From: Tequatrovirus LF73P3
Reading direction: 5' to 3' (one strand)
Length of the DNA: 64,000 bases
Sequence record: OZ035756.1
Part shown: positions 1 to 64,000 of the stretch, piece after piece
How the letters are laid out: each line of letters opens with the position of its first letter
Numbering within the stretch: the stretch's first letter is position 1
Made by a program: the position numbers and the translations under genes
Notes under the pieces: model-generated
Database searches by the model: none
What the model was told of the DNA's origin: nothing
The model's input: only the letters and a program-made list of their open reading frames with translations

Positions 1-239
1 ACGAATAGTAGTATCATCATCAATCATCCAAATTCGTTGACCTGCATACATTTCAGTAATTGCTTTGCGAGTGCCAGCAATTCCATTAACATCATCGGGA
101 ATAGTTATAATTTTGGCTCTAGACCCGTAAGCATCATAATAAGCTTTTTCTTCATGTTTACGTACTACAATATGTGGTTCATAATCAGTCGGAAACATAT
201 CAAGGGCAGAAACTGCCCCTACACGTTGATAGCTTGGAA
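1..239 (-). CDS. Partial CDS (N-terminal ~79 aa; rest lies beyond the window start): GT-A type glycosyltransferase, not T4 beta-gt-like
   Basis: Reverse-strand translation from ATG at ~239 reads MIQFVIPSYQR...IWMIDDDTTIR with a DxD motif; sits where T4 has beta-gt, downstream of gene 42. Confidence 0.5.
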
Positions 240-251
240 TTACGAATTGAA

Positions 252-992
252 TCATTTCCACTCACCATTATAATCTTTTTTCGCAATATGAGTTTCACCA
301 GTTTTCCACCAATGGTCAACCAAATAAAAATGACGGGAATACACATGAAGGCTCCCGACATTCCATATAATGGAACCTGCTTTATACTGACGAGTTGAAT
401 CACCTGCATTCAAGTCAGATACTAATTTATCTAGTACGTATTTTTGCCATGCATAATCATTACGGAATCCGAAGACCACGTCATTTGAACGCATGCTTAC
501 TACTGCATTGACTTTCTTATCACGAATCAGGTATTGTACTGTATTCGTACACATGAAATCTGACATACCATCTTTATTGTAGTCAAATTGCATGGATGGA
601 CGAGTATAAATCATGATACCGCGTCGAGAATCAGGATTTTGACCAAGTTCAGCTAAACACATATCATACTGGGCATAGTTATCTTCTGACCAGATGGCCC
701 AACCATAATTCGAGTTAATTTCGCCTTTAGAAGATGCTACCTGTTGCCAAATCTTTGGTGTTTCACCCGGAATATCTTTAACAAACAAACTTTTAGATTT
801 ATACCATTCAAGTTCACGCTGAATGTATTCATCATTAAGAGCGCCAAAAATAAAAGGTTCATCTGCTACAAATGATGCACCAATAATTTCAATAGTTTTA
901 ACACCAGTTTTATCAATTACGAAATCTTTTTCCTTTAATGCAAGACCCAAATCAAGACGGATTTCTTCAACTGTCATATAATCGTTAATCAT
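252..992 (-). CDS. 42: dCMP hydroxymethylase gp42
   Basis: 246-aa ORF; sequence matches T4 gp42 as I recall it (MTVEEIRL...WNVGSLHVYSRHFY); position between the glycosyltransferase and imm. Confidence 0.93.
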   Translation of the reverse strand: MINDYMTVEEIRLDLGLALKEKDFVIDKTGVKTIEIIGASFVADEPFIFGALNDEYIQRELEWYKSKSLFVKDIPGETPKIWQQVASSKGEINSNYGWAIWSEDNYAQYDMCLAELGQNPDSRRGIMIYTRPSMQFDYNKDGMSDFMCTNTVQYLIRDKKVNAVVSMRSNDVVFGFRNDYAWQKYVLDKLVSDLNAGDSTRQYKAGSIIWNVGSLHVYSRHFYLVDHWWKTGETHIAKKDYNGEWK

Positions 993-1145
993 TTAAACCT
1001 CAATTGATGCATTCATATTTAACTTGTAACAGTAATAAACCCCAACCTATAATAAGTGTCGGAATCATAAGAGGAACTGTTACGCTATAGTATATACTTA
1101 TTATAATCATCAAGATTAAAAGCAATACTGCTAAAATTTTGCTTT

Positions 1146-1397
1146 TCATTCCTTCTCTCTGATGATAATTACTTGATTTTGCTGCACAGATTTTTTAGTT
1201 TCACCTGCAATTGACCAAATAAAGGTAATAAACCAACCAATAATTGACCAATTAAACAGTAAAGATGTGAAAAAGATTCCTACTGTCGATTTTGACCCAC
1301 GCATCAAGGCGATGAACCAAGGAAGCATGTATATAATAATAGCCAACACGCCTGAAACTAAAACCATAAAAATTGAACCTGCTACTAAAGTTTCCAT
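1146..1397 (-). CDS. imm: Small membrane protein, probable Imm (superinfection immunity)
   Basis: 83 aa with two hydrophobic helices; same size and position as T4 imm between 42 and 43. Confidence 0.7.
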   Translation of the reverse strand: METLVAGSIFMVLVSGVLAIIIYMLPWFIALMRGSKSTVGIFFTSLLFNWSIIGWFITFIWSIAGETKKSVQQNQVIIIREKE

Positions 1398-1404
1398 GTT
1401 TTCC

Positions 1405-1785
1405 TCACTTAGTCAAATTTTTTACGCATGAATTATAAGAATTCACTACATACTCCATTGGAGCATTTTTACCAGTACGCCATTGGTAATTATTAGCCCA
1501 ATTAGCCCAAAGTTCGGCGCAGTAGTTTTCAATTTTTTCTTCGCGTGTAATTACATCCGAATTACGATATGCTTGGGCAGATTCATCTGGACGAATAGCT
1601 TCATCAAAATTCGCCTGCATTTGTTCTACTGTCTGTTTTGGAGCTTCTTTATAACACTTAACATTAGGATTATAAAATTTGCTTGAACAATTTACAATTT
1701 TTCCTGCATCGGACTGATTTATTACTGGTCCTTGAGCTACACATCCAGTAAGACCCAATGCAATAACCAAAATAGCAATTTTCAT
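1405..1785 (-). CDS. Predicted lipoprotein (126 aa)
   Basis: N-terminal signal peptide with lipobox LTGC (MKIAILVIALGLTGC); immediately upstream of imm in the same operon. Confidence 0.6.
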   Translation of the reverse strand: MKIAILVIALGLTGCVAQGPVINQSDAGKIVNCSSKFYNPNVKCYKEAPKQTVEQMQANFDEAIRPDESAQAYRNSDVITREEKIENYCAELWANWANNYQWRTGKNAPMEYVVNSYNSCVKNLTK

Positions 1786-1795
1786 AATAATTTCC

Positions 1796-2050
1796 TCAAA
1801 TACAAGTAGTAATTACTCCAGTAGTGCTTATACAGGTATTACCTAATTGAACACCAAGCGTTCCATTAGTATTCATATGAAGATTATCATCAATTTTTGT
1901 TGATACTTTACCATTCATGTGAATAACAGTATTAGATTCAATCACATTCTGAGTGTCATTTTCAATATCAATAAATGGAACAGATGCTAATGCAACTAGA
2001 ACAGCTGCTAATGCAACTAAACACGCTGCTAAACAACCATAAACAATTTT
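1796..2050 (-). CDS. Small secreted/membrane protein (~84 aa)
   Basis: Track ORF 1796..2242 trimmed to internal Met (MKIVYGCLAACLVALAAVLVALA...) because the 5' extension overlaps an early promoter and gene 43; hydrophobic signal-like N-terminus. Confidence 0.45.
   Translation of the reverse strand, partial: KIVYGCLAACLVALAAVLVALASVPFIDIENDTQNVIESNTVIHMNGKVSTKIDDNLHMNTNGTLGVQLGNTCISTTGVITTCI
1983..2035. repeat. Short tandem repeat (gctaatgcaacta-like unit, ~2.5 copies) inside the signal-peptide coding region
   Basis: Direct reading: gctaatgcaactagaacagctgctaatgcaactaaacacgctgctaaacaacc; encodes the repeated AAVLVALA segment. Confidence 0.5.
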
Positions 2051-2085
2051 CATTTCATTCTCCAAATCCGTATCAGTTGATAGTT

Positions 2086-2120
2086 GTATAGTACCATGGA
2101 AGAACAGGGATGTAAACAGT
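2086..2120 (-). promoter_or_regulatory. T4-type early (sigma70) promoter
   Basis: Minus strand reads GTTTAC-18 nt-TACTAT with an A/T-rich upstream tract; same ~60-bp element recurs at >10 sites in the window. Confidence 0.6.
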
Positions 2121-2200
2121 TTTGTGAAAAAATTTTTAATGAATTTACAGGACCTAGAATCATCTATTTTTCCTAAGTATAGATTTATATTACTTGTATG

Positions 2201-2222
2201 AAAAAGGGACCCGGAGGTCCCT
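2201..2222 (-). terminator. Intrinsic terminator downstream of gene 43
   Basis: Minus strand: GGGACC-UCCG-GGUCCC hairpin followed by UUUUU. Confidence 0.7.
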
Positions 2223-2234
2223 AGATTTATTCTA

Positions 2235-4931
2235 TCAGCCAAACAGGAAGTCTAACGAAGCTTTTTCCTCATAGTCCATACCTGCCGATTCACACATGCC
2301 CGCAAGCGGTTTAACAAACGATTTTTGGAACAAAGTTGAGTAGTCAATCCAAGACAGTACGTCAGAACGAATTTCTTTTGGAAGTTCTGTGCCTGATGGC
2401 CAAGCAATGCACTTGTCACCAAATGGATTTCCTTCACGTAATGGAAGAACCATTACCTTATTTCCATCCAAAATTGGAGCTACACCTAAACCGCTAACAG
2501 CTCGACGATAAGTTAGCACACCACGAATATGGAACGGACATTTAAATCCTGGCCAACCTTTATCATCATATTTCGCTATATCGTTCGCAGTTTTTACTTC
2601 AGCAATAACTTTATAGTCAAGTTGACGATATTCTTTCTCAAAGTTCTTGTAGTATTCTTGGACAGACTCTTCACCTTCCTGAAGAATACGACGAATACTT
2701 TCTTCGAGAGCTTCTTGTACTGCTTTTGGTGTTGAGCTCTGCTGAGTTTCCATACCCATAATTTTTAGATGCGGTTCGGCAAATCGCTTATCTTCCATAT
2801 CATAAACGTTCAGAGCATAACGTTTTTTCGCTTTCCAAAATCCACCAACACCCTTTGAACCAAGCGGAGGGCAAGAAATAGCTTCACGGTCCATATGCAT
2901 CAGATGCTCGCGGTTATTCATATAATCACATAACTCACGATATGCAACATCAATCATAGGTTCCATCTTTTTCTTACCGAACTGATTCATGAATTCAACT
3001 AAATCATTTTGTTCTTTAAAGCGGTCAAGACCTACTTTTTCAATTACTTTATCTACACAAACATATACCGAATCAGTATCACCTGCTGCGATGAAATCTT
3101 CACCATTAGTTCCACATACTTTATTCAGATATTCATTAATTTTGCGAGCAATCCATTGAATACCGACTTGACCGAAAATTGTGATAGCAGTAGCATTTCG
3201 CAAATCATAGTAGCGGAAATGAATATTACCAAGAGCACCATAAAGACTGTTAATAAGAATTTTACGGTTCAGCTGATTTGTGTTAGCAAGTGTAGCAGCT
3301 TTTTCGCATTCTTCGATCAGACTATTAAGTACAGATTCAGTGTAATTCGATAATTCGTTTAAGAAATCATCACTGAACTTAACATATCGTTCAACTTCTG
3401 GTTTAGTTGAACAAGACCCTGCACCTTTCATAATAATCTTTTTAATAGCTTCGGCATTCATTTCTTCCGCGAACATTTTCTTTTTCCAATCTTTACGCTG
3501 GAAAAATACTTTAGCGATTTCCTTTGGAATGATACCTTCTTGGTGCTTATCATACATCCATCCATTCGGAGAGCAAGAATATTCATCACTTGGCTTAGGA
3601 GCTGTTCCTGCGATATATTCATGAATTGGATGAACTTTAAACTGCCCACGAATAGTCTCAGGACTAATGTTAACCTGACGAATAATGCTAGGATACAGAG
3701 ACGTCAAGTCAAAACTCATAATGTATCGACGAGCAATCGGTTTAGGTTCAAACACAAATGCACCTGGAAAACTCTGTTTAACGTGCGAACCTTGTTGAGG
3801 AATAACCTTATGTTCACCTTTCAGTGAGTTAAAAATAATAGCATCCCAAGTTTTAATAGGACTCATTACACCAGAAAAAGGCATTTTAGCGTAATAAGAC
3901 ATACTTAAAACTAGATCGATAAACCCACGAATTTTATCAATTGCTTGAACTGATTCTACGTCAATGATGTTATAACTAATGTATCGTTGATGATTAGTCT
4001 CACGAAGTTTATTAATAGGACCATCGTACGGCAATTTACCTTTTTTGGTTTCATGTTGAGCAACTGATTCCAAAGAGAACGATGGCAAATTAGTAAATGC
4101 GAATTTCTTGTACAAATCTAAATAATCAAGAATAGATACGCCATCAATAGAATAAATTTCTTTACTACCGTACATATTTTGAATTAGTTTAGATTTTACT
4201 CGACCGATTGGAGAGAAGCGTTTCATACTACGTTCACCGAGAACCATTTTAACACGATTCATGATATACGGAACGTCAAATCCCTCAATATTCCAACCGG
4301 TAAAAATAGCAGGTCGTTTCTGTTCCCAGAGATTAATATATTCCATGAGCATATCACGCTCATTATCAAATGGCATATAAATTACTCGGTCAAGAATTTC
4401 TTGAGGAACTTCATCACCACCTTCACAGTCAAGCTTAGCAGCTAACTTTGCGTCCCATTTTGATACTGAACCGTACATTGAATTCAACAAATCAAAGACG
4501 TAAAAACGATCGTCAATTGAATCATAATGAGTGATAGCATCAATTTCATATTCTGCTTTCATTGGGTCAGGAAATTTATCACCAGTAACCTCAATGTCAC
4601 AGTTAGCTACACGAACAAATTTTCGGTCATAAACAATTTCTGAACCATATGTATCACTGATATAAGCGAGTTTAAAATCGTTCATACCGAGAGCTTCGAG
4701 ACCAATGTCTTCCATTCGTTTCATCCAGTCTCGTGCATCTTTCATTGATGGAAATTTTTGAGGAGCACAATTTTTACCATAAATGTCTTTGTATTTTGAC
4801 TCTTCCTTACAATGCCTAAACATAGTCGGAAGATATTCTACTTCACGGGTACGTTCCTTTCCGTTTTCATCAATATAACGCTCAACAATATTATTTCCGA
4901 CTGTTTCGATAGAGATATAAAATTCTTTCAT
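2235..4931 (-). CDS. 43: DNA polymerase gp43 (family B)
   Basis: 898-aa ORF beginning MKEFYISIETVGNNIVERYIDENGKERTREVEYLPTMF, essentially the T4 gp43 sequence as I recall it; exonuclease and polymerase motifs present (FDIE, YGDTDS). Confidence 0.98.
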   Translation of the reverse strand: MKEFYISIETVGNNIVERYIDENGKERTREVEYLPTMFRHCKEESKYKDIYGKNCAPQKFPSMKDARDWMKRMEDIGLEALGMNDFKLAYISDTYGSEIVYDRKFVRVANCDIEVTGDKFPDPMKAEYEIDAITHYDSIDDRFYVFDLLNSMYGSVSKWDAKLAAKLDCEGGDEVPQEILDRVIYMPFDNERDMLMEYINLWEQKRPAIFTGWNIEGFDVPYIMNRVKMVLGERSMKRFSPIGRVKSKLIQNMYGSKEIYSIDGVSILDYLDLYKKFAFTNLPSFSLESVAQHETKKGKLPYDGPINKLRETNHQRYISYNIIDVESVQAIDKIRGFIDLVLSMSYYAKMPFSGVMSPIKTWDAIIFNSLKGEHKVIPQQGSHVKQSFPGAFVFEPKPIARRYIMSFDLTSLYPSIIRQVNISPETIRGQFKVHPIHEYIAGTAPKPSDEYSCSPNGWMYDKHQEGIIPKEIAKVFFQRKDWKKKMFAEEMNAEAIKKIIMKGAGSCSTKPEVERYVKFSDDFLNELSNYTESVLNSLIEECEKAATLANTNQLNRKILINSLYGALGNIHFRYYDLRNATAITIFGQVGIQWIARKINEYLNKVCGTNGEDFIAAGDTDSVYVCVDKVIEKVGLDRFKEQNDLVEFMNQFGKKKMEPMIDVAYRELCDYMNNREHLMHMDREAISCPPLGSKGVGGFWKAKKRYALNVYDMEDKRFAEPHLKIMGMETQQSSTPKAVQEALEESIRRILQEGEESVQEYYKNFEKEYRQLDYKVIAEVKTANDIAKYDDKGWPGFKCPFHIRGVLTYRRAVSGLGVAPILDGNKVMVLPLREGNPFGDKCIAWPSGTELPKEIRSDVLSWIDYSTLFQKSFVKPLAGMCESAGMDYEEKASLDFLFG

Positions 4932-4975
4932 AGATATTCCTTAGTTTATAGCCCGAGTTATTAGGCTCTTGATAT
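4932..4975 (-). promoter_or_regulatory. Candidate gp43 translational operator (hairpin plus RBS)
   Basis: Minus strand reads GAGCCUAAUAACUCGGGCUAUAAACUAAGGAAUAUCUAUG: hairpin immediately 5' of the Shine-Dalgarno; T4 gp43 is known to autoregulate via such an operator. Confidence 0.5.
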
Positions 4976-4989
4976 ATTATACTCCAAAT

Positions 4990-5009
4990 AAGGGGCCGAA
5001 GCCCCTTGC
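4990..5009 (-). terminator. GC hairpin with UUCG loop after regA
   Basis: Minus strand GGGGCUUCGGCCCC followed by U-rich tract. Confidence 0.55.
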
Positions 5010-5378
5010 TTAATTACCAATCGTATATTTTGGAACGAGTTTCCATTCATGTTTTTGTTTAAAAGAAATAACTCGGAAGTTATTAGTTAAATCTTTCATA
5101 AAAGTTCTTTGACCAGGAACGATTTCAATCAGTCCCCAATCTTCTAACAGCCACGCAATCGAATCACGACGAACTTCATCTTCTTCTGTCATTTCAACCT
5201 GACGGCCATCCATACGAAGCATTTCTTTAAAATGAACGATATAGTATAGTCCTTTTTTCTGAAGAATATGACAGGACTGATACAGAACTTTATCTTTATT
5301 ATTAGCAATTCCCATACGAGTCAAGGTTTCTTTTACTTTCAGAAAATCTTCAGGTTTTTTAAGAGTAATTTCAATCAT
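5010..5378 (-). CDS. regA: RegA translational repressor
   Basis: 122 aa; sequence matches T4 RegA as I recall it (MIEITLKKPEDFLKVKETL...); position directly upstream of 43. Confidence 0.93.
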   Translation of the reverse strand: MIEITLKKPEDFLKVKETLTRMGIANNKDKVLYQSCHILQKKGLYYIVHFKEMLRMDGRQVEMTEEDEVRRDSIAWLLEDWGLIEIVPGQRTFMKDLTNNFRVISFKQKHEWKLVPKYTIGN

Positions 5379-5379
5379 T

Positions 5380-5943
5380 TTACCATTCCAATGCTAGTTT
5401 TTTGAGTTGTTTCTGTTCTTTTACGTTCTTAGTCACTTCTTTCAAAAAATCATCCGTGACTAAACCTTTTAGTTCTTTTAATACTAAAGGAAGTTTTCCA
5501 TTTTTAGTAAGAATTGATTTATAGTTAATTGCATCATTTGTATTAACTTGATACCGCTTAGCAAGTAACTTAATAATCAATACTTCGGTAGAATCTTCGA
5601 CCAGTTTTGCCCATTTACCATATCTTTTACCCCGAGGAACAGCAGCCATCAGATAATTAAAATGGGCTTCATCGCTTAAACCTGATCCAATTAAATTCAT
5701 AGCATATACAGCTGGCATGCATTCAGGAAATTGTGATAATGCATTCTCAACCATGTATTTTGAATAATCTTTTTGAGCAATAGAGCATTTAGTTTTATTA
5801 TTAATAGCTCCAATTATTTCAAAAAATTCATTTTCAGCTTTTTCCTTAAAAGAATCAGCAGCAGATTGGACAGCTGTCCAATCTTTTGAATACCAAGCAA
5901 CTTGATGCTCGTTTAATTGAATATCATCTTCAAATAAGCTCAT
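5380..5943 (-). CDS. 62: Clamp loader small subunit gp62
   Basis: 187 aa; size and synteny (between regA and 44) as in T4. Confidence 0.88.
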
Positions 5944-5944
5944 A

Positions 5945-6904
5945 TCACTTCCACTGCATTTCGCATGCTAATTGAATGAAAAGATATGCTAAATGTAATT
6001 CCGTATTAGCCGCAATTCCATGATACTGGTTATTTTCACCAACAATTTCATACATACGAATAATACTTTGCGGAGTTACACGTGTATAGATTTCTTCGGC
6101 AAGTTTACCTACGAACCACGAATAATCAGCTGCATATTTTGGCGCTAAAGCTCTGAGCTGTTTAACATCTTTATTTTTGAGAGACTCAAGAACATCATCA
6201 ATAGCACCACGATCGTTAGTAACCAGTGATAAAATACCAGCATCCAAAACACCTTTAGATGAATAACTATCGAGCTCACCAATAGTTTTACGAAAATCAG
6301 GAAAATTCTTTTTAACCAAAGCTGCTACAACTTTCATATCAGCTATAGCAATTCCTTCATGCTTGCAGATTTCAGTCAATCGACGAATCATCTGCTTCAT
6401 CATTTCAATTTTATCTTCATCAGTCGGTTGACCGAACGTAATAACTCGGCAGCGTGACTGAAGCGGTTTAATAATACCATCAATATTGTTAGCAGTAATA
6501 ATAATACTGCAGTTTGAACTATAAGCTTCCATAAAGGAACGAAGATGTCGCTGAGACTCTGCTAACCCTGAACGGTCAAATTCATCAATAACGATTACTT
6601 TTTGACGACCATCAAATGAAGCTGCACTAGCAAAATTAGTCAAAGGACCACGAACGAAATCAATTTTACAGTCTGATCCATTCACAAACATCATATCAGC
6701 ATTTACATCATGACACAATGCTTTTGCTACAGTTGTTTTACCTGTTCCTGGAGAAGGAGAATGAAGAATAATATGTGGAATTTTACCTTTACTTGTAATA
6801 GATTTAAAGGTTTCTTTATCAAAGGCGGGAAGAATACATTCATCGATAGTAGATGGACGATATTTCTGTTCAAGAATGTGTTCTTTTTCATTTACAGTAA
6901 TCAT
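5945..6904 (-). CDS. 44: Clamp loader ATPase gp44 (AAA+)
   Basis: Walker A GTGKTT and arginine-finger SRC motif; start likely at internal MITVNEKEH (about 319 aa) rather than the track's longer ORF. Confidence 0.93.
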
Positions 6905-6935
6905 AATTTCCTCATTCAAGTTTTAGTGTAAATTT

Positions 6936-6953
6936 AAGGGCCGAAGCCCTTTA
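6936..6953. other. Intercistronic GC hairpin (GGGCCGAAGCCC) between genes 45 and 44
   Basis: Perfect stem with 4-nt loop; same motif recurs at ~4995, 11650, 12920, 15290, 43010. Confidence 0.5.
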
Positions 6954-7640
6954 TTAAAAGTCGTGGGTAGAATCAGCTTCAAGAGCTACTACATAATTCG
7001 CGTGTTCACCTTCAAATTTAGCAGCACCCTGTTTACCTTTTGCCCAGAGCAGAAGTTTATAATTTCCTGGTTGCATTTTCATATTTGCCATGTTGATAAT
7101 GAAATTAAATGTATTTTCACCATCATAATCACCAAGAGTCAAAGAATATTTAACACGGGTCAAAGCAGAATCTTCTACTTTATTAAAACCGTTAATTACG
7201 ATTTTACCTTCTTTTACTGTGATAGCAATTGTATCAATCTGCAGACCACGAGATACACGCAATAGTTGTTGAAGGTCTTCAGCTTTAATTTCGGTAACAA
7301 CAGATGCTACCGGAAATGGAATTGGTTTATTAGGAGCAACTACTGTACTCGGATCGGCTGCTGGCCAAAAAATTGTTGAACGAGCATCAGCAATTTTAAT
7401 ATTTCCATCTTCTGACTGGGAAATTTCTGCATCATCATTAACTAGAGACAGAATACCGAGAAAACCGTTCAAATCGTAAATCGCTACATCAAAATCAATA
7501 GTGTCGGAAATATTTGCTTCCGCATAAGTTGTACCATTAACTGCGCGAGTCATAATAAATTGACCAGATTTAAGCATAATGCCAGAGTTAATAGTAGCGA
7601 AATTTTTAAGCAGAGCAGTAGTATCTTTAGACAGTTTCAT
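6954..7640 (-). CDS. 45: Sliding clamp gp45
   Basis: 228 aa; size and synteny as T4 gp45 (MKLSKDTTALLKNFATINSGIMLKSGQFIMTRAVNGTTYAEANISD). Confidence 0.9.
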   Translation of the reverse strand: MKLSKDTTALLKNFATINSGIMLKSGQFIMTRAVNGTTYAEANISDTIDFDVAIYDLNGFLGILSLVNDDAEISQSEDGNIKIADARSTIFWPAADPSTVVAPNKPIPFPVASVVTEIKAEDLQQLLRVSRGLQIDTIAITVKEGKIVINGFNKVEDSALTRVKYSLTLGDYDGENTFNFIINMANMKMQPGNYKLLLWAKGKQGAAKFEGEHANYVVALEADSTHDF

Positions 7641-7649
7641 GTAATTTCC

Positions 7650-7678
7650 TTCAATTCAAGTGAGATTTAATTTTATAA
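7650..7678 (-). promoter_or_regulatory. MotA-dependent middle promoter upstream of gene 45
   Basis: Minus strand: TTGCTTTA (MotA box) ~12 nt upstream of TAAAAT. Confidence 0.5.
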
Positions 7679-7695
7679 CTAATTTAATAAAGCAA

Positions 7696-8085
7696 TTAAC
7701 GATTAAAATCGGCAGCAATTGTTTCCGCAACAAGTTGAGCAGCAACAATTAGACGTTCATCTGCATTACCGCAATAATCATCTTCAAGGCGCTCACCACA
7801 TGAAGTCATAATAAATTTAGCACCAGCATTTAAAGATTCTGTCGTATGTTTGCGCATTAGTTCAATCCATTTATTACTTACTTCACGATCGATAGCTTCA
7901 TAATACGCATGACGAGCAGGTGCAGATTTAATTTTGCTCTGAATAACTTCCATCGCGTTATCAGAAAGAGACAAAACCCATGCTCGACGAATTTTATTTT
8001 GGTTTTGTGGATTTGATTCAGAACGCACGTGTTTTGGCTGAATATCTTTTACATCAACAGTATAATTCACAGTAATTTTAGTCAT
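7696..8085 (-). CDS. rpbA: RNA polymerase-binding protein RpbA
   Basis: 129 aa ORF in the T4 rpbA position between 45 and 46. Confidence 0.75.
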
Positions 8086-8094
8086 AATACACCT

Positions 8095-8283
8095 TTAGTC
8101 ATAATAATCAGTAACAGTCCAAGCTTCATTTCTGTTGGACATTATTTTCGTATATTCTGATTTAAATGCATTCTTAAGCATAGATTCAGTAACTATATGC
8201 TCTTCATTAGAAAAATTATTTCTCAGAATATATCGTTTTATTTCAGGAATAGTTAATAGATGCTGTCCAGTTGAATATTCCAT
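8095..8283 (-). CDS. Hypothetical protein (62 aa; T4 45.2 position)
   Basis: Compact ORF with its own RBS; synteny only. Confidence 0.5.
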   Translation of the reverse strand: MEYSTGQHLLTIPEIKRYILRNNFSNEEHIVTESMLKNAFKSEYTKIMSNRNEAWTVTDYYD

Positions 8284-8297
8284 GTTTTTCCTCCATA

Positions 8298-8326
8298 GAG
8301 ATTATACTCTAATAAATTAAAGCATA
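8298..8326 (-). promoter_or_regulatory. MotA-dependent middle promoter
   Basis: Minus strand: TATGCTTTA ~12 nt upstream of TATAAT. Confidence 0.5.
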
Positions 8327-8338
8327 ATCTCTTATAAA

Positions 8339-10021
8339 TTAAACCATTACAGTAAATCGACCAACTTTCTTCATTTGAAGATGCTGACCATATTCTTGCG
8401 GGTCATGGTCTTTATGTGAAATTATAAAAACATTAGTATTTTTCATTGAATTTATAATATTAGCTACACCTTTAATACCTTCGGCATCAAATGATCCATC
8501 AAACACTTCATCAAGAATTAATGTACTAATACTAACACCAGATACGATAGAAGCAATATCACGCCAAGTAAATAAAAGAGCAATATCGATTCGTGCTTTT
8601 TCACCTTCACTAAATGAAGCATAACTAAAATCTTCACGACCGCGGGATTTAATTGTCTCATTAAATTCTTCATCTAATGTAAACACATAATCCGCTTCCA
8701 TTATTTTAAGATAATGGTTAATCTGCTTATTAAATAATGGAATGTACTTTTTAATGATAGCACCTTTAATACCAGAATCTTTGAGCATATCAGTCAAAAT
8801 TCCTCTGTGGTATTTTTCCATTACTAAATTAGTTTTTGTCTTAACAATTTTATCAAGTTCTTCTTGAAGCAGTGCTATTTCATCAGCATGGTCAATAAAC
8901 TCAGATGATGCTTTTTCTATAGCTGCTTTAACTTTTTTAGCTTTATCTACCGTCGTGATTAGAGATTGCTTTTTATTGCGAATATCATTCGCCAACGTCT
9001 GCTGGGTTTTAATATTATCTCGGTATTCATCAACGAGAACTTTTAAATTATCACGATGTGTTGAAAGCTGTTCAAACGAATGCGTGCATTCAGAAACTTT
9101 ATCTTTAATTTTAGAAACAACTTTATCACCGGAACTTAATTGTGACAAACAGGTTGGACATAATCCACCTTCGTGATACATATTAATGACTTTATTATAC
9201 GAGTCAATTTTTGATTTAATTAAAAATGCTTCTTGACCGATTTTATTAAATGCATCAGTTGGGTCTTCATCCAAAACAATATTAACTAATCTTTCATTAG
9301 CTTCTTCTATTTCCGATTTTAACGTTCTAGCTTCTTTCGCCAAATCATCATACATATTCTGCAGACGAGTAAGGTTATCACCAGTTAATTTTTTCTGACG
9401 TTCAACGTTATCATTATATATTTTAATTTGCTGGATAATACTATCTTTTTTAACATCAAGCACTTGGTTTTGTGAATTTAATTCACGTATTAGTGCTTTA
9501 TTAAGCTTATCCATTTCAGCTAATGTTCCTACCTCGAGCAGGTCTTCGACGAGTTTTCTTCTTGCAGGAGTGGATAGGCCCATAAAAGGGGTATACCCTG
9601 CTGTACCAAGGACAACAATCTGTTTGAAACTGGCATATGACATTCCGATAAGCTGTTCAAATTCTGCTTGGAAATCTTTACTGCTGGCAGATTCATTAAG
9701 ACGTGTACCGTTAACGGTGATTTCGAAAACATTCGGTTTTTGTCCTCTTTTGATATAGTACTTTTTCTCATCATATTCCATCCACAGTTCAACTAAAAGT
9801 TCTTTCTTATTTGTGCTGTTTATTAATTGACCTTTCTTTACATCACGAAATGGCTTGCCAAAAAGCCCAAATGTGATGGCTTCTAACATAGTAGACTTAC
9901 CACCGCCATTTCGTCCAGTAATAAGAGTTTTTTGAACCTTATCTAGTTGAATGTCAATAGGATTTCCACCTACTGACATTATATTTTGATACCTAACTCG
10001 GTTTAGTTTAAAATTCTTCAC
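8339..10021 (-). CDS. 46: Recombination nuclease subunit gp46 (Rad50/SbcC-like ATPase)
   Basis: 560 aa; Walker A GRNGGGKST at N-terminus, long coiled coil, CPTC zinc hook-like motif, C-terminal signature/Walker B (LILDEVFDGS). Confidence 0.92.
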   Translation of the reverse strand: MKNFKLNRVRYQNIMSVGGNPIDIQLDKVQKTLITGRNGGGKSTMLEAITFGLFGKPFRDVKKGQLINSTNKKELLVELWMEYDEKKYYIKRGQKPNVFEITVNGTRLNESASSKDFQAEFEQLIGMSYASFKQIVVLGTAGYTPFMGLSTPARRKLVEDLLEVGTLAEMDKLNKALIRELNSQNQVLDVKKDSIIQQIKIYNDNVERQKKLTGDNLTRLQNMYDDLAKEARTLKSEIEEANERLVNIVLDEDPTDAFNKIGQEAFLIKSKIDSYNKVINMYHEGGLCPTCLSQLSSGDKVVSKIKDKVSECTHSFEQLSTHRDNLKVLVDEYRDNIKTQQTLANDIRNKKQSLITTVDKAKKVKAAIEKASSEFIDHADEIALLQEELDKIVKTKTNLVMEKYHRGILTDMLKDSGIKGAIIKKYIPLFNKQINHYLKIMEADYVFTLDEEFNETIKSRGREDFSYASFSEGEKARIDIALLFTWRDIASIVSGVSISTLILDEVFDGSFDAEGIKGVANIINSMKNTNVFIISHKDHDPQEYGQHLQMKKVGRFTVMV

Positions 10022-10281
10022 AAAAGATTCCTTTTAATGTATCTTTTAGACCATTCTATCATATCATCATAATCTAAAAAGTATTCATCAAATTCAGCCA
10101 TGCAAACAACGCCTTGTGCTGCTTTTGATGTGATATAAATTATTCCAACATATCTAGAATCTTCTTCGGTATAATCAATGTTTGCTATGAATTCATCATT
10201 AATGTCAAATGTCGAAAACTTCACAGTATGCATCCTTAATACAAGATACAGCCATATCTTGTAATGATTTAGGTGTGTCAT
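10018..10281 (-). CDS. Hypothetical protein (87 aa; 46.1 position)
   Basis: ORF overlapping stop of upstream gene by 4 nt (operon-style coupling). Confidence 0.45.
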   Translation of the reverse strand: MTHLNHYKIWLYLVLRMHTVKFSTFDINDEFIANIDYTEEDSRYVGIIYITSKAAQGVVCMAEFDEYFLDYDDMIEWSKRYIKRNLL

Positions 10282-10468
10282 TATCTAAAATGTTGAAGTT
10301 AAAAGATACTGCCCAGTCAGTGCAGACCGTAACCTTTTTAATACAATTATCTTCAACCTCTAGCGGTTCAAACCAATATTCAATAATTTCTTTATGCCCA
10401 ATATCATCTTTTACTTCGCATTCAAAATGCTGACTCATCATAACATTTTTAAATTCATCAAAAGTCAT
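10205..10468 (-). CDS. Hypothetical protein (87 aa; start uncertain)
   Basis: ORF in the 46.1/46.2 interval; overlaps neighbour in another frame, so true start may be internal. Confidence 0.35.
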   Translation of the reverse strand: MTFDEFKNVMMSQHFECEVKDDIGHKEIIEYWFEPLEVEDNCIKKVTVCTDWAVSFNFNILDNDTPKSLQDMAVSCIKDAYCEVFDI

Positions 10469-11484
10469 TGTGTTGCCTCTACATATAACTGATTTGCATA
10501 TTGAATAAGTGCTTCGCGATCAGAATCAGTGATGTCTGGAATTGCATTAATGTATTCTTCCATCAACGTCTGAAGAGATTGAACTTCCACTTCTTCGTTA
10601 TCATCTGATTCGACAGAGTTATCAATCTTTGACACAACTCGTAATGAATGCACAACTTTTTCTAGTTCAGATTCGAACTTCGTTAGATTTTTGTCTACCT
10701 CAGTTACTATAACACGTACTGATAGATTTGTAAAATCTTTATAGTCAATTTTTCCCTTAAATGGATATTGAATTCGACGATGCCAGGTAGTGTTGTTTGG
10801 AATAAATTCCATTCGTTCTGTTTCTGTATCAAACATCCAGAACCCACGAGGGTCATTCTCGTCACCTGCAGTTAGTGTCCATGGTGTCCCAATATATCTG
10901 ACGTTAGCAGCCTCAGAGATAGTATGGAAGTGACCAGACCACACTTCTTTATAAGTCTTAAGGAAATCAGGTTCAAGACCATGAGATTTCATTCCTTTAT
11001 AAAAATAAAATCCATTCAGTTCCCAGTGACCAACACAAAAAGAAGCAGATGAAGTTTTGATGTGTTCAAGAATTTCACCAGTATTTTCTTCACACATCCA
11101 AGGAATTAAATCAATCAAACATCCGTCAAAATCTACTGTAGTAGGCTTATCATATACTTTAACATTAGGATATTTAGCCAAAAGTTCAGTAGAAGCATTT
11201 GGATGCATTACATTTTTGTAGTGGAGATCGTGATTTCCTACAATAGTATGTAATGTGATTCCAGCACCATCAAGCATTTGAACTATTTCACGGGCAAACT
11301 CCATAGTTTTATGCGTGATCGCTTTTCGTACATCAAAAATATCACCGTATTGAATCCATACCGTAATTCCATTTTTCTTAGAATATTCTATCGCTTGCTT
11401 AATTCCATCAATTTGAATACCGCGAATCCACTCATCATCAGCTTTAACGCCTAAATGCCAATCACCTAAATTTAAAATTTTCAT
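10465..11484 (-). CDS. 47: Recombination nuclease subunit gp47 (Mre11/SbcD-like phosphoesterase)
   Basis: 339 aa; calcineurin-like phosphoesterase motifs (LGDWHLG, GDIFD, GNHD). Confidence 0.92.
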   Translation of the reverse strand: MKILNLGDWHLGVKADDEWIRGIQIDGIKQAIEYSKKNGITVWIQYGDIFDVRKAITHKTMEFAREIVQMLDGAGITLHTIVGNHDLHYKNVMHPNASTELLAKYPNVKVYDKPTTVDFDGCLIDLIPWMCEENTGEILEHIKTSSASFCVGHWELNGFYFYKGMKSHGLEPDFLKTYKEVWSGHFHTISEAANVRYIGTPWTLTAGDENDPRGFWMFDTETERMEFIPNNTTWHRRIQYPFKGKIDYKDFTNLSVRVIVTEVDKNLTKFESELEKVVHSLRVVSKIDNSVESDDNEEVEVQSLQTLMEEYINAIPDITDSDREALIQYANQLYVEATQ

Positions 11485-11644
11485 ATATCAAGAACCGTCA
11501 TTGAAATGCAAAATAAAATTATTGAAATAAATCCATCTGGAGTGCTAAAGAACCCAATCCAACATGCTCTAGTGAATAGATAAAATGCAAGAAAAAGTAT
11601 CACATATCCAAGAAATATCATTATATCAAACTCCGTATAAAGCT

Positions 11645-11662
11645 AAAGGGCCGAAGCCCTTT
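11645..11662 (-). terminator. GC hairpin (AAAGGGCUUCGGCCCUUU) at 3' end of alpha-gt
   Basis: Perfect stem, UUCG loop, read on minus strand. Confidence 0.5.
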
Positions 11663-12863
11663 ATTTTGTAATAATGTCAAACTGTTCTTTAAAACAGAAG
11701 CTTGAATCTTGATGCTGATACAAAAATTCATATGCTTTTTCTCGCTCACGGTCATAAAGAGCTTGGTCAGATGACAGTTCTTTAATACGTTCAAATGTTG
11801 ATTCCATATCATTTTCATCAAACCAAACGATACCGCTATCATGCGAAATTAGCGGAGTATTATCAACACGGAATTTTAAATTTTCGCCCGTAGATTTCCA
11901 AAATACTGGAATTGTTCCACATGCACCAAGCTCGAGATGAGTATATTCTAAAGAACGTTGTAGATATTTTTTATCTAATTTACTCAGCTGATAACCAAAT
12001 CCGGATTTACTCATGCGTTCAAGCATTTCGCTATTTACATAACGATCAAGAATTTGCGTTGGCAAATTAGGAGCAATTTTAATTTGGTCTACTTGATGAA
12101 GACGATAATACTCATATGGAATTCCTTTTTCTTTAATAGGAATGAACGCAGGAGAACGTTCCAGACCTTCCATAATAGTACTTAGCCCAGCAGGTTTAAG
12201 ATGTTTTTCGTGAAAATCAAACATCTGATAAAAACCTTTCCATGTAGTCGTACGACCAATCCAGCGGTTGATATTCATGTTAATTTCAGAAACATCTTTC
12301 CAGTAGGTTGATCGAACCTTCGCGATATCCATAGGAGGCTGAAAGTTGTATACGGTCGGTGCTTCTTCAATATCATCAAACAGAGAAACAGTTTCTGGAT
12401 ACCATTCTTTCATCAGAACTTTATTAAAATCACCATTATCAGAATGACTAAAAATAACATCAGCTCGACGAACAGTTTCTTCTAATCCCAAATTTCGACG
12501 CAAAGAAAGAGAAGAATGGTCATGTTGATAAACTACAACACGAACAGAAGGTTTAATGTTATCAATAATTTTTTTATAGTTATTAATAGGGTCTTCTTCA
12601 ACCGAAGTAGCAGGAACTGAATTGATAATTAGAATATCACAATCATTTACCAGCTTAAGTGTTTTATCGTATTCTTTTGCCAATAAAACCGGAATTGAAA
12701 ATGATTTATAATCATGTGCACAGTTACGAGTAAATGATTTATCTTTAGCATAAACCAAAGTTACTTCATGACCATTTTTAATAAACCAATCACGCTGCTC
12801 GAGAGAAAATTTAGTTACGCCGCAACCTTCAAGACCTCGAGCCATAAAAATGCATACTTTCAT
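11661..12863 (-). CDS. a-gt: DNA alpha-glucosyltransferase
   Basis: 400 aa, same size and position as T4 alpha-gt downstream of 47; assignment by synteny and length. Confidence 0.75.
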   Translation of the reverse strand: MKVCIFMARGLEGCGVTKFSLEQRDWFIKNGHEVTLVYAKDKSFTRNCAHDYKSFSIPVLLAKEYDKTLKLVNDCDILIINSVPATSVEEDPINNYKKIIDNIKPSVRVVVYQHDHSSLSLRRNLGLEETVRRADVIFSHSDNGDFNKVLMKEWYPETVSLFDDIEEAPTVYNFQPPMDIAKVRSTYWKDVSEINMNINRWIGRTTTWKGFYQMFDFHEKHLKPAGLSTIMEGLERSPAFIPIKEKGIPYEYYRLHQVDQIKIAPNLPTQILDRYVNSEMLERMSKSGFGYQLSKLDKKYLQRSLEYTHLELGACGTIPVFWKSTGENLKFRVDNTPLISHDSGIVWFDENDMESTFERIKELSSDQALYDREREKAYEFLYQHQDSSFCFKEQFDIITK

Positions 12864-12914
12864 TTAATATCCTCATTGTTTTGGTTTATTTTACCAAAAA
12901 TTTATAAAGCAATA

Positions 12915-12932
12915 TAGGAGCCGAAGCTCCTA
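12915..12932 (-). terminator. GC hairpin (UAGGAGCUUCGGCUCCUA) upstream of alpha-gt
   Basis: Stem-loop followed by U-rich tract on minus strand. Confidence 0.45.
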
Positions 12933-13278
12933 TCCGCATAATACACCATACAGAGGCTCATTAGAGCTTCTAAATTTTATACGCTTATATGTTATAGTTC
13001 CTTCCGCTTTAGCTTTATCATGCGCCTCTTTAAAGCGTCTCATCATTTCTACTTTAGAGGAACGAATTTTATTATAATCTATTTCAGAAGTCTGGGTGTT
13101 CATCTTTCACAGTTGCCACCATTTTTTGACTTGATAGGAATCAACCCACACTTTCATATTAGGGTCTGCTCTTACAATAGGAGGATTAACTTCTTTAATT
13201 GAACTATCATGGTATTCTTTTTCAGAAATTTTCACACAAAGATGCCCATTCAAAGATTCAGTAAATCCTGCATTAATT

Positions 13279-13596
13279 TTAAGACGCTTGAATTTTACGT
13301 GTGTAAGCATCAATCATATCCTCAATCTGCGATCTAGTAGTCTTCCAAAGAATACTAATGAGTTCATCGTTATATGGCTGTTTTAGAATATCCCGACTTT
13401 TCTTGATAGCATATTCGTATTGAGCAAAATTATTGTTTTCAGCTGCAATCTGAGCGTGCTTATAAAGACGGTTCAGTTCGCGTTTGTTTTTAGACAATAA
13501 CTTATTTGCTTTTCTTTCTGCTTCAAGACGGTTCTTTTCTTCAATAGAAGAAATAAGCTTTTCCACTTCATCATTAATTTCGGGTTTATCAGTCAT
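13279..13596 (-). CDS. Hypothetical protein (105 aa)
   Basis: ORF with strong coding periodicity; charged, helical. Confidence 0.45.
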   Translation of the reverse strand: MTDKPEINDEVEKLISSIEEKNRLEAERKANKLLSKNKRELNRLYKHAQIAAENNNFAQYEYAIKKSRDILKQPYNDELISILWKTTRSQIEDMIDAYTRKIQAS

Positions 13597-13597
13597 A

Positions 13598-13816
13598 TTA
13601 TTTCTCTAATATAAAATAAAAATCATCATCTGTTAAATGATACCGATAGTTTAATTCTACACCATTAGATTTAAAAGCGGTATCATACGGATTTTCTGGA
13701 TCAATATCAATGTCAAGAGCTAAAACTTCCCTGAGATACATTTTAAGTAAATAGGGAATAGCTTCAACTTCAGGTATTTCTTCCAAGAATCCGGAGAGGT
13801 TAATCGTTAGCCTCAT
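13598..13816 (-). CDS. Hypothetical protein (72 aa)
   Basis: ORF directly upstream of previous; start overlaps gene 55 stop. Confidence 0.45.
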
Positions 13817-14363
13817 ATAAAAAATCCAAACTAGGAGAATCGTCTACAACACTTTTCTTTTCAGCCCCCGGTGTTCTATAGGTTGATTCTTCGTAATGCG
13901 TCATTTTATCGTAGATGTCTTGAATAAAAGTTTCATCTACTAACGCAACCATATCGTCGTCACGACTGTCATAGACATTGTGAACGAAGTAACTATATTT
14001 CTTTGCAACTTCCTTACGTTCTTTTTTAATACGTTGGACGAATGCATTAAAACAAGCTTGAGTTATATATGCATGTGGGTTTTTATATTTCGTTTCATCA
14101 AAATTATGAAGCCCCTTAATAGAAGCTTCTATACCATCTGCAATCATTTCTTGTTTCCAGGATTGGGTGTATCCTGAAAAGTTGAAACGTTTAGATAAGC
14201 CTTCTGCAATAAGCATAATGGCTAATCCGATAGTATCATTCTGACGAACTACTTTATTTGGGTCTTTATTATTTGCTAATTCTGTTTTCCAATCAATAAT
14301 AGCTTGTAAAAGCTCTTTATTGTTTACGTAATTATATTTAGGCTTAGTTTCTGACATTTTCAC
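13800..14363 (-). CDS. 55: Late-transcription sigma factor gp55
   Basis: 187 aa; sequence matches T4 gp55 as I recall it ([26 protein letters not shown]...). Confidence 0.88.
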
Positions 14364-14380
14364 CTCTTAGCTCAATTCAT

Positions 14381-14425
14381 AGATCTATTATATCATAATA
14401 TTTGAAGATCTATCTTAAAGCATAG
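14381..14425. promoter_or_regulatory. Inverted repeat (ATAGATCT ... AGATCTAT, 17-bp spacer) upstream of gene 55
   Basis: Read directly: catagatctattatatcataatatttgaagatctatc; adjacent MotA-box-like TGCTTTA on minus strand. Confidence 0.35.
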
Positions 14426-14435
14426 AGGATATCAG

Positions 14436-14705
14436 TTATCTAAGTAAGCAGTATGCTTGGAACACTTTCTCCATCATCTTTTTAAATTCATGAATATCTA
14501 TGTAATGACTAGTTAAATCAGCATGATATAAAAAGTCTAAAAACTTTTCATGTGTGCTAACATATTCGCTTTCATTTAATTCAGAAACATGGCTTTCCCA
14601 ATATCCAACACCAGTCTTATTTGGGAAAAATGAAATTTTCATATATTGGTCAACATAGAAAATTCCATAATTTTCAATAGTAATAGAAATATTAATAAAT
14701 TTCAT
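14436..14705 (-). CDS. Hypothetical protein (89 aa)
   Basis: ORF in 55-nrdH interval. Confidence 0.4.
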   Translation of the reverse strand: MKFINISITIENYGIFYVDQYMKISFFPNKTGVGYWESHVSELNESEYVSTHEKFLDFLYHADLTSHYIDIHEFKKMMEKVFQAYCLLR

Positions 14706-14917
14706 ACATTCATCAACTTAGCCGCTTCAAGAGCTGCATCTAACGAATCAAATTGGTCGACGTATTCAATCAATTCGCCGTAATTAGCGTATAACCACCA
14801 TTGACTAAATTCATACTCAAGGATGAATCCATTTCCTTCAATTTGAGTTAAACCAATGCCATTTGTATTTACTTCATATCCGGCAAGACGCAAATCGTTA
14901 ATAAGAGCTTCGTTCAT
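14702..14917 (-). CDS. Hypothetical protein (71 aa)
   Basis: ORF in 55-nrdH interval, overlapping stop/start with neighbour. Confidence 0.4.
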   Translation of the reverse strand: MNEALINDLRLAGYEVNTNGIGLTQIEGNGFILEYEFSQWWLYANYGELIEYVDQFDSLDAALEAAKLMNV

Positions 14918-14919
14918 AA

Positions 14920-15246
14920 TTATGCCTTAGTAATTTTCAGGTCAGCAAATTTTTTCTTGCGTTGATTTTTCATACGACGAATAGTTTTATCAGAAATTTC
15001 ATGCTTTTGATAAGCTTTAGATTCTACGCCAAAAGCTTTAACATCAAATTCTGACAAGATATATTGAACCAACAATTCACGGACAGTATTGCGCCCAATT
15101 TTCTGATCATTTTGTTTCATCGTCTGATGAAGCTCTTTTTCCCATTTATCCAAAATTTGAGGAGTTACAATATCGCCTTTTTCTAGCAAAGAAACCACTT
15201 TATCATATGCGTAAGAATTGATGGCGTTTTTAATTTGAATAGTCAT
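14920..15246 (-). CDS. Hypothetical protein (108 aa)
   Basis: ORF in 55-nrdH interval. Confidence 0.4.
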   Translation of the reverse strand: MTIQIKNAINSYAYDKVVSLLEKGDIVTPQILDKWEKELHQTMKQNDQKIGRNTVRELLVQYILSEFDVKAFGVESKAYQKHEISDKTIRRMKNQRKKKFADLKITKA

Positions 15247-15284
15247 ACATTATCCTCAATTGCGTTAAAATTTTATTATCCAAA

Positions 15285-15300
15285 AAGGGCCGAAGCCCTT
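15285..15300 (-). terminator. GC hairpin terminator (AAGGGCUUCGGCCCUUUUUGG)
   Basis: Hairpin plus U-run on minus strand. Confidence 0.6.
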
Positions 15301-15499
15301 AGCTAAACTGTTTGGCGCCCTTCCAGCCTTCGTACATCATTGCGGCTGATATTAATATTGCTCCTGAGCAACTTGAATATTTGTGATTCCAAAACCAGTT
15401 TAGAAAAACTTCGTCATCAATACCTTGGGCTATCATATTTTCAAAGAACTGACGACGAGCTTCAGCAATTCGTTGCGATAATTTAGATTCAGGATTCAT
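15299..15499 (-). CDS. Hypothetical protein (66 aa)
   Basis: ORF in 55-nrdH interval. Confidence 0.35.
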   Translation of the reverse strand: MNPESKLSQRIAEARRQFFENMIAQGIDDEVFLNWFWNHKYSSCSGAILISAAMMYEGWKGAKQFS

Positions 15500-15715
15500 T
15501 TAAATTTTCCAGTTACCATTTTCATCAATAAATTTAATCCAGTCATTTACTGACCACTTGGTCGTATCGCCCTTTGGAGCAACATTTAAAGTGTATAATC
15601 CCTGTTTAAAAAGCATGCGTTTGATATTCATATTTTCCTCAGCTGTAACGATAGCACTCGTTTGATTTACGCTTAGCAACTCGTTGAGAAGTATTATAAT
15701 CAAAATCATCGTCAA
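15500..15715 (-). CDS. Hypothetical protein (71 aa)
   Basis: ORF in 55-nrdH interval. Confidence 0.35.
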   Translation of the reverse strand: MTMILIIILLNELLSVNQTSAIVTAEENMNIKRMLFKQGLYTLNVAPKGDTTKWSVNDWIKFIDENGNWKI

Positions 15716-15925
15716 TGTAAACTGATTTTTTCAACTTTCTTACTTCACCACGTAATTGGCGATTTAGCTCATCTTTAACTTCTGAATCAATGCCTTTCAT
15801 TCTACGCCATTTATCAGAGCGAAAAATGTTTTCGACCATATCTTTATGACTTACACCATCAGGAGCTTTACGCTTTCCGAAATAGTCATAATCACGAACT
15901 TTCAAGTCTTTACGACGATACGTTT
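15639..15925 (-). CDS. Hypothetical highly basic protein (~95 aa from internal Met)
   Basis: Lys/Arg-rich ORF (MGKTYRRKDLKVRDYDYFGKRK...); start trimmed because track ORF 15639..15977 overlaps the next gene. Confidence 0.35.
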
Positions 15926-16107
15926 TACCCATGGAGTTTAATTTCCTTAGCAACTGAACTAAATACAGCACGGTCACAAATCATCTGTTTATGTAACTTG
16001 AGTATAAGATAATAAACTTCAAAACCGTTTACATAAGTAACACGAACAACATTACCATTAATAAAATAATATTGTCCCTTTTTAATTTCTTTATCAACCA
16101 CAACCAT
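15925..16107 (-). CDS. Hypothetical protein (60 aa)
   Basis: ORF directly downstream of early promoter at ~16140. Confidence 0.35.
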   Translation of the reverse strand: MVVVDKEIKKGQYYFINGNVVRVTYVNGFEVYYLILKLHKQMICDRAVFSSVAKEIKLHG

Positions 16108-16136
16108 ATCAAATCCTCAAAGGCAATTCATGTGTT

Positions 16137-16170
16137 AATAATACCACAGTTTGAACTTCTTGTAAACAAC
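16137..16170 (-). promoter_or_regulatory. T4-type early promoter
   Basis: Minus strand GTTTAC-18 nt-TATTAT. Confidence 0.55.
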
Positions 16171-16246
16171 TTTGTGAAAATTATTTTAGGGAATGATAAG
16201 AAGGGAACGATAGCTTAGAATGGTAATATACAGAATGTGAGAAAGA

Positions 16247-16266
16247 AAGGCCCAGAGGGCCCGTCT
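16247..16266 (-). terminator. GC hairpin terminator after nrdH-like gene
   Basis: Minus strand GGGCCCUCUGGGCC followed by UUUCUUUC. Confidence 0.5.
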
Positions 16267-16580
16267 TAGTCTTCTATGATATCTCTATCATATCCAAGTG
16301 AAATGAGAGTTTCTTTGAAGTGTTTAATGTTCTTTTGTCTAGAATCATTAATGAAAATGACTGGATAACGAATGTTAAGAGATGTAAATCCAGCGCGTTT
16401 AGCAAGAGATACAATCAGTGGACGATCATACTCGATCTTACCATTATTTGTAAGAACTTTATAGAAAGTAAAAGGAGCATTGAGCTCCTTTAGAAGTTTT
16501 GTAACTGATTGACATCCAGGACAACGACCAACTTCATCTGGAATTCCATAGACTTCAATCTTATTCTTTAAGTTCGAGTT
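16266..16580 (-). CDS. nrdH: Glutaredoxin-like NrdH-type redoxin (CPGC active site)
   Basis: KIEVYGIPDEVGRCPGCQ... thioredoxin-fold CxxC; start uncertain (track ORF extends to 16718 in overlap with upstream ORF). Confidence 0.55.
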   Translation of the reverse strand, partial: NSNLKNKIEVYGIPDEVGRCPGCQSVTKLLKELNAPFTFYKVLTNNGKIEYDRPLIVSLAKRAGFTSLNIRYPVIFINDSRQKNIKHFKETLISLGYDRDIIED

Positions 16581-16872
16581 TTGTTCCACGAGAAATAATT
16601 CCTTGATAAGCCCAATATGGCGGGTTAACAGAATCATCGCCAGAATTTTCTTCAGGAAAATAAACCTGGATAACAAATCCAGATTCATCAAAGGTAAAAT
16701 AAACCGTAGGTAATTCACCTAACAATTCAGCACGATTATTAATTTCTTCGAGTTCTCGTTCACGTCCGGCCCAAAAACTAGGATTTAGACTACATTCATA
16801 GAAATAATAGTCATTACCGAACATATCAAAACCATTCCAACTCTCTACCACATACCGCTCAAAACTAATCAT
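16561..16872 (-). CDS. Hypothetical protein (103 aa)
   Basis: ORF from the six-frame track; I could not reproduce a clean 103-codon frame when counting bases, so boundaries may be off by one. Confidence 0.35.
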   Translation of the reverse strand: MISFERYVVESWNGFDMFGNDYYFYECSLNPSFWAGRERELEEINNRAELLGELPTVYFTFDESGFVIQVYFPEENSGDDSVNPPYWAYQGIISRGTKLELKE

Positions 16873-16874
16873 AA

Positions 16875-17090
16875 TTAAGCCTTTTTATCAAGAACAGCAT
16901 TCAGTTTGTTAGTAATTTTATCCAGACGCTCATTGAACTCGCTAGAAGACAGTCCTTTTTCTGGAGAAATCAAACTAATCACGAAAAATATAGCAATAAA
17001 AGGAATAAGGAAAATAGCTCCAACTGCCATAAACAGAAAGAATGTTACAGTTGTAAGAAAATCAGCTAAACCTTTGCGAAATTTATACAT
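16875..17090 (-). CDS. Small membrane protein (71 aa)
   Basis: Single long hydrophobic helix (VTFFLFMAVGAIFLIPFIAIFFVISLI). Confidence 0.4.
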   Translation of the reverse strand: MYKFRKGLADFLTTVTFFLFMAVGAIFLIPFIAIFFVISLISPEKGLSSSEFNERLDKITNKLNAVLDKKA

Positions 17091-17205
17091 ATTTTACCCT
17101 TAATTGATTAACCAAGCATTGATAAGCACTAAACTATATTGTGAATAAAATTCTGGACCAAAATGAAAAATCATATCATTTATAGTGTCCATGATATAAT
17201 TCAAT

Positions 17206-17676
17206 TTAATCATGTTTCCACACCCCATCGGTATTTGACCAAAGTCGCTGATTATCTGATCCTCGCCACAGCTTTTTGGTCGGAAGATTTTTCTCATACT
17301 TCCCATCAATAATAACATCAACATATTTAAGCATTTCTAGTTGTTTAATATCTTCAAACTTATATCCTGTCCACACCCAAATGCTTTTATTCGGATAAAG
17401 ATTTTTTACTGTTTGAACAATGCAATGAACAACATCTCGGTTATCAGGATAAAGAGGGTCTCCTCCAGTTATAGTTAATCCTTCTATATAATCATTATTC
17501 AAACATTTAATTAATTGTTCCAGTGTTTCACCAGTGAATGGAACGCCATTTCTAGCATTCCACGTTGATTTATTATAACACCCTTCGCATTTATGCAAAC
17601 AACCTGTAACGAAAAGAACGACCCTGCATCCAGGGCCATTCACAAAATCGCAGGGATAAAATCTATCGTAATTCAT
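17206..17676 (-). CDS. nrdG: Anaerobic ribonucleotide reductase activating protein NrdG (radical SAM)
   Basis: 156 aa with Cys cluster CLHKCEGCYN typical of NrdG activases; overlaps nrdD start. Confidence 0.88.
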   Translation of the reverse strand: MNYDRFYPCDFVNGPGCRVVLFVTGCLHKCEGCYNKSTWNARNGVPFTGETLEQLIKCLNNDYIEGLTITGGDPLYPDNRDVVHCIVQTVKNLYPNKSIWVWTGYKFEDIKQLEMLKYVDVIIDGKYEKNLPTKKLWRGSDNQRLWSNTDGVWKHD

Positions 17677-19490
17677 TGGTGTTTAACCCTATGCATGATT
17701 TCTTTATTTTTGCCGAGATTAAATCCGCGCTCGTTCGGATTTCCCAAATAGCCGCATGTTCTTCTTATTGTGTTCATCTTTTTAGGATCAGTTTCTCCAC
17801 AAATAGAACAAACAAATCCGTTTTCAGTAGGAGTCATTTCATGGGTACTTCCGCATGTAAAACATTTATCTACTGGCATGTTAACACCAAAATAATCTAA
17901 ATGTTGTGCGGCATAATCCCATACAGCCTCAAGACCTTTTAGGTTATTTTTCATATCAGGAAGTTCAACATAAGAAATGTGACCGCCTGTTGCAATGAAA
18001 TGATATGGTGCTTCGCGAGAAATCTTTTCAAACGGAGTAATATTTTCTTCTACTGAAACGTGGAAACTGTTAGTGTACCAGCCTTTATCAGTAACATCCT
18101 TTACACTTCCATATTTTTCGGTATCAAGTTTACAGAAGCGATAGCACAGGTTTTCAGCAGGTGTAGAATACAAACTAAAAGCAAAACCAGTTCTTTCAGT
18201 CCACTGCTTAAGACGAGCATTCATTTTAGTTAAAATTTCCTGTCCAATATCACGACCGACAAGAATATTCAATTCATGAATACCAATGTATCCTAAAGAC
18301 ACCGAACTTCTACCGTTTTTAAATAACTCAATTATGTCGTCATCAGGTTTAAGACGAACCCCGAATGCACCTTCTTGGTAAAGAATAGGAGCTACAGTTG
18401 CTTTAACTCCTTTTAAGGAACTAATTCTACACATCAAAGCTTCAAAACACAGATCCATTCGTTCATTGAACAATTCGGCAAATTTCTGTTCATTGAACTG
18501 TGTTCCAATATAAGAATCTAATGCAATGCGAGGAAGATTCAGTGTTACAACACCAAGATTATTACGTCCATCAAGAATTTCATTACCAGTCGAATCTTTC
18601 CATACACTCAAGAAACTACGACAACCCATTGGAGAAACAGGAATAGATGAACCGGTGATAGCTTTATTGTTCTTAGCCGAAATGATGTCAGGATACATTC
18701 TTTTGCTTGCACACTCTAGAGCAAGCTGCTTAATATCATAGTTTGGATCGTCTTTATAAAGATTAACACCTTCTTCAACGAACATAACAAGCTTAGGGAA
18801 AATAGGAGTTATCCCATCGCGACCAAGGCCTTTAATACGATTTTTCAGAATTGCTTTCTGAATCATTCGTTCAGTCCAGTCAGTTCCCGTACCAAACGTA
18901 ATTGTTACAAAAGGCGTTTGTCCGTTTGAACTAAAGAGAGTATTTACTTCATATTCATAAGCTTGGAATGCATCGTATACGTCTTTTTCTGTTTTAGATT
19001 GGGCATAATTCAATGCATCAGCGATTTGCCATTTTTCTGCATCCTCAATATGTTTTGCATAGGTGCGTTTAACATAAGGAGAAAGTACTTTATCTACATT
19101 CGCAAAAGTCGTTCCGCCATATTGATGGGAAGCAACCTGTGCAGTAATTTGTGCCATAATTGCAGTGGCAACGCCGATTGATTTAGGAGTTTCAATCTGT
19201 GCATTACCTAATTTAAATCCATTCTCAAGCATCCCCTTTAAATCGACTAAACAGCAATTAGTAAATGGAAGAGCAGGAGAATAATCAATATCATGCACGT
19301 GAATGATTCCGCTTTCATGCGCATTCATAATAAAAGACGGGACCATATTTTTGGCAATGTGTTTAGACACAATACCAGCCATAAGGTCCCGTTGAGTTGG
19401 AAAAACACGAGAATCTTTATTAGCATTCTCGTTTAAAAGGTCTTTATTAGTTTTATGAATCAATCCTTCAATTTCTTTTTCAATTGTCAT
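17673..19490 (-). CDS. nrdD: Anaerobic ribonucleoside-triphosphate reductase NrdD (glycyl radical enzyme), uninterrupted
   Basis: 605-aa continuous ORF; C-terminal zinc ribbon (CFTCGSTHEM...CSICGETD) and glycyl radical motif RTCGYLGNP; no intron visible. Confidence 0.93.
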   Translation of the reverse strand: MTIEKEIEGLIHKTNKDLLNENANKDSRVFPTQRDLMAGIVSKHIAKNMVPSFIMNAHESGIIHVHDIDYSPALPFTNCCLVDLKGMLENGFKLGNAQIETPKSIGVATAIMAQITAQVASHQYGGTTFANVDKVLSPYVKRTYAKHIEDAEKWQIADALNYAQSKTEKDVYDAFQAYEYEVNTLFSSNGQTPFVTITFGTGTDWTERMIQKAILKNRIKGLGRDGITPIFPKLVMFVEEGVNLYKDDPNYDIKQLALECASKRMYPDIISAKNNKAITGSSIPVSPMGCRSFLSVWKDSTGNEILDGRNNLGVVTLNLPRIALDSYIGTQFNEQKFAELFNERMDLCFEALMCRISSLKGVKATVAPILYQEGAFGVRLKPDDDIIELFKNGRSSVSLGYIGIHELNILVGRDIGQEILTKMNARLKQWTERTGFAFSLYSTPAENLCYRFCKLDTEKYGSVKDVTDKGWYTNSFHVSVEENITPFEKISREAPYHFIATGGHISYVELPDMKNNLKGLEAVWDYAAQHLDYFGVNMPVDKCFTCGSTHEMTPTENGFVCSICGETDPKKMNTIRRTCGYLGNPNERGFNLGKNKEIMHRVKHQ

Positions 19491-19960
19491 TTTAAACTCT
19501 TTCTAAGCTGCTTCTTAAATGAAGCTATTAATTGTGTTTTGGTGTCAGATTCATTATATTCAAATCCTCTTTGAAGCATCTCAGCCATCATTTCCTCTTT
19601 TCCTAAACGAGAAAATTCCTTTGATTTATCTCCAACGAAGTTAGGGTGAATATTATTTTGGGTGTAATCGGATTTTAAATAAGTAAGTAAATTTTCTAAC
19701 CATTCAAGATAATCAACACCTTGTCCCTTTAAGCCAGAACGATTAAATTTGTGCTTCATTTGACCTTCCGCAGCATTGCAAAGATTACAGAGCAATCCAC
19801 GTACCTTTCCTGCTTTTGGTCCATTTAATTCGTGGTCATGGTCGAGGTGATTAGCTTGAACATCAGGATTTAGTTCTCGTTGGCAAATTAAGCATTTACC
19901 ATTTTGCGCATTATAAAATTTTTGTTTTTCTTCTTTGTATAATTTGCCAGTCAATAACAT
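19487..19960 (-). CDS. 49: Endonuclease VII (Holliday junction resolvase) gp49
   Basis: 157 aa; sequence matches T4 gp49 as I recall it (zinc-binding CLICQRE...HLDHDHELNG...CNLCN). Confidence 0.93.
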   Translation of the reverse strand: MLLTGKLYKEEKQKFYNAQNGKCLICQRELNPDVQANHLDHDHELNGPKAGKVRGLLCNLCNAAEGQMKHKFNRSGLKGQGVDYLEWLENLLTYLKSDYTQNNIHPNFVGDKSKEFSRLGKEEMMAEMLQRGFEYNESDTKTQLIASFKKQLRKSLK

Positions 19961-20178
19961 AATAAAACCCTTACCTTAAATAGATAAGGGTATTTATTAT
20001 TTTCAAGTATTGTAAAACATTCGATGCAATCGCTTATATTGCCGAATCATCTTTTTAGTAGGTCGAACATAAGTTCCTACACAAGTGGTCATATTAGAGT
20101 CGGTAGGACTTCCTTTAATAAAAAGTTTCCAAACCTTACCACCATTTAACTTTTCAGTATAAATTAATTCGGTTTTCA

Positions 20179-20643
20179 TTAAAACGCTCGGTCAGAAAAA
20201 GAATTTTGAGTTTCAAGCCATTCAATATATTCTGCCGCAGCTTGCATTAAATTTCCTTCATAACCATCGTTATTTTCTTGTGCAGCTAATTTAGCCAATG
20301 CGTATGAAATACGTTCACCCTGAAAAGCGGCTTTAGGTTTATGAATAGCTTGATCAACTCGTTCTACAACTTCTTCAATTTCGCCATTTTCTACTGATTC
20401 AGTATTCCACAAGCACCAATACGTAATTGGCTTATCATAGATGTTAATAACCTTTCCGTCAGAAAGTTCAATTTCAATAATTCCAGTATCAGGTTCTATG
20501 TCATCTTCACATTCTTTTGCAAGTTCACGAACTTTAAATACAGTACCTGCACTAAGTTCCGGCCAGTAATTACACAGCCCTTTATCAGCACGATTAATTC
20601 TAAACCACTTATCTACTGCAATCATGTCCCATCTCCATATCAA
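20179..20643 (-). CDS. Hypothetical protein (154 aa; in the position of T4 pin, the Lon protease inhibitor)
   Basis: Synteny only (between 49 and nrdC); sequence not independently recognised. Confidence 0.4.
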   Translation of the reverse strand: MIWRWDMIAVDKWFRINRADKGLCNYWPELSAGTVFKVRELAKECEDDIEPDTGIIEIELSDGKVINIYDKPITYWCLWNTESVENGEIEEVVERVDQAIHKPKAAFQGERISYALAKLAAQENNDGYEGNLMQAAAEYIEWLETQNSFSDRAF

Positions 20644-20748
20644 TTATGTCATTTATCGTTGGTTCATTATATACTGTTTCTTCATCAGTGTAAACCGGTT
20701 CTTCCGGCTCTGGCTCTACAGTTTCCCATCTAGCCGCCCACCAAGGTT

Positions 20749-21096
20749 TTATAGCGTAATCCATTCTCGTACTGTCTGAGTTACTACGCGTTCACGGGGC
20801 TCGACTAGTTCAACAGTTGGAACTGCATAATACCAGTCAGAATGGTAAGAACCTGAGCGAGTTTCATTTACAGACACATGAACGTTATGTTTTGGACTAA
20901 AATAAACACACTGACGATATTGGCATTTGCCATCTTGTACCCAATCTTCTATTTCGACAGGTTTAAGATAATCCGAAAAATCGAAATCATAATTTTCTGA
21001 AAATCCATCATGGTCTTCGATGATTTCGCTCAGAACTGCATCAACATCGTAAATCATATTTACCCCAGTTTGACCATACAATCGCCATATTTCCAT
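20749..21096 (-). CDS. Hypothetical protein (115 aa)
   Basis: ORF in 49-nrdC interval. Confidence 0.4.
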   Translation of the reverse strand: MEIWRLYGQTGVNMIYDVDAVLSEIIEDHDGFSENYDFDFSDYLKPVEIEDWVQDGKCQYRQCVYFSPKHNVHVSVNETRSGSYHSDWYYAVPTVELVEPRERVVTQTVREWITL

Positions 21097-21275
21097 TTAG
21101 AAATAGACTTTTCACCATTAGAATAATAAACTTCGAGTTTAGCACGATTATTTTTAATTTGAATAACTTTGGCTGTCATCAAAGTTCCATACCCATAGTA
21201 AACTGCAACCTCATCACCTACATATACCGCGCTTCCGCGGTAGTCATGGATATAATCAGTTCCTTCGAGCATCAT
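21060..21275 (-). CDS. Hypothetical protein (71 aa)
   Basis: ORF in 49-nrdC interval. Confidence 0.35.
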   Translation of the reverse strand: MMLEGTDYIHDYRGSAVYVGDEVAVYYGYGTLMTAKVIQIKNNRAKLEVYYSNGEKSISKWKYGDCMVKLG

Positions 21276-21535
21276 TTAAAGTATTCCCGCAATTGGTCAA
21301 ATCCACCAATATGACTTCCATCAGAAGCAAATACTTGTGGCATCGTCAAACCAATTTGAGTATCACGACCCAGTTTCGTTAGAAGCTCAGCGATTTTCTC
21401 ATCATCAAAAACACCTTTTTCCGGCATAATGTTGATAAATTCAAACGGCTGTTTCTTCACAGTCAAAAGACGTTTTGCATTATCACAATACACGCATTTA
21501 TGAATGTTGCTATCATAACCATATACTTTAAACAT
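21272..21535 (-). CDS. nrdC: Phage thioredoxin/glutaredoxin NrdC
   Basis: 87 aa with CVYC redox motif; matches T4 NrdC as I recall it (MFKVYGYDSNIHKCVYCDNAKRLL...). Confidence 0.9.
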   Translation of the reverse strand: MFKVYGYDSNIHKCVYCDNAKRLLTVKKQPFEFINIMPEKGVFDDEKIAELLTKLGRDTQIGLTMPQVFASDGSHIGGFDQLREYFK

Positions 21536-21536
21536 A

Positions 21537-21794
21537 TTATTCCTTAATTCCTAGTACTTGTTTAAAAGTCTCGTCGTAATCAAGACTTTGGCCAGTTTGT
21601 TCTTTATGTTTGTATATAATATCACTTACTTCTGATAGCATATTTTTATATGAACGGGTTAAAGCAGATTTAAGCACGCTGTATCTATCAGGAAATTTAC
21701 CATGTTCATTATAATACGCTATTGCTAATTCACGGACTGCCTTTTCAGCAGTCTCCATATATTCTTTACGCTTTGTCATTTTCTTCTCGGTCAA
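21537..21794 (-). CDS. Hypothetical protein (85 aa)
   Basis: ORF, nrdC.x region. Confidence 0.4.
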
Positions 21795-22083
21795 ATCGGT
21801 GTTTGCAATGACGGCATTTATAACGAAGATTACTAGTCTGCCAATGAATTAATTGAACCTGTTCAGTACCGCATTCAGGACAATTAGGAACGTTTTTAGA
21901 AGCCCTTTCGCGACGTTCAACCATAACCATAATAGCATCCCAGGCTGGAGGTTTAAAATCTAAATCATCACAACCATGAATCTTTCCACGCATTTCCAGA
22001 TCGTCTTCTTCACCAGCCATAATAATTTTAATTAGACTGGAATTACTTGAAGCTGCAATATCTTCTAATAGACGCTTTTTCAT
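21766..22083 (-). CDS. Zinc-ribbon protein (105 aa)
   Basis: CPECG...CRHCKH four-Cys zinc ribbon. Confidence 0.45.
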
Positions 22084-23006
22084 TTCAGCACCTCAATAGC
22101 ATTACGTAAACCATTTGCTTTGGCGGTTAAAGCCTTAAGAACTTTAGTATGATCTTCAATCTGTTTTTCAACTTCAATTAAGCGTGTATTAAGATATTCG
22201 CGTTCTTCGCTCAGATTATCAGCCTTTTCTGCTTTAGGTTCTTTTACAACTGGCTTATATGTATTAGGGTTCTTCAGTTTAATTAGAATGCGTGAACTGT
22301 ATAACATTGAACCATTATCTTCGGTTTCGTCATACATTTCCACTACGTCCATCATCTCCACCATCGTGCAGAGTTTATAAGACAACGAACGAATAGTTTT
22401 GTTATGCTTATTAATTTCTCTAGCTGTCATGGTGCCGAGATTACGTGAGTAATAATAAGGAACCTGGATATTAATTAATACTGATGAACCACCTGGCTTG
22501 TGTGTTACTTCATCAGCAATAACCCAATCCTTAACATGAACTGTATTTGTACGGTCATCACCCGCGGTAAATAGTTTGCGAGCATGCTTAAAAAGCATAT
22601 TCACTTGGTCATTGAATTGACAAGCAAATTTATCAGCAAATTTAGTTTCAGGAATGGTAGATAACCAATCAGCCAAGTGGGTCTTTTTAACATCGTTAAC
22701 AATAGTAAATTCAACCAAATCAGTTATAGATGTCGCAGATTTAATGAAGCTCGGCTTCATAAAGTTTTCAATGTTATCACGAGCTATCACAGAAGATAGT
22801 AATCGGGAACGTTTGAACCACTCTAGCAAAGAACCAAGAGAATGTGAATATGCATTTTGTGTATCTTTACAAATATGGTTTTCCCATCCAATATAGTCTA
22901 AAAAATCACGAAGAATATTATTGATTACTTCTCTGTGTCCGATCTGATAATTGCGGTGTTTAGTAATAAGACTGTCAAAATAATCAATATAATGTTTACG
23001 AGTCAT
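22080..23006 (-). CDS. Hypothetical protein (~308 aa) with C-terminal coiled coil
   Basis: Start trimmed to MTRKHYIDYF preceded by GAGGAG RBS because the track's upstream extension overlaps an early promoter. Confidence 0.5.
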   Translation of the reverse strand: MTRKHYIDYFDSLITKHRNYQIGHREVINNILRDFLDYIGWENHICKDTQNAYSHSLGSLLEWFKRSRLLSSVIARDNIENFMKPSFIKSATSITDLVEFTIVNDVKKTHLADWLSTIPETKFADKFACQFNDQVNMLFKHARKLFTAGDDRTNTVHVKDWVIADEVTHKPGGSSVLINIQVPYYYSRNLGTMTAREINKHNKTIRSLSYKLCTMVEMMDVVEMYDETEDNGSMLYSSRILIKLKNPNTYKPVVKEPKAEKADNLSEEREYLNTRLIEVEKQIEDHTKVLKALTAKANGLRNAIEVLK

Positions 23007-23033
23007 ATTAATCTCCTCAGTAGAAAGTAAGAA

Positions 23034-23066
23034 CATTATACCACATCCTTGTGGCAAAGTAAACTA
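23034..23066 (-). promoter_or_regulatory. T4-type early promoter
   Basis: Minus strand GTTTAC-18 nt-TATAAT. Confidence 0.6.
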
Positions 23067-24083
23067 GTTTAGTGCATTTAGTGCATTGTTCAGTTTAGAA
23101 CGTTGCTTCGTAAGATTTTTGACTTTTTCTTGAGCTTTTTCTAGCATCTTTTCAGCTTCTAACACTTCATTAGTTGCTTTAACGAGTTCATCATCTACTG
23201 CCTTGATAGACTTCTCAATCGCATCCGCGTGCCATTTTTCAACAGGTTTAAGACTCGGATTTTCAACAGGAAGAAAATTCACTTTATTGAATTTCCATGC
23301 ATCATTATTACCTGAACTATACATCCAAAATTTAGGATCGTTTGATGAGCAATTGGATAAATTTAAGTTATCTTGCACTTCCTGCTTTTTCTCTTGCGGG
23401 ACTTCGTCCTTTCTCAAAAAATCGTATTTAAATGAAACGATCATATCAAGTTCATACGTTGTTGTATGTTCCCAATTTCGCTCAAAATGAGGTAAAATCT
23501 TAGACTGAACAGCGGCAACAACATCCATATACTTAAATGCTTCTGTCAACTGTGATTTAAGGCATTCGCAAATTGAAAGAGAATTTTTTGTATTAGGTTT
23601 AAAGCTAATTCGCGCAGTTCTGTTATTTTCTTTTAATGGTCTTACTTCCATCTGAAGAGTATAACCATCAAATTTCAGATTCTTTAAGTTAATATCAGAA
23701 CCTTTTAATCGACTCGCAATTGATAAAATTTGTTTTAATTGTTTACGGAATAGAGCAATAAATCTCCATTCAATACGATAATGATTTGGATTGAAAAATC
23801 CAGATGATAAATCGACCTTACTTTGACCAACGCCTTGAACAAATAGAGGATTTTTATAATCAATAGTTTTACAGAAATCGGTGAGCTGCTCACGAGCCGT
23901 CATTTGCGTAATATACCCTGCTTCGCTAAAATTACGCACCCATTCACTGCTATTCGTATATTTAAAATGAATATCACTATTAACTTTATCAGGGTCTAAA
24001 TTATTTTGGCATAAAAATGTCATAACATCACGAGTATAGCTGGCATTACGAACCATATCTTCAATTTGAGAACGAGTTTTCAT
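23064..24083 (-). CDS. Hypothetical protein (339 aa) with C-terminal coiled coil
   Basis: Long ORF; C-terminal heptad-rich region. Confidence 0.5.
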   Translation of the reverse strand: MKTRSQIEDMVRNASYTRDVMTFLCQNNLDPDKVNSDIHFKYTNSSEWVRNFSEAGYITQMTAREQLTDFCKTIDYKNPLFVQGVGQSKVDLSSGFFNPNHYRIEWRFIALFRKQLKQILSIASRLKGSDINLKNLKFDGYTLQMEVRPLKENNRTARISFKPNTKNSLSICECLKSQLTEAFKYMDVVAAVQSKILPHFERNWEHTTTYELDMIVSFKYDFLRKDEVPQEKKQEVQDNLNLSNCSSNDPKFWMYSSGNNDAWKFNKVNFLPVENPSLKPVEKWHADAIEKSIKAVDDELVKATNEVLEAEKMLEKAQEKVKNLTKQRSKLNNALNALN

Positions 24084-24091
24084 GGTATTCC

Positions 24092-24994
24092 TTAAGATTT
24101 AAGTAAATCGACAATTTTAATTAACTTTTCACGCTCAGATTTAGCTTTACTACTCAGTCCAGATAGTCTGAAAATTTCATCATCATATTGTTGAATAGAA
24201 ATATTCAGCTCTTCAATCTGTTTATTAAAATAATCAATTTGTTCAGAATGTTTTTCGTTACTACGAACTGGCACAGGTTTCGTAGGCAATGTAGTTGAAC
24301 TGGATTCATTCGGGCGATAAATTAAAATACAACTTGAACCGATAGGGCATTTTGCACCAGATGAATATTCTAATGTTCCAGCTTCTTTTAAAATTTCAAA
24401 AGCTAAACAGAGATGATGCCCCATATTGACATAATCTGTAGAGCGAGCTCTGATATAATAATCAATGCCACGAGTACTAAATTTAAAGCATTTAAGGTCT
24501 TCTGTATTATTGGTCTTAAAAATCATTTGTTTATCTAGACCTTTAGCTAATCGAGCGCCCAATGCTAATAATCGTCGTTGATTTTCCCACAAATCCGTAA
24601 TCATTTGATCGAATGATAATTTTGGCATTAGTCGACCATAAAGGTCATATCCTTTATTATAATTACGAAGGATTTCACTCGCGTTAATACGAGACAATGC
24701 TCCAATTTTATTAAGGGCTTTCATAATGCGATTAGATAAAAGCATTCCAGACCCGTTTGTTCGCTGTAAATGTTTTTCTAATCCAAATCCAATATCAACT
24801 TTAAACTTATCTAAAATTTCGGCATGAACATCTTTATCAATAACATTCAAATCCAAAGTTGGGTTAAATCTATGAAAAAATTTATCTGGCTCTCCACGAC
24901 GAAGTACAGTCCATTCGTTCGATTTTTTATTAACTAAAGATTTAATTACTGCATTGACATTATTAATTACTACTGACATATTTTCCTCACTCAA
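24092..24994 (-). CDS. Hypothetical protein (300 aa) with C-terminal coiled coil
   Basis: Long ORF; C-terminal heptad-rich region. Confidence 0.5.
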   Translation of the reverse strand: MSEENMSVVINNVNAVIKSLVNKKSNEWTVLRRGEPDKFFHRFNPTLDLNVIDKDVHAEILDKFKVDIGFGLEKHLQRTNGSGMLLSNRIMKALNKIGALSRINASEILRNYNKGYDLYGRLMPKLSFDQMITDLWENQRRLLALGARLAKGLDKQMIFKTNNTEDLKCFKFSTRGIDYYIRARSTDYVNMGHHLCLAFEILKEAGTLEYSSGAKCPIGSSCILIYRPNESSSTTLPTKPVPVRSNEKHSEQIDYFNKQIEELNISIQQYDDEIFRLSGLSSKAKSEREKLIKIVDLLKS

Positions 24995-25388
24995 TTTTAC
25001 TGATTATGCGGAATAAGATTGAACAGACTATATAAGTACCACACACAGATTGAACTAATACCATTCCAAAGAACCAAACAATATTATCAAACCATGTCTG
25101 TTTTACGTCGAAAGGACGTAAACTTACAGTAATATTATCGCCTTTTTCTATTGATGAATACATCTCTGGGGAAATATATTCACTAAATCTATAACCGTCT
25201 TTGAGTTCATATACAGCAATAAACGATAAACTAGACCCTTTTCCTTGAGTTCCTGTAAGGGTATTAACTACAGTAACATCATAATCTTTATAATGCATAT
25301 AATCATTAATTGCGTAATAACCATATGCAACTACTACACATAAACAACATATCAATAAATTCAATCTTTTAATTATCAACTGTTTCAT
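24987..25388 (-). CDS. Membrane protein (133 aa)
   Basis: Two hydrophobic helices (LLICCLCVVVAYGYYAI; VWFFGMVLVQSV). Confidence 0.45.
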   Translation of the reverse strand: MKQLIIKRLNLLICCLCVVVAYGYYAINDYMHYKDYDVTVVNTLTGTQGKGSSLSFIAVYELKDGYRFSEYISPEMYSSIEKGDNITVSLRPFDVKQTWFDNIVWFFGMVLVQSVCGTYIVCSILFRIISKIE

Positions 25389-25443
25389 AATAATCTCAAT
25401 TAAAAGGGCTTAGAACCATTATACCATCCTTGGTATAAAGCGG

Positions 25444-25971
25444 TTATGCGAGTACCGTCTTTAACCGTTCTTCAAACTTCCGAAGAGTATTTTGGCGTTC
25501 AGCTCTTTGCTTTTTGTAAGTTTCAATACGCTCTGAAATGAGAGAATATCGTTCATTTATTGATTCTTTCATAAAATCAGGAATTTCACGAGAAGCTTTA
25601 ATCTCGTCAAATTTATCAATAACAGCTTGCTCTTCAGCAATTAAGTTATCATACATTAAAATATCTTTCTTGATGAACTCAATATCTTCTTGAGTTACAC
25701 GAGATAATTTAGATGCTTTATCCTTTTTGTACTGTTCATTAGTATCACGAGACCAGTGTAATGTACGATTTTTATTCGTATTTTTGTAAATTTCTACAAT
25801 ACCGATCTCATCAATAATAACGATCCAATTCCAACGGGATTTGTAAATTTGTCCTCCATCAACAGTGATTTCACCTCCGATTGAGATGTCGTTAAAGAAC
25901 TTGCTTTGTGCTTCAGATTTAAATTTACCATCGTTGTAATTTACCAAGTTGAAAATATCTTTAGCGTTCAT
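25444..25971 (-). CDS. Hypothetical protein (175 aa)
   Basis: ORF directly downstream of early promoter at ~26000. Confidence 0.45.
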   Translation of the reverse strand: MNAKDIFNLVNYNDGKFKSEAQSKFFNDISIGGEITVDGGQIYKSRWNWIVIIDEIGIVEIYKNTNKNRTLHWSRDTNEQYKKDKASKLSRVTQEDIEFIKKDILMYDNLIAEEQAVIDKFDEIKASREIPDFMKESINERYSLISERIETYKKQRAERQNTLRKFEERLKTVLA

Positions 25972-25997
25972 TTTCTGTTCCTCCGTAGTTGATAGTT

Positions 25998-26032
25998 GTA
26001 TAGTACCACAGAGGAACAGTCTTGTAAACCAC
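25998..26032 (-). promoter_or_regulatory. T4-type early promoter
   Basis: Minus strand GTTTAC-18 nt-TACTAT. Confidence 0.6.
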
Positions 26033-26346
26033 TAAAAGAAACTTCTTTCACAATTTTTTCCACTGAACCAGGCGCTCACTGCTTTCTTAGTCTCAGGAGC
26101 AGTGTTATCCATAAACCATTCAAAGGCAGCCTTTTTATGATTCTGGAGGGCTTCTCGGGCTTTAATCTGCTCACGGTCTATTAACACTAACATATGAGCC
26201 TTTCTTGTCACCATGGGCTTCTTATGATTTTTTGAATACTCCCAGTCATTTGTCCATCGCATTGTCGTTGCGAACTGAAATACTGCTTCTTTAATTTTAG
26301 TTTCGTAAATTTCACGAGCCTTTGAGTATAACATCACTACCTCCAT
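26032..26346 (-). CDS. Hypothetical protein (104 aa)
   Basis: ORF. Confidence 0.4.
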   Translation of the reverse strand: MEVVMLYSKAREIYETKIKEAVFQFATTMRWTNDWEYSKNHKKPMVTRKAHMLVLIDREQIKAREALQNHKKAAFEWFMDNTAPETKKAVSAWFSGKNCERSFF

Positions 26347-26436
26347 TCACCAGTTTAATTCTAGTCATCTTTTTGATGGCAGTCCATATAATCTATTTCT
26401 GAACTGCCTTTTTGTCTTAGAAGGCCTCTTATGAAT

Positions 26437-27423
26437 TTATTTCAGAAGAGTAACCTCAGCGATTTCTTGCCAACCGTTTTTGTCGGTCATAATAAAGTCA
26501 GCAAGATAAAGAGCAGTACGCAGTGAAACATTGCGTAAACGATTAACATTAACTTTCATCCATGATAATGCTTTATAAGTTTCTTCATCAGAAAGACCGC
26601 GCTTTTGCATCATGTCAGTTGAAAGAATAACATCTTCAACCCTGACCATAATTTCTTCATTAGTGTGAACACCCAAATCCAAATAAACCGAGCGGGACAC
26701 TAATGCTTGTAAATGTGGAGCAAGTTTAGTACCACGGTCTAATTCGCGGTCAATGTCAACGTTTGTGATAAAAACAATCGTTCCTTTAAATTCAAACTCA
26801 CGGTCAATGCCTTTTTCTTCTAAGTAAGAAGATGCAGTGCTCCAGCAGACTTTACGGGTCTCTCCAGTGTCCAGAGCAGCTTTTAGAAGATTAAGAATGT
26901 CCATATCAGAGAAAACATCCACATCATCAATCAAAAGGACAGAATTCTCTTCACGATTATTCCAAAGCTGCTCATAAAGACCAATACCAGAGATTTTACC
27001 ATTAATGCTTTTATATTCAATGTATCCGTTATCATTTGCTTTATTTAAAGCTTTATCTAAAGAATACGTTTTACCAATACCTGCTGCGCCAGAGATAATT
27101 AATGAACGAATATTTCCATTAATAATACCATTCGTCATCATTCCCATAACATTAAATCTTTTATTAATGCGGGTTTTCATATCTTCATATGATTCTTTAA
27201 CTTCTTCAACTTTTACACCATCATATGAAATATCTGATTTGTAAACCCAAACACCGCGACGTTTACCGTCAATTTCAACAAAAACTTTACCATCTCCTTG
27301 TGCATCTACCGGAGCATTATCTGGGAACCATTCGCCTAAGAGCTCAAAAGTTCCAGAGATTTCTTTACCGAAGTAGATACCCTTATTGATAGTTACAGTT
27401 TTCATTTTATTCTCCAATTTCAC
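26437..27423 (-). CDS. P-loop NTPase (328 aa)
   Basis: Walker A GAAGIGKT and Walker B-like VLLIDDVD. Confidence 0.55.
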   Translation of the reverse strand: MKLENKMKTVTINKGIYFGKEISGTFELLGEWFPDNAPVDAQGDGKVFVEIDGKRRGVWVYKSDISYDGVKVEEVKESYEDMKTRINKRFNVMGMMTNGIINGNIRSLIISGAAGIGKTYSLDKALNKANDNGYIEYKSINGKISGIGLYEQLWNNREENSVLLIDDVDVFSDMDILNLLKAALDTGETRKVCWSTASSYLEEKGIDREFEFKGTIVFITNVDIDRELDRGTKLAPHLQALVSRSVYLDLGVHTNEEIMVRVEDVILSTDMMQKRGLSDEETYKALSWMKVNVNRLRNVSLRTALYLADFIMTDKNGWQEIAEVTLLK

Positions 27424-27440
27424 ATTTGTTTTGATAGGGT

Positions 27441-27473
27441 AATAGTATCACACTACTACCCTACTGTAAACAA
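27441..27473 (-). promoter_or_regulatory. T4-type early promoter
   Basis: Minus strand GTTTAC-18 nt-TACTAT. Confidence 0.55.
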
Positions 27474-27474
27474 T

Positions 27475-27738
27475 TTATTTTAATGTTTGCCAAATTTTTA
27501 CTGCTTCGCGACGAGATACTTCTACAGCTCCAAGTTCTACGGCTTTTTGGCGTCGGCGAGCATGTAAGTCATAATGTTTAATGCGTTTATCTTGAAACCA
27601 AGAACGTTTCATTCCTATTGCTTCTGCCATTTTATGAAGCTCTTCAATATCTCCATCAGTGAACATATGACAATTTTTAGTTGGATGACCGCGAAGTTTC
27701 CATCCATGATTCATTAAAACATCTACGTAAACTGTCAT
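27475..27738 (-). CDS. Small conserved phage protein (87 aa), DUF4031-like by recollection
   Basis: MTVYVDVLMNHGW...HMFTD...ELH.MA.AIG pattern; family assignment from memory only. Confidence 0.35.
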   Translation of the reverse strand: MTVYVDVLMNHGWKLRGHPTKNCHMFTDGDIEELHKMAEAIGMKRSWFQDKRIKHYDLHARRRQKAVELGAVEVSRREAVKIWQTLK

Positions 27739-27929
27739 TGATTCTGCTCCAAATATGTTTCTATAATTTTCTGAGCGAGATAAACTGCGTTATCTTCAGT
27801 TGCATCTTCTAAGAAATTTTCAAAATAAGCTGAAATTTCTTCTGTGTCAATCAACTTTTTTACTTCAATTAACGTAGTTTTCATTTTATTCCCCCAAATC
27901 CGTATCAGTTGATAGTTGTATAGTACCAC
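27735..27929 (-). CDS. Hypothetical acidic protein (64 aa)
   Basis: ORF immediately downstream of early promoter at ~27930. Confidence 0.4.
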   Translation of the reverse strand: MVLYNYQLIRIWGNKMKTTLIEVKKLIDTEEISAYFENFLEDATEDNAVYLAQKIIETYLEQNQ

Positions 27930-27951
27930 AGTATGCTTTGGTTGTAAACCG
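27919..27951 (-). promoter_or_regulatory. T4-type early promoter
   Basis: Minus strand GTTTAC-18 nt-TACTAT. Confidence 0.6.
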
Positions 27952-27970
27952 TTTTGTGAAAAAAATTTTG

Positions 27971-27996
27971 AAATAAAAAAGGGGACCTTAGAGGTC
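27971..27996 (-). terminator. Intrinsic terminator
   Basis: Minus strand GGGGACC-UCUAA-GGUCCCC followed by UUUUUU. Confidence 0.7.
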
Positions 27997-28009
27997 CCCT
28001 TGCGTTAGT

Positions 28010-28495
28010 TTATACCATTTCTATTATGTGCATATTCTTTTTGCTGTCAAAATATATGCTTTTAACTGTTAACTCAGAATTAATTGGCAGTAAAAACTCT
28101 CTTTCATAATCTACCATACAAAGATTATCATAAAGTTTGTTAAGCTTATCATCATCAGTTTGACCAGATTCTTCAATTGCGATTAAATTTTCTAAAATGT
28201 CAATCATGGCAGTCGAATAGTCAAAAACGTTTGCATTTTTTAACACTACTAAAACATTAGTCATATAGCGTTCTGCAGCAAACGTTTCAGCTATATGAGA
28301 CTCACTGCTAAAGGAAGTTATTCTTTTAAATTTGATTCTCCTATTAACTTCAAACTTATAAGATAGCACTTCCTCTATTGTAAGTCCTCTAAAAAGTATG
28401 TCTTTAATCTCAAGTTTGTCTTTAATGTAATCATTAACACGCTTATGATTAAAATCATTAATTTTGTTGCCAAGGCATTGCATTAAAATATGCAT
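28010..28495 (-). CDS. Candidate mini ADP-ribosyltransferase (R-S-E type), 161 aa
   Basis: Motif triad in ART-like spacing: LFRG (R36), YSTA (S94-T95), EREFLLP (E131/E133); single-gene unit between promoter and terminator. Confidence 0.4.
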   Translation of the reverse strand: MHILMQCLGNKINDFNHKRVNDYIKDKLEIKDILFRGLTIEEVLSYKFEVNRRIKFKRITSFSSESHIAETFAAERYMTNVLVVLKNANVFDYSTAMIDILENLIAIEESGQTDDDKLNKLYDNLCMVDYEREFLLPINSELTVKSIYFDSKKNMHIIEMV

Positions 28496-28539
28496 TGTAT
28501 TTTCCTCAATTTTTAAAGAACAATTAACTAACTTACAAA

Positions 28540-28574
28540 TATATTATAATATGCTTTGCGGTAGAAGTAAACAA
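28540..28574 (-). promoter_or_regulatory. T4-type early promoter driving the ART-like gene
   Basis: Minus strand GTTTAC-17 nt-TTATAAT. Confidence 0.6.
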
Positions 28575-28600
28575 CTTTGTGAAAAAATTTTGAAATAAAA

Positions 28601-28620
28601 AGGGAGCCCGAAGGCTCCCT
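28601..28620 (-). terminator. Intrinsic terminator
   Basis: Minus strand AGGGAGCC-UUCG-GGCUCCCU followed by UUUUAUUUC. Confidence 0.7.
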
Positions 28621-28621
28621 A

Positions 28622-29635
28622 TCATTTATAATAACTTCGATGGTTTTCAAGATAAACCCTCTCAAGGAAGTCATCCCAGAAACCCATGTCTACTTTTTGC
28701 TGCATACCGTTCTTAGAAGCTTCAATGGATGCTGCTTCTACTTGATCGACCACATCTTCCAAAAACTCTTGAACAGTTTTAAATGGATGTTTACCCAACT
28801 TCACGTCGAGAATAAATGGAGCGTCTTGAAGTGGATAGACTAAGTCACCAGTTTTGTAAATTTCCAATAGTTGGAGTCCACCACGGCAAGCATGACTCAG
28901 AGCTTTCCAGTCAATGCCCTCATTCGCTTCAGCCTTACGAGCACGTTCGCCGTATTCAGCATCAAGTTTATTCAAAGATTGCTTAAGCTCGATAAGAGAA
29001 AGCGTTGTCTGATATTTACGACCCAACACAGTGTAGAACGTTTGTGGACCTGTTTTCTCATGATTATGGAACACCCATTCACAGAATTCGTTCTCTGGAA
29101 GACGATGCTTAATATCTTCAATCTTAGTTCGACGTTGCTTAATGGAACCGTCTTCTTGATAATCAACCCACTGATCAGGGATTTGATTAACTACTTTCAA
29201 TACATCACGTAATGCGGCCAAACGAGAACCCTTAACACCGTATTTAGAAGCTTGCTTGCGAACATATCCTAAGTAGGATTTCATGTTAGTCGTATAAAAA
29301 CGAGAACGATTGTCTTGAATAAACTTCCATACATCAGGCAAATCAGATTTAACTACCAGTTCAGGTGGAGTGTGGAGCATATCCAATGCTACAGTTTCAC
29401 CATCTGCTGCTAATTTAAAGAAATACTTAAGACTGTATAGTTCATGGTCAATATCATCTTTAGTGTTTTTAGATGATGTGTTGTTAGTGTTTTTACTCAT
29501 ATGCTCTTTAACATTTCCGATAAGAATATCACGAGCAGGAGGAACAAAGATTTCTTTAAAATCTACATCAGATTCTGGAGTAGAAGTTCCATAAAGATGA
29601 CTACCAAAATAGCTTTTCATTACTGTTTTCATCAT
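28622..29635 (-). CDS. Minimal nucleotidyltransferase (MNT/ANT-type) with C-terminal helical domain, 337 aa
   Basis: N-terminal signature GSHLYGTSTPESDVDF (GS-x3-G-x5-SD-V-D) plus downstream acidic LDMLH. Confidence 0.6.
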   Translation of the reverse strand: MMKTVMKSYFGSHLYGTSTPESDVDFKEIFVPPARDILIGNVKEHMSKNTNNTSSKNTKDDIDHELYSLKYFFKLAADGETVALDMLHTPPELVVKSDLPDVWKFIQDNRSRFYTTNMKSYLGYVRKQASKYGVKGSRLAALRDVLKVVNQIPDQWVDYQEDGSIKQRRTKIEDIKHRLPENEFCEWVFHNHEKTGPQTFYTVLGRKYQTTLSLIELKQSLNKLDAEYGERARKAEANEGIDWKALSHACRGGLQLLEIYKTGDLVYPLQDAPFILDVKLGKHPFKTVQEFLEDVVDQVEAASIEASKNGMQQKVDMGFWDDFLERVYLENHRSYYK

Positions 29636-30117
29636 TCAGCCTTATATTCAATAACAGGACATACTTTAGCTTTACGCGCTTTTAAAAATTCGACGATAAT
29701 AGATTTCTTGGGTTGAATAGGCTCAAGTCCATTTTTGATTCGTTCTTCGTTTTGTACAATGAGCTCAATTTCTTTATTGAGCTTTCGGTCGTTATATTTG
29801 TCTAACAACCAGGAAGGACCAATTACCGCCCCGACAGCAATAAGAACCATGACCGATAATGCTAAAATGCCTATACCAATTGAAGCTGGAATTAATGTCC
29901 ATAGACTACTAAAGACAAAGAATTTAATTAAAATTTCTTGGCCAATTATTGCAGCACCTGTTAAAGTTGCAAATCCAACAATTGAAACCGCTAATACCGG
30001 GAGAAACGTTTTCCAAAAATAAGCACATAACGTTTTTGGACGATTCCATGTGCTGTTAAATGCCGAGTAAATTTTAAAGTGCCAAGAGTTTTCATTAATA
30101 ATCATAATTATAATCAT
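29632..30117 (-). CDS. Membrane protein (161 aa), translationally coupled to the nucleotidyltransferase
   Basis: Several hydrophobic helices (FLPVLAVSIVGFATLTGAAIIG; IGILALSVMVLIAVGAVIG); stop overlaps NTase start. Confidence 0.5.
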   Translation of the reverse strand: MIIIMIINENSWHFKIYSAFNSTWNRPKTLCAYFWKTFLPVLAVSIVGFATLTGAAIIGQEILIKFFVFSSLWTLIPASIGIGILALSVMVLIAVGAVIGPSWLLDKYNDRKLNKEIELIVQNEERIKNGLEPIQPKKSIIVEFLKARKAKVCPVIEYKAE

Positions 30118-30635
30118 CCTTTCATTGAAGGTGTAACAGTTGTTAAATACTTAATCATAGCTTCAGCTTCTGATTTTGATAATGAAATTTCTCCATTGTT
30201 TTGACGAATAGAAATAAAATCCGGATGACGGTCACCACCAGCTTTTAAAACACACATATAAGTATCAGTTTCATCTTCAATATCTGAAATGATTGAAGCA
30301 GTTCCACATGAATGTGGTTTTTGATAAATCAATACAGCTTTTCTTCCACCGTTTGACTGCTCATAAACTTTTAACACATCAAACAAATCACTTCTTTTAT
30401 CAATAGCTAAGATGTTGTTTTCATCTTCAATGTTAAATCCTTCGGATACTTCATAAAGTGTCACCCATAAATCACCAATATCAATAACAGCGTTCACTTT
30501 TCCATGACTTTCAAGAGCATTACAAATTTTCTTAATTTCATCATAACTCATTTTAATAATATCATCTCCTTGAATAAAGAAGATGTCATTTTTAAATTCA
30601 ACGCGAATTAAACCACTTTCACTTGAAATAAACAT
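30114..30635 (-). CDS. Hypothetical protein (173 aa), weak paralog of upstream gene
   Basis: C-terminus SKSEAEAMIKYLTTVTPSM resembles TKDEAIALKTYLDSVIPTM of the 30642..31199 product. Confidence 0.45.
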   Translation of the reverse strand: MFISSESGLIRVEFKNDIFFIQGDDIIKMSYDEIKKICNALESHGKVNAVIDIGDLWVTLYEVSEGFNIEDENNILAIDKRSDLFDVLKVYEQSNGGRKAVLIYQKPHSCGTASIISDIEDETDTYMCVLKAGGDRHPDFISIRQNNGEISLSKSEAEAMIKYLTTVTPSMKG

Positions 30636-30641
30636 ATTTCC

Positions 30642-31199
30642 TCACTTTGAAATCATAGTTGGAATGACAGAATCAAGATAAGTCTTTAGCGCAATAGCTT
30701 CGTCTTTGGTAAATGTGACAATATATGAACGAAAATCATCAATTTGACGAATAGTTAAGACATCTCCATCTTCATAACATTTTGATACATTTAAAACAGT
30801 TTCATCATTTTGATTGCAAGCGTTAGTAATAATAGCATTGCAATTTTTGAGCCATTTTAAACTATGTTTTCTTTCATTAGAATAATAAAAATATTTAATC
30901 TTATCTATAAAACTATCCCAATGGATAACTGATAAACACATTGACTCACTTTTAATATTAAATCCTGGGCATGAAGAATAAAAATGAATTTTGTGCTCAT
31001 CATTGATGCTTACTATTTTATCAGTATAAGGATATTCTATTTGGATTAAATGAATGATTTCACTAGGCGTAAAATATAGCATATCGTCTTCTTGCGTCAA
31101 ACGATACATGTTATTTACTTTTTCTATAGCCAATTCACCAAAAAGCGGACTAACTTCTAATACTAATCGTTTCATATTGATTCTCTTCGACTCACTCAC
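30642..31199 (-). CDS. Hypothetical protein (185 aa); apparent GTG start
   Basis: First gene of a four-gene early operon; AGGAG RBS upstream of GTG. Confidence 0.45.
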   Translation of the reverse strand: MSESKRINMKRLVLEVSPLFGELAIEKVNNMYRLTQEDDMLYFTPSEIIHLIQIEYPYTDKIVSINDEHKIHFYSSCPGFNIKSESMCLSVIHWDSFIDKIKYFYYSNERKHSLKWLKNCNAIITNACNQNDETVLNVSKCYEDGDVLTIRQIDDFRSYIVTFTKDEAIALKTYLDSVIPTMISK

Positions 31200-31333
31200 A
31201 ATTACATACTCCTTTGAATAATATCAATAATGTTGTTCACCAGATTATAAGTAAACATTGGATAATTATATTGAATCATCACATACACAACAAACAAAAC
31301 TTTCATTCTCTTCTCCTTGGCAGTTGACAAGAT

Positions 31334-31366
31334 TACTATATCATAACCTTGCCAACTTGTAAACCA
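31334..31366 (-). promoter_or_regulatory. T4-type early promoter (operon 31199..28622)
   Basis: Minus strand GTTTAC-18 nt-TATAGT. Confidence 0.5.
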
Positions 31367-31529
31367 TTAAATGACGTTTTCAATAAAATTCTGAAGCTTT
31401 GTGTGAGCATCAACCATGATTTTCATTTCTTCCTTTGCGAAAGCTGTACCTCTTTCTCGAGCAGAATACTCATAGTCAGAAACTGCATTAGCATATTCTT
31501 CAATTAGCTTCATTAAAAACATCTGCTTT

Positions 31530-31724
31530 TCAGTTTTCATTATTCCACCTAATCATTTCAAGATATTGAACTAACTTAGCTTTGGATTTATCCAAATCCT
31601 TTTTAGCTGCTTCTATACCATCGTATGAGTATCCTTCACAATGCTCAACTGCTAATTGATATGAATCTATTTCAACATCACGTGCTAATTTAATAATTTT
31701 TTCAAACTGTTCACATGTTAGCAT
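31530..31724 (-). CDS. Hypothetical protein (64 aa)
   Basis: Small acidic ORF. Confidence 0.35.
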   Translation of the reverse strand: MLTCEQFEKIIKLARDVEIDSYQLAVEHCEGYSYDGIEAAKKDLDKSKAKLVQYLEMIRWNNEN

Positions 31725-31726
31725 AC

Positions 31727-31966
31727 TTAAACTCTCGTATTATGATCGATAATTTCATCAAGAAACATATCTAAAGCTTCTACAGCATTATCAACTTTAG
31801 CTTCAAATTTTTCAATACCTTTATTTGCAATGCCTGCCGAAAACCAAGCAAAGTCACTAAGTTCCTCATCTGCTTTGCGAATTAAAGCTACCAATTCTTT
31901 AATTTTATCTGCTTGTTCAATTCTAGTCATTATTCCACCACATATGAAAGAGAGAATATTGCACAC
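31727..31966 (-). CDS. Hypothetical protein (79 aa)
   Basis: Small ORF. Confidence 0.35.
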
Positions 31967-32118
31967 GCCATATGAGTTGCAGCTTCATCACACATATCAT
32001 AACGTTTCTTAAGAAGTTCTACAAGTTCTTCACTAGTAACTTCATCCATGTCGACGAAAAAATCACCATTAATGATGACGTAGATATTTCCTTCTTGATT
32101 GAGTGCTTCAATTTTCAT
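31930..32118 (-). CDS. Hypothetical protein (~62 aa)
   Basis: Start trimmed to [10 protein letters not shown] with AGGAGAA RBS; the track's 5' extension overlaps a promoter. Confidence 0.35.
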
Positions 32119-32145
32119 GATGTTCTCCTCTTTATCCGATGGTTG

Positions 32146-32178
32146 TATAGTATCACGGCTCAAATTGAAAGTAAACTG
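32146..32178 (-). promoter_or_regulatory. T4-type early promoter
   Basis: Minus strand GTTTAC-18 nt-TACTAT. Confidence 0.55.
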
Positions 32179-32192
32179 GTAAAATGAAAAAA

Positions 32193-32210
32193 GTCTCCCG
32201 AAGGAGACTA
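32193..32210 (-). terminator. Intrinsic terminator
   Basis: Minus strand AGUCUCC-UUCG-GGAGACU followed by UUUUUU. Confidence 0.7.
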
Positions 32211-32213
32211 ATG

Positions 32214-32600
32214 TTATTCGAGGGAAAGAAGATATTTGCTCTGGTAAAACATCCCAGTAATATCATCTATCGTGCTTTGAATGGCTGGAGGCATTTCTTT
32301 ATAAATGCTGTTAGATTGGTCTAGTATGTGATCAATCATTTTAATTGTATCGGTAGGAAGTTTACTGGCATCTGGAATAGAAGGCGTGTATTTTCTACCA
32401 GAATACCCTAAATATTGCTCACCAAATTTATCAATCAAATCTGGCAATTCAGAGAAAATAAAATCGTATGCTTTGTGTCTAGCATAACTTTTAGTTTCAA
32501 AATGTGCAGAATGAAAATAAGCTTGTGCAGCCATTAATAAACCTAAGTATTCATCTGCCTTTGAAGGTTTTCCACTTTGTGAAAAGTCGCTGAATTTCAT
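32214..32600 (-). CDS. Hypothetical protein (128 aa; T4 rI.-1 position)
   Basis: Synteny immediately downstream of rI. Confidence 0.45.
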
Positions 32601-32890
32601 TCAGTCTCCAATTTAATGTTCATAATTCTAGCGTATGATTGTGCCATCTCCGCGCCTCGCTCTATACATTCAAAATCGGAAGAGCACGGGTCATTTTTAT
32701 AAGTCGTTCGCATAAAACTATAGAACTGTTCAGATGATTCTACGCTTTTATTTTCAAAAAGCATATAAACGTGTCTAATACCAGATTCCATAAATTTATC
32801 AAAATGAGGATCGACATTCGCTTCAATTGGTGGAGATAAAGCAAACGCTAATCCTAGCATGGCAAATAGTGCCGTTGCTTTTAAGGCCAT
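32597..32890 (-). CDS. rI: Lysis-inhibition regulator RI
   Basis: 97 aa with N-terminal signal-anchor (MALKATALFAMLGLAFALSPPIEA); size and position as T4 rI upstream of tk. Confidence 0.8.
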   Translation of the reverse strand: MALKATALFAMLGLAFALSPPIEANVDPHFDKFMESGIRHVYMLFENKSVESSEQFYSFMRTTYKNDPCSSDFECIERGAEMAQSYARIMNIKLETE

Positions 32891-32902
32891 AAAGGCCTCC
32901 TA

Positions 32903-33115
32903 TCATTTTTGTCCTGTATTTACTTTATGCCGATGCACGGCCTTAACTTTATCAAGGTATTTTTCAAAATTTCGCAATCTAGTATAGTCTGCCGGAGATT
33001 GGTTGAGTGATACTTCTCGACGCAAAGCTGAAATGATATTTCCAACTTCCCTACGAATTTCATCTAATTGAAGAACAGTAAGATTGCGAAGTTGCTTTTC
33101 AGTTAATTGTAGCAT
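32903..33115 (-). CDS. Hypothetical protein (70 aa)
   Basis: ORF between rI and tk. Confidence 0.4.
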
Positions 33116-33157
33116 ATATACCCCTTTAGTTAGATAAACCTATTTATAACTTTTGCA

Positions 33158-33739
33158 CTAACCAAGCTTTTTAGTTAATTCATTCCAATGTTTTCTACAC
33201 AAAGAAACATAAATTTCATCACCAATACAGATTTGATTACCTTCTTTAACTGGCGTTCCATCTTCCATTAATCGAGCTGTCATAATAGCTTTTTTACCAC
33301 AATGACAAACTGCTTTTAGTTCAATAAGTTTATCTGCAATCGCCAAAAGTTCTTTAGAACCTTCAAATAATTTTCCAGCGAAATCAGTCCTTAGTCCATA
33401 AGCCATAACAGGAACATTATATGTATCAACAATTCGGCTTAATTGATGCACCTGTTCAGTTTTTAAAAACTGGGCTTCATCTACAAATACACAATGAATA
33501 TCCTTTTGTGCTTCAGCCCATTTATAGAACTCAAAAATATCCATATCATCCGTAATAATATTCGCTTCCTGCTTAATTCCAATGCGAGAAACGACTTCAC
33601 AGACAGAATCACGAGTATCAATAGCAGGCTTAAGAACTAATACACCCATTCCGCGTTCTTTATAATTATGCGCAGCAGTCAAAAGAGAAGCAGATTTTCC
33701 AGCATTCATTGTTGCGTAAGTAAAAATTAAACTCGCCAT
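33158..33739 (-). CDS. tk: Thymidine kinase
   Basis: 193 aa; P-loop MNAGKSASLL and zinc-ribbon CHCGKKA...CRKHW typical of type II thymidine kinases. Confidence 0.93.
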   Translation of the reverse strand: MASLIFTYATMNAGKSASLLTAAHNYKERGMGVLVLKPAIDTRDSVCEVVSRIGIKQEANIITDDMDIFEFYKWAEAQKDIHCVFVDEAQFLKTEQVHQLSRIVDTYNVPVMAYGLRTDFAGKLFEGSKELLAIADKLIELKAVCHCGKKAIMTARLMEDGTPVKEGNQICIGDEIYVSLCRKHWNELTKKLG

Positions 33740-33748
33740 ATCACCTTC

Positions 33749-33934
33749 TTAAAGCGTATTCACATAAGCTATTAATTCGTTTTCTTTCTTATCAAACCGA
33801 TCAGCAAATTCTTCTTGTTGATCGGGAGATAGCGGGCCGTATTCATCATAAAAGGTGTTTGCTTCTGTATGCTCATCTAGAAGTTCATGGATAAGCTCAA
33901 ACAATTTATCTTTTTGTTCTTTACTCAGACTCAT
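33749..33934 (-). CDS. Hypothetical acidic protein (61 aa)
   Basis: ORF. Confidence 0.35.
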   Translation of the reverse strand: MSLSKEQKDKLFELIHELLDEHTEANTFYDEYGPLSPDQQEEFADRFDKKENELIAYVNTL

Positions 33935-34100
33935 ATATTAATTTCCAGGAGTTTTAAAATAATTCGCTTTTGCTTAAATATTTCCATAGTTAAATGACCA
34001 GTATCTTTTTGACCGATTCCAATGGCAAAACCTTTATTGACAGCGAGTTCAATTAAATTATCAAGCTCACGTAACACTTCATATTGTAACTCAAAACTAT

Positions 34101-34328
34101 TCATTTCGGTTTACCTTCTTTAACGAAATCGGGATAAGGATAAAATCCTGAATAAAATCCTTCACCTTTATGATTGATGCATCCTTTATTAGAACAATAG
34201 CACCAATAATCGAAATCACAAGCCATTTCATCATTACATAAAGCAAAAACAACTGGCCATTCACACTTTTCGCAGTGGGCATTTTTAAGAATACTTGTTT
34301 GGCTCATAACCATGTAACCTTTAAACAA
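34101..34328 (-). CDS. Cys-rich small protein (75 aa)
   Basis: Multiple Cys pairs (CEKCEW...CNDEMACDFDYWCYCSNKGC). Confidence 0.4.
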   Translation of the reverse strand: MFKGYMVMSQTSILKNAHCEKCEWPVVFALCNDEMACDFDYWCYCSNKGCINHKGEGFYSGFYPYPDFVKEGKPK

Positions 34329-34516
34329 TATTCTTCTACGTGTTGTTTACGACCTTTCTTATCAATAAAGGTATATTCAACGAATGTTCCAATATAGTCT
34401 TTATCTACACCATGTGGACTATTAATTGGGCATTTAGTACGGCAAATGCGTTCCCATTGACGAATAATTTCCACTTTGTTTTTAGGATCAAACGGATGCG
34501 GGTAATGTACTTTCAT
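34304..34516 (-). CDS. Hypothetical protein (70 aa)
   Basis: ORF. Confidence 0.35.
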   Translation of the reverse strand: MKVHYPHPFDPKNKVEIIRQWERICRTKCPINSPHGVDKDYIGTFVEYTFIDKKGRKQHVEEYCLKVTWL

Positions 34517-34967
34517 AATCCACCACTATTAAATCAATATCAGGAGTAAACATGTCGATTAATTTAGAAACCTTATCCCAATCGCCGCCAGCAATACCGC
34601 AACCTATACGTGGAATGTAAATTACTGGTTTAAACAAAAGGGTTTCTGCCTGTAGATTTAATTCTATCATGCAGTTTACTAAAGCACCATAATCAAGATT
34701 AGGACCCGGTTCGTATTGTGTATACAGGTTATAGCATATACCAAATCCCGTAGGACTATGTTTAAAAACAATAGACATATCGCCTAATTTATCACGAGAA
34801 CCGTACTCGGTAGTGGTTTTATCTATTTCTAAAATTTTGGGATAGGCTCTTGCTAATTGACCCGCTACGCCAGAGCCCATTGTGTGGAAGCAATTGCACC
34901 CGTGCGCAATAATATTACCTTGAAGAAATAGGGCGACAATATCGCCCTTGATATATTTTACAATCAT
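34488..34967 (-). CDS. Macro-domain protein (candidate ADP-ribose binding/hydrolase), 159 aa
   Basis: Macro-domain-like motifs GNIIAHGCNCFHTMGSGVAGQLA and IPRIGCGIAGGDWD. Confidence 0.5.
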   Translation of the reverse strand: MIVKYIKGDIVALFLQGNIIAHGCNCFHTMGSGVAGQLARAYPKILEIDKTTTEYGSRDKLGDMSIVFKHSPTGFGICYNLYTQYEPGPNLDYGALVNCMIELNLQAETLLFKPVIYIPRIGCGIAGGDWDKVSKLIDMFTPDIDLIVVDYESTLPASV

Positions 34968-35311
34968 CTAGTACTCAATCCTCGATTATAAGAATCTACT
35001 AAACGGTCAACCATTGAATGACAAGCGGCTTTATCTTTCTCCTCCGCAACTGAACATTCTAAGGTATTCCACTTTTTAGCATATCGTTTTAACAATGTAT
35101 CATTTTTGTATCTGCTTGATTTATCTCTTTCTCCGTCTTTATATGCATATATTAATTTCTGCGCAAATTCAGCTTGGCATGCTTTATTTTTCCCACAATA
35201 ATCCGCGGCAGTACGGTTTACATACTCTCTAATTTCAGTATATGATGTATCTGCTAACGCAGAAGCAGAAAATGAAATTAATCCTATACATAAAACCAAA
35301 ATTTTAGTCAT
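34964..35311 (-). CDS. vs: Secreted protein (115 aa) in the position of T4 vs
   Basis: Signal peptide MTKILVLCIGLISFSASALA; size and synteny as T4 vs. Confidence 0.55.
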   Translation of the reverse strand: MTKILVLCIGLISFSASALADTSYTEIREYVNRTAADYCGKNKACQAEFAQKLIYAYKDGERDKSSRYKNDTLLKRYAKKWNTLECSVAEEKDKAACHSMVDRLVDSYNRGLSTR

Positions 35312-35849
35312 TTACTATTTCCAAAAGTTTATTATTTTTAAGGTAATTAGCCTTTTCTAGGACTTCAGAAGCATATTTAGAACCTGCTTTAACATTCCAT
35401 CCCGAATTATAAGAGGATATCGCCTTTCTTATATCGCCCTTATGTATATTTAACCAATAAGAAAGTTCAATGTACGCCCAGGAAGCTGAATTGGACCGTT
35501 TATTCAACATTCTTTTTATTTCAGCATCGGTCATATTATAACCAAGTTCCTTAACTCTTGCTCGCATAGTAGGCAAATAATTTTGGAACATTCCATAGGC
35601 ATGATGCTTTGGTTTAGATTTTAAATTAACTCCGGCAGAGCTTTCTTGCCATAAAATAGCAGCCATTATATGACCCAATCCGCTCTTGTGGATATTTTTG
35701 TGTGTTTTATATTTTCCATCCTTAGAAAATTGTTCCCCGAATTGATACGCGTAACGCATGTTATCGAGTTGGACATTACTGAAAGTATGCTCGGAGCTAT
35801 GTGCCATCATTGAAATGGCCAATAGACCAGCGAGTAGTGCTTTTCTCAT
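35304..35849 (-). CDS. Periplasmic lysozyme/transglycosylase-like protein (181 aa)
   Basis: Signal peptide; region AAILWQESSAGVNLKS resembles SLT-family catalytic E-S motif. Confidence 0.45.
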   Translation of the reverse strand: MRKALLAGLLAISMMAHSSEHTFSNVQLDNMRYAYQFGEQFSKDGKYKTHKNIHKSGLGHIMAAILWQESSAGVNLKSKPKHHAYGMFQNYLPTMRARVKELGYNMTDAEIKRMLNKRSNSASWAYIELSYWLNIHKGDIRKAISSYNSGWNVKAGSKYASEVLEKANYLKNNKLLEIVND

Positions 35850-35856
35850 GCTTACC

Positions 35857-36318
35857 TCATTGAGTTTTAATTACTGCTTTAGAAGCCTTTCCTGGTAAAC
35901 GACGGCTGTTGATAATTGCCATTCTACACTGAAGTGACGGGTCTTTGAACTTCGCATTAGGTTTACAAACTGTAAATCCAAGCCAAAGATTTCCATCTGT
36001 GATTTCTAAACGCCCAGGACGATATTCAACCCCATCAATAAAATCTTCGTCAATATCAGGGCGTGGAGGCATACTCAGGAATTCATTAACTTCTAAAACA
36101 TGGTCTTTTATTTTGTGGAATAATTCAAAAACATATGTCTCATCAATCTCCCGTTGAATTGCACGATCAAGAAGATGCTGAGAATATTTTAGATGAAACG
36201 ATGAGACCCCTGCTGCTTTTGATGCCTCACGAATCTCATTGTTAATTTGACGAAACTCCGACTCAAAGTGACGACGAAGCTTATTTCGACGGATAAAAAC
36301 TTCTGTGTTGATAGTCAT
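35857..36318 (-). CDS. regB: RegB sequence-specific endoribonuclease
   Basis: 153 aa; size and position as T4 regB with its own early promoter just upstream. Confidence 0.75.
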   Translation of the reverse strand: MTINTEVFIRRNKLRRHFESEFRQINNEIREASKAAGVSSFHLKYSQHLLDRAIQREIDETYVFELFHKIKDHVLEVNEFLSMPPRPDIDEDFIDGVEYRPGRLEITDGNLWLGFTVCKPNAKFKDPSLQCRMAIINSRRLPGKASKAVIKTQ

Positions 36319-36344
36319 GTTATTCTCCTCTTAACTGATAGAAA

Positions 36345-36376
36345 AATTATACCACAGTCAAGAGGAAAAGTAAACA
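36345..36376 (-). promoter_or_regulatory. T4-type early promoter upstream of regB
   Basis: Minus strand TTGTTTAC-18 nt-TATAAT. Confidence 0.65.
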
Positions 36377-36377
36377 A

Positions 36378-36698
36378 TTATTCTTTAAATCTAATCAATT
36401 TATTCATAGACTTTGAAACTTCTGCACGGACCTCATGTAGGTTTTTGAGCTGTTCAAGACGCTGCTCATAGTAAGCAATTTCATCTTCTTCGAGACAGTC
36501 CTGTGAATCTTCTTTAAGATAACTTGCATAGTCCTGGAAAGCTTTACGGACTACTTCTTGGAAGTCATCAAGACTTTGAATTTTCTTAGGAGCAACAGAT
36601 ACACGACGAGGGGCAGTATAATACTCATAACCAAACCCTGCGCTTAATTGAGCCATTAATATTTTTCCTCTGGTTGGAACACAGCACGACAAGCCCAC
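36378..36698 (-). CDS. Hypothetical protein (106 aa; vs.3 position)
   Basis: ORF. Confidence 0.4.
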
Positions 36699-36922
36699 AT
36701 ACTGGCTTCTTTGAGTTTCGTTTTAGCAATAGTTAACTGATCGAGACTTTCAGCATAATTCTTCGCGAATTCACAGTCTTCACAATTATCTAGCGCTTCC
36801 CAGAACTCATCATATAAAGCATCAAAGATAAGTCCTAAACGAACTTCAGCATCTTTGATAGCATTCACTTTACTGATTTTATCGTCAGTATGTGGCTTAT
36901 AACCTTTAATGTCTTCAATCAT
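36656..36922 (-). CDS. Hypothetical protein (88 aa; vs.4 position, candidate Acb2-like)
   Basis: Assignment by gene order only (fourth ORF after vs, counting regB); sequence not independently recognised. Confidence 0.3.
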
Positions 36923-37136
36923 ATTTTACTTCCTCACCTGTTTCCAAATCATATTCAACTAAACGAATAGGTTCATGAATGCCATATCCTTGAACAGAAA
37001 TTTCTGTCGTAGGATAAATTCCATTAATATCACCCATGTTCCACGCTTCATTAAATTGCTGTTCGCCTGAATTACTAAACCACTCGGCGAAAGCATTTAG
37101 CACATCTTCAGAACCTTCAATAATTATCTTTGCCAT
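36915..37136 (-). CDS. Hypothetical acidic protein (73 aa)
   Basis: ORF. Confidence 0.4.
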   Translation of the reverse strand: MAKIIIEGSEDVLNAFAEWFSNSGEQQFNEAWNMGDINGIYPTTEISVQGYGIHEPIRLVEYDLETGEEVKYD

Positions 37137-37498
37137 TACAAACTCTCGGTAAAGGTACGAGCGATAACGTCGCGCTGCTGTTCCGGAGTCAGAGAGTTAA
37201 AGCGAACTGCATAACCGGATACACGGATGGTCAGCTGCGGATATTTTTCCGGATGCTTAACTGCATCTTCCAGAGTTTCGCGACGCAGAACGTTAACGTT
37301 CAGGTGTTGACCACCCTCGATTTTAACTGTAGGTTGTGTTTCAATTTCAATTTCACGGGCATGCAAACCATAGAAAATTTCTGGGTCTACAAAAGAGTCC
37401 TCTTTAAAAGTTTTAGAGACAATAATTCGTGCTTGAATACCATCTTCAAAATAAATAGTACCTTTATGCGTGCCTTCAAGAATTTGATATGCTTTCAT
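37136..37498 (-). CDS. Glycyl-radical cofactor protein (GrcA/YfiD-like)
   Basis: C-terminal ~60 aa identical, as far as I recall, to E. coli GrcA including the radical motif RVSGYAV; this half is GC-rich unlike the AT-rich phage N-terminus. Confidence 0.9.
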
Positions 37499-37504
37499 AT
37501 AACC

Positions 37505-37885
37505 TCAATTAGAAAATAAATTTATCCAAGATTGTTCTTTAATTAAAAATGGCTCAGAATCATATGCCATTAAACTTTGGGTGATTAGTCCTTTAAAAGG
37601 TCCATCAATAAATTCCATGGTAAAATATGGAATTTTATTCATTAATCTTGCATTAGGAGCAGTGCACAAAACTCTGCATCCTTTGAATACACCTTTTTGT
37701 AATTTGTATTGCTTAGGATAAAATTCGCTCAAGACGTTGTTATTTGCCAAAATTTCAAAATGATTCACCAATTTATTTTTAACAGTTTTTGGCGAAAAAT
37801 AAAGATATTCGAAAAGTTGCGTGTCTGTCATCATTGCATTCCGATTATGAAAAACTGTGGACGAGTAATACCACCAATGCAGCAT
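37505..37885 (-). CDS. Hypothetical protein (126 aa)
   Basis: ORF. Confidence 0.4.
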   Translation of the reverse strand: MLHWWYYSSTVFHNRNAMMTDTQLFEYLYFSPKTVKNKLVNHFEILANNNVLSEFYPKQYKLQKGVFKGCRVLCTAPNARLMNKIPYFTMEFIDGPFKGLITQSLMAYDSEPFLIKEQSWINLFSN

Positions 37886-38421
37886 TTACTATTGCAACAG
37901 TGGTGCACAGTTTCAATATGAATATCGTAAATTTTATCCATATCAGGAGATTTAACAGGCTCATCAATTATATACAAAATTCGTGAAAGCGATAAACCTC
38001 TGAACTTGCTACCTCTATTTCCAACAAAACTACGGACAGAATCAGTAAATAAACGGAATCGAATATCATCACTAGAATAACGAGAAAATTCTTTTTTAAT
38101 GTGTCCCGCAGAAATTTTAGCGTAAGCTGAAGTATTAGAAAGAACAATAACTGTTCCACCGTCATACAACCAATTAGCGGCAAAATTAGTTACTGCAGCT
38201 GATTTACCGGATTGTCTGCCACCATCTAAACGAAGTGTACAATATTCTTTAAATAAATGCGACGAATCAGGTACATAAAATCCACTATTACAAATTTCTT
38301 CTACTCTAGCATCAGAATGGTGTGTAAAAGCATTCATCAGGGATAGATAAGGACCAGTTAAAAATGTTCTCATTTTATTCTCTCTAAATTTGGGCCATTC
38401 CATGGCGCATGAATTGTCCAT
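37831..38421 (-). CDS. P-loop protein (196 aa)
   Basis: Walker A-like GGRQSGKS. Confidence 0.45.
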   Translation of the reverse strand: MDNSCAMEWPKFRENKMRTFLTGPYLSLMNAFTHHSDARVEEICNSGFYVPDSSHLFKEYCTLRLDGGRQSGKSAAVTNFAANWLYDGGTVIVLSNTSAYAKISAGHIKKEFSRYSSDDIRFRLFTDSVRSFVGNRGSKFRGLSLSRILYIIDEPVKSPDMDKIYDIHIETVHHCCNSKCCIGGITRPQFFIIGMQ

Positions 38422-38550
38422 TTCTGTATTTACCCATTACCGCACTTGGGCTCGACCTTATTACAGGTTGGCGGGAATCCCTCATAGAATCATGAGGTCC
38501 AGCTTGTTCCCATGTTATTTGAATGTAAATAGGCCTAAGTATCGGACTTA

Positions 38551-39129
38551 TTAATTACCACGGGCTGCATTAGCAACGGCGTAAGCATACTGAACATTAG
38601 CGTCTTTAAACGTACCTTTAGAGGTATCTATTTCTGCCTTAAAGCCGCCTTTAGCCATAACATCAGCAAATTCTTTACGGAAAGCCATTGCATCAAGACC
38701 TTTCCATGATGATTTATGCTTGGCAAATTCAAGACCGGCGAAGTTGACAGCCTTAGCCAATTTATTGTCAATAACCCATTTACCAGCTTTAGGCACAAAC
38801 ACCGGGCCTTTCTGCTTAGAGAATAGTTTTAAATTCCAGCGACGAAGGTCACTGTCAGCTTTAACAAAAGCTGCGTCCAAGTTACTAGCAACAACATCTT
38901 GAATATGGCCAAATTTAAGCCCATCAACTTCAATATTTAGATCGGTACGCCAGCGAAGTCCTTCCCAAGCGAAGGCTTTAAAATCAGAAGCTTTTGTGGC
39001 TAGATATCGTTCAAGTGGAGCAGTTTTAGGGTCAAAGCCGTTTCCGCCACGATAAGTCCACTCGTCCTTATTAATGCCTTGAGCTTTTCCTGCAAAGGCC
39101 TCGGCGATAAATTCTTTATACGTTTTCAT
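38551..39129 (-). CDS. Internal-protein-like head protein with capsid targeting sequence (IPIII-sized, 192 aa)
   Basis: N-terminus MKTYKEFIAE matches the T4 internal-protein targeting consensus, with prohead protease-type site after FIAE. Confidence 0.6.
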   Translation of the reverse strand: MKTYKEFIAEAFAGKAQGINKDEWTYRGGNGFDPKTAPLERYLATKASDFKAFAWEGLRWRTDLNIEVDGLKFGHIQDVVASNLDAAFVKADSDLRRWNLKLFSKQKGPVFVPKAGKWVIDNKLAKAVNFAGLEFAKHKSSWKGLDAMAFRKEFADVMAKGGFKAEIDTSKGTFKDANVQYAYAVANAARGN

Positions 39130-39157
39130 GTGTTTCCTTGTTTGTTTTGATAGAGTA

Positions 39158-39190
39158 ATTATACCATATTAATACTTAAGCGTAAACTGT
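39158..39190 (-). promoter_or_regulatory. T4-type early promoter
   Basis: Minus strand GTTTAC-18 nt-TATAAT. Confidence 0.55.
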
Positions 39191-39418
39191 TTAAGCTTTA
39201 CCGCCAGAAATAATTCCGAAGTTGTTAAAATCGTATCCAATATCGTCAACATCTACTTTAGGGCTTGCTACAACATAAGCAATTTCACTACGTTTTGCAT
39301 AGGTGTTTATTTCTTTACCATTGCCGCCTAAGAAAGAATACCCATTACGTTTTAATGAGCCAAAATCTTCGGCATCACCAATGAAAGCTTTAACTTTAAA
39401 TTTGGGGGCCTTTGGCAT
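39191..39418 (-). CDS. Hypothetical protein (~75 aa)
   Basis: Track ORF 39191..39517 trimmed to internal Met to avoid overlap with denV. Confidence 0.3.
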   Translation of the reverse strand: MPKAPKFKVKAFIGDAEDFGSLKRNGYSFLGGNGKEINTYAKRSEIAYVVASPKVDVDDIGYDFNNFGIISGGKA

Positions 39419-39458
39419 CTGCTTCAGCGATAAATTCTTGATACATTTTAATTTTTCC

Positions 39459-39872
39459 TTAGTAAATTGATTTACCATAGTATTTGTACCAAGTAGGACG
39501 TTGAGCAATTTTTTCATCTAAGCGTGCTTGACTTATCGCAATGGACGCTTCGTCCGGGACATAATTATTACGAAATTCGGCAGGGATGTCGGAAATATCC
39601 TGGACAGTCGTGTCCTTGATTTTGAAACCACGTTTCAAGCATTCAGCGATTAGCTCGATTTGACGTAAACGTAAAAATTCGAGCTTGTCGTAAAAGAATG
39701 TTACGTGACCTGTGCCTAATATAAATGTTGGAGAGATTTTAAAATCCTTTACACATTTACCGTTTTGAACATGTTTACGGACTGCACCAAATACGCGTGG
39801 TAATTCACGATACTCTGCCATAAGATGTTGGTCGGTCAGTTCAGAAACAAGTGTTAAATTGATACGGGTCAT
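39459..39872 (-). CDS. denV: Endonuclease V (pyrimidine-dimer DNA glycosylase)
   Basis: [12 protein letters not shown]...[12 protein letters not shown]... closely matches T4 DenV as I recall it; start at MTRINL. Confidence 0.93.
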
Positions 39873-39898
39873 AATTTCCTCCAAGTAGTTGATGAATG

Positions 39899-39930
39899 TA
39901 TAGTATCAAAACCCTTGGAGGAAGTAAACA

Positions 39931-39931
<1 letters not shown>
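39899..39931 (-). promoter_or_regulatory. T4-type early promoter upstream of denV
   Basis: Minus strand GTTTAC-18 nt-TACTAT. Confidence 0.55.
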
Positions 39932-40733
<802 letters not shown>

Positions 40734-41189
40734 TTAAAAGAGGTTGTTCATTATTCGGTAAAGTGAAGGACCCATCACATATTGCCACTGAGTACGAGGA
40801 ATAAGAGCAAAAGCATCCATCTCTGGAATCATAACGCCATCTTTATTTTCAAAATAAGACTCGCAGCGGCAATTTCTAAACATCTCATGCTCTACTGGAA
40901 CCGTATAATAAAATAACTGTAAGTCTTTATTACTAGAATATTTAAATACACCTAGGTCTTCTAGAAGGTCTGGATTATAATTGCTAAAGCCAGTCTCTTC
41001 TAAGCATTCTCTTCGTGCTGCGTCTAGTGCGCTTAAATCAGAATTTTCTATACGGCCCTTTGGAATATCCCAGCGATGTGCCATCATTCCAGGTTTACGA
41101 GAACCGGTAACTCGTCCCATAAATAAATCTTTATCTTCTGTCATAAAGATAATACCAGCTGATAATGTTTTCATTTTAATTTCCTGCAT
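40734..41189 (-). CDS. nudE: Nudix hydrolase NudE
   Basis: Nudix box GRIENSDLSALDAARRECLEETGF (GX5EX7REUXEEXGU). Confidence 0.85.
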   Translation of the reverse strand: MQEIKMKTLSAGIIFMTEDKDLFMGRVTGSRKPGMMAHRWDIPKGRIENSDLSALDAARRECLEETGFSNYNPDLLEDLGVFKYSSNKDLQLFYYTVPVEHEMFRNCRCESYFENKDGVMIPEMDAFALIPRTQWQYVMGPSLYRIMNNLF

Positions 41190-41659
41190 TCAGTGATAAA
41201 ATTATTTAAATTTTGAGCATATTTCTTTTCATCAAAAATCTTTTGTTGTCTGCGCATCCGCCATGGCATTTCAATGAACATGTACCATATTCCTGATAAT
41301 ATTGATGCTGTAAAAATATTAACAAGTATGGTTAAAAGAATCCAATCTCCTATTCTGTCCATTGGATTTTTTATAAAAAAGTAAAATACGAATGATGACA
41401 CAGGAAGACTAATGATATACCACAGAATCATAATCTTATCTGTGAACCATTCAGCATTCGTTAACTTAGCACGACCATTATGAATACACACGAATTTATC
41501 ATCTGTTACAGTAGATGGCTTAACTGCTTGATATCCCATTCTAAACTCCCTAATTAATCGTTTCTTTGTATCTTCAGAACAGCCGCTCCAGTCAACTCTA
41601 TCAACTGAAATGCCATCGTCCCCATCATCTAAATCATACCAGCGAGTTTTTAAAATCAT
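41171..41659 (-). CDS. Membrane protein (162 aa), member of a three-gene paralog array
   Basis: Two TM helices; C-terminal tail KKYAQNLNNFITECRKLK shared with the next two ORFs. Confidence 0.45.
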   Translation of the reverse strand: MILKTRWYDLDDGDDGISVDRVDWSGCSEDTKKRLIREFRMGYQAVKPSTVTDDKFVCIHNGRAKLTNAEWFTDKIMILWYIISLPVSSFVFYFFIKNPMDRIGDWILLTILVNIFTASILSGIWYMFIEMPWRMRRQQKIFDEKKYAQNLNNFITECRKLK

Positions 41660-42030
41660 TTAATTTTCCTACAATCACTCACAAACTCTTCCATTGATTC
41701 TTTTTCAATATAAGACATATAGCTATTATATTCCTTTAATTGTATTTTGTAATTCTTTTTTCTTTGCCAATTTATTTTAAAATTATCATAATGAAAATAT
41801 AACATGGTACCAAAGAATGAAAATAATGAAATTGCTATAGTATAATGAAGTTCACTCCAAACTTCTATTATATCTACTATACCGCTGACGTTACTGCGGA
41901 TGTTTAAAATAAAACAGTCAATTAACAATCCAATAAAACTACCCGCAAGAGCTGCAGCCAATGCCACAGCAAAAATTAAAAATGACTCAGAAAAAGAATA
42001 TTTGACTTTATTTAGTCTTGGCTTTTGCAT
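41656..42030 (-). CDS. Membrane protein (124 aa), paralog array
   Basis: TM helices; C-terminal tail SYIEKESMEEFVSDCRKIK. Confidence 0.45.
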   Translation of the reverse strand: MQKPRLNKVKYSFSESFLIFAVALAAALAGSFIGLLIDCFILNIRSNVSGIVDIIEVWSELHYTIAISLFSFFGTMLYFHYDNFKINWQRKKNYKIQLKEYNSYMSYIEKESMEEFVSDCRKIK

Positions 42031-42425
42031 CGTGATTCCTTAACAAATTTCATAATTTCATTAAATTCATACTTAGCAAGTTTAATCTGGTGTTCCTTTT
42101 TAATCTTTTTACACTGGGCTTTCCAATCACGTACGCGTTTACGATAATGTCTTCCTTGATACCAGTATCCTACCCAATTTACGGGTACTAATAAAAGTGG
42201 AACTACCAATGGAAGAATTAGCATTAACACAAGTATTTCGCCAGAATCAATATCAGTCATAACATCTAAAACACCTCCAATAATCAATAGAATTACAAAT
42301 GATATAAGTATAACAGGACCTATTAATACATCGGTAGAAATTATCTGGTGCTTTGATTCATACTTCACAGGTTTACTTGGAAGGTATAGTGATGGCTTTG
42401 ACATATTCTCTACATTCCTTAACAA
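42012..42425 (-). CDS. Membrane protein (137 aa), paralog array
   Basis: TM helices; C-terminal tail AKYEFNEIMKFVKESRCK. Confidence 0.45.
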   Translation of the reverse strand: MLRNVENMSKPSLYLPSKPVKYESKHQIISTDVLIGPVILISFVILLIIGGVLDVMTDIDSGEILVLMLILPLVVPLLLVPVNWVGYWYQGRHYRKRVRDWKAQCKKIKKEHQIKLAKYEFNEIMKFVKESRCKSQD

Positions 42426-42987
42426 ATTTTTCTAATAATAAATCGCTTTCAAAATTGGGATTTTCCACGAATTTATCAAAAAGATCATCAACAATAGTTA
42501 AGATATTCTTTTTACTAAGAATACGCTTATTTTCATGCTTCGTTTCAGAATCAACTATAAGAGTAAAGAAATATTTCTTTCCCTGAAATTTTACCGTAGT
42601 ATCAATATAAAATAAATTTGACTTTTGTAAATTACGTTTAAACCATGCGTCACTTAAACTATAAACGCCAAGATAATCATAATCGTCATTTAAATAACAA
42701 ACTGTCCATTCAGGAGAAATGAAATCAGTAAATTCAACATCAAAATCACATGTCAATGAATGAATTGATTCAATACTTTTAATGAGTATTCCAGGACGTA
42801 TTAAAGACTTTTTACCTCTACAAAATCTTCCAGAAAGACTTTCATCAGTTTCATATGAAGACCCCCAATAATAATTACGTCCTTCTGCCATACGTTTAAG
42901 AGCATTTAGTAATTGGTCTGGAACATCAACCTGTCTTTGGAACTCTTCAAACATTGAATTGAAATCACTTTGCATTTTCATTTTCAT
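42373..42987 (-). CDS. Hypothetical protein (204 aa)
   Basis: ORF. Confidence 0.45.
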   Translation of the reverse strand: MKMKMQSDFNSMFEEFQRQVDVPDQLLNALKRMAEGRNYYWGSSYETDESLSGRFCRGKKSLIRPGILIKSIESIHSLTCDFDVEFTDFISPEWTVCYLNDDYDYLGVYSLSDAWFKRNLQKSNLFYIDTTVKFQGKKYFFTLIVDSETKHENKRILSKKNILTIVDDLFDKFVENPNFESDLLLEKFVKECREYVKAITIPSK

Positions 42988-43006
42988 TCCTATTTACTCC
43001 AAGTAA

Positions 43007-43024
43007 TAGGGGCCGAAGCCCCTT
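43007..43024 (-). terminator. Intercistronic GC hairpin (GGGGCUUCGGCCCC)
   Basis: Perfect hairpin with UUCG loop on minus strand. Confidence 0.45.
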
Positions 43025-43028
43025 ATCA

Positions 43029-43622
43029 TTATTTCAGAGAATTAATGTATTCCTGGACATCGGCAGAGGTAGTTTCAACCCCGGAAATATTACCGTTAAA
43101 GGTTTCAACTCGAGCAAGAGTATCTTCAATATCAACCTTAGTCAGCGCTGCAATTTCAACTACATCATCAGCAGTACTAATTCCAAGGGCATTTGCTGCG
43201 CGAGTTTCACGGATATATTCCAATTTAACTGCAAGTTCTTGCCGAGCATCATCTAACTCAACTACTTTCTTGGCGATTTCAATTCGCATTTCAGCATAAC
43301 CATCAGCTTTAGTAGTCAACTGTTCAGCTGTTCGACGATATAGCAAGCCGAGTTTAGCGTGCATTGTTACATCTTGACCTTCAGAAAGAAGTTTACGAAT
43401 TTCACGCTCTTTTGATTCGGCCTGTCGATTCTTTTCGATAACAAGTTCACGAATACGCTTTTCTTCATTAATAGATTTAACAGAAGCAGTTTTTAGATCT
43501 TTAATTTTATCAAGTAGTTTTGCTGCTGCAGCAGTATACTGTTCTTCAACAGATAAATTTTTAGCCATAGCAGAACCAAGTTTAGTGCGAATAAACTCAA
43601 CAATTTTCTTCAGTGTGTTCAT
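43029..43622 (-). CDS. Coiled-coil protein (197 aa), possibly PspA/IM30-like
   Basis: Long amphipathic helices with charge periodicity; resemblance to PspA is impressionistic. Confidence 0.35.
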
Positions 43623-43664
43623 AGTATTTCCTTAGGTTGATTAAAAATAAAATCTGTGGAAGAA

Positions 43665-44210
43665 TTATATCATACTATTTAAGAGATGTAAACTATTTTT
43701 AATTTTACAAATTCGTTCAGCTTCTTCAACAGCGGCGGCGATAATGCTTTTAGCTATAGGAGTATTAATACTAGTAGCTTTTACACTTAACACGATTTCT
43801 TTATCTTTACTAGGCCAACCCCACGATTTTTCACCATGAGTGCCTTTAATTACAGCAGACACCTCAAGTGAGCATCCATTATCACATGTTTTTACATTAA
43901 CAACCCAAGGATCACTTTTCTCAACCGGTTTATCAAACGGTTTATCCCAGTAAATATTAAGAATACGTGGGACATCAAATACAGCAGGACAAATCTTAAC
44001 TGTAAGACCTTCGCTTTCTAGCCAATTAATAAGAGGGCGTTCATACATGCGGCGATGTGGGCTTCGGACTCGACAAGCCTTGTGCCCATTGCTTGCGGCT
44101 TCACTAAGCTGTTCTAATACCTGCTTTTGCATTATTGATAAGATACCATCAAAAGATTTTTCGGAAGTTTCATTCAGTTCTGTATAAAGAGACATAACAG
44201 TTTTCCTCAA
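43665..44210 (-). CDS. Hypothetical protein (181 aa)
   Basis: ORF. Confidence 0.45.
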   Translation of the reverse strand: MRKTVMSLYTELNETSEKSFDGILSIMQKQVLEQLSEAASNGHKACRVRSPHRRMYERPLINWLESEGLTVKICPAVFDVPRILNIYWDKPFDKPVEKSDPWVVNVKTCDNGCSLEVSAVIKGTHGEKSWGWPSKDKEIVLSVKATSINTPIAKSIIAAAVEEAERICKIKNSLHLLNSMI

Positions 44211-44251
44211 GTTATAGGCTCATAATATCTCAATCATGAGCCTATGTAAAC

Positions 44252-44527
44252 TTATTTCATATTATTGAAATATTCTTCTGCGATTTCGTCGTTATCGTGG
44301 TAAACTTTAGAAGACAGTTTAACATAACCTTCTGCCGTGAACATATTAATCACAACCTTTACAGTATACCACTGACCGTCTTCATTACCCATTACTGCGT
44401 AAGTTTCAAACATCGGATGATCAGGACCGATAACTTTAATATCATTCACTGTACGACCGAAATCTTCTGAAACACATTTCATAAAGAAGTTGAACAGTTC
44501 GCCGTAATTATCCATTTTATTCTCCAA
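44252..44527 (-). CDS. Hypothetical protein (91 aa)
   Basis: ORF directly downstream of early promoter at ~44570. Confidence 0.45.
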   Translation of the reverse strand: MENKMDNYGELFNFFMKCVSEDFGRTVNDIKVIGPDHPMFETYAVMGNEDGQWYTVKVVINMFTAEGYVKLSSKVYHDNDEIAEEYFNNMK

Positions 44528-44557
44528 GTTGTTTTCTGTATCAGTAGTTGATAGTTG

Positions 44558-44590
44558 TATAGTACCATGGAAGAACAGGGATGTAAACCA
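44558..44590 (-). promoter_or_regulatory. T4-type early promoter
   Basis: Minus strand GTTTAC-18 nt-TACTAT; near-identical to the element at ~2090. Confidence 0.6.
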
Positions 44591-44715
44591 TTTTGTGAAA
44601 AAAATTTTTAAAAGTTTTAGGGAATTCTAGGGAGGGAAGGGGCGATTAAAGGATAGGATAATATATTATAAAGGGTAGAAACTAAATGATGCCTAGAGAG
44701 GTCCAGAAAGGTCTA

Positions 44716-44740
44716 GATACCAAAAAGCCCTATCATTTAG
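44716..44740 (-). terminator. Intrinsic terminator downstream of the 187-aa targeting-sequence gene
   Basis: Minus strand CCCUAUC-UAAAU-GAUAGGG followed by CUUUUU. Confidence 0.6.
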
Positions 44741-44754
44741 ATAGGGATTTAAAA

Positions 44755-45318
44755 TTATTTATCTAGTTTAGTTATTATAGCTTCGGCAGCAGCTTTTAGC
44801 TTAGATGCGGTGTTAATACGATTTTTAATTTCAGTATACGCATCGCCAAGAACGTCGAGGCTATCAGAATAAACACTTACACTATTGCGTTCGCTATTTG
44901 AAATAGAACCTTTAGTTTTACGATCAAAATCAGTGTACACGTCTTGAAGATCACGGGCTGCCTTCTTTGCATCATCCAATGCATCAAGAGCTTTATTCAA
45001 AGCATTAACGTATTTTTTAGTGTCGAACATATTCTTAGAAATTTTAACAGGTGCACGTTCAGGAGTAGCTAAGGCAGATTTAGGAACCTGAGCGCCTGAT
45101 GCTAATTTCTTAGAAATTTTGAAAAATGCTTTATTGAATTTATTTTCTTGACTCATCGTAAAAGAACTATTATCAATGTTATACATTTCAATAGCTTTAG
45201 CTTTCCACTTAAGAAAATCGCCACGGTCTTTTGGGTCCAATTGGAAGAATACTTTAGTAAGATCTGCTTCAGATGGTAATTTTGCTGCTTCGGTTAAAAA
45301 TTCGGCATAGGTTTTCAT
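44755..45318 (-). CDS. Additional internal-protein-like gene with capsid targeting sequence (187 aa)
   Basis: N-terminus MKTYAEFLTE|AAK carries the targeting consensus and a protease-type LTE site; bracketed by terminators at ~45412 and ~44716. Confidence 0.55.
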   Translation of the reverse strand: MKTYAEFLTEAAKLPSEADLTKVFFQLDPKDRGDFLKWKAKAIEMYNIDNSSFTMSQENKFNKAFFKISKKLASGAQVPKSALATPERAPVKISKNMFDTKKYVNALNKALDALDDAKKAARDLQDVYTDFDRKTKGSISNSERNSVSVYSDSLDVLGDAYTEIKNRINTASKLKAAAEAIITKLDK

Positions 45319-45411
45319 TTAAAATCCTTGAAATAATTTATCGGTTGGTTATTAATTATTTATTACTTTGTTATTATCCGTAACAGCATTCTCTATGTGA
45401 TTCAAACTAAA

Positions 45412-45440
45412 AAGCCCCAACCTTTCGGTCGGGGCTAAGC
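45412..45440 (-). terminator. Intrinsic terminator downstream of the stable-RNA region
   Basis: Minus strand CCCCGACC-GAAA-GGUUGGGG followed by CUUUUU. Confidence 0.7.
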
Positions 45441-45742
45441 CTTGCGGCAACCTTGTCGGGGTTCCACCTGCTAAGGCAAGTGTTTGTACGAAACGCCGGG
45501 ATTCGAACCCGGTTATTAAGCAGTTGACGCTACTCAATATTTTTAAAAGGCCATATCTCGACCATATCCGAACGTTCCGTCAAAAACGCTACTCGGCTTA
45601 CGGCAAAGATATTTCCTCGAATCGATAATTCGATGCGCCGTTTCTGCTGTGATAGTAAAGAATCAGAACACAGTAAAACTGTGGGAGAAACTATACTCCA
45701 GGGAACATCAGTCCGACGACTTACCGGTAGCGACCCGGTTTC
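45441..45742 (-). ncRNA. Structured small stable RNA region (candidate equivalents of T4 species 1/species 2 RNAs, rnaC/rnaD)
   Basis: No convincing ORF on the transcribed strand; tRNA-like T-arm (CCGGGTTCGAATCCCGG), several hairpins, repeated GAGTAGCGT motif; lies downstream of tRNA-Arg as in T4. Confidence 0.4.
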
Positions 45743-46093
45743 TTAATATTCTTTTAAAGCATCAATCTGTTCACGACGTTTACGCCATAAATCAATTGCT
45801 TCATACGCAGATTCAGCATTTCGAATTGGACGGCATTTATATAAAGACTTGTGATTTTGATATTGTGTAGATAATGGAATTTTATCTAAAAGGTCTTTAC
45901 GTTCAAAGTATTCGTAACCATCTAAACCAAATGAACGATTTTTGAGAAATTGCCAATGACCATATTCATTTTCGACATAAACATAATCCGCGTGTTGATA
46001 AAGCAAATTAATTACACGTTCAGAAATAACAGTGTCATTGTGATTAAAATAAAATGTTAAATCATGAACTACTAAATAAACATTACCTTTCAT
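45743..46093 (-). CDS. Hypothetical protein (116 aa) between tRNA-Arg and the stable-RNA region
   Basis: Good RBS (GAGGAAAAT-ATG) 17 nt downstream of tRNA-Arg 3' end. Confidence 0.5.
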   Translation of the reverse strand: MKGNVYLVVHDLTFYFNHNDTVISERVINLLYQHADYVYVENEYGHWQFLKNRSFGLDGYEYFERKDLLDKIPLSTQYQNHKSLYKCRPIRNAESAYEAIDLWRKRREQIDALKEY

Positions 46094-46109
46094 ATTTTCC
46101 TCACTTAAT

Positions 46110-46186
46110 TGGTCGAGGCAGTAGGGATCGAACCTACGACCTAGGACTTAGAAGGTCCTTGCTCTTCCTTCTGAGCTATGCCTCGT
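46110..46186 (-). tRNA. tRNA-Arg (anticodon UCU)
   Basis: Manual fold: acceptor CGAGGCA/UGCCUCG, anticodon loop CUUCUAA, T-arm GGUUCGAUCC, encoded CCA. Confidence 0.8.
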
Positions 46187-46188
46187 AG

Positions 46189-46854
46189 TTAAAATTTCAT
46201 TTTTCGACCTTTAAACCATCCTTCTGGAATTGGGTCAGTTTTCTTAATACGTTTAGAAACTTTTTCATCTAATGAATGAATCCACATCATACCAAATTGG
46301 GAATTCTTTTCACCTTTTTGGTGATTATTTTTAGCGTGAATTTCTTTCATTTTATTAATAGTTTCAAGAGTATGATGCTTATTTAAAAATCGGCTATTAT
46401 TTAAAAATTTTTCTTTGTATTCAGGAGTTGACCACAAACGTTTAAATACATTTGAACCATTTTTACGATATTTTTCTTGAAGTAAAATATCATTTTTAAA
46501 ACGTGACTTAAACGATTTAGCTCCTTTTAAACTAGCGTCTTTCTTCTGATTTAGCATCTCAGGAATATTTATATGATCCCATCCACCTTCACCGCCAAGT
46601 TTTAAATTATACACATCAGGTCTATTTAAAAACTCTTCTGTGACAATATTTTTCTCGGCTTCAAGCATAGATTCTTTATCGTCAAAATATTCTAATATTT
46701 CTTTAGAAAAATTTTCTATACCATACCTGTCTTGGGCTCTTTTTAATAATTTACCAGAACCCATATATCCATCATCTAAATTTTCGGTAGAATGCACACC
46801 AATATAAATTTTATTATTAATTTTATTTGTTATTTTATAAAGATAAAAATGCAT
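46189..46854 (-). CDS. segB: GIY-YIG homing endonuclease SegB
   Basis: GIY-YIG module (FYLYKITN...KIYIGVH); lies between tRNA-Arg and the main tRNA cluster as T4 segB does; start set at MHFYLYK to avoid overlapping the adjacent tRNA. Confidence 0.75.
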   Translation of the reverse strand: MHFYLYKITNKINNKIYIGVHSTENLDDGYMGSGKLLKRAQDRYGIENFSKEILEYFDDKESMLEAEKNIVTEEFLNRPDVYNLKLGGEGGWDHINIPEMLNQKKDASLKGAKSFKSRFKNDILLQEKYRKNGSNVFKRLWSTPEYKEKFLNNSRFLNKHHTLETINKMKEIHAKNNHQKGEKNSQFGMMWIHSLDEKVSKRIKKTDPIPEGWFKGRKMKF

Positions 46855-46900
46855 ATCAGTCCCTAATAAAGAACTGAGCGTCTCACGACGAGTCATAAAT

Positions 46901-46987
46901 TGGTGGGGAGTGATGGAGTCGAACCACCCGAGTCGCAATGACAATGGATTTACAGTCCACACCGCTACCTCTACGGGATAACTCCCC
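46901..46987 (-). tRNA. Type II tRNA-like gene, anticodon apparently GUA (Tyr)
   Basis: Manual fold: perfect acceptor GGGGAGU/ACUCCCC, anticodon loop CUGUAAA, long variable arm resembling E. coli tRNA-Tyr, T-arm GGUUCGACUCC, encoded CCA; D-arm pairing ambiguous. Confidence 0.55.
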
Positions 46988-46996
46988 TAATTAATT

Positions 46997-47073
46997 TGGT
47001 GACCCAGACCAGATTTGAACTGGTAACCTTTCCCTTATGAGGGGACTGCTGCTAACCATTGAGCTACAGGGCC
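46997..47073 (-). tRNA. tRNA-Ile (anticodon CAU)
   Basis: Anticodon loop CUCAUAA, T-arm ACCAGUUCAAAUCUGGU, encoded CCA; D-stem weak. Confidence 0.7.
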
Positions 47074-47074
47074 T

Positions 47075-47150
47075 TGGTGCTGATTGACGGAATCGAACCG
47101 CCGACATCCTCATTACAAGTGAGGCGCTCTACCTACTGAGCTAAATCAGC
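47075..47150 (-). tRNA. tRNA-Thr (anticodon UGU)
   Basis: Acceptor GCUGAUU/AAUCAGC, anticodon loop CUUGUAA, T-arm GGUUCGAUUCC, CCA. Confidence 0.85.
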
Positions 47151-47152
47151 AA

Positions 47153-47239
47153 CGGAGGCGATAGGATTTGAACCTATGAGTCGCCGGAGCGACTGCCGGT
47201 TTTCAAGACCGGTGCATTAAACCACTCTGCCACGCCTCC
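47153..47239 (-). tRNA. tRNA-Ser (anticodon UGA), CCA not encoded
   Basis: Begins GGAGGCGUGGCAGAG..., anticodon loop CUUGAAA, long variable arm; matches T4 tRNA-Ser as I recall it. Confidence 0.85.
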
Positions 47240-47241
47240 AG

Positions 47242-47315
47242 TCTCCGCGGCAGGATTTGAACCTGCGACATTCTGCTCCCAAAGCAGACACTCTACCAAA
47301 CTGAGCTACACGGAG
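47242..47315 (-). tRNA. tRNA-Pro (anticodon UGG), CCA not encoded
   Basis: Anticodon stem-loop UCUGC-UUUGGGA-GCAGA; separated by ~2 nt from tRNA-Ser (dimeric precursor arrangement). Confidence 0.8.
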
Positions 47316-47325
47316 TAAATTAAAT

Positions 47326-47399
<74 letters not shown>

Positions 47400-47404
47400 A
47401 AATT

Positions 47405-47491
47405 TGGTGCGAGAAGTGGGACTCGAACCCACAAGGAAATCATTCCGCAGCATTTTAAGTGCTGTGTCTTTACCAATTTGACCATTCTCGC
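47405..47491 (-). tRNA. tRNA-Leu (anticodon UAA)
   Basis: GCGAGAAUGGUCAAAUUGGUAAAG..., anticodon loop ACUUAAAAU region, long variable arm, CCA. Confidence 0.85.
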
Positions 47492-47492
47492 G

Positions 47493-47565
47493 CTGGGAAT
47501 AAAGGACTCGAACCTTTGCATCTAGCAGTCAAAGTGCTATGCCTTACCAACTTGGCTAATTCCCA
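47493..47565 (-). tRNA. tRNA-Gln (anticodon UUG), CCA apparently not encoded
   Basis: Acceptor UGGGAAU/AUUCCCA, anticodon stem-loop UAGCA-CUUUGAC-UGCUA; abuts tRNA-Leu. Confidence 0.8.
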
Positions 47566-47662
47566 ATTATTAACAAAGGCTCTCTAACAAGAACCCTTGA
47601 TGATAGAGGGTATTAATCAGTGCGATATGAGTTAATAATAACAAATAATTCTTAAAGCATAT

Positions 47663-47950
47663 TTACCATTTATGATAATACATATTTACGATGCATTCAA
47701 GACCCAAAGGATTCTTGAAAATATCATATTCAAGAGGACCTTTTTCTGTTTCAATAAAGAAATCAAAATTTACTGTATTAAATTTACGGTCTTCCTTTAC
47801 TAATTTAACTTGAGAAGATGAACGGTCAGTGTAAACCTTTTCAACTTCAAAACATGTTAAAATGCCATAATCATCAATCAAGGCTTTAGCTGCTTCTTGA
47901 TCATATTTATATCCATTTTCAATGGATGATACTTTCGCATAAAGAATCAT
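47663..47950 (-). CDS. Hypothetical protein (95 aa)
   Basis: ORF downstream of tRNA cluster. Confidence 0.4.
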   Translation of the reverse strand: MILYAKVSSIENGYKYDQEAAKALIDDYGILTCFEVEKVYTDRSSSQVKLVKEDRKFNTVNFDFFIETEKGPLEYDIFKNPLGLECIVNMYYHKW

Positions 47951-47952
47951 TA

Positions 47953-48357
47953 TTAACCTTTATCAACAATAGTATGTGTATGGGCATTTACGATTTGCCA
48001 CCAATCGAAACTATCGCCAAATCGTTTTGATTTATTGTCTTCAATAATTTGGCGTAATTCATCTTCTGTTTCAGCATACGCAATCAAATCATCATATCCA
48101 CCGCAAGGATAGTAATTATCGCCTGCGAACAAAAGAAAATTTACTTTAGATGGGTCTACATAATAATGCTCTTTAGGATATTTAGTTCCTCTCCAATCAG
48201 TTACTTCAACATAACGATAAGAAAATCCATTTTTACTTTCAATCCAACTCCACGCTTCAAAAGGAGTATTAAAAACTTTATCAGGTATTAAATTACCTTC
48301 AAAATGAGAAGGATTTGCATAATCCCCGGCATAAACATAATATTCGTTAATACTCAT
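47953..48357 (-). CDS. Hypothetical protein (134 aa)
   Basis: ORF. Confidence 0.4.
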   Translation of the reverse strand: MSINEYYVYAGDYANPSHFEGNLIPDKVFNTPFEAWSWIESKNGFSYRYVEVTDWRGTKYPKEHYYVDPSKVNFLLFAGDNYYPCGGYDDLIAYAETEDELRQIIEDNKSKRFGDSFDWWQIVNAHTHTIVDKG

Positions 48358-48582
48358 TTATTCACCTTTAGAAATTTTATCCATAACGATAGCGATTAAA
48401 CCAATTAAAAATGCTACTACAAGTGAAAACACATTTTCTGCTGTAGTTAATAATCCGCATATAAATCCAACAAACATTGAAAAACTAAAAGCAGAAGCAG
48501 AAACTGCAATAGCAACATTTCGAATTAATTCACAACGTTTCATTTTTATTCTCCTCAGTAGTTGATAGGGTAATAATATCAC
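48358..48582 (-). CDS. Small membrane protein (74 aa)
   Basis: Two hydrophobic helices. Confidence 0.4.
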   Translation of the reverse strand: MILLPYQLLRRIKMKRCELIRNVAIAVSASAFSFSMFVGFICGLLTTAENVFSLVVAFLIGLIAIVMDKISKGE

Positions 48583-48604
48583 TACCCCATCTAAAAGTAA
48601 ACGG
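48572..48604 (-). promoter_or_regulatory. T4-type early promoter
   Basis: Minus strand GTTTAC-18 nt-TATTAT. Confidence 0.55.
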
Positions 48605-48612
48605 TTTATAAA

Positions 48613-48921
48613 CTATTTTATTCCGCGTGATGCAATTGTGTTCTGCCGTTTAACACCAGTTTGTTTAAAGTCATGATTGTCGATTTGATCGGTACGAGCA
48701 ACTCCGAATGATGATTTGATCTTAGCTTTAGATCCTTTAGTTATAGAAATAAACATCTCGGAAGCCCCTTTCTTAAAGTCCGAAGCGATTACTTCAACGC
48801 CGTTCTTAGCAAGTGACTTCAGAATTGCCTCTGCATACTCATCGTCAAGACTCGTCTGAGTATTAATAACGAATGTCTTTGGCGCAGCCGCTTCATTGAT
48901 AAATTCTTTAAATGTTTTCAT
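48613..48921 (-). CDS. Internal-protein-like head protein with capsid targeting sequence (102 aa; ipI position upstream of 57B)
   Basis: N-terminus MKTFKEFINE|AAA (targeting consensus); located where T4 ipI sits. Confidence 0.55.
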   Translation of the reverse strand: MKTFKEFINEAAAPKTFVINTQTSLDDEYAEAILKSLAKNGVEVIASDFKKGASEMFISITKGSKAKIKSSFGVARTDQIDNHDFKQTGVKRQNTIASRGIK

Positions 48922-48950
48922 TTTATTTTCCTAATTAATTTTGATGAGAT

Positions 48951-48983
48951 AATAGTATCACTACCTCATCAGCATGTAAACAA
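48951..48983 (-). promoter_or_regulatory. T4-type early promoter
   Basis: Minus strand GTTTAC-18 nt-TACTAT. Confidence 0.55.
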
Positions 48984-48993
48984 CTTTGTGAAA

Positions 48994-49690
<697 letters not shown>

Positions 49691-49691
<1 letters not shown>

Positions 49692-50416
49692 TATAGTACC
49701 TTTAGTATATTTTTAATTTTAGAAAAAAGTTCTTCAAGAGAACCATCGTTTGTAATTACTAAATCGCCATCACGAATTGGCAATCCAGCTTCTGTAATAT
49801 GAGTATCATTGGATTTTTGACCAGGACGAACTACATGAATTACTGTAGCACCCATCGCCCTAGCCGCATCCATTTCATGATCTTGACGAGTATCAGGAAC
49901 GATATAATAATCATAACCTGAGTTAAATTTATCAAGATAATCTAAAGCAAATAATTTTACCCAATACATGCGGTCGAAGTTATTAACAATCAAATCCGTA
50001 CCTAGGGCTTGCATCAGACGACGGACTGACCATTGATCTTCAATATTATTTATAACGTCAATAATCTTGTTACATGCTACGGAATCAACTGATTCTTGTC
50101 CTTCGTCCTCAAAAACACACACACCCTTAATTGGGCTTTTACTATTAAGATAGCAAAATGCTTGTTCCATAATCGTGATTACTTCTGATTTAGTCAGATT
50201 TAAATTAGTCTCACGATCATAGTCAATTCCTTCAAACTCTTTACGAGTTAAGCAAGGATAGTCAGTGTTTTCTGCAAATACGCCCCACGCATAAGCCAAT
50301 GCATCCTTAATAGGACCAGCAAGTTGGTATTTAACTGCAGAATAATTGCTCATGATAAAATCAGCAGTAGTATCTTTTCCACTACGCTTTACACCGCTTA
50401 AAAAGATTAGTTTCAT
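49691..50416 (-). CDS. 1: Deoxynucleoside monophosphate kinase gp1
   Basis: 241 aa with P-loop GVKRSGKDT; matches T4 gp1 as I recall it. Confidence 0.9.
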
Positions 50417-50465
50417 ATGTTTCTCCTCAAATTTAGTTAAGATTATAACACATGAAACTGAAGCA

Positions 50466-50996
50466 TTAAACTTCTGCTATAATTTTGCCATCTTTTTCTA
50501 CTTGAAAATACGTATAAGGAATCGTTGCTGTGCATACTAAGGCTGGGTCTGAATCTTCTGTGTAGCTAAATTCTACTTCAGACAGGTCAGAAACCCAAGG
50601 CTTATAAAAGTTTATTGACATCACGATTTCAGTTTTACTATTATCTAAAATGTAAAGCGTAATGTATTCAGGACCTGTTTTTTGGGCAGTATTTTCACCT
50701 GTAAGATAGTTACTAGTTCCTAGCATCCATTCATACATTCCTATCCACGACTTAAGCTCTTCATCAACTATAAATCTCACGATGAGTGGATCGTACTCAA
50801 ATGTAACTCCTGGACGTTGTGCTCTGCCTAGTCCAAACGGCCCAGTCACGGTATCAGTAACAGGTATCCTAATTCCTGGAATAGGAACTGACTGAGCATT
50901 TAAAGTAAAAGCAGATGTAGTATTACTATGCGGTATTGATACTACAAAGTTAGTTGTATTTGCTTGGTTAAAAATTTGTTGCAGTGCTTGCGACAT
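50466..50996 (-). CDS. 3: Tail completion/sheath stabiliser gp3
   Basis: Synteny (1-3-2-4); start trimmed to internal Met MSQALQQIF giving ~176 aa, the T4 gp3 length. Confidence 0.6.
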   Translation of the reverse strand: MSQALQQIFNQANTTNFVVSIPHSNTTSAFTLNAQSVPIPGIRIPVTDTVTGPFGLGRAQRPGVTFEYDPLIVRFIVDEELKSWIGMYEWMLGTSNYLTGENTAQKTGPEYITLYILDNSKTEIVMSINFYKPWVSDLSEVEFSYTEDSDPALVCTATIPYTYFQVEKDGKIIAEV

Positions 50997-51102
50997 ATAT
51001 TCCTCATAATGCTTTATAAATGTTGGTGGTATAATGGGTCTAAGTCCCTTCCATTCAATTCCAATTAGAACAAACAATAGAAAAGAATGGAAGATAATAG
51101 AA

Positions 51103-51927
51103 TTAGATATTTGACCAGACTTTGTTTGCAGAGAAACGTTTTCCTTTGGAGTAGAAGCTTTGGAGTGGCATTAACACAACGTTCGCCCAGTCTTTCGGGG
51201 CGATTTCAACAAGGCTACCCATAATATTACCAGGTATATATGCCTTAATCATTTGGTCTGCACCCCTAAATCCTTTCACTTGACTCCAATCAATTTTTAA
51301 TTTCGTTTTATTAGTAATAGTAGGTGTATTTGAATATTGCTTTAAAAGCTCTTCTAGAAATTGCTGACGAGCTTTAGGTGGAATATAGTGCAAGTTCAAT
51401 CCGTACATTAAATTATGTTTACCTAAACCAAGGTAAATTATCAAAGGAAATTTATCCCAGTAAGGAAGAGTTTCCTTGTGTTTAGCATCATAAGCAAAAG
51501 CATATATTCGTCCCGGCTGCGGGCGAACAACTTTATGTCCTTTTACTTGCTTAATAGTTTCAGCAAACCACTTTCTGGTTTTATTATTAATTGCTGCGCC
51601 TTCATTACGAATTTTATCACGCAATGTTTGCCTGAATGAATTTATCATAAGCAGTTGTCTTTCTTGCTTATTGAGTTTATTCATTGGTTTTGATTCAAGC
51701 TTTTGAATCTTTTCAGCTGTTTTAATTCCTGAAGCATATTTTGACATTGCTGAAGTAAACGTAGAGTATTTGATTCCTCTTTCTTCAGCAAATTGCTTTC
51801 CTGTCATTCCTTTTGCTTTGGCCTTTTTGTATTCAAGACCTATCTGAATCCATTTCTTTTCGTTTAATGATTGCTTAACCTTTGGAACTTGGGGAGTGCT
51901 TTCATTAATTATTTGAAAAATAGCCAT
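51103..51927 (-). CDS. 2: DNA end-protector protein gp2
   Basis: 274 aa; size and synteny as T4 gp2. Confidence 0.75.
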
Positions 51928-52379
51928 TATGCCCCCTTAAAGCCAAGAGCTCGTAATCCATCTTCTGTTAGAATTCTAAATTTTATTCCACGCTTTTCAG
52001 CTAAAGATTGCGCTGCTTTCCATTTGTCAGTATTAACGGAATATGTATAAATTTCATTCATAAATCTTTTCTTCGCTGCAGTTGTTAGATGTGCCGGTTT
52101 AACTGGTGGTTGTGTTTCTTTTTTAGGTTTTATTTCAATAAAAAATTCTTGTCCAGAAGAATCTTTCATCCAAATATCCATGAAGTATCTACGTTTTTTC
52201 CCTTCTGCATTACAAAAATAAGGAATTACTGCTGTTTCACTACCCCATGCAATAATTTCTGGATTTTTATCTAACCATTCAAAAAAGAATTTTTCCCAAT
52301 TTGATCTATACGTAATTTTTTTAGGGTCACCTCTATATTTTGATATATTTTTAGGAACCCATTTTCCAGAATATGCCAT
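51927..52379 (-). CDS. 4: Head completion protein gp4
   Basis: 150 aa; size and synteny as T4 gp4. Confidence 0.75.
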
Positions 52380-52390
52380 TGGATTCTCCT

Positions 52391-52398
52391 TATAAATA
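52391..52398 (+). promoter_or_regulatory. Late promoter (TATAAATA) for gene 53
   Basis: Exact TATAAATA about 29 nt upstream of the gene 53 ATG. Confidence 0.7.
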
Positions 52399-52406
52399 GA
52401 TAATAT

Positions 52407-52414
52407 ATTTATAA
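52407..52414 (-). promoter_or_regulatory. Late promoter (TATAAATA on minus strand) for gene 4
   Basis: Plus strand tatttata, divergent from the gene 53 promoter. Confidence 0.55.
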
Positions 52415-52426
52415 ACAGGAGGGCCC

Positions 52427-53017
52427 ATGCTCTTTACATTTTTTGATCCGATTGAATATGCGGCCAAAACGGTGAATAAAAACGCGCCGACTATTCCTAT
52501 GACAGATATTTTTAGAAACTATAAAGACTATTTCAAACGTGCTCTTGCGGGATACCGCTTACGTACTTATTGTATTAAAGGTTCACCACGCCCGGAAGAA
52601 TTAGCAAATGCTATATATGGAAATCCGCAGTTGTATTGGGTTTTATTGATGTGTAATGATAATTATGATCCGTATTATGGATGGATTACTTCGCAAGAAG
52701 CTGCTTATCAAGCATCTATACAAAAATACAAAAACGTAGGTGGAGACCAAATAGTATATCATGTGAATGAGAACGGTGAAAAATTTTATAATTTAATATC
52801 ATACGATGATAATCCATATGTTTGGTATGACAAAGGCGATAAAGCTAGAAAATATCCTCAATATGAAGGAGCACTTGCTGCGGTCGATACGTATGAAGCT
52901 GCTGTTCTTGAAAATGAAAAACTTCGTCAAATAAAAATAATAGCAAAATCAGACATCAATTCATTTATGAACGACCTTATACGTATAATGGAGAAATCTT
53001 ATGGAAATGATAAGTAA
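52427..53017 (+). CDS. 53: Baseplate wedge protein gp53
   Basis: 196 aa; size and synteny as T4 gp53. Confidence 0.8.
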   Translation: MLFTFFDPIEYAAKTVNKNAPTIPMTDIFRNYKDYFKRALAGYRLRTYCIKGSPRPEELANAIYGNPQLYWVLLMCNDNYDPYYGWITSQEAAYQASIQKYKNVGGDQIVYHVNENGEKFYNLISYDDNPYVWYDKGDKARKYPQYEGALAAVDTYEAAVLENEKLRQIKIIAKSDINSFMNDLIRIMEKSYGNDK

Positions 53018-54731
53018 TAACCTTAATTGGTTTGTTGGTGTTGTTGAAGATAGAATGGACCCATTAAAATTAGGTCGTGTTCGTGTTCGTGTAGTTGGTC
53101 TGCATCCACCTCAAAGAGCACAAGGCGACGTAATGGGTATTCCAACTGATAAATTACCATGGATGTCAGTTATTCAACCTATAACTTCTGCAGCAATGTC
53201 TGGAATTGGAGGCTCCGTTACTGGTCCGGTAGAAGGAACTAGAGTTTATGGTCATTTTTTAGACAAATGGAAAACTAACGGAATTGTCCTTGGCACTTAT
53301 GGTGGAATAGTTCGCGAAAAACCGAATAGACTTGAAGGATTTTCTGACCCGACTGGACAGTATCCTAGACGTCTAGGAAATGATACTAACGTATTAAACC
53401 AAGGCGGAGAAGTAGGATATGATTCGTCTTCTAATATTATCCAAGATAGTAATCTAGACACCGCAATAAATCCCGATGATAGACCGTTATCAGAAATTCC
53501 AACCGATGATAATCCAAATATGTCAATGGCTGAAATGCTTCGCCGTGATGAAGGATTAAGACTAAAAGTCTATTGGGATACAGAAGGATATCCGACAATT
53601 GGTATTGGTCATCTTATCATGAAGCAGCCAGTTCGTGATATGACCCAAATTAATAAAGTTTTATCAAAACAAGTTGGTCGTGAAATTACCGGAAATCCAG
53701 GTTCTATTACAATGGAAGAAGCGGTAACTTTATTTGAACGCGATTTGGCTGATATGCAACGTGACATTAAATCACATTCTAAAGTTGGCCCAGTTTGGCA
53801 AGCAGTTAATCGTTCCCGTCAAATGGCATTAGAAAATATGGCATTTCAGATGGGTGTTGGCGGTGTAGCTAAATTTAACACAATGTTAACAGCTATGTTA
53901 GCCGGAGATTGGGAAAAGGCATATAAAGCTGGTCGTGATTCATTGTGGTATCAACAAACAAAAGGCCGTGCATCCCGTGTTACCATGATTATTCTTACAG
54001 GGAATTTGGAATCATATGGTATTGAAGTGAAAACACCAGCTAGGTCTTTGTCAGCAATGGCTGCTACTGTAGCAAAGTCTTCTGATCCAGCTGACCCTCC
54101 TATTCCGAATGATTCGAGAATTTTATTTAAAGAACCTGTTTCTTCATATAAAGGTGAATATCCGTATGTTCACACAATGGAAACTGAAAGCGGTCATATT
54201 CAGGAATTTGATGATACCCCTGGGCAAGAACGATACAGATTAGTTCATCCGACTGGAACATATGAGGAAGTATCACCCTCAGGAAGAAGAACAAGAAAAA
54301 CTGTTGATAATTTGTATGATATAACAAATGCTGACGGTAATTTTTTGGTAGCCGGCGATAAAAAGACTAACGTCGGTGGATCAGAAATTTACTACAACAT
54401 GGATAATCGTCTTCACCAAATAGATGGAAGCAACACAATATTTGTCCGTGGCGATGAAACTAAGACAGTTGAAGGTAATGGAACTATCCTAGTTAAAGGT
54501 AATGTTACTATTGTAGTCGAAGGTAATGCTGACATTACAGTTAAAGGAGATGCTACCACTTTAGTTGAAGGAAATCAGACTAATACAGTAAATGGAAATC
54601 TTTCTTGGAAAGTTGCTGGGACAGTTGATTGGGACGTTGGTGGTGATTGGACGGAAAAAATGGCATCTATGAGTTCTATTTCATCTGGTCAATACACAAT
54701 TGATGGTAGCCGTATAGACGTAGGTTTATAA
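53001..54731 (+). CDS. 5: Baseplate hub / cell-puncturing protein gp5 with lysozyme domain
   Basis: N-terminus MEMISNNLNWFVGVVED...; internal lysozyme domain paralogous to e (MAEMLRRDEGLRLKVYWDTEGYPTIGIGHL); C-terminal VxGxxxxx beta-helix repeats. Confidence 0.95.
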   Translation: MEMISNNLNWFVGVVEDRMDPLKLGRVRVRVVGLHPPQRAQGDVMGIPTDKLPWMSVIQPITSAAMSGIGGSVTGPVEGTRVYGHFLDKWKTNGIVLGTYGGIVREKPNRLEGFSDPTGQYPRRLGNDTNVLNQGGEVGYDSSSNIIQDSNLDTAINPDDRPLSEIPTDDNPNMSMAEMLRRDEGLRLKVYWDTEGYPTIGIGHLIMKQPVRDMTQINKVLSKQVGREITGNPGSITMEEAVTLFERDLADMQRDIKSHSKVGPVWQAVNRSRQMALENMAFQMGVGGVAKFNTMLTAMLAGDWEKAYKAGRDSLWYQQTKGRASRVTMIILTGNLESYGIEVKTPARSLSAMAATVAKSSDPADPPIPNDSRILFKEPVSSYKGEYPYVHTMETESGHIQEFDDTPGQERYRLVHPTGTYEEVSPSGRRTRKTVDNLYDITNADGNFLVAGDKKTNVGGSEIYYNMDNRLHQIDGSNTIFVRGDETKTVEGNGTILVKGNVTIVVEGNADITVKGDATTLVEGNQTNTVNGNLSWKVAGTVDWDVGGDWTEKMASMSSISSGQYTIDGSRIDVGL

Positions 54732-54757
54732 ATTTACATCATTAGAGAATTCAACAA

Positions 54758-55294
54758 TTGGCTAATATACTTCCAATGAGCGCTGATTTAGGAGAATCCA
54801 TGGAAGGTTCTTCTATCGACGTCACCTTTACCGCTCAATTAGAAACAGGTGAAACGTTAGTATCTATAAATATAACTAGTTACGAAGAAACTCCTGGGGT
54901 TTTAGTAGAAGAAAATCGTTTATATGGAACGTATGAATCTGTGTTTGGATTTGGAAATGATGCGTTGAAATATCGTTTAGATAATGAATTTAAAACTGCT
55001 GCTTCATGGGAAGACCTTCCAACTGATTCTAATACCCAATTGTATTTATGGAAAGCTCCTCAGAACCTCCAGAAGACATTCACTTACGAAGTAACATTAA
55101 TATATGACTACCAAGAACAAAGTGAATCTGGAGGTTCTGGTAGTAATTCTAGGTCATCTTCTGATACCACTGAACCAACTGATCCTCCAGCTCCAATAAG
55201 AAAAACTCTTGTTAAAAATTATACAAAAACTATAGTTGGAAATTGGAGTCGTTGGGCTGATAAATTAAGAAGCTACGTATATGAGAGGCAATAA
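54758..55294 (+). CDS. Hypothetical protein (178 aa; T4 5.1 position)
   Basis: Synteny between 5 and 5.4. Confidence 0.55.
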
Positions 55295-55587
55295 TGTCAG
55301 GATTAAGTTATGATAAGTGTGTTACTGCTGGCCATGAAGCGTGGCCTCCAACAGTTGTGAATGCTACACAAAGTAAAGTATTCACTGGAGGAATTGCTGT
55401 TCTCGTAGCAGGTGATCCAATTACAGAACATACAGAAATTAAAAAGCCATATGAAACACATGGCGGAGTGACACAACCTAGAACTTCTAAGGTATATGTC
55501 ACTGGAAAGAAAGCTGTTCAAATGGCTGATCCAATATCATGTGGTGATACTGTGGCTCAGGCATCATCTAAAGTATTCATTAAATAG
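55294..55587 (+). CDS. 5.4: PAAR-repeat spike-tip protein gp5.4
   Basis: 97 aa; PAAR-like motifs ([19 protein letters not shown]); directly follows 5.1. Confidence 0.8.
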
Positions 55588-55595
55588 GATTTAAA

Positions 55596-57578
55596 ATGGC
55601 AAATACCCCTGTAAATTATCAATTAACACGAACAGCAAATGCTATTCCCGAGATATTCGTCGGGGGTACATTTGCTGAAATAAAACAAAACCTCATTGAA
55701 TGGCTTAATGGCCAAAATGAATTTTTGGATTATGATTTTGAAGGCTCAAGATTAAACGTTCTGTGTGACCTTTTGGCTTATAATACATTGTACATTCAGC
55801 AGTTTGGTAATGCTGCCTTGTATGAAAGCTTTATGCGTACTGCTAATTTACGTAGTTCAGTAGTTCAAGCTGCACAAGATAATGGATATTTACCTACTTC
55901 AAAATCAGCTGCTCAAACTGAAATTATGCTAACTTGTACAGACGCATTGAATAGAAATTATATTACTATTCCTCGTGGTACTCGCTTTTTAGCATATGCA
56001 AAAGATACTTCCGTTAATCCTTACAACTTTGTATCTACCGAAGATGTTATTGCTATTCGTGATAAAAATAACCAATATTTTCCGCGTTTAAAATTAGCCC
56101 AGGGGCGTATAGTAAGAACTGAAATCATCTATGATAAATTAACACCTATTATCATTTATGACAAAAATATAGATAGAAATCAAGTTAAACTATACGTTGA
56201 TGGAGCAGAATGGATTAACTGGACAAGAAAGTCAATGGTTCATGCTGGTTCTACATCAACAATTTACTACATGCGTGAAACTATTGATGGAAATACTGAG
56301 TTTTATTTTGGTGAAGGAGAGATTTCTGTTAATGCGGCAGAAGGAGCATTGACCGCTAATTATATTGGAGGTCTTAAACCTACCCAGAACTCTACGATTG
56401 TTATTGAGTACATCAGTACTAACGGTGCAGATGCGAATGGCGCAGTCGGATTTTCATATGCAGATACATTAACAAATATAACTGTCATCAACATTAATGA
56501 AAATCCAAACGATGACCCAGATTTTGTTGGGGCAGATGGCGGCGGTGATCCAGAAGATATTGAACGTATTCGTGAATTGGGTACTATTAAACGCGAGACC
56601 CAGCAACGCTGCGTAACTGCGACGGATTATGATACATTCGTTTCAGAGAGATTTGGTTCTATTATTCAAGCAGTTCAGACTTTCACTGATTCTACTAAAC
56701 CTGGTTATGCATTTATTGCTGCTAAACCTAAATCAGGACTATATTTAACTACTGTACAGCGCGAAGATATTAAAAATTATCTCAAAGACTATAATTTAGC
56801 TCCTATTACGCCATCAATTATTTCTCCTAATTACCTTTTTATTAAGACTAATTTAAAAGTCACATATGCTTTAAATAAGCTGCAAGAATCCGAACAGTGG
56901 CTCGAAGGTCAAATAATTGATAAAATTGATCGTTATTATACTGAAGATGTAGAAATTTTTAACTCGTCTTTCGCTAAATCTAAGATGTTGACATATGTAG
57001 ATGATGCAGATCATTCTATCATTGGCTCATCCGCGACAATTCAAATTGTTCGTGAAGTACAAAACTTCTATAAAACGCCTGAAGCAGGTATTAAATACAA
57101 TAATCAAATAAAAGATCGTTCTATGGAATCTAATACGTTTTCATTTAATTCTGGACGAAAGGTTGTAAATCCTGATACTGGTTTAGAAGAAGATGTGTTA
57201 TATGACGTTCGCATAGTATCAACAGACCGAAATTCTAAAGGAATTGGTAAAGTTATTATTGGTCCATTTGCTTCTGGCGATGTTACAGAAAATAAAAACA
57301 TTCGTCCATATACAGGCAACGATTTTAATAAATTAGCAAATTCTAGTGGACGCGACAAATACTATGTTATCGGTGAAATAAATTATCCAGCTGATGTGAT
57401 TTATTGGAATATCGCTAAAATTAATTTAACATCTGAAAAATTTGAAGTTCAGACTATTGAATTATATTCTGACCCAACCGATGATGTTATCTTTACTCGC
57501 GATGGTTCACTGATTGTATTTGAAAATGACTTACGTCCACAATACTTAACTATCGATTTGGAGCCTATATCACAATGA
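55596..57578 (+). CDS. 6: Baseplate wedge protein gp6
   Basis: 660 aa; size and synteny as T4 gp6. Confidence 0.85.
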   Translation: MANTPVNYQLTRTANAIPEIFVGGTFAEIKQNLIEWLNGQNEFLDYDFEGSRLNVLCDLLAYNTLYIQQFGNAALYESFMRTANLRSSVVQAAQDNGYLPTSKSAAQTEIMLTCTDALNRNYITIPRGTRFLAYAKDTSVNPYNFVSTEDVIAIRDKNNQYFPRLKLAQGRIVRTEIIYDKLTPIIIYDKNIDRNQVKLYVDGAEWINWTRKSMVHAGSTSTIYYMRETIDGNTEFYFGEGEISVNAAEGALTANYIGGLKPTQNSTIVIEYISTNGADANGAVGFSYADTLTNITVININENPNDDPDFVGADGGGDPEDIERIRELGTIKRETQQRCVTATDYDTFVSERFGSIIQAVQTFTDSTKPGYAFIAAKPKSGLYLTTVQREDIKNYLKDYNLAPITPSIISPNYLFIKTNLKVTYALNKLQESEQWLEGQIIDKIDRYYTEDVEIFNSSFAKSKMLTYVDDADHSIIGSSATIQIVREVQNFYKTPEAGIKYNNQIKDRSMESNTFSFNSGRKVVNPDTGLEEDVLYDVRIVSTDRNSKGIGKVIIGPFASGDVTENKNIRPYTGNDFNKLANSSGRDKYYVIGEINYPADVIYWNIAKINLTSEKFEVQTIELYSDPTDDVIFTRDGSLIVFENDLRPQYLTIDLEPISQ

Positions 57579-60500
57579 CAGTAAAAGCACCTTCAGTCAC
57601 TAGTCTCAGAATTTCCAAGTTATCCGCAAATCAGGTGCAAGTACGCTGGGATGACGTTGGTGCTAATTTCTACTATTTTGTAGAAATCGCTGAGACAAAA
57701 ACAAACTCGGGGGGAAATCTCCCGAGTAATCAATACCAATGGATTAACTTAGGATATACTGCAAATAACAGCTTCTTTTTTGATAATGCTAATCCATTGA
57801 CATCGTACATTATTAGAGTAGCTACAGCTGCACAGGATTTTGAGCAGTCTGATTGGATTTATACCGAAGAGTTTGAAACTTTTGCTACAAACGCTTATAC
57901 ATTTCAAAACATGATTGAAATGCAATTAGCTAATAAATTCATTCAGGAAAAATTTACTCTTAATAATTCTGACTATGTTAATTTTAATAATGACACTATA
58001 ATGGCTGCATTGATGAATGAATCATTCCAATTCAGCCCATCATATGCTGATGTTTCATCAATAAGTAATTTTATTATTGGTGAAAATGAGTATCATGAAA
58101 TACAAGGTTCTATTCAGCAAGTATGTAAGGATATTAACCGAGTTTATTTGATGGAATCAGAAGGGATTCTATATCTTTTTGAGCGCTATCAGCCTGTAGT
58201 TAAAGTATCCAATGATAAAGGACAAACCTGGAAAGCTGTAAAGCTCTTCAATGACCGTGTAGGATATCCTTTATCTAAGACTGTATATTACCAATCTGCG
58301 AGCACAACATACGTTCTAGGATACGACAAGATTTTCTATGGCCGCAAATCTACTGATGTTAGATGGTCAGCTGATGATGTCAGATTTAGTTCGCAGGACA
58401 TAACATTCGCTAAACTTGGTGATCAACTTCATTTGGGATTTGATGTTGAAATCTTTGGTACTTATGCTACATTACCTGCAAATGTGTATCGTATAGCTGA
58501 AGCTATTACTTGCACTGATGATTACATTTACGTTGTCGCCAGAGACAAAGTTAGATACATAAAAACGAGTAATGCACCTATAGATTCTGACCCATTATCT
58601 CCAACATATTCGGAAAGGCTATTTGAACCTGATACGATGACTATAACCGGAAATCCTAAAGCAGTATGTTATAAAATGGATTCTATTGGTGATAAAGTTT
58701 TTGCTCTTATTGTTGGAGAAGTTGAAACATTAAATGCTAATCCTAGAACATCAAAAATAATTGATTCTGCCGATAAAGGAATATATGTTTTAAATCATGA
58801 CACAAAAACGTGGAAAAGAGTTTTTGGCAACACTGAAGAAGAAAGAAGACGTATTCAACCTGGATATGCGAATATGTCAACTGACGGTAAATTAGTTTCT
58901 CTATCTTCGAGTAATTTTAAATTTTTAAGTGATAACATTGTTAATGACCCTGAAACTGCAGCGAAATATCAGTTAATCAGTGCTATTAAATATGAATTTC
59001 CTCGTGAATGGTTAGCTGATAAGCATTATCATATGATGGCATTTATAGCAGATGAAAAATCTGATTGGGAAACTTTTACACCTCAGCCGATGAAATACTA
59101 TGCAGAACCATTCTTTAACTGGTCTAAAAAATCTAACACACGCTGTTGGATAAACAACTCTGATAGAGCTGTAGTAGTTTATGCTGATTTAAAATACACC
59201 AAAGTTATAGAAAATATTCCGGAAACATCGCCAGATAGATTAGTTCATGAATACTGGGATGATGGTGATTGTACGATAGTAATGCCAAATGTTAAATTCA
59301 CGGGATTTAAAAAATACGCGTCTGGGATGCTTTTTTATAAATCTTCTGGTGAAATAATTTCTTACTATGATTTTAACTATCGAGTGAGAGACACTGTCGA
59401 AATAATTTGGAAGCCAACTGGAATATTTTTAAAAGCATTTTTACAAAACCAAGAGCATGAGACTCCTTGGTCGCCAGAAGAAGAGCATGGATTAGCTGAC
59501 CCTGATTTAAGACCATTAATTGGCACAATGATGCCTGATTCTTATTTGTTGCAGGATTCGAATTTTGAGGCATTTTGTGAAGCATATATTCAATATCTTT
59601 CTGACGGATACGGAACTCAGTATAATAATTTACGAAATTTAATTCGTAATCAGTATCCACGAGAAGAGCATGCGTGGGAATATTTGTGGTCAGAGATATA
59701 TAAAAGAAACATTTATTTAAATGCTGACAAACGTGATGCTGTTGTAAGATTTTTTGAATCACGTAGTTATGATTTTTATTCTACTAAAGGAATTGAAGCA
59801 TCATACAAATTTCTTTTTAAAGTTCTTTATAATGAAGAAGTTGAAATTGAAATTGAATCTGGGGCTGGTACTGAATATGACATAATCGTTCAATCTGATT
59901 CTTTGACTGAAGATTTAGTAGGACAAACGATTTATACAGCCACAGGAAGATGTAATGTTACTTATATAGAAAGAAGTTATTCTAACGGTAAATTGCAATG
60001 GACCGTAACTATTCATAATCTTTTGGGAAGATTAATTGCTGGTCAAGAAGTTAAAGCAGAAAGACTCCCTAGTTTTGAAGGCGAAATTATTCGTGGAGTT
60101 AAAGGAAAGGATTTGCTTCAAAACAATATAGACTATATTAATAGAAGTAGATCATACTATGTAATGAAAATTAAATCCAATTTACCTTCTTCCCGCTGGA
60201 AATCTGACGTTATTCGTTTTGTTCATCCAGTAGGATTTGGATTTATAGCAATTACCCTTTTAACGATGTTTATTAATGTTGGTTTAACTCTTAAACATAC
60301 AGAGACTATAATTAATAAATACAAAAACTATAAATGGGATTCTGGATTGCCTACTGAATATGCTGATAGAGTAGCTAAATTAACTCCAACCGGTGAAATT
60401 GAGTATGATTCAGTAACAGGCGAAGCAATTTATGAGCCTGGCCCAATGGCTGGTGTAGAATATCCTCTTCCTGATGACTATAATGCTGAAAATAATAATT

Positions 60501-60673
60501 CAATATTTCAAGGTCAATTGCCGTCTGAACGACGTAAATTAATGAGTCCCCTATTTGATGCTTCTGGAACAACATTTGCGCAATTTAGGGATTTAGTTAA
60601 TAAACGTCTAAAAGATAATATAGGAAATCCAAGAGACCCTGAAAATCCAACACAGGTTAAAATAGATGAATGA
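57575..60673 (+). CDS. 7: Baseplate wedge protein gp7
   Basis: 1032 aa; size and synteny as T4 gp7. Confidence 0.85.
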   Translation: MTVKAPSVTSLRISKLSANQVQVRWDDVGANFYYFVEIAETKTNSGGNLPSNQYQWINLGYTANNSFFFDNANPLTSYIIRVATAAQDFEQSDWIYTEEFETFATNAYTFQNMIEMQLANKFIQEKFTLNNSDYVNFNNDTIMAALMNESFQFSPSYADVSSISNFIIGENEYHEIQGSIQQVCKDINRVYLMESEGILYLFERYQPVVKVSNDKGQTWKAVKLFNDRVGYPLSKTVYYQSASTTYVLGYDKIFYGRKSTDVRWSADDVRFSSQDITFAKLGDQLHLGFDVEIFGTYATLPANVYRIAEAITCTDDYIYVVARDKVRYIKTSNAPIDSDPLSPTYSERLFEPDTMTITGNPKAVCYKMDSIGDKVFALIVGEVETLNANPRTSKIIDSADKGIYVLNHDTKTWKRVFGNTEEERRRIQPGYANMSTDGKLVSLSSSNFKFLSDNIVNDPETAAKYQLISAIKYEFPREWLADKHYHMMAFIADEKSDWETFTPQPMKYYAEPFFNWSKKSNTRCWINNSDRAVVVYADLKYTKVIENIPETSPDRLVHEYWDDGDCTIVMPNVKFTGFKKYASGMLFYKSSGEIISYYDFNYRVRDTVEIIWKPTGIFLKAFLQNQEHETPWSPEEEHGLADPDLRPLIGTMMPDSYLLQDSNFEAFCEAYIQYLSDGYGTQYNNLRNLIRNQYPREEHAWEYLWSEIYKRNIYLNADKRDAVVRFFESRSYDFYSTKGIEASYKFLFKVLYNEEVEIEIESGAGTEYDIIVQSDSLTEDLVGQTIYTATGRCNVTYIERSYSNGKLQWTVTIHNLLGRLIAGQEVKAERLPSFEGEIIRGVKGKDLLQNNIDYINRSRSYYVMKIKSNLPSSRWKSDVIRFVHPVGFGFIAITLLTMFINVGLTLKHTETIINKYKNYKWDSGLPTEYADRVAKLTPTGEIEYDSVTGEAIYEPGPMAGVEYPLPDDYNAENNNSIFQGQLPSERRKLMSPLFDASGTTFAQFRDLVNKRLKDNIGNPRDPENPTQVKIDE

Positions 60674-61670
60674 TTCAAGTGTTATCTATCGTGCGATAGT
60701 TACTTCAAAATTTAGAACAGAAAAAATGCTGAATTTTTATAATTCAATTGGAAGTGGTCCGGATAAAAACACTATCTTTATCACATTTGGAAGATCAGAA
60801 CCGTGGTCATCAAATGAAAATGAGGTGGGCTTTGCCCCACCTTATCCAACCGATTCTGTATTAGGCGTAACTGACATGTGGACGCATATGATGGGAACAG
60901 TAAAAGTTCTTCCATCAATGCTTGATGCTGTTATTCCTCGCAGAGATTGGGGAGATACTAGATATCCGGATCCATACACATTTAGAATTAACGATATTGT
61001 AGTGTGTAACTCAGCTCCTTACAACGCTACTGAATCAGGCGCAGGCTGGTTAGTATATCGTTGTTTAGATGTTCCTGATACCGGAATGTGTTCAATAGCA
61101 TCTTTAACTAATAAGGATGAATGCCTCAAATTAGGCGGAAAATGGACTCCTTCTGTTAGGTCAATGACTCCTCCTGAAGGTCGAGGAGATGCGGAAGGAA
61201 CAATCGAACCTGGAGACGGATATGTTTGGGAATATCTTTTTGAGATTCCGCCCGATGTATCTATAAATAGATGCACAAATGAATATATCGTAGTTCCTTG
61301 GCCTGAGGAATTAAAAGAAGACCCAACTAGATGGGGGTATGAAGATAATCTCACTTGGCAACAAGATGATTTTGGATTAATTTATCGCGTTAAGGCAAAC
61401 ACTATACGTTTTAAAGCATATTTAGATTCAGTTTACTTTCCTGATGCTGCATTACCGGGAAATAAAGGATTTAGACAAATATCAATAATCACCAATCCTC
61501 TTGAAGCTAAAGTTCATCCAAATGACCCAAACGTTAAAGCTGAAAAGGATTATTATGATCCGGAAGATTTAATGAGGCATTCGGGTGAAATGATTTATAT
61601 GGAAAATAGGCCACCTATTATCATGGCAATGGATCAAACAGAAGAAATCAATATTCTGTTTACATTTTAA
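60666..61670 (+). CDS. 8: Baseplate wedge protein gp8
   Basis: 334 aa; size and synteny as T4 gp8. Confidence 0.85.
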   Translation: MNDSSVIYRAIVTSKFRTEKMLNFYNSIGSGPDKNTIFITFGRSEPWSSNENEVGFAPPYPTDSVLGVTDMWTHMMGTVKVLPSMLDAVIPRRDWGDTRYPDPYTFRINDIVVCNSAPYNATESGAGWLVYRCLDVPDTGMCSIASLTNKDECLKLGGKWTPSVRSMTPPEGRGDAEGTIEPGDGYVWEYLFEIPPDVSINRCTNEYIVVPWPEELKEDPTRWGYEDNLTWQQDDFGLIYRVKANTIRFKAYLDSVYFPDAALPGNKGFRQISIITNPLEAKVHPNDPNVKAEKDYYDPEDLMRHSGEMIYMENRPPIIMAMDQTEEINILFTF

Positions 61671-61673
61671 ATT

Positions 61674-61697
61674 AAGGGAGCCCATGGGCTCCCTTTT
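61674..61697 (+). terminator. Intrinsic terminator after gene 8
   Basis: AAGGGAGCCCAUGGGCUCCCUUUUUC: palindromic stem plus U-run. Confidence 0.7.
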
Positions 61698-61701
61698 TCT
61701 T

Positions 61702-61709
61702 TATAAATA
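61702..61709 (+). promoter_or_regulatory. Late promoter (TATAAATA) for gene 9
   Basis: Exact TATAAATA about 25 nt upstream of the gene 9 ATG. Confidence 0.7.
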
Positions 61710-61733
61710 CTATAAACTCATAAGGAAACCGCT

Positions 61734-62600
61734 ATGTTCATTCAAGAACCAAAGAAATTGATTGATACCGGCGAAATTGGTAACGCTTCTACTGGTGATA
61801 TCTTATTCGACGGTGGTAATAAAATTAATAGTGATTTTAACGCAATTTATAATGCGTTTGGCGATCAGCGCAAAATGGCAGTAGCAAATGGCACTGGAGC
61901 AAATGGCCAAATTATCCATGCTACTGGATATTATCAAAAGCACTCTATAGCAGAGTACGCAACTCCAGTAAAAGTTGGCACTAGACATGATATTGATACC
62001 TCTACTGTAGGTGTTAAAGTTATCATTGAAAAAGGCGAACTTGGCGACTGTGTTGAATTTATTAACTCAAATGGATCAATATCAGTTACTAATCCTTTAA
62101 CAATTCAGGCTATTGATTCAATCAAAGGTGTTTCGGGTAATTTGGTAGTAACTAGCCCATATAGTAAAGTTACTTTACGATGTATTTCATCTGATAATTC
62201 TACATCTGTTTGGAATTATTCTATTGAAAGTATGTTTGGACAAAAGGAATCACCAGCTGAAGGTACATGGAATATTTCTACATCTGGATCAGTTGACATT
62301 CCACTATTTCACCGTACTGAATATAACATGGCTAAATTGTTAGTTACGTGCCAATCGATAGATGGAAGAAAAATTAAAACAGCAGAAATAAATATTCTTG
62401 TGGATAATGCTAATTCAGAGGTCATTTCTTCTGAATATGCTGTCATGCGAGTTGGGAATGAAACTGAAGAAGACGAAATCGCTAATATTGCATTTAGTAT
62501 TAAAACAAATTATGTAACAGCGACTATAAGTTCTTCAACTGTCGGTATGAGAGCAGCAGTTAAAGTTATCGCTACGCAGAAAATCGGGGTGGCTCAATAA
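61734..62600 (+). CDS. 9: Baseplate protein gp9 (long tail fiber socket)
   Basis: 288 aa; size and synteny as T4 gp9. Confidence 0.85.
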   Translation: MFIQEPKKLIDTGEIGNASTGDILFDGGNKINSDFNAIYNAFGDQRKMAVANGTGANGQIIHATGYYQKHSIAEYATPVKVGTRHDIDTSTVGVKVIIEKGELGDCVEFINSNGSISVTNPLTIQAIDSIKGVSGNLVVTSPYSKVTLRCISSDNSTSVWNYSIESMFGQKESPAEGTWNISTSGSVDIPLFHRTEYNMAKLLVTCQSIDGRKIKTAEINILVDNANSEVISSEYAVMRVGNETEEDEIANIAFSIKTNYVTATISSSTVGMRAAVKVIATQKIGVAQ

Positions 62601-64000
62601 TGAAACAAAATATTAATATCGGTAATGTTGTTGATGATGGTACCGGTGACTACCTGCGTAAAGGTGGTATAAAAATAAATGAAAACTTTGATGAACTTTA
62701 TTATGAACTTGGTGATGGAGATGTTCCATATTCAGCCGGTGCCTGGAAAACTTATAATGCTTCATCTGGACAAACACTAACGGCAGAATGGGGAAAATCA
62801 TATGCCATTAATACTTCGTCTGGAAGAGTAACTCTACAACTTCCTAAAGGAACTGTTAATGATTACAACAAGGTAATTAGAGCTAGAGACGTATTCGCTA
62901 CATGGAACATCAATCCAGTTACTTTAGTAGCTGCTTCCGGAGATACAATTAAAGGGTCGTCATCATCGGTTGAAATTAATGTTCAATTTAGTGATTTAGA
63001 GCTCGTTTATTGCGCACCAGGACGTTGGGAGTATGTCAAAAACAAACAAATTGATAAAATTATTAGTTCAGATATTAGTAATGTAGCTCGCAAAGAATTT
63101 TTAGTAGAAGTTCAAGGACAAACTGACTTTTTAGATGTTTTCCATGGAACTAGTTATAATGTCAATAACATCAGAGTAAAACACCGCGGTAACGAATTAT
63201 ATTACGGCGATGTATTTAGTGAAAACAGTGACTTTGGCTCTCCGGGGGAAAATGAAGGAGAATTAATTCCTCTTGATGGATTTAATATTAGGTTAAGACA
63301 GCCTTGTAATATTGGCGACACTGTTCAAATTGAAACGTTTATGGATGGTGTATCACAATGGAGAAGTTCATATACAAGACGCCAAATAAAAGTACTAGAT
63401 TCAAAACTAACATCAAAGACTTCTTTAGAAGGAAGCATTTATGTTACTGATTTATCGGCGATGAAATCAATTCCATTCTCTGCGTTTGGATTAATTCCTG
63501 GCGAACCCATTAATCCTAATTCTCTCGAGGTTCGTTTTAATGGAATTTTACAGCAACAGGCTGGAACAGCTGGGTATCCTCTGTTTTTGTGCGAAGGCGC
63601 TAATTCAGATACGCAAGAAGGATGTATATCTCTTGGTGGCGAATGGAAAGAATCAAACACAGATTATTCTATAGAATATGAAGATGGAAAACCTACCAGT
63701 CTTTTATTTGATAGAAAATTTGAATCAGGCGATATAATCGTTATAACGTGGTTCAATAATGATTTAGGAACTCTTTTAGAAAAAGATGACATCATTGAAT
63801 TAACGGATGACCGTTATGTTAGTAAAGGATCATCTACCGAAGTTACTGGTGATGTAGCCTTAACGGATTTTGATAAAATCGGTTGGCCAAATGTTGAAAA
63901 AGTTGATTCTTATACTAGAACGTATAATTCAATATCATCTATTTTCGATAGCATTTATCCTGTAGGTTCAATTTATGAAAATGCTATAAACCCAAATAAT
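62600..64000 (+). CDS. 10: Baseplate wedge protein gp10 (partial, continues beyond window end)
   Basis: ATG overlaps the gene 9 stop (TAATG); open frame reads MKQNINIGNVVDDGTGDYLRKGG... to the window end; not in the track because it is unterminated. Confidence 0.8.
   Translation, partial: MKQNINIGNVVDDGTGDYLRKGGIKINENFDELYYELGDGDVPYSAGAWKTYNASSGQTLTAEWGKSYAINTSSGRVTLQLPKGTVNDYNKVIRARDVFATWNINPVTLVAASGDTIKGSSSSVEINVQFSDLELVYCAPGRWEYVKNKQIDKIISSDISNVARKEFLVEVQGQTDFLDVFHGTSYNVNNIRVKHRGNELYYGDVFSENSDFGSPGENEGELIPLDGFNIRLRQPCNIGDTVQIETFMDGVSQWRSSYTRRQIKVLDSKLTSKTSLEGSIYVTDLSAMKSIPFSAFGLIPGEPINPNSLEVRFNGILQQQAGTAGYPLFLCEGANSDTQEGCISLGGEWKESNTDYSIEYEDGKPTSLLFDRKFESGDIIVITWFNNDLGTLLEKDDIIELTDDRYVSKGSSTEVTGDVALTDFDKIGWPNVEKVDSYTRTYNSISSIFDSIYPVGSIYENAINPNN

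What the first reader, a model, noticed from the sequence alone, without database searches (positions are those of the whole stretch)
28601..31366. Four-gene early operon: two weak paralogs, a membrane protein, and an overlapping minimal nucleotidyltransferase
Behind one early promoter (~31350) and ahead of a strong terminator (~28610) lie four genes: 30642..31199 and 30114..30635 with similar C-terminal tails, a multi-TM protein (29632..30117), and a nucleotidyltransferase (28622..29635) with the classic MNT signature GSHLYGTSTPESDVDF. The membrane protein's stop overlaps the NTase start. An NTase paired with a membrane partner is reminiscent of nucleotide-signal/effector or toxin-antitoxin logic, here on a lytic phage. 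Function is unknown; it could nucleotidylate a host factor or act as a decoy or exclusion module.
Basis: partly seen in the sequence, partly recalled or inferred. Interest (0 to 1): 0.66.

Follow-up and report, generated by a model that had tools for sequence, protein, structure and literature searches.

The report
T-even NrdC.11 RNA-repair nucleotidyltransferase operon
The "mystery" nucleotidyltransferase is phage T4's NrdC.11, from a family whose bacterial members add nucleotides to broken RNA ends; it sits in a gene arrangement common in T4-like phages, and the only new lead is that its small membrane-protein neighbour often lies beside RNA-repair genes in unrelated phages.

Summary
One early-type promoter and one strong terminator bracket a co-directional, tightly packed gene block on the minus strand.

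The window is a Tequatrovirus. The nucleotidyltransferase is T4 NrdC.11 (98% identical). It belongs to Pfam RlaP (PF10127), and a 2025 preprint names NrdC.11 as a member. Two bacterial RlaP enzymes in that preprint add 1-2 nucleotides to RNA 3'-OH ends.

The two "weak paralogs" are T4 mobD.1 and a second member of the same y05I family. The membrane protein and that second paralog occupy exactly the site where T4 carries the homing endonuclease mobD. T6 and many other T-even phages share the window's layout.

There is no support for toxin-antitoxin, CBASS-like or MNT logic. What is new is the membrane protein's family. It is large, seems almost confined to phages and has no Pfam model. It lies beside RlaP in T4-like phages, and beside Rnl1, Rnl2 or other RNA ligases at other loci and in unrelated phages. 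This link is enriched, not universal.

Verdict: a known gene set, with a moderately interesting and testable lead.

The parts
31335..31363 (-). Early-type sigma-70 promoter (GTTTACA, 17 nt with TG, TATAGT)
   Evidence: Promoter scan, 10 of 12 matches plus an extended -10. Sequence read. Nearly identical in T4 upstream of mobD.2.
   Evidence: AAGGAG Shine-Dalgarno sequence and ATG at 31306. Aligns almost base for base with T4 mobD.2. No Pfam hit.
30642..31199 (-). mobD.1 homologue (y05I family; Pfam calls it a putative transcription factor)
   Evidence: 85% identical to T4 mobD.1. Pfam T4_y05I_N E=6e-39 and T4_y05I_C E=1e-20. phrog_1502.
30114..30635 (-). Second y05I-family paralog, absent from this site in T4 but present in T6
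   Evidence: 27% identical to mobD.1. Pfam T4_y05I_N E=3e-33 and T4_y05I_C E=2e-23. 94-100% identical in T6 and other phages.
29632..30117 (-). Small inner-membrane protein of a large family with no Pfam model (phrog_944). It has conserved N-terminal (NSWHxKL...LCxYFW) and C-terminal (KA[RK]KxK[VF]CP) motifs flanking a variable TM hairpin. The probable start is 30105.
   Evidence: Hydropathy. AlphaFold model with pLDDT 84: two long helices, with strand 2-4 and strand 153-155 at the two ends. Family alignments. 6303 clusters at 50% identity with E<=1e-3. No Pfam, PADLOC or NCBIfam hit.
28622..29635 (-). NrdC.11, an RlaP-family Pol-beta-type nucleotidyltransferase. The probable start is 29632.
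   Evidence: 98% identical to T4 NrdC.11. Pfam RlaP PF10127 E=3e-11, 43.8 bits against a cut-off of 23. phrog_388 E=2e-136. G10, S11, D22 and D24 are invariant and D84 is D or E across phage homologues.
28601..28620 (-). Intrinsic terminator (8-bp stem, 6 GC pairs, UUCG loop, T-run)
   Evidence: Terminator scan. Sequence read. A separate early-type promoter (28571-28543) follows directly.

Best explanation
This is the arrangement, shared with T6 and many other T-even phages but not with T4, of a non-essential early accessory operon: early promoter, mobD.2, mobD.1, a mobD.1 paralog, a 2-TM membrane protein, nrdC.11, terminator.

The last gene encodes an RlaP-family nucleotidyltransferase. [quoted passage not shown] One plausible substrate is a tRNA 5' half that has lost its wobble nucleotide to an RloC-type anticodon nuclease. 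The phage's Pnk and RNA ligases, encoded elsewhere in T4-like genomes, could then reseal a functional tRNA.

T4 itself carries the HNH homing endonuclease gene mobD precisely in place of the paralog and membrane genes.

The membrane protein is probably an accessory linked to phage RNA-repair modules. I infer that its conserved N- and C-terminal motifs form a small cytoplasmic domain held at the inner membrane. Its mechanism is unknown.

What is shown: gene identities, family membership, operon signals, the cassette swap, and the neighbourhood pattern. What is inferred: RNA 3'-end extension by NrdC.11 itself, the tRNA-repair role, the membrane topology, and any functional link to the membrane protein or the y05I proteins.
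For: Identity:
- The region matches 680 phage records by megablast, 367 of them over at least 80% of its length, nearly all Tequatrovirus-like.
- NTase 98% identical to T4 NrdC.11. mobD.1 85%.

Family:
- Pfam RlaP above the gathering score.
- Catalytic GS...DxD...D/E conserved down to 30% identity, plus a conserved C-terminal YGxR...GxDxKxxSHxxR motif.

Literature:
- PMC12776372 places T4 NrdC.11 in RlaP cluster 5. It shows that two Pseudomonas RlaPs add 1-2 NMP to RNA 3'-OH ends, prefer Mn2+, do not act on DNA or protein, and partly restore aminoacylation of a tRNA missing one anticodon-loop nucleotide.
- PMC7824862 makes the same prediction for phage RlaPs.
- In Vibrio phage 11895-B1, RlaP lies in a cluster of kinase, CCA-adding tRNA nucleotidyltransferase, a 154-aa ORF, then RlaP.

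Operon signals.

Cassette swap: homology to T4 stops at the NTase start (29636) and resumes at 30617. A 980-bp segment holding the paralog and membrane genes stands where T4 has the 808-bp mobD gene. T6 has the window's order.

Non-essentiality: T4 tolerates loss of nrdC.11-mobD.3 (PMC9825161).

Membrane protein next to RNA-repair genes:
- RlaP within about 1.7 kb downstream (overlapping to three genes away) in all of the roughly 30 T4-like loci of several genera where the gene sits at this site.
- One small gene away from Rnl2 at a uvsW-hoc locus.
- Two small genes from a PF09414 ligase beside gene 32 in Biquartavirus-like phages.
- Directly upstream of Rnl1 and an AAA_33 kinase in Pakpunavirus-like phages.
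- Two genes from a PF09414 ligase on a high-GC contig.
Against: - No experiment exists on T4 NrdC.11 itself. It belongs to a different sequence cluster from the assayed Pseudomonas enzymes.
- Only residues 7-135 align to the Pfam profile.
- The AlphaFold model of the NTase was poor (pLDDT 54.7), so the C-terminal domain could not be compared with PfRlaP. No solved relative was found by sequence.
- No RNA ligase or Pnk-type kinase lies in this 64-kb window.
- The membrane link is not universal. There are no recognisable RNA-repair neighbours in ICP1, an Eneladusvirus, a Ceceduovirus or about a dozen environmental contigs. Their neighbours include RecT, an MBL-fold protein, PolA, ThyX and cell-wall enzymes.
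- T4 keeps NrdC.11 with no family member in the 59 kb I examined, which includes all its RNA-repair loci.
- Distant RlaPs lack the membrane neighbour.
- My rough, post hoc estimate that this adjacency arises by chance is only about 0.003-0.02.
Confidence: 0.6

Rival explanations
1. Synteny only. The NTase is an RlaP RNA-end nucleotidyltransferase, but the membrane protein and the y05I proteins are unrelated early host-takeover or superinfection-exclusion genes. They merely share a plastic, promoter-proximal region with it.
For: - T4 lacks the membrane gene but keeps nrdC.11.
- RlaP in Vibrio phages and KPN8 has no such neighbour.
- Many environmental family members sit beside replication, recombination or cell-wall genes.
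- The central TM part of the gene is hypervariable between otherwise more than 90% identical phages (55% protein identity to T6; blastn homology breaks at 29722-30012). This is typical of surface or conflict genes.
- Overlapping stop and start codons are common throughout T4-like genomes (established knowledge).
Against: - The gene is found at three different loci within T4-like phages, each time within two small genes of a different RNA-repair enzyme: RlaP, Rnl2 or a PF09414 ligase.
- It lies directly upstream of Rnl1 and a kinase in unrelated Pakpunavirus-like phages.
Confidence: 0.3
2. The NTase and membrane protein form a nucleotide-signal/effector pair, a toxin-antitoxin pair, or an exclusion or decoy module (MNT/AbiEii-like or CBASS-like).
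For: - Translationally coupled gene pair.
- Small TM proteins serve as effectors in some signalling defence systems (general knowledge).
- A Pol-beta-type GS...DxD motif is present.
Against: - No PADLOC hit for any of the four proteins.
- Pfam assigns RlaP. NTP_transf_2 is sub-threshold, and there are no SMODS or AbiEii hits.
- No HEPN or AbiEi partner is present.
- The membrane family was almost absent from one genome per 185,579 bacterial and archaeal species. The scan used a single C-terminal motif pattern and found two MAG contigs.
- The pair is separable in both directions.
- The assayed RlaP enzymes extend RNA rather than make cyclic signals.
Confidence: 0.04
3. NrdC.11 uses the RlaP fold for a different job. 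Examples are tailing or marking host or phage RNAs for decay or stability, repairing tRNA 3'-CCA ends after MenT- or colicin-type damage, or modifying a non-RNA target.
For: - It belongs to a separate RlaP sequence cluster (cluster 5, against 1a for the assayed enzymes).
- Only the N-terminal half matches the Pfam profile.
- It is not adjacent to a ligase in T-even genomes.
- The assayed RlaPs label many E. coli RNAs, including rRNA and full-length tRNA.
Against: - The same preprint found no activity on DNA or protein.
- The Vibrio phage homologue sits with a CCA-adding enzyme and a kinase.
- According to PMC7824862, RlaP distribution in jumbo phages mirrors that of RNA ligases.
Confidence: 0.15

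Closest known systems
T4 NrdC.11 (NP_049709) / RlaP family, Pfam PF10127 (RNA ligase-associating Pol-beta nucleotidyltransferases)
   Same: 98% identical to T4 NrdC.11. Scores above the Pfam gathering threshold. Has the GS...DxD...D catalytic signature. Same size, and sits at the same genomic position next to nrdC.10.
   Different: The biochemically and structurally characterised members (PfRlaP, PaRlaP) are bacterial, lie in RtcB/RtcA operons, and belong to a different sequence cluster. Here no ligase is adjacent, and only the N-terminal domain aligns to the profile.
T4 tRNA repair pathway (Pnk/PseT plus Rnl1, countering PrrC)
   Same: It is a phage counter-measure to anticodon nucleases. RlaP is predicted to supply the missing-nucleotide step ahead of ligation.
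   Different: Pnk and Rnl1 have been demonstrated genetically and biochemically. The role of NrdC.11 is predicted only. Those genes are not in this window.
T4 mobD.1 / Pfam T4_y05I_N + T4_y05I_C (y05I-like putative transcription factor)
   Same: Both upstream genes carry both domains. One of them is the mobD.1 orthologue.
   Different: The window, like T6, has two tandem paralogs. Other genera carry only a roughly 70-aa stand-alone y05I_C protein just upstream of the membrane gene. No function has been tested.
T4 mobD free-standing HNH homing endonuclease locus (nrdC.11/mobD.1 insertion site)
   Same: It is the same intergenic position between nrdC.11 and mobD.1.
   Different: The window lacks mobD and has the y05I paralog and the membrane gene instead. 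This is the endonuclease-free allele of the site.
Minimal nucleotidyltransferase toxin-antitoxin systems (MNT/HEPN, AbiEii) and CD-NTase signalling systems
   Same: They share the Pol-beta superfamily catalytic motif and a two-gene coupled layout.
   Different: There are no family-level hits, no HEPN, AbiEi or sensor-effector partner, and the distribution is phage-only. This is not a member.

Membership tests
RlaP (PF10127) | Matches the family profile above the curated threshold | tested here: met
   43.8 bits against a cut-off of 23, E=3.4e-11, residues 7-135. Homologues carry a precomputed PF10127 assignment.
RlaP (PF10127) | Pol-beta catalytic signature: hG[GS], DxD and a third acidic residue, all conserved | tested here: met
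   G10, S11, D22 and D24 are invariant. D84 is D or E in 12 phage homologues down to 30% identity.
RlaP (PF10127) | N-terminal NTase domain plus a C-terminal helical domain, with the terminal helix packing back on the NTase domain (PfRlaP crystal structure) | tested here: inconclusive
   The AlphaFold model was poor (pLDDT 54.7). The C-terminal half is predicted helical, but the N-terminal domain is unmodelled. No solved relative was found by sequence.
RlaP (PF10127) | Gene neighbourhood with RNA ligase or other RNA-repair genes | tested here: not met
   No Rnl1, Rnl2 or Pnk-type kinase in the 64-kb window. T4 encodes them at distant loci. A distant phage homologue does sit with a CCA-adding enzyme and a kinase. 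The feature named the family but is not required by Pfam.
RlaP (PF10127) | Adds 1-2 NMP to RNA 3'-OH ends | not testable with these tools
   Shown only for PfRlaP and PaRlaP (PMC12776372).
MNT / AbiEii type toxin-antitoxin NTases | NTP_transf_2 or AbiEii profile match, with an adjacent HEPN or AbiEi partner | tested here: not met
   NTP_transf_2 scores 14 bits against a cut-off of 21. There is no AbiEii hit. Neighbours are a TM protein and y05I proteins. No PADLOC hits.
CD-NTase / CBASS-like signalling | CD-NTase profile match, with an effector carrying a nucleotide-sensing domain | tested here: not met
   No Pfam or PADLOC hit for the NTase or the membrane protein.
T4 y05I family (PF24449 + PF24448) | Both domains above threshold | tested here: met
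   Both upstream proteins: N domain 115 and 133 bits, C domain 83 and 74 bits.
mobD homing-endonuclease-occupied locus | HNH endonuclease gene between nrdC.11 and mobD.1 | tested here: not met
   A T4 mobD query hits only T4. The 980-bp segment has no homology to T4.

The most novel reading that the evidence does not exclude
The 2-TM protein represents a large phage protein family that has no Pfam model and no description in the papers I could search. On this reading the family is a previously unrecognised accessory of phage RNA-repair (anti-ribotoxin) modules. Its conserved cytoplasmic N- and C-terminal mini-domain carries invariant residues W8, C27, Y29, K147 and C149, with H9 nearly invariant, and might bind a metal. 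It would tether, regulate or sense for RlaP, Rnl or Pnk enzymes at the inner membrane. In T4-like phages it would form a conserved module: y05I_C protein, membrane protein, RlaP.
Probability: 0.3. Interest if true: 0.6.

Novelty: already known. Interest (0 to 1): 0.35.

Why it matters
As posed, the finding is explained. The NTase is T4 NrdC.11, an RlaP-family enzyme already predicted to work in tRNA repair, and the gene order is shared with T6 and many other sequenced T-even phages.

Its remaining value is practical.
- The window and T6 show the endonuclease-free state of the mobD site.
- A very large uncharacterised phage membrane-protein family turns up beside four different classes of RNA-repair enzyme (RlaP, Rnl1 with a kinase, Rnl2, and other PF09414 ligases).

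If that link is functional, it adds an unexpected membrane component to the classic phage tRNA-repair pathway. It also offers a genetic handle in T6-like phages, as opposed to T4, for testing what RlaP does during infection.

Tried and rejected
- AlphaFold of the NTase from a shallow alignment (homologues at least 78% identical) gave pLDDT 54.7. It was unusable, so I made no fold comparison with PfRlaP.
- PDB sequence and profile searches for the NTase and the y05I proteins found nothing credible.
- Foldseek of the good membrane-protein model returned no hit in the PDB. In BFVD it returned only uncharacterised phage proteins.
- PADLOC and NCBIfam gave no hits for any gene.
- The bacterial and archaeal species-genome scan found only two MAG contigs. 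The scan used one C-terminal motif pattern, so it is not exhaustive.
- Alignment A2 was too divergent to use for locus scanning.
- Burroughs & Aravind 2016 (PMC5062991), the paper that defined RlaP, is not held. I could not check whether it mentions a TM partner.
- Literature searches for mobD.1, y05I, and a membrane protein together with RNA repair found nothing relevant.
- ICP1 gp170-172, next to its family member, look kinase- or HAD-like by eye but have no Pfam support. I did not count them.
- A second weak "membrane family" hit in the window (42012-42425, E=7e-4) lacks both terminal motifs. I rejected it as compositional.
- The downstream 161-aa ORF shows no BLASTP similarity to T4 Alt despite its PHROG label.
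Full report
**What is there**

The window is 35% GC. The 2.8-kb region matches 680 phage records by megablast, 367 of them over at least 80% of its length. Almost all are Tequatrovirus-like.

The promoter at 31363-31335 reads GTTTACA, 17 nt with an extended-10 TG, then TATAGT. It is almost base-for-base identical to the sequence upstream of mobD.2 in T4.

The terminator at 28620-28601 is an 8-bp, 6-GC stem with a UUCG loop and a T-run. A separate early-type promoter for the next gene follows it directly. No late (TATAAATA) or MotA-box motifs occur inside the block.

Each gene has a Shine-Dalgarno sequence. The junctions are tight or overlapping: ATGA between the paralog and the membrane gene, ATGATG between the membrane gene and the NTase.

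A 34-aa mobD.2 homologue lies at 31202-31306.

**Identities**

- The NTase is 98% identical to T4 NrdC.11.
- The first "paralog" is 85% identical to T4 mobD.1.
- The second paralog is 27% identical to the first, E=1e-8. Both carry Pfam T4_y05I_N and T4_y05I_C, which Pfam describes as a "y05I-like putative transcription factor".
- The membrane protein has no Pfam, PADLOC or NCBIfam match. It belongs to phrog_944.

In T4 the order is nrdC.11, mobD (an HNH homing endonuclease), mobD.1, mobD.2. Homology between the window and T4 stops exactly at the NTase start (29636) and resumes at 30617. A 980-bp segment holding the paralog and the membrane gene therefore stands in for the 808-bp mobD gene.

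T6 has exactly the window's order, as do the retrieved Tequatrovirus-like loci. The window shows the endonuclease-free allele of a known homing-endonuclease site (PMC2988022). In Tequatrovirus-like phages lacking mobD, the four genes do travel together. T4 is an exception.

**The nucleotidyltransferase**

Pfam places it in RlaP (PF10127) at 43.8 bits against a gathering score of 23. NTP_transf_2, the MNT-type family, scores 14 against 21. PHROGs gives phrog_388, "nucleotidyltransferase", at E=2e-136.

Across twelve phage homologues down to 30% identity, G10, S11, D22 and D24 are invariant. The third acidic residue (D84) is D or E. A C-terminal motif, YGxR...GxDxKxxSHxxR, is also conserved.

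A December 2025 preprint (PMC12776372) names T4 NrdC.11 as an RlaP member in its cluster 5. It shows that two Pseudomonas RlaPs:
- add one or two NMPs to RNA 3'-OH ends, but not to DNA or protein;
- prefer Mn2+ and prefer cleaved-tRNA mimics;
- partly restore aminoacylation of a tRNA lacking one anticodon-loop nucleotide.

Its authors propose that RlaP counters nucleotide-excising ribotoxins such as RloC. PMC7824862 makes the same prediction for phage RlaPs.

In Vibrio phage 11895-B1 the homologue sits in a cluster of kinase, CCA-adding tRNA nucleotidyltransferase, a 154-aa ORF, then RlaP. T4 tolerates deletion of nrdC.11-mobD.3 (PMC9825161).

RNA 3'-end extension in tRNA repair is therefore the best-supported function. 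It remains an inference for NrdC.11 itself. My AlphaFold model of the NTase was too poor to compare folds (pLDDT 54.7). No solved relative appears by sequence.

Nothing supports toxin-antitoxin, CBASS-like or MNT logic:
- None of the four proteins hits a PADLOC model.
- There is no HEPN, AbiEi or sensor partner.
- The membrane family is nearly absent from one genome per 185,579 bacterial and archaeal species. The scan used one motif pattern and found two MAG contigs.

The pair is also separable. T4 keeps NrdC.11 with no family member in 59 kb that includes all its RNA-repair loci. RlaPs of Vibrio phages and KPN8 have no such neighbour.

**The membrane protein: the one new lead**

The family is large. 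A profile search found 6303 clusters (at 50% identity) with E<=1e-3, and 2617 with E<=1e-10.

Members share:
- an N-terminal motif, NSWHxKL...LCxYFW;
- a C-terminal motif, KA[RK]KxK[VF]CP;
- invariant W8, C27, Y29, K147 and C149, nearly invariant H9, and P150, which is replaced in one Acinetobacter phage member;
- a variable hydrophobic core between the two motifs.

A confident AlphaFold model (pLDDT 84) shows two long helices forming a hairpin. A short strand near each terminus (residues 2-4 and 153-155) suggests that the two ends pair. Net positive charge at both ends suggests they face the cytoplasm; this is my inference. Fold searches return only uncharacterised phage proteins.

Where the family member sits, by lineage:

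| Lineage | Neighbour |
|---|---|
| About 30 T4-like loci of several genera (Tequatrovirus, Jiaodavirus, Kanagawavirus, Moonvirus, Acinetobacter phages), some redundant | RlaP within about 1.7 kb downstream, from overlapping to three genes away |
| Another T4-like lineage, uvsW-hoc locus | One small gene from Rnl2 |
| Biquartavirus-like phages, beside gene 32 | Two small genes from a PF09414 ligase |
| Pakpunavirus-like phages | Directly upstream of an Rnl1-type ligase and an AAA_33 kinase, with a Metallophos gene upstream |
| High-GC contig | Two genes from a PF09414 ligase |

In the T4-like loci, a y05I_C-domain protein lies immediately upstream wherever I checked. It is full-length in some genera and a roughly 70-aa stand-alone protein in others.

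Against the link: ICP1, an Eneladusvirus, a Ceceduovirus and about a dozen environmental contigs show no recognisable RNA-repair neighbour. Their neighbours include RecT, an MBL-fold protein, PolA, ThyX and cell-wall enzymes.

Assume a 5-10% chance of such proximity per independent lineage, based on four RNA-repair genes in 169 kb of T4. Five hits in 15-18 lineages then give roughly p = 0.003-0.02. This is a post hoc estimate, suggestive but not decisive.

The gene's central TM part is hypervariable between phages whose flanks are more than 90% identical. That pattern fits a conflict-related role, but it fits the synteny-only rival equally well.

**Verdict**

The finding describes real, correctly located features. 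The central gene is T4 nrdC.11, of the RlaP family, and the layout is shared with T6 and many other sequenced T-even phages. It is already known and not a new kind of system.

The residual novelty is the recurrent but non-universal association of this membrane-protein family with RNA-repair enzymes. I found no description of it in the accessible literature. I could not read the 2016 paper that defined RlaP.

Noticed in passing
window 27984-28566 (ORF 28010-28495, minus strand): A 161-aa ORF with its own early-type promoter (28571-28543) and terminator (28001-27979). It is inserted between nrdC.11 and nrdC.10 relative to T4 and T6. It hits phrog_832, 'RNA polymerase ADP-ribosylase' (E=6e-24). 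By eye it shows an R-S-ExE pattern (R36, S61-x-S63, E130-x-E132). It has no Pfam, PADLOC or NCBIfam hit and no BLASTP similarity to T4 Alt. It may be a small Mod-like ADP-ribosyltransferase cassette.
   Followed up: partly
window 27418-27875: A second insertion relative to T4 and T6. It holds an 87-aa DUF4031 protein (27475-27738, E=2e-21) and a 64-aa ORF (27735-27929).
   Followed up: partly
window 29722-30012: The central transmembrane part of the membrane gene is too divergent from T6 for blastn to align, while both flanks are at least 90% identical. Whole-protein identity to T6 is 55%, against 98% for the NTase and 94% for the paralog. Only 27 phage records carry an allele at least 80% identical to the window's.
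   Followed up: partly
window 29637-30616 vs T4 56450-57257 (L001 11451-12258): A precise cassette swap. The y05I paralog and the membrane gene (980 bp) stand where T4 has the HNH homing endonuclease mobD (808 bp). The boundaries fall at the NTase start codon and at the mobD.1 stop. MobD's cleavage target is listed as unknown and may lie in this segment.
   Followed up: partly
window 31367-31966: Three tandem small paralogs (57, 64 and 79 aa), all matching DUF7438. They lie directly upstream of the operon's promoter, at the positions of T4 mobD.2a, mobD.3 and mobD.4.
   Followed up: no
L071 (Vibrio phage 11895-B1) 305-4421: A compact putative tRNA-repair cluster: an AAA_33-type kinase, a CCA-adding tRNA nucleotidyltransferase annotated as two joined pieces with a second CDS nested inside (possibly an intron), a 154-aa ORF, and RlaP.
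   Followed up: no
L025 4510-5390, L038 5001-5884 (Acinetobacter T4-like phages); P0064 (phage T2): Acinetobacter phages carry two tandem copies of the membrane gene upstream of RlaP. The T2 copy (135 aa) has a different N-terminus lacking the conserved NSWH...LCxYFW motif and may be degenerate.
   Followed up: no
L010 1443-5267 (Pseudomonas phage JG005) and L040: In Pakpunavirus-like phages the membrane gene is embedded in a putative heal-and-seal cluster. The order in JG005 is: phosphohydrolase (record annotation), a 143-aa ORF, a Metallophos phosphoesterase, a small ORF, an HTH_37 protein, the membrane protein, an Rnl1-type ligase and an AAA_33 kinase. NAD-salvage genes (prs, nicotinamide phosphoribosyltransferase) follow.
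   Followed up: partly
window 42012-42425 (minus strand): A 137-aa two-TM ORF hits the membrane-family profile weakly (E=7e-4) but lacks both terminal motifs. The match is probably compositional.
   Followed up: partly

Follow-up and report, generated by a model that had tools for sequence, protein, structure and literature searches.

Identity and gene context of tk.4

The 64,000-nt window (the whole stretch of DNA analyzed here) is from a Tequatrovirus, and its ORF listing includes a minus-strand ORF of 159 aa with an ATG start at 34488..34967. We identify this ORF as tk.4, the gene between vs and tk.3. The 3.5 kb around it share 98.6-99.2% identity with the genomes of many Tequatrovirus phages of Escherichia and Shigella. 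An annotated relative carries tk and tk.2, followed by two small ORFs and then tk.3, tk.4, vs, vs.1, and regB; the ORF corresponds to the tk.4 of that genome. Its position is syntenic with the tk.4 genes of T4 and Shigella phage vB_SsoM_113. The T4 gene encodes 155 aa at the same position and carries the RefSeq product name "phosphatase" with the note "contains A1pp phosphatase motif," so the macro/A1pp nature of tk.4 has been part of the T4 annotation for years. An earlier note on this DNA, made from the sequence by itself, had not recognized the ORF as this named gene. The main features of the locus are as follows:

34488..34967, minus strand: coding sequence of tk.4 (adfM ortholog), a stand-alone macrodomain of 159 aa (ORF, synteny, Pfam Macro, AF2 model, and fold matches)
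34964..34967, minus strand: ATGA, in which the vs stop overlaps the tk.4 start (ORF coordinates; sequence ACTAGATGATTGT)
34488..34516, minus strand: 29-nt overlap between the tk.4 3' end and the tk.3 start (ORF coordinates, T4 comparison)
36346..36374, minus strand: candidate sigma-70-like promoter, TTTACT-17-TATAAT with TG upstream, ahead of regB (consensus scan only)

Translational coupling of tk.4 to vs through the ATGA overlap is probable. At the other end of the gene, the overlap with tk.3 is 4 nt in T4 and 29 nt in the window allele, which has four extra C-terminal residues. The promoter-like match is a tentative candidate for the early promoter of a regB-vs.1-vs-tk.4 transcription unit. 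Since a scan of the tk.4 region for promoters and terminators found sites no more numerous than in shuffled sequence, the early timing of tk.4 is something that we infer, with the consensus promoter match as its sole basis. Two genes nearby are also of note. The vs gene (34964..35311, minus strand), which shares the ATGA with tk.4, is the most strongly depleted T4 gene in M9-glucose minimal medium (10.1101/2025.11.20.689424), and nudE lies 5.8 kb downstream of tk.4 at 40734..41189 on the minus strand (Pfam NUDIX, E=7.6e-14).

Macrodomain fold and class

The tk.4 protein matches the Pfam Macro profile PF01661 with 32 bits against a cut-off of 22 (E=1.3e-7), over profile positions 2-117 of 118. 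The three-layer alpha/beta/alpha macro fold is present in an AlphaFold2 model computed from a 54-sequence family alignment (mean pLDDT 94.3, pTM 0.89), and the best Foldseek match of this model is TARG1 (E=4e-10, with a target-normalized TM of up to 0.84). Against solved structures, the 54-sequence profile matched BT1257 (5e-20), TARG1 (6e-17), SCO6735 (1e-15), Poa1p (8.5e-15), M. tuberculosis DarG (7e-12), and T. aquaticus DarG (2e-10). Based on these Pfam, profile, and fold matches, Tk.4 belongs to the ALC1-like/TARG1-like macrodomain class, of which TARG1, DarG, SCO6735, BT1257, and Poa1p are the members named here; its nearest structural and sequence neighbors fall in this class and not in the MacroD, viral X-domain, or PARG classes. 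The family has 9,513 cluster representatives at E<=1e-10; most of the members listed are stand-alone proteins of ~155 aa.

These results bear out the earlier description of the ORF as a macrodomain protein. Both of the loop strings quoted in that description are found in the translation, at residues 17-39 and 118-131, and their glycines are retained in homologs (G33, G122, and G124 each in at least 256 of 258). The alternative raised there, that structure prediction might return a non-macro fold, can be set aside given the AF2 model and its Foldseek matches.

The N-terminal half of Tk.4 resembles yeast Poa1p, an ADP-ribose-1''-phosphate phosphatase, by HMMER. The database labels "phosphatase," "A1pp motif," and "RNase III inhibitor" would suggest a main substrate among the small metabolites, either ADP-ribose-1''-phosphate (Poa1p-like) or O-acetyl-ADP-ribose (YmdB/MacroD-like), a reading that we consider highly improbable. 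The "phosphatase" and "RNase III inhibitor/OAADPr deacetylase" labels of tk.4 were traced to homology transfer only, and Tk.4 scores below the cut-off of the MacroD/YmdB deacetylase profile NCBIfam NF001661.

A glutamine-type active site

Four motifs make up the predicted ADP-ribose-binding and catalytic site:

34890..34904, minus strand: catalytic loop 1, H22-G23-C24-N25-C26 (translation, hhalign to SCO6735, conservation)
34860..34877, minus strand: first Gly-rich ADP-ribose-binding loop, G31-S-G33-V-A35-G36 (translation, conservation)
34716..34730, minus strand: N80-L-Y82-T83-Q84 motif (profile-to-PDB, MAFFT, hhalign)
34578..34613, minus strand: phosphate-binding loop, P119-RIGCGIAGGD-W130 (alignments, translation)

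We counted conservation over 258 homologs and 50%-cluster representatives. Q84 is present in 258/258, N25 in 257/258, G23 in 255/258, and H22 in 250/258; within the Gly-rich loops, G33 and A35 are each found in 258/258, G122 in 257/258, and G124 in 256/258.

Q84 takes the position of the catalytic lysine of TARG1 (K84) and DarG (K80). In the profile-to-PDB alignment, made with the 54-sequence profile, Q84 lies opposite TARG1 K84 and A126 opposite TARG1 D125, and BT1257 also has a glutamine. In the MAFFT alignment, the Q84 column holds Gln in Tk.4, T4 Tk.4, all homologs, and BT1257, and Lys in TARG1 and PhiKZ gp104. An hhalign comparison of the Tk.4 family with SCO6735, whose sequence was retrieved via a BT1257 query, gave a probability of 98.7% (E=3e-16) and the equivalences H22=H24, G23=V25, N25=N27, Q84=Q85, and G122/G124=G126/G128 (Tk.4=SCO6735). 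The assignment of the Gln/Lys column follows these three comparisons, that is, the 54-sequence profile against TARG1 and BT1257, MAFFT, and hhalign to SCO6735; HMMER to BT1257 and hhalign/hmmalign to PhiKZ gp104 place the column off by 2-3 residues, in a low-confidence stretch. When the C-terminal 100 residues alone were used as the query, the phosphate loop of SCO6735 (PRIGCGLAGGTW, compared with P119-W130 in Tk.4) was found and the Gln region was not. N25 corresponds to N23 of PhiKZ gp104.

These equivalences are informative given what is known of SCO6735, which lacks the lysine found in DarG and TARG1 and relies instead on Gln85, held in position by Asn27 (PMC9411070). On DNA, SCO6735 is more efficient than either DarG or TARG1 at removing thymidine-linked ADP-ribose, and it rescues both E. 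coli and S. coelicolor from DarT (PMC9411070). Its activity is abolished in Q85A, almost abolished in N27S, and reduced in G128E; Lys89 is important for activity on DNA, and the basic mobile loop has been proposed to act as a DNA clamp (PMC9411070).

SCO6735 (Streptomyces coelicolor, PDB 5E3B) and BT1257 (Bacteroides, 2AFC/2FG1) are Gln-type ALC1-like hydrolases with ~26% identity to Tk.4, and the likeness comes with differences. The extended basic mobile loop (Lys89 plus a second Lys) is absent from Tk.4 in the hhalign comparison with SCO6735: the loop after Q84 is five residues shorter and has no lysine (Q-YEP-GPNLDY in Tk.4 versus Q-HGMKTGSKGAPVRY in SCO6735), which is a caveat for the analogy. 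In SCO6735, the backbone carbonyl of Val25 positions the proposed catalytic water, whereas Tk.4 has G23 there. BT1257 has a pI of 8.4, compared with 5.0 for the phage-encoded Tk.4. We dropped acidic pI as an argument against DNA binding by Tk.4, as the active PhiKZ gp104 has a pI of 5.05 and Tk.4 one of 5.03. Altogether, Tk.4 is best described, judging from its residues, as a putative phage hydrolase of the SCO6735/BT1257 type, i.e., Gln-type. A role as an ADP-ribose reader appears unlikely, because the residues for hydrolysis in the closest characterized enzyme are all present and invariant.

Relationship to DarG, TARG1, and PhiKZ gp104

We rejected the identification of Tk.4 as DarG (of DarTG2; PDB 5M31/5M3E/5M3I/7OMU) on score, a missing domain, Gln84, and the lack of darT. 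Tk.4 scores 27.7 bits with the NCBIfam DarG equivalog NF048014, against a cut-off of 250, and 27.5 bits with the PADLOC DarG model. At 159 aa, it covers only positions 2-142 of the 338 in the DarG profile and does not have the C-terminal DarT-binding domain. The catalytic lysine K80 of DarG is replaced by Gln84, and no darT partner is adjacent to tk.4 in the window, where its neighbors are vs and tk.3. Likewise, the one bacterial Tk.4 homolog examined (P0094) has no ART neighbor and stands alone among housekeeping genes. The sequence relationship of Tk.4 to DarG is weaker than its relationships to BT1257, TARG1, and SCO6735. The likening of Tk.4 to M. tuberculosis DarG in the preprint that described its phenotype (see below) holds only for the fold.

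Human TARG1/OARD1 (PDB 4J5R/4J5S) resembles Tk.4 over its full length, as the Tk.4 profile aligned with it end to end (E=6e-17). However, the TARG1 catalytic dyad K84/D125 is Q84/A126 in Tk.4, and without this dyad the Schiff-base mechanism of TARG1 cannot apply to Tk.4. TARG1 also removes thymine- and uracil-linked ADP-ribose (PMC13036486).

A functional parallel in another phage is gp104 of PhiKZ, which was independently named AdfM in Cell Rep 2026 (PMC13309987). This protein strips DarT2-made ADP-ribose from ssDNA in vitro, gives full rescue from DarT2 toxicity, and is imported into the phage nucleus; its N23A variant loses activity, showing that the catalytic Asn is required for full activity (PMC13309987). 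Like Tk.4, gp104 of the chimalliviruses is an acidic, stand-alone phage macrodomain of ~160 aa that counters DarTG2, with Asn N23 in the place of N25. Unlike Tk.4, it has a DarG-type FPTK lysine where Tk.4 has YTQ (MAFFT; the HMM alignment is shifted by two residues), and it is just ~21% identical to the Tk.4 family (hhalign E=2.7e-9). For these comparisons, the gp104 sequence was translated from the published construct (PMC13309987). The two proteins thus appear, by sequence, to be independent recruitments from different branches of one macrodomain class to the same task. The use of AdfM in two unrelated publications, for the Lys-type protein of PhiKZ and the Gln-type protein of T-even phages, is a nomenclature trap for annotation pipelines.

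Probable counter-defense against DarTG2

DarTG systems halt phages through ADP-ribosylation of phage DNA. A HIDEN-SEQ preprint of November 2025 screened a transposon library of T4 on a DarTG2-expressing host and obtained tk.4 as its only significantly depleted gene; a clean tk.4 knockout sensitized T4 to DarTG2 (10.1101/2025.11.20.689424). The T4 gene was given the name adfM (anti-DarT factor Macrodomain); the preprint proposed, with the words "seems likely," that Tk.4 removes ADP-ribose from DNA enzymatically, and tk.4 was dispensable for T4 on a defense-free host (10.1101/2025.11.20.689424). T4 without adfA and adfN is still DarTG2-resistant, which implies a further anti-DarTG2 factor; adfN, or gene 30.3, encodes a NADAR enzyme specific for DarTG1 (PMC11825919). 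The anti-DarTG2 role of tk.4 is therefore already known for the T4 ortholog. Of the two roles offered in the earlier note, that of an eraser of host defensive ADP-ribosylation agrees with this phenotype of the T4 gene, as does the check proposed there with a DarT-type toxin, and that of tuning the phage's own modifications, with a nearby ART as a partner, found no support, as described in the next section.

We put the probability at about three in four that the ORF is tk.4/adfM in the full sense, i.e., that it encodes an early-made, 17.5-kDa stand-alone macrodomain ADP-ribosylglycohydrolase that acts in counter-defense against DarT2 with SCO6735-like chemistry. The fold, family, synteny, and residue equivalences come from our analyses, and the DarTG2 phenotype comes from the literature on the T4 ortholog; we infer that the window allele has the same phenotype and that its neutralization of DarT2 is enzymatic.

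In the proposed mechanism, tk.4 would be expressed early with the tightly packed regB-vs.1-vs-tk.4-tk.3 string, its translation coupled to that of vs. Infection activates DarT2, which ADP-ribosylates the thymidine of TNTC motifs in single-stranded phage DNA and so blocks replication (PMC13309987). Tk.4 would bind the ADP-ribose in the cleft formed by its GSGVAG and PRIGCGIAGGDW loops, where the invariant Gln84, held by Asn25, would position the distal ribose at the place where DarG and TARG1 use a catalytic lysine. Hydrolysis of the ribose-thymine N-glycosidic bond would then yield ADP-ribose and intact thymine in replicable DNA, and, more speculatively, the freed ADP-ribose might be degraded by the phage Nudix enzyme NudE.

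A related possibility is that Tk.4 additionally or mainly de-ADP-ribosylates RNA bases such as uracil, acting against an RNA-targeting ART defense. SCO6735, TARG1, and DarG all hydrolyze uracil-linked ADP-ribose on ssRNA, SCO6735 and TARG1 better than DarG (PMC13036486), and Tk.4 has an SCO6735-type active site. Nevertheless, the retention of tk.4 is already accounted for by the DarTG2 phenotype. No bacterial defense is known to ADP-ribosylate uracil in RNA. CmdT modifies adenine, in a reaction described as irreversible (PMC13036486). We find an RNA substrate of this kind very unlikely.

Recognition of the ORF as adfM means that the phage is predicted to be DarTG2-resistant, which is useful for host-range prediction and the design of phage therapy. 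It also fits a picture of T-even phages with stacked DarTG countermeasures, in which AdfA is joined by AdfN, a NADAR enzyme that counters DarTG1, and by the macrodomain Tk.4/AdfM, which counters DarTG2. What our analysis adds is modest, namely that T-even AdfM has a Gln-type, SCO6735-like site, that it is not a captured DarG, and that there are at least two deeply divergent alleles. Biochemical work on Tk.4 should target Q84 and N25, not a lysine, and both alleles are relevant.

A nearby ADP-ribosyltransferase and its accessory block

The window encodes a small ADP-ribosyltransferase ~6 kb from tk.4:

28010..28495, minus strand: mini-ART, an Alt/ModB-like ADP-ribosyltransferase of 161 aa (PHROG 832, "RNA polymerase ADP-ribosylase," E=5.8e-24)

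This protein has an R-S-ExE-like pattern (LFRG...SFSS...YEREF) and is ~30% identical to the ModB proteins of other T4-like phages. Pfam gave no match for it, and solved structures gave no significant one. The presence of the mini-ART invites the idea that Tk.4 reverses or tunes the ADP-ribosylation of host proteins or RNA by the phage's own enzymes (Alt, ModA, ModB, or the mini-ART), and both SCO6735 and TARG1 can de-modify proteins as well (PMC9411070). The distribution of the two genes argues otherwise. Copies of the mini-ART at >=90% identity are found in 43 phage records, T2 and HY01 among them, versus 2,789 of 50,697 phage records with a detectable tk.4-type macro homolog, and there is no pattern of co-occurrence: T4 has mobD in place of the mini-ART and still has tk.4, and T2 has the mini-ART with the other tk.4 allele. 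The mini-ART and tk.4 have unrelated distributions. We therefore see no evidence that they form a writer-eraser pair, and we rejected a functional pairing of the two on co-occurrence. The substrates also differ. The T4 ARTs are arginine-specific, while TARG1-class macrodomains act on Asp/Glu esters and on thymine and uracil, and not on Arg-ADP-ribose. Substrates tested for this class are reported in two studies (PMC9411070, PMC13036486). Given in addition that tk.4 is dispensable for T4 on a defense-free host, we regard reversal of the phage's own ADP-ribosylation as highly improbable.

The mini-ART lies within an accessory block (26437..29635, minus strand) that also encodes an AAA/STAND-like NTPase of 328 aa (PHROG 1250, unknown function), a DUF4031 protein of 87 aa, and an RlaP-family "RNA repair pathway" nucleotidyltransferase of 337 aa (PHROG 388). 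The block may be an RNA-repair or anti-defense island in place of the mobD region of T4.

Divergence of the tk.4 alleles

The window and T4 Tk.4 proteins share the vs-tk.3 locus, the ATGA coupling to vs, a similar length (159 versus 155 aa), and an end-to-end, ungapped alignment (58% identity over 155 aa, E=1e-70). Both have H22, G23, N25, C26, G33, A35, N80, Y82, Q84, G122, G124, and W130, all of which are family-invariant. However, the 58% identity compares with 98-99% for the neighbors vs, vs.1, regB, and tk; more broadly, rI.1, tk, vs, vs.1, regB, and vs.6 are 98-100% identical to their T4 counterparts, and tk.3 is 91% identical. Sliding-window nucleotide identity to T4 stays at 98-100% across vs and into the first ~40 nt of tk.4, drops to 33-78% in the rest of tk.4, and is again >90% inside tk.3. 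At the protein level, identity to T4 is 83% over residues 1-48, 39% over 49-76, and 21% over 132-155. This pattern indicates that the window tk.4 is a cassette-like allele swap relative to T4. The window allele occurs at >=90% identity in ~312 phage records, and the T4/T2 type is ~58% identical to it. The 5' edge of the divergent region falls directly 3' of a conserved sequence feature:

34930..34948, minus strand: GC-rich hairpin AGGGCGAtatTGTCGCCCT with a T-rich tail, codons 7-13 of tk.4 (terminator-like match, fold)

The hairpin is identical in T4, whereas the similarity to T4 breaks down directly 3' of it, and it therefore marks the 5' edge, or recombination boundary, of the divergent cassette. 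A further possible role is attenuation of transcription after vs; the wider 86-nt region around the hairpin has a fold z-score of only -1.8.

The divergence bears on how Tk.4 acts. If Tk.4 neutralized DarT2 mainly without catalysis ("interaction-inhibition"), by binding the toxin or ADP-ribosylated DNA, then the divergence would reflect co-evolution with DarT2 variants. A divergent cassette (58% at the protein level) among 98-100% identical neighbors is a pattern typical for contacts with a variable partner, and the catalytically dead SCO6735 Q85A, DarG K80A, and TARG1 K84A proteins still inhibit DarT in vitro, SCO6735 most strongly (PMC9411070). On the other hand, Tk.4 lacks the domain with which DarG binds DarT, and PhiKZ AdfM depends on its catalytic Asn for full activity (PMC13309987). 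Moreover, the catalytic-site residues are invariant across the 258 homologs, including stand-alone bacterial proteins with no DarT nearby, which argues that selection acts on the enzymatic activity. We therefore regard mainly non-catalytic inhibition as improbable. Compared with enzymatic removal of ADP-ribose from DNA by an SCO6735-like hydrolase, all four alternatives (a metabolite substrate, RNA bases, the phage's own ADP-ribosylation, and non-catalytic inhibition) fit less well with the invariance of the catalytic residues and with the only phenotype known.

It is conceivable, though doubtful, that the two tk.4 classes (155 aa in T4 and 159 aa in the window) are functionally non-equivalent, with the cassette-like replacement reflecting either adaptation to different DarT2 variants by direct contact with the toxin or a different substrate range; the latter could include uracil-linked RNA ADP-ribose or protein Asp/Glu esters. 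If this were true, T-even phages would have a polymorphic, Gln-type "universal" eraser of base-linked ADP-ribose, with an origin independent of the Lys-type AdfM of nucleus-forming phages.

The small genes near tk (33749..34328, minus strand) are likewise mosaic. The tk.2 of the window is only 54% identical to that of T4, and where T4 has tk.1, the window has instead two small ORFs on the minus strand, at 33931..34104 and 34101..34328. The second of these, rich in cysteine (CEKCEW...CNDEMACDFDYWCYCSNKGCINH), resembles a zinc-binding protein.

Follow-up and report, generated by a model that had tools for sequence, protein, structure and literature searches.

Why does a short gene of a virulent T-even phage carry, within a single open reading frame (ORF), a stretch of DNA that is identical to the chromosome of its host? 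We addressed this question for vs.6 of Tequatrovirus LF73P3 (record OZ035756.1), using a window of 64 kb, by which we mean the whole stretch of phage DNA that was analysed. The gene is the ortholog of T4 vs.6/Y06I. Its product was identical to that of T4 at 119/120 residues, the surrounding 2 kb had an identity of 93% with T4 and of as much as 98% with other Tequatrovirus genomes, and the gene order vs.8-vs.7-vs.6-vs.5-vs.4-vs.3-regB, with denV upstream of vs.8, was the same as in T4. Synteny of vs.6 was kept in T4, EP01, Mosigvirus, and FL44. A preliminary description, made from the sequence of LF73P3, had singled the gene out; it is not a novelty of this phage, being T4 vs.6/Y06I and found at full length, with the host-like segment included, in the sequenced genomes of ~650 T-even phages of E. 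coli (identity of at least 90%). In the phage collection, 1,459 records matched vs.6. The gene is tightly packed between its neighbours (Table 1): the GAGG preceding vs.6 overlaps the stop codon of vs.7, and the stop codon of vs.6 overlaps the start codon of vs.5 in the sequence TAATG. No convincing promoter was found directly upstream of vs.6. An explanation at the RNA level was considered and rejected, as no Rfam family overlapped vs.6.

Table 1. Positions of vs.6, of its parts, and of its immediate neighbours in the 64-kb window
Feature	Position	Strand	Basis or remark
vs.6 / Y06I CDS, GrcA/YfiD-family autonomous glycyl-radical cofactor	37136..37498	-	ATG-to-TAA ORF, 120 codons + TAA
Phage-type 5' part, codons 1-61	37316..37498	-	GC 0.33; 85/183 nt identical to E. 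coli grcA
Host-derived patch, gene nt 184-350, codons 62-117	37149..37315	-	167/167 nt identical to E. coli K-12 grcA
Gly95 codon, predicted radical site in RVSG*YAV	37214..37216	-	Alignment to E. coli GrcA
Phage-type 3' tail of vs.6	37136..37148	-	9/13 nt identical to host; 4 synonymous differences
Shine-Dalgarno-like GAGG, 4 nt upstream of vs.6 ATG	37503..37506	-	Read from sequence
vs.5 ortholog (context)	36915..37136	-	phrog_1986; start coupled to vs.6 stop
vs.7 ortholog (context), upstream, same tightly packed transcription unit	37505..37885	-	phrog_2049

The preliminary description had taken the last ~60 codons to encode the C-terminus of E. coli GrcA, and this was borne out. Residues 61-120, including RVSGYAV, were identical to residues 68-127 of E. 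coli GrcA at all 60 positions. The nucleotide alignment with grcA that had been proposed as a check gave 100% identity to the K-12 gene over 167 nt (gene nt 184-350), compared with 46% over the 183 nt 5' to it, and the junction between the two parts was sharp. The breakpoint was placed at gene nt 184 (max-chi-square 118), and the difference between the two parts had a Fisher p of 8e-36. The last 13 nt of the gene departed from the host again (ACC GAG AGT TTG TAA in the phage versus ACT GAA AGC CTG TAA in the host). This patch encodes the glycyl-radical domain. Its 5' junction lies at the EGGQHLN motif, which is where similarity between phage and host DNA starts, and its 3' junction lies ~13 nt before the stop codon. 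Since the start of vs.5 is coupled to the stop codon of vs.6, homology to the host locus ends at that stop codon. A segment matching the patch was found in grcA of 5,426/5,426 complete E. coli genomes, and a megablast of the rest of the 64-kb window against E. coli chromosomes returned no other match. Together, these results confirmed that a host-identical segment, far beyond chance expectation, is contained in the single vs.6 ORF.

The reported change from an AT-rich 5' half to a GC-rich 3' half also held. GC was 0.328 over the first 180 nt of the gene and 0.503 over the remaining 183 nt (0.51 in the patch itself, gene nt 184-350), with a window mean of 0.351, and the 3' half was an outlier in that only 0.4% of the 183-nt segments within the 64 kb were equally GC-rich. 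A GC jump was rejected as a sufficient criterion, given that vs.6 of RB43 rises from 0.38 to 0.50 with only 82% identity to the host. Because RB43 shows the rise in GC without host-level identity, nucleotide identity and not GC is diagnostic, and part of the rise is the amino-acid composition of the radical module.

Phages in which the gene has not been converted show what conservation of the protein does to the DNA. RB43, a Pseudotevenvirus of E. coli, and RB16-like loci carry the same gene, of the same length and in the same host species, with the same or nearly the same radical-domain residues, but at the nucleotide level they are clearly distinct from E. coli grcA. The RB43 stretch had one amino-acid change and 82% nucleotide identity, and its exact in-register matches were no longer than 20 nt; in RB16-like loci, identical residues went with 84% nucleotide identity and a dS of 1.44. 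These loci are the control for the look of the gene without conversion. Selection at the protein level cannot explain the identity seen in LF73P3, because RB43 has nearly the same residues at a nucleotide identity far below it. In T5-like phages, identity to the host segment was ~74%. When 63 IMG/VR loci were compared with 81 bacterial genes, long exact runs shared with bacterial grcA (71-175 nt) were confined to T4-type loci, whereas the runs of the other IMG/VR loci were mostly 35 nt or shorter, with the longest at 50-68 nt. One such run, 56 nt that phage L022 from an oral metagenome shares with a Haemophilus MAG, was set aside, as unrelated enterobacterial grcA genes also have runs of this length in common.

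The preliminary description had interpreted the gene as a phage-specific N-terminus fused to a host module. This part of it did not survive. The N-terminal half alone matched no Pfam or NCBIfam model, but comparing its profile with that of the N-terminal half of bacterial GrcA gave an hhalign probability of 93.6% (E 2e-7, 47 columns, 30% identity). The N-terminal half is a diverged homolog of the N-terminal half of GrcA. Since the two are homologous, vs.6 is a full-length phage grcA homolog and the host stretch is an internal replacement. The geometry of the junctions is that expected of homologous strand exchange reaching only as far as the homology does, and not that expected of a domain fusion.

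We then asked how the whole protein relates to the GrcA/YfiD family of autonomous glycyl radical cofactors (TIGR04365, IPR011140). PF01228 (Gly_radical) matched residues 60-101 with 67.2 bits (cut-off 22.2). TIGR04365, the NCBIfam GrcA model, matched residues 20-120 only, and its 154.6 bits fell short of the 170 set for an equivalog, a level that E. coli GrcA exceeds with 234; the shortfall of the phage protein results from the divergence of its N-terminal half. The phage family phrog_1209 was matched over the full length (211.6 bits, residues 1-120 on profile positions 1-121), and the E. coli GrcA entry PDB 6OWR, whose solved structure spans residues 22-120, was matched with an E of 5e-42. 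The RVSGYAV fingerprint occupies residues 92-98, and Gly95 within it aligns with Gly102 of E. coli GrcA and Gly734 of pyruvate formate-lyase (PFL), a glycine whose role as the radical residue is described in PMC8683613. At 120 residues (~14 kDa) and with the small genes vs.7 and vs.5 as neighbours, the ORF encodes a small stand-alone protein, outside any larger glycyl radical enzyme. E. coli GrcA (YfiD, 6OWR) is likewise small and stand-alone, with the identical C-terminal 60 residues and a homologous N-terminal half. The two differ in that the phage N-terminal half is ~30% identical and 7 residues shorter, which leaves the full protein short of the equivalog level, and in that E. coli grcA adjoins ung whereas the phage gene sits in an early-gene cluster.

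The same arrangement was found in Klebsiella phages with the sequence of a different host. In Jiaodavirus genomes (KPV15, Nispero, AM_K2, and others), vs.6 occupies the corresponding position and again combines an AT-rich N-terminal half with a GC-rich 3' half, and the boundaries of their patches coincide with those of the E. coli phages within a few bases. The patches of KPV15 and Nispero were 97.6% identical to K. pneumoniae grcA (taken from a chromosome filed as a plasmid in PLSDB) and 87-88% identical to E. coli grcA. The LF73P3 patch was 100% identical to E. coli and 88.6% identical to K. pneumoniae, exactly as far from the latter as the E. coli gene itself is. Matches to the K. pneumoniae segment at 95% or more came from at least 65 phage records. 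A panel of 30 concatenated enterobacterial and Pasteurellaceae grcA 3' halves was also compared with all phage records. This search was dominated by E. coli-type patches matching Citrobacter amalonaticus at ~91%, and the panel matches at 95% or more were, among the matches listed (60 of 547 records), all of Klebsiella phages to K. pneumoniae. As two T-even lineages each carry the sequence of their own host, at least two host-to-phage events have taken place, and the Klebsiella patch is a separate, independent event.

Matching between phage and host held at the level of genus or species and not strictly for the host of isolation. Strict tracking of the isolation host was rejected on the evidence of Nispero, a K. 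aerogenes isolate with a K. pneumoniae-type patch (97.6% versus 92.8%, the K. aerogenes reference having a frameshift in its assembly). For PKO111, a K. oxytoca isolate, no donor of the patch was found in the grcA panel; its identity to K. pneumoniae was 89.8%. In Jiaodavirus the patch was more divergent than the N-terminal half, as would be expected if the donors were different Klebsiella alleles.

Among E. coli phages, some of the variants within the patch were also those of the host gene. LF73P3 and T4 have the same cluster position and a host-identical 3' patch in common and differ at one residue (T54 in LF73P3, P54 in T4), but their patches correspond to different alleles, which are distinguished by a CGC/CGT site. 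LF73P3 has the 'C51' allele of K-12, whereas T4 has the commoner 'T51' allele (LF82, 2013C-4187), with which it shares a longer identical run (178 nt, reaching GAA at the 3' end), LF73P3 having two additional phage-type bases at the 5' junction. The combination T51+A114 was shared by phage L006 and E. coli B4103-1, and A35+T51 by phage Shfl2 and Escherichia sp. L066. The L006 patch had no exact counterpart among the E. coli alleles; in the closest of them, at 98.4%, one private change and two junction sites remained. In total, 4/7 host variants recurred in phage patches in a comparison of only 7 Escherichia alleles with 19 phages, and a rough estimate of the probability of such overlap by chance among synonymous variants, from the same small sample, was P ~0.02-0.05. 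The polymorphisms shared by phages and E. coli are synonymous transitions, and recurrent mutation could account for them.

The 3' edge of the patch was far more variable than its interior. Five sites at the 3' edge formed at least 10 mosaic haplotypes of host and phage bases among the 19 phages, and the interior was almost invariant. Between Tequatrovirus and Mosigvirus, dS was 0.39 in the N-terminal half versus 0.07-0.13 in the patch, a three- to fivefold reduction of synonymous divergence. A sliding comparison of the two genera gave an identity peak of 0.96 in the patch, against 0.65-0.85 in the neighbouring genes. Identity in the N-terminal half was 0.88-0.93; as this half too was better conserved than the flanking genes, exchange of the whole gene between the genera is indicated. 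The different alleles of T4 and LF73P3, the mosaic 3' edge, the AT-biased decay inside the patch, and its low synonymous divergence suggest repeated conversion among E. coli phages, on a small sample of 7 alleles and 19 phages. The preliminary description had proposed a recent host-to-phage transfer or an ongoing conversion by the host gene. The data agree with both of these, in that the Klebsiella-type patch is independent and the alleles of T4 and LF73P3 differ.

Four other histories of the patch have to be weighed against these findings. Phage preparations contain host DNA and the identity to the host is perfect, so host reads could have been merged into the phage contig; such an artefact of assembly or contamination is hardly conceivable, given that ~650 phage genomes sequenced independently of one another, among them T4, share this in-frame mosaic, that phage-type sequence stands on both sides of the patch in one ORF, and that phage-specific variants occur inside the patch and at its edges. 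A capture of the segment by the ancestor of the T-even phages, followed by purifying selection on protein or codon usage that kept it identical, is suggested by the extreme conservation of the radical domain as a protein in all phage and bacterial homologs. We regard it as very improbable. The phage and host patches have 0-1 synonymous differences at ~43 synonymous sites, RB43 and RB16-like loci keep the same residues at a dS of ~1.4, and the patches of E. coli phages and Klebsiella phages differ as the host genes do (dS 0.87-0.94; host dS 0.55); moreover, in a phage background of 35% GC, decay of the patches towards AT is visible. Transfer in the opposite direction, by which enterobacterial grcA would have received its 3' half from a phage, has a precedent of sorts in the two-way exchange between host and phage proposed for cyanophage psbA (PMC1484495). 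It is scarcely credible here, because the composition of the patch is host-like inside a phage of 35% GC and because grcA is present not only in all 5,426 E. coli genomes but across Enterobacterales and Pasteurellaceae. The two halves of grcA also have a similar divergence between E. coli and K. pneumoniae (dS 0.71 and 0.55), and since both halves diverge alike between species the bacterial gene is not the mosaic one. Among the 19 E. coli-phage patches, phage-private changes in the interior were GC-to-AT in 11 cases and AT-to-GC in 1, leading away from the host state, and Mosigvirus patches had more of such private changes than Tequatrovirus patches. These AT-biased changes are decay of the patch towards phage composition, and the direction of transfer is from host to phage.

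The remaining alternative accepts this direction but limits the number of events. A single recent capture for each host genus would have spread between Tequatrovirus and Mosigvirus by phage-phage recombination in co-infections, with no ongoing conversion by the host; mutation and reshuffling between phages after the capture would have produced the variation of the patch and of its 3' edge, and the Klebsiella patch would be a separate one-off. Such a history would account for the nearly identical 5' junction of every E. coli-type patch, for the better conservation of the whole gene, N-terminal half included, than of its neighbours between the two genera, and for FL44, which is a visible Tequatrovirus/Mosigvirus mosaic across the region. 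The shared polymorphisms are, besides, few, and all of the synonymous kind noted above. We nevertheless consider it unlikely, in that the patches of T4 and LF73P3 agree without a mismatch, over 167-178 nt, with two different alleles of present-day E. coli, that L006 and Shfl2 have the allele combinations of B4103-1 and L066, that diversity is near zero inside the patch and combinatorial at its 3' edge, and that the Jiaodavirus patch is more diverse than the N-terminal half. The reading that takes all of these observations furthest is that T-even phages continuously re-template the radical-domain half of vs.6 from the chromosome of the enterobacterium they infect, through a standing, homology-driven conversion channel that resets AT-biased decay. 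We put this forward tentatively, as a possibility falling somewhat short of an even call. If true, a metabolic gene of a phage is held in exact register with PFL and the PFL-activase of its host, and the system is the enteric counterpart of cyanophage psbA exchange, directly measurable in T4 and E. coli.

The history that we consider quite probable is that an ancestral phage grcA homolog had its radical-domain segment replaced by host sequence at least two independent times, with the replacement probably recurring in E. coli phages. The ancestor would have been a full-length, AT-rich, diverged phage homolog of grcA. Gene nt 184-350 would then have been swapped for host chromosomal grcA by homologous, initially homeologous, recombination or by gene conversion, with E. 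coli as the source for Tequatrovirus and Mosigvirus and K. pneumoniae as the source for Jiaodavirus. No other part of the gene resembles host grcA closely enough to pair with it; the tract would begin at EGGQHLN and resolve a few codons short of the stop, after which the phage continues into vs.5 and has nothing in common with the host locus. T-even phages have very active homologous recombination (UvsX, UvsY, gp46/47) and recombine with cloned homologous DNA in the cell. The machinery may have been T4 UvsX/UvsY acting on fragments of host DNA, which early in infection could invade vs.6 wherever pairing is possible. T4 also degrades host DNA and discriminates against cytosine-containing DNA, and for these reasons exchange between host and phage should be limited. 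The first, homeologous event, at ~80% identity, would be rare, and later re-conversion would be much easier with 170 nt of perfect identity, with AT-ward decay between events. That perfect identity eases re-conversion after a rare first event would explain why the patch is 'fresh' in some lineages and absent from RB43 and T5-like phages. Re-templating may be adaptive, the two residues that distinguish E. coli-type from Klebsiella-type modules, at phage positions 66 (E66L) and 70 (K70E), being matched to the host, or it may be a neutral by-product of homology.

T4 Y06I and E. coli YfiD are, according to the account of Wagner et al. 2001 given in PMC8683613, radicalised by PFL-activating enzyme and rescue PFL cleaved by O2. 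The preliminary description had named the T4 homolog as a protein that repairs PFL, in agreement with this literature, and the present gene is the ortholog of Y06I, one residue apart. We infer the biochemical function of the LF73P3 protein from T4 Y06I. By this analogy, Gly95 would be radicalised by the PFL-activating enzyme of the host, and the radicalised module would dock onto host PFL whose radical domain had been cut off by oxygen and restore its activity. Fermentative energy metabolism would thereby be kept running in the infected cell. A copy in the phage makes sense, as host grcA can no longer be expressed once the cell is infected.

The gene, its function (T4 Y06I), and the kind of process are thus known already, the last from cyanophage psbA/psbD, in which intragenic recombination between host and phage and patchy GC were described for T4-like phages (Zeidner et al. 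2005; Sullivan et al. 2006, PMC1484495). As in those genes, a metabolic gene of T4-like myoviruses has patchy GC and has exchanged segments with the host copy: a segment of host-level identity lies in one ORF and is flanked by diverged homologous sequence, and separate phage-host pairs show independent events, in each of which the patch corresponds to the phage's own host at the level of genus or species. The present case differs from psbA/psbD in three respects. It involves enteric T-evens, which are virulent and break down the DNA of their host; the exchange, which was inferred statistically in cyanophages, is seen here as 100% identity to an extant host allele; and the same boundaries at the edge of a domain recur in two phage genera, each matching its own host genus. 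We found no literature on the nucleotide identity of vs.6 and grcA or on its host-specific recurrence, of which an earlier mention is possible (2003 T4 genome review, 2019/2022 GrcA papers), and searches for Y06I, yfiD, or grcA together with T4, horizontal transfer, or gene conversion returned only citations of the 2001 biochemistry.

The locus provides a clean, datable case of bacterial chromosomal DNA entering strictly lytic, host-DNA-degrading phages by homology. Such phages are, to our knowledge, usually regarded as nearly closed to exchange of this kind. T4 and grcA offer a tractable system in which rates of conversion and its genetic requirements can be determined, a measurement that cyanophage psbA never allowed. 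Among E. coli Straboviridae, the 'core gene' that is conserved best owes this in part to being host DNA, and for that reason PCR markers or read-mapping filters placed in vs.6 will cross-react with the host (see PMC12845203).

FL44, an Escherichia phage assigned to Tequatrovirus, was compared with window positions 35300..38700. Its segment from vs.8 to vs.5 resembles Mosigvirus, and downstream of approximately 36780 (window coordinates) it is Tequatrovirus-like, with an identity of 0.93-1.00. FL44 can thus be seen to have arisen by phage-phage recombination between genera, and a junction lies near vs.6, the GrcA-like gene.

The Klebsiella test, in which the vs.6 patches of the Jiaodavirus phages KPV15 and Nispero were compared with K. 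pneumoniae grcA, was feasible because chromosomes have been filed as plasmids in the PLSDB collection. One K. pneumoniae 'plasmid' there measures 5.37 Mb, and some "plasmid" entries, such as CP125156.1 and LR134122.1, are whole or partial chromosomes. The annotation of LR134122.1 (K. aerogenes NCTC10006) lists grcA as truncated, owing to a frameshift. The vs.6 homolog of KPV15 (KY000080/NC_055715; 1499..1859 of the phage locus L026) is out of frame as deposited, its length being 361 nt versus 363 nt in relatives, and the gene is intact in the close relatives AM_K2, M21a, and Nispero. The KPV15 copy either contains an error of sequencing or has recently become a pseudogene.

In the region scanned for sigma-70-like promoters, no match was found directly upstream of vs.6, and the top match was located upstream of a 192-aa ORF. 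From the sequence, vs.6 looks to share a transcript with vs.8 and vs.7.

In a 2026 typing paper (PMC12845203), grcA was picked as the pan-genome core marker by which E. coli Straboviridae are to be detected with qPCR. The 3' half of the phage gene (window 37149..37315) is identical to the host chromosome, and primers sited there would therefore amplify E. coli itself.

Coordinates of features in the window
Feature	Position	Strand	Description
tRNA cluster	46110..47565	-	Nine genes (Arg, Tyr, Met, Thr, Ser, Pro, Gly, Leu, Gln)
tRNA-Tyr	46901..46987	-	One of the nine genes in the cluster
GC-rich peak	46861..47391
GC-rich stretch	45378..45621
GC-rich stretch	20676..20878
Top sigma-70-like match	39158..39186	-	TTTACG-17-TATAAT plus upstream TG, 10/12
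192-aa ORF	38551..39129

The GC-rich peak is explained by the tRNA cluster located there; no tRNA and no Rfam family accounted for either of the other two GC-rich stretches. Matches of 90-95% to somewhere in 24700..49600 were found in about 229 E. coli/Shigella plasmids, which possibly include phage-plasmids, and tRNA-Tyr is probably the segment behind these matches. Two segments were observed to match pRHB39-C03_2 (CP057073.1), a 137-kb non-mobilizable E. coli plasmid: 46895..46992, which contains tRNA-Tyr, at 95% identity to part of the plasmid, and the 45-nt intergenic segment 38431..38475 upstream of vs.8, at 97.8% identity and with a local GC of about 0.48.

Follow-up and report, generated by a model that had tools for sequence, protein, structure and literature searches.

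The 187-amino acid open reading frame (ORF) at positions 44755..45318 (minus strand, stop codon included) of Tequatrovirus LF73P3 is probably the gene of a T-even internal protein (Ip) that had so far escaped annotation, one that would most likely block a nuclease-type defence. The window to which all coordinates refer is a stretch of 64,000 nucleotides from sequence record OZ035756.1. An initial annotation had picked out this ORF for its start, MKTYAEFLTE|AAK; the position, the length and the start were all borne out, the minus-strand frame beginning with MKTYAEFLTEAAK. When the ORF was compared with its counterparts in other phages, synonymous and non-synonymous codon differences stood at 13:0 against SP1, 15:3 against RB14 and 13:1 against CrRp10. 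Thus, the 187-aa ORF is a real gene under purifying selection.

Codons 1–10 of the gene (45289..45318, minus strand) specify MKTYAEFLTE, a predicted capsid-targeting leader that the gp21 prohead protease would cut off after Glu10 (L-T-E|A). This segment shares 7 of its 10 residues with the leader of T4 IPII and IPIII, MKTYQEFIAE, and differs at one further position by a conservative I-to-L change; the next residue is Ala in both. The junction L8-T9-E10|A11 keeps the prohead-protease pattern (L/I)-x-E and is the sole [LI]xE[AGS] site in the protein. The T4-type leader and protease site that had been proposed from the letters of the sequence were therefore confirmed. Cleavage at this site would leave a mature product of 177 aa and 19.7 kDa with a pI of 9.46, in which Lys and Arg (32) outnumber Asp and Glu (24). 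We also searched the six-frame translation of the whole window with the leader pattern MK[ST][YF].[ED][FY][LIV].E, which gave four matches, against none in 100 shuffles, and each of the four forms the first residues of a minus-strand ORF of at least 93 aa. The three other leader-bearing genes are a 192-aa IPIII homologue (38551..39129, minus strand; pI 9.65), a 93-aa gene between e and denV (39931..40212, minus strand) and a 102-aa gene at the ipI locus (48613..48921, minus strand). Their PHROGs, 5341, 3499 and 2667, are recognised Ip families whose annotation is internal head or virion protein.

The minus-strand gene order in this part of the window is e, nudE, e.2–e.8, the 187-aa ORF, rnaC, rnaD, a 116-aa ORF and tRNA-Arg, followed by a segB-like GIY-YIG gene, eight further tRNAs, the trna.x genes, the ipI-locus gene and 57B. 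The ORF thus lies between the e.8 homologue (44252..44515) and rnaC (45487..45625), next to which is rnaD (45634..45743). In T4, the e.8–rnaC interval is without any gene, and T2L likewise lacks the 187-aa gene, so that the earlier statement of an extra gene between e.8-like genes and the stable RNAs held. Nor does it correspond to any T4 gene already characterised. For this region, the best DNA matches are 96–98% identical and come from many Escherichia, Shigella and Yersinia phages.

A four-way alignment of T4, AR1, the window and CrRp10, combined with BLAST against T4 features, delimited the inserted DNA as a cassette of 687 bp (44722..45408, minus strand). It comprises a late-promoter-like AATAAATA, a Shine-Dalgarno sequence, the 187-aa ORF and a terminator of its own, and it starts directly past the T-run of the terminator that closes the tRNA/rnaD/rnaC unit. 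The latter, at the upstream insert boundary (45409..45436, minus strand; stem 45436..45413, T-run 45413..45409), has 10 pairs, 7 of them GC, and TTTTT; it corresponds to the single terminator of T4, with 95% identity to positions 1–81 of the T4 intergenic region. At the downstream junction, the cassette's own intrinsic terminator (44722..44746, minus strand; stem 44746..44728) has 7 pairs followed by CTTTTT, and its 3′ half, GGGCTTTTT, has a homologue in the rnaC-operon terminator and repeats the junction sequence. Because this 9-nt repeat is shared by both junctions, the boundaries of the cassette are ambiguous by 9 nt. Terminator-like sites in the region number 4, compared with 1.2 ± 1.3 in shuffles. 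The two bracketing terminators reported earlier are therefore real, as minus-strand stems at 45436..45413 and 44746..44728, and "insulated cassette" is a fair description; its extent, previously given as 44611..45440, had to be redrawn to 44722..45408.

The G-rich stretch with an EcoRI site (44622) that the initial annotation had assigned to the cassette as an atypical spacer does exist, but it belongs to the T4 backbone. Window positions 44516..44746 are 90.5% identical to the e.8–rnaC intergenic region of T4, and 44516..44721 (minus strand), conserved with T4, is the backbone intergenic region upstream of e.8 and outside the cassette. Read on the sense strand, the tract is C-rich (~44620..44645, minus strand). 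The GC content of the spacer is 0.35 overall, equal to that of the window, and 0.42 in a 50-nt core; the spacer stands out only by its strand bias, with 19 G against 2 C in the core. RNA folding was not significant (z = +0.46), and an Rfam scan of the spacer returned no match. We accordingly rejected the spacer as a special element. The same backbone holds a conserved e.8 early promoter, TTTACA-17-TACTAT (44587..44559, minus strand), with an A/T-rich, UP-like stretch upstream. This is the early-type promoter nearest to the ORF: within the 687-bp cassette, no T4 early-type promoter (GTTTAC...TAnnnT) was found.

The expression signals of the 187-aa gene lie inside the cassette. A putative gp55-dependent late promoter, AATAAATA (45357..45364, minus strand), starts 46 nt upstream of the ATG and has one mismatch to the T4 late promoter TATAAATA; a Shine-Dalgarno sequence, AAGGA (45325..45329, minus strand), can be read 6 nt upstream of the ATG. 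The gene belongs to the protein family PHROG 2280. In all family members examined, the start codon is preceded at a distance of 35–48 nt by NATAAATA, and the full motif occurs as TATAAATA, AATAAATA (the window, at −46), GATAAATA or CATAAATA. It directly follows a terminator hairpin in a related 157-aa gene and in a copy on a metagenomic contig, both described below. From these sequences we infer that the family's upstream motif is a late promoter that tolerates a change of its first base. MotA-box and sigma-70 readings of the DNA upstream of the ORF yielded just a weak ATCACA-17-GATAAT match, which we did not rely on.

We then typed the insertion site in other phages by searching with the joined flanks and classing 36 records of a spread sample, all having both flanks, by the span between them. 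The rnaC–e.8 site was empty in 6 of the 36 (as in T4, T2L and GEP001), held an insert of ~555 bp with a gene for a 157-aa protein in 22 (as in AR1, slur14 and many others), and held an insert of ~687 bp with the 187-aa gene in 5 (as in IME340, Shfl2 and RB69). Both inserts, together ~1240 bp, were found in the remaining 3 (as in CrRp10, EcNP1 and ECO07P5). In CrRp10, the rnaC terminator is followed by the 157-aa cassette, the duplicated terminator, the 187-aa cassette with its terminator, and e.8. These results demonstrate that the rnaC–e.8 site is polymorphic across Tevenvirinae, with zero, one or two cassettes, as at other ip loci. Recombination between terminator sequences is apparently what has added, removed or stacked the two cassettes here.

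Extra as it is in relation to T4 and T2L, the gene is neither rare nor new to databases. The 187-aa type is present in 164 phage records, RB14 and RB69 included, with a protein identity of at least 96% in 163 of the 164; the 157-aa type is present in 512. Among the matches listed, the 187-aa type is annotated as "hypothetical". The RB14 copy is ncORF136c. RB69, of the genus Mosigvirus, has a near-identical copy that a frameshift splits into ORF149c and ORF148c; since this reference copy is frameshifted, the gene is dispensable at least in RB69. In no record or paper that we found is the 187-aa gene called an internal protein, and a literature search for RB69ORF148c/149c, RB14ncORF136c and Shfl2p135 turned up no paper that mentions them. 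The published accounts of two carrier phages, Sfk20 and fPS-65, do not include virion mass spectrometry.

The 157-aa protein, whose alleles include fD1 g140, AR1 ar1_137 and CrRp10 gp090, starts with MKSYTQFLNE|AVLNE|A. Its cassette carries a perfect late promoter, TATAAATA, directly past the rnaC-operon terminator and an exact duplicate of that terminator after the gene. The two cassettes have in common the insertion site after the rnaC-operon terminator, membership of PHROG 2280 and the promoter–gene–terminator build; the 157-aa cassette differs in its perfect promoter and exactly duplicated terminator, in being commoner (512 versus 164 records) and in having virion-association data, albeit weak. 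BLASTP similarity between the two proteins is confined to the leader. Profile comparison, by contrast, indicates homology of their C-terminal helical domains (hhalign probability 76%, E = 2e-5), and the 157-aa allele matches PHROG 2280 over its full length (E = 4.2e-60). Judged by these profiles, the two proteins are diverged paralogues. PST IpIV, also of 157 aa, was considered as a match to the 157-aa allele and proved unrelated. The fD1 paralogue g140 was detected in purified virions and scored as particle-associated (PMC8309999, Table S3). The particle-associated set of that study is unspecific, consisting of 113–137 of 277 phage proteins together with 672 host proteins (PMC8309999); with about half of the phage proteins and so many host proteins in the set, the detection of g140 shows expression more than packaging.

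The 187-aa protein matches PHROG 2280, labelled "unknown function", with E = 2.8e-53, residues 1–181 aligning with positions 1–178 of the 178-position profile. The same profile is matched by P0013 and by a protein of Enterobacter phage CIP9. An exhaustive HMMER search recovered very few relatives beyond a near-identical set, and a further search that started from the distant match P0013 collected a small, diverse set with 19–30% identity. In the alignment of these distant relatives, four parts can be told apart: the leader comes first, then a helical N-domain that is conserved, a linker rich in Pro, Ala and Lys whose length varies, and a C-terminal helical domain of at least two types. The leader reads M-x-x-F-x-(E/Q/D)-(F/I)-(L/I)-x-E, and the residue after it is S, A or T. 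That it is the most conserved segment of proteins from other Tevenvirinae with an overall identity of 20–30% argues for selection on the leader. All family members examined are located after the tRNA cluster. This holds for the copies in CIP9 (Kanagawavirus) and in a 74-kb metagenomic T4-like contig; e.x-like genes come next to the copy on the downstream side in the contig, so that its relative position matches that in the window.

A first AlphaFold model of the 187-aa protein, built with near-identical homologues, was poor (pLDDT 57.7), and a second, built with distant homologues, reached a pLDDT of 78.5. The predicted architecture consists of the leader (residues 1–10), a four-helix N-domain (~13–75), a disordered linker with Pro, Ala and Lys (~76–100) and a confidently modelled three-helix C-terminal bundle (101–186). 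Scans against Pfam, NCBIfam and PADLOC gave nothing above threshold, and a profile search against PDB sequences gave nothing below E = 0.1. Foldseek found no match to the model with E < 1 in the PDB, and in BFVD it returned the protein's own family and a protein of Yersinia phage fHe-Yen9-01 only. Thus, no family, sequence or fold search yields a functional lead, and the function of the 187-aa protein has to be argued by class.

The class is that of the T-even internal proteins, and at the sequence level the 187-aa protein has the features by which its members are known: it bears the leader with its cleavage site, and its gene is dispensable and hypervariable. It resembles T4 IPII and IPIII in its 10-residue leader, in the gp21 site (L/I)-x-E, in being dispensable, in being variably present in T-even phages and in the basic character of the mature protein, and it is close to IPIII in size, with 187 aa against 193 in T4 and 192 in the window homologue. 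Beyond residue 11, however, there is no sequence similarity to IPII or IPIII, the PHROGs differ, and the gene lies at rnaC–e.8 whereas theirs lie at denV–e. Its promoter also sets it apart: the T4 ip genes, the IPIII homologue of the window and the ipI-locus gene have a GTTTAC-type early promoter, and the 187-aa gene has the late-type NATAAATA. T4 IPI* (Ip1), an inhibitor of GmrSD-CT596, is packaged, processed by the protease and injected, and it is encoded in a hypervariable region by the tRNA cluster; it is our model for the class (PMC12373910). IPI differs from the 187-aa protein in having a 19-residue leader, MKTFKEFTSTTTPVSTITE|A, a length of 95 aa and an unrelated sequence, and in lying on the opposite side of the tRNA cluster. 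PHROG, Pfam, NCBIfam, PDB and fold searches showed no similarity of the 187-aa protein to IPI*, Ip2 or Ip3 beyond the leader. In the comparison made, which covered Ip1–Ip3 and the PHROG families, the protein is a member of no named Ip family, and it may already bear an Ip number among Ip4–Ip13. The designations Ip4–Ip10 reportedly go back to Repoila and co-workers in 1994.

We infer late transcription, packaging, cleavage and injection of the 187-aa protein. Transcription of the gene would start at a late-type promoter of its own, AATAAATA, which lies a short way past the tRNA/rnaC-operon terminator. The leader MKTYAEFLTE would direct the product to the prohead core, and gp21 would cut the leader off after Glu10 (LTE|A) and expose the mature N-terminus AAKLPSEADLTK. 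The basic 177-aa protein would then remain in the head with the DNA and be injected alongside it. We regard packaging and processing as likely. No phage factor encounters the defences of a new host earlier than the injected internal proteins do, and there the 187-aa protein would most likely block a nuclease-type defence, for which the GmrSD type IV enzymes provide the precedent. These restriction enzymes are highly diversified and attack glucosyl-hmC DNA. T4 Ip1, Ip2 and Ip3, which have nothing but the leader in common, each inhibit one specific GmrSD (Silas et al. 2025, PMC12373910), Ip2 acting on GmrSD-ECOR21 and Ip3 on GmrSD-ECOR17; the 187-aa protein is a candidate by analogy. Since Ip1–3 are also unrelated to one another, its dissimilarity to them does not exclude GmrSD inhibition. 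On the other hand, no GmrSD targets emerged for Ip4–10 when Silas et al. tested them (PMC12373910), so that the leader alone does not guarantee such a target. By this analogy, the chances that the 187-aa protein is an anti-defence effector seem to us about evenly divided, and a GmrSD-type enzyme as its specific target is conceivable but rather doubtful. The pattern of presence, absence and tandem paralogues at the site fits an arms race like that of the T4 Ips.

What an injected protein of this build would act on need not be a type IV restriction enzyme. Alt, a packaged ADP-ribosyltransferase, illustrates how the 187-aa protein might instead serve against another defence or in a host takeover function. 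For an effector of that kind, the packaging evidence is the same as for our main explanation; the lack of similarity to any known GmrSD inhibitor would be natural, and so would the two-domain build, with a conserved N-domain and a variable C-domain, which is unlike the small single-domain Ip1 and Ip2. Nevertheless, we consider it unlikely, as Pfam, NCBIfam, PADLOC and PDB profiles revealed no enzymatic domain or catalytic motif, and GmrSD inhibition is the only established function of leader-bearing Ips (PMC12373910).

The protein might also be packaged for a physical purpose, binding or neutralising the packaged DNA or aiding or protecting the DNA at ejection, with a variable C-domain that has no specific host target. 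The mature product is basic (pI 9.46, with 32 Lys and Arg against 24 Asp and Glu), the long, low-complexity P/A/K linkers of its relatives recall histone-H1-like tails, the C-terminal domain, a simple bundle of helices, gave no informative match, and Ip4–10 have no detectable GmrSD targets (PMC12373910). With this pI and the P/A/K linker, neutralisation of DNA charge is an alternative to an anti-defence role, though a weaker one. Against this stands the dispensability of the gene, which is absent from T4 and T2L and frameshifted in RB69; presence/absence variation and tandem paralogues are typical of accessory genes in an arms race, not of a generic packaging component, and all three T4 Ips tested proved to be specific inhibitors (PMC12373910). 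We therefore judge a physical role improbable. That the protein stays unpackaged in the cytoplasm, its leader-like N-terminus having been left behind when the gene once recombined with an ip gene, is very improbable: although repeated, recombination-prone terminators bound the cassette and the promoter motif AATAAATA is imperfect, the leader is the most conserved segment among relatives otherwise 20–30% identical, the NATAAATA motif keeps its position, and the 157-aa paralogue was detected in fD1 virion preparations (PMC8309999).

Returning to an injected inhibitor of a nuclease-type defence as the preferred reading, we note that a T4 specialist would not find the gene itself surprising, because the discovery of variable ip genes through their leader has long been established (PMC12373910). 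In the literature accessed, the known ip sites are denV–e and tRNA.4–57B, and rnaC–e.8 is not described as one. We tentatively suggest that the rnaC–e.8 junction is a third, unrecognised ip hotspot of Tevenvirinae, occupied by an ancient two-domain family, PHROG 2280, whose members would be expressed late, packaged and injected, each neutralising a different host defence, and would for that reason diversify by terminator-mediated stacking of cassettes. If so, the family plan would combine the leader and a helical N-domain, which is conserved, with a P/A/K linker and a C-terminal helical bundle that evolves fast. Five further active GmrSD clusters are without a known inhibitor (PMC12373910), and PHROG 2280, widespread and labelled "hypothetical", supplies candidates for such orphan targets; its members might act on these clusters or on a defence class new to injected proteins. 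Near-identical T4-like phages differ in host range, for which the family might be part of the explanation, and carriers of the 187-aa and 157-aa types include many phages isolated for therapy.

The way in which the cassettes are assembled has a parallel in the PeSL units, mobile regulatory cassettes of T4-type phages in which an early promoter is joined to a stem-loop (Arbiol et al. 2010; Comeau et al. 2014, PMC4122927). In both cases, genes are gained, lost and stacked in a hyperplastic region via short repeats that include a stem-loop terminator. The 687-bp cassette differs from PeSLs in that it has no early promoter inside; what it repeats is the terminator itself, and what it carries is a late-type motif. 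As an entire promoter–gene–terminator unit, the 187-aa gene would move as one 687-bp piece, and the rnaC–e.8 locus illustrates how such units are gained, lost and stacked through repeated terminators.

In the RB69 genome (NC_004928), a copy of the 187-aa gene lies at 7429..7991, where a frameshift has divided it between ORF149c and ORF148c. Frameshift apart, this copy agrees with the window protein at nearly every residue. RB69 belongs to a different genus, Mosigvirus, and near-identity across genera suggests that the gene was recently transferred laterally, with the RB69 copy then having undergone either decay or a sequencing error. A more distant resemblance came from the representative search, in which an 869-aa protein (P0015) contained five tandem repeats weakly matching residues 3–66 of the target (E = 8e-4; cf. 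...TKEFLQKHPDIDKNDFSKWVNNEINAY...). These repeats hint that the family's conserved N-domain may also occur beyond T4-like phages.

Two leader-bearing genes of T-even phages coincide in size but not in ancestry. Yersinia phage fD1 g140 (4943..5416 of L005, the fD1 sequence; PHROG 2280), at the rnaC–e.8 site, and Yersinia phage PST IpIV (427..900 of L010, the PST sequence; PHROG 3155), at the ipII position, both bear the leader and are both 157 aa long, yet they are unrelated; they are easily mistaken for each other by length.

The window holds other leader-bearing genes. A 93-aa ORF on the minus strand (39931..40212; PHROG 3499, "internal head protein") has two gp21-type sites in succession within its leader, the first preceding and the second ending the segment SILNE/A (slashes mark predicted cleavage). 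It is flanked by e (40209..40697) and denV (39459..39884), giving the order e–ip–denV–108-aa ORF–ipIII, whereas T4 has denV–ipII–ipIII–e; an ipII homologue is absent. At the ipI locus, adjoining 57B, a 102-aa ORF (48613..48921, minus strand; PHROG 2667) begins with the leader MKTFKEFINE/AAA. Upstream of it lies a T4 early-type promoter (GTTTACA...TACTAT), in contrast to the late-type motif upstream of the 187-aa target gene.

Four further sites in the window (2075..2139, 25970..26029, 27907..27973 and 28564..28595) repeat, with 80–98% identity, the early-promoter/UP segment of e.8 (positions 188–269 of the T4 intergenic region). These extra copies are scattered early-promoter repeats, a type of element that has been put forward as a mediator of modular shuffling (PeSL-like). 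The pyrimidine-rich tract CGCCCCTTCCCTCCC at ~44620..44645, C-rich on the sense strand, differs among T4, AR1, CrRp10 and the window, yet its C-richness is kept; the 60–80 nt on its flanks are nearly invariant. No fold and no Rfam match were found for the tract.

Between rnaD (45634..45743) and tRNA-Arg, the window contains a 116-aa ORF (45743..46093, minus strand; PHROG 3355, unknown function), where T4 has a mere 1-nt gap. This position is also filled by a gene in RB69 (ORF150c) and in AR1 (ar1_139). The window rnaD homologue is 77.6% identical to its T4 counterpart, as against 98.6% for rnaC. The segB-like GIY-YIG homing-endonuclease ORF (46189..46962, minus strand), with the GTG start assigned to it by mechanical listing, overlaps tRNA-Tyr (46901..46987); its true start is probably an internal ATG (MHFYLYKITN...).
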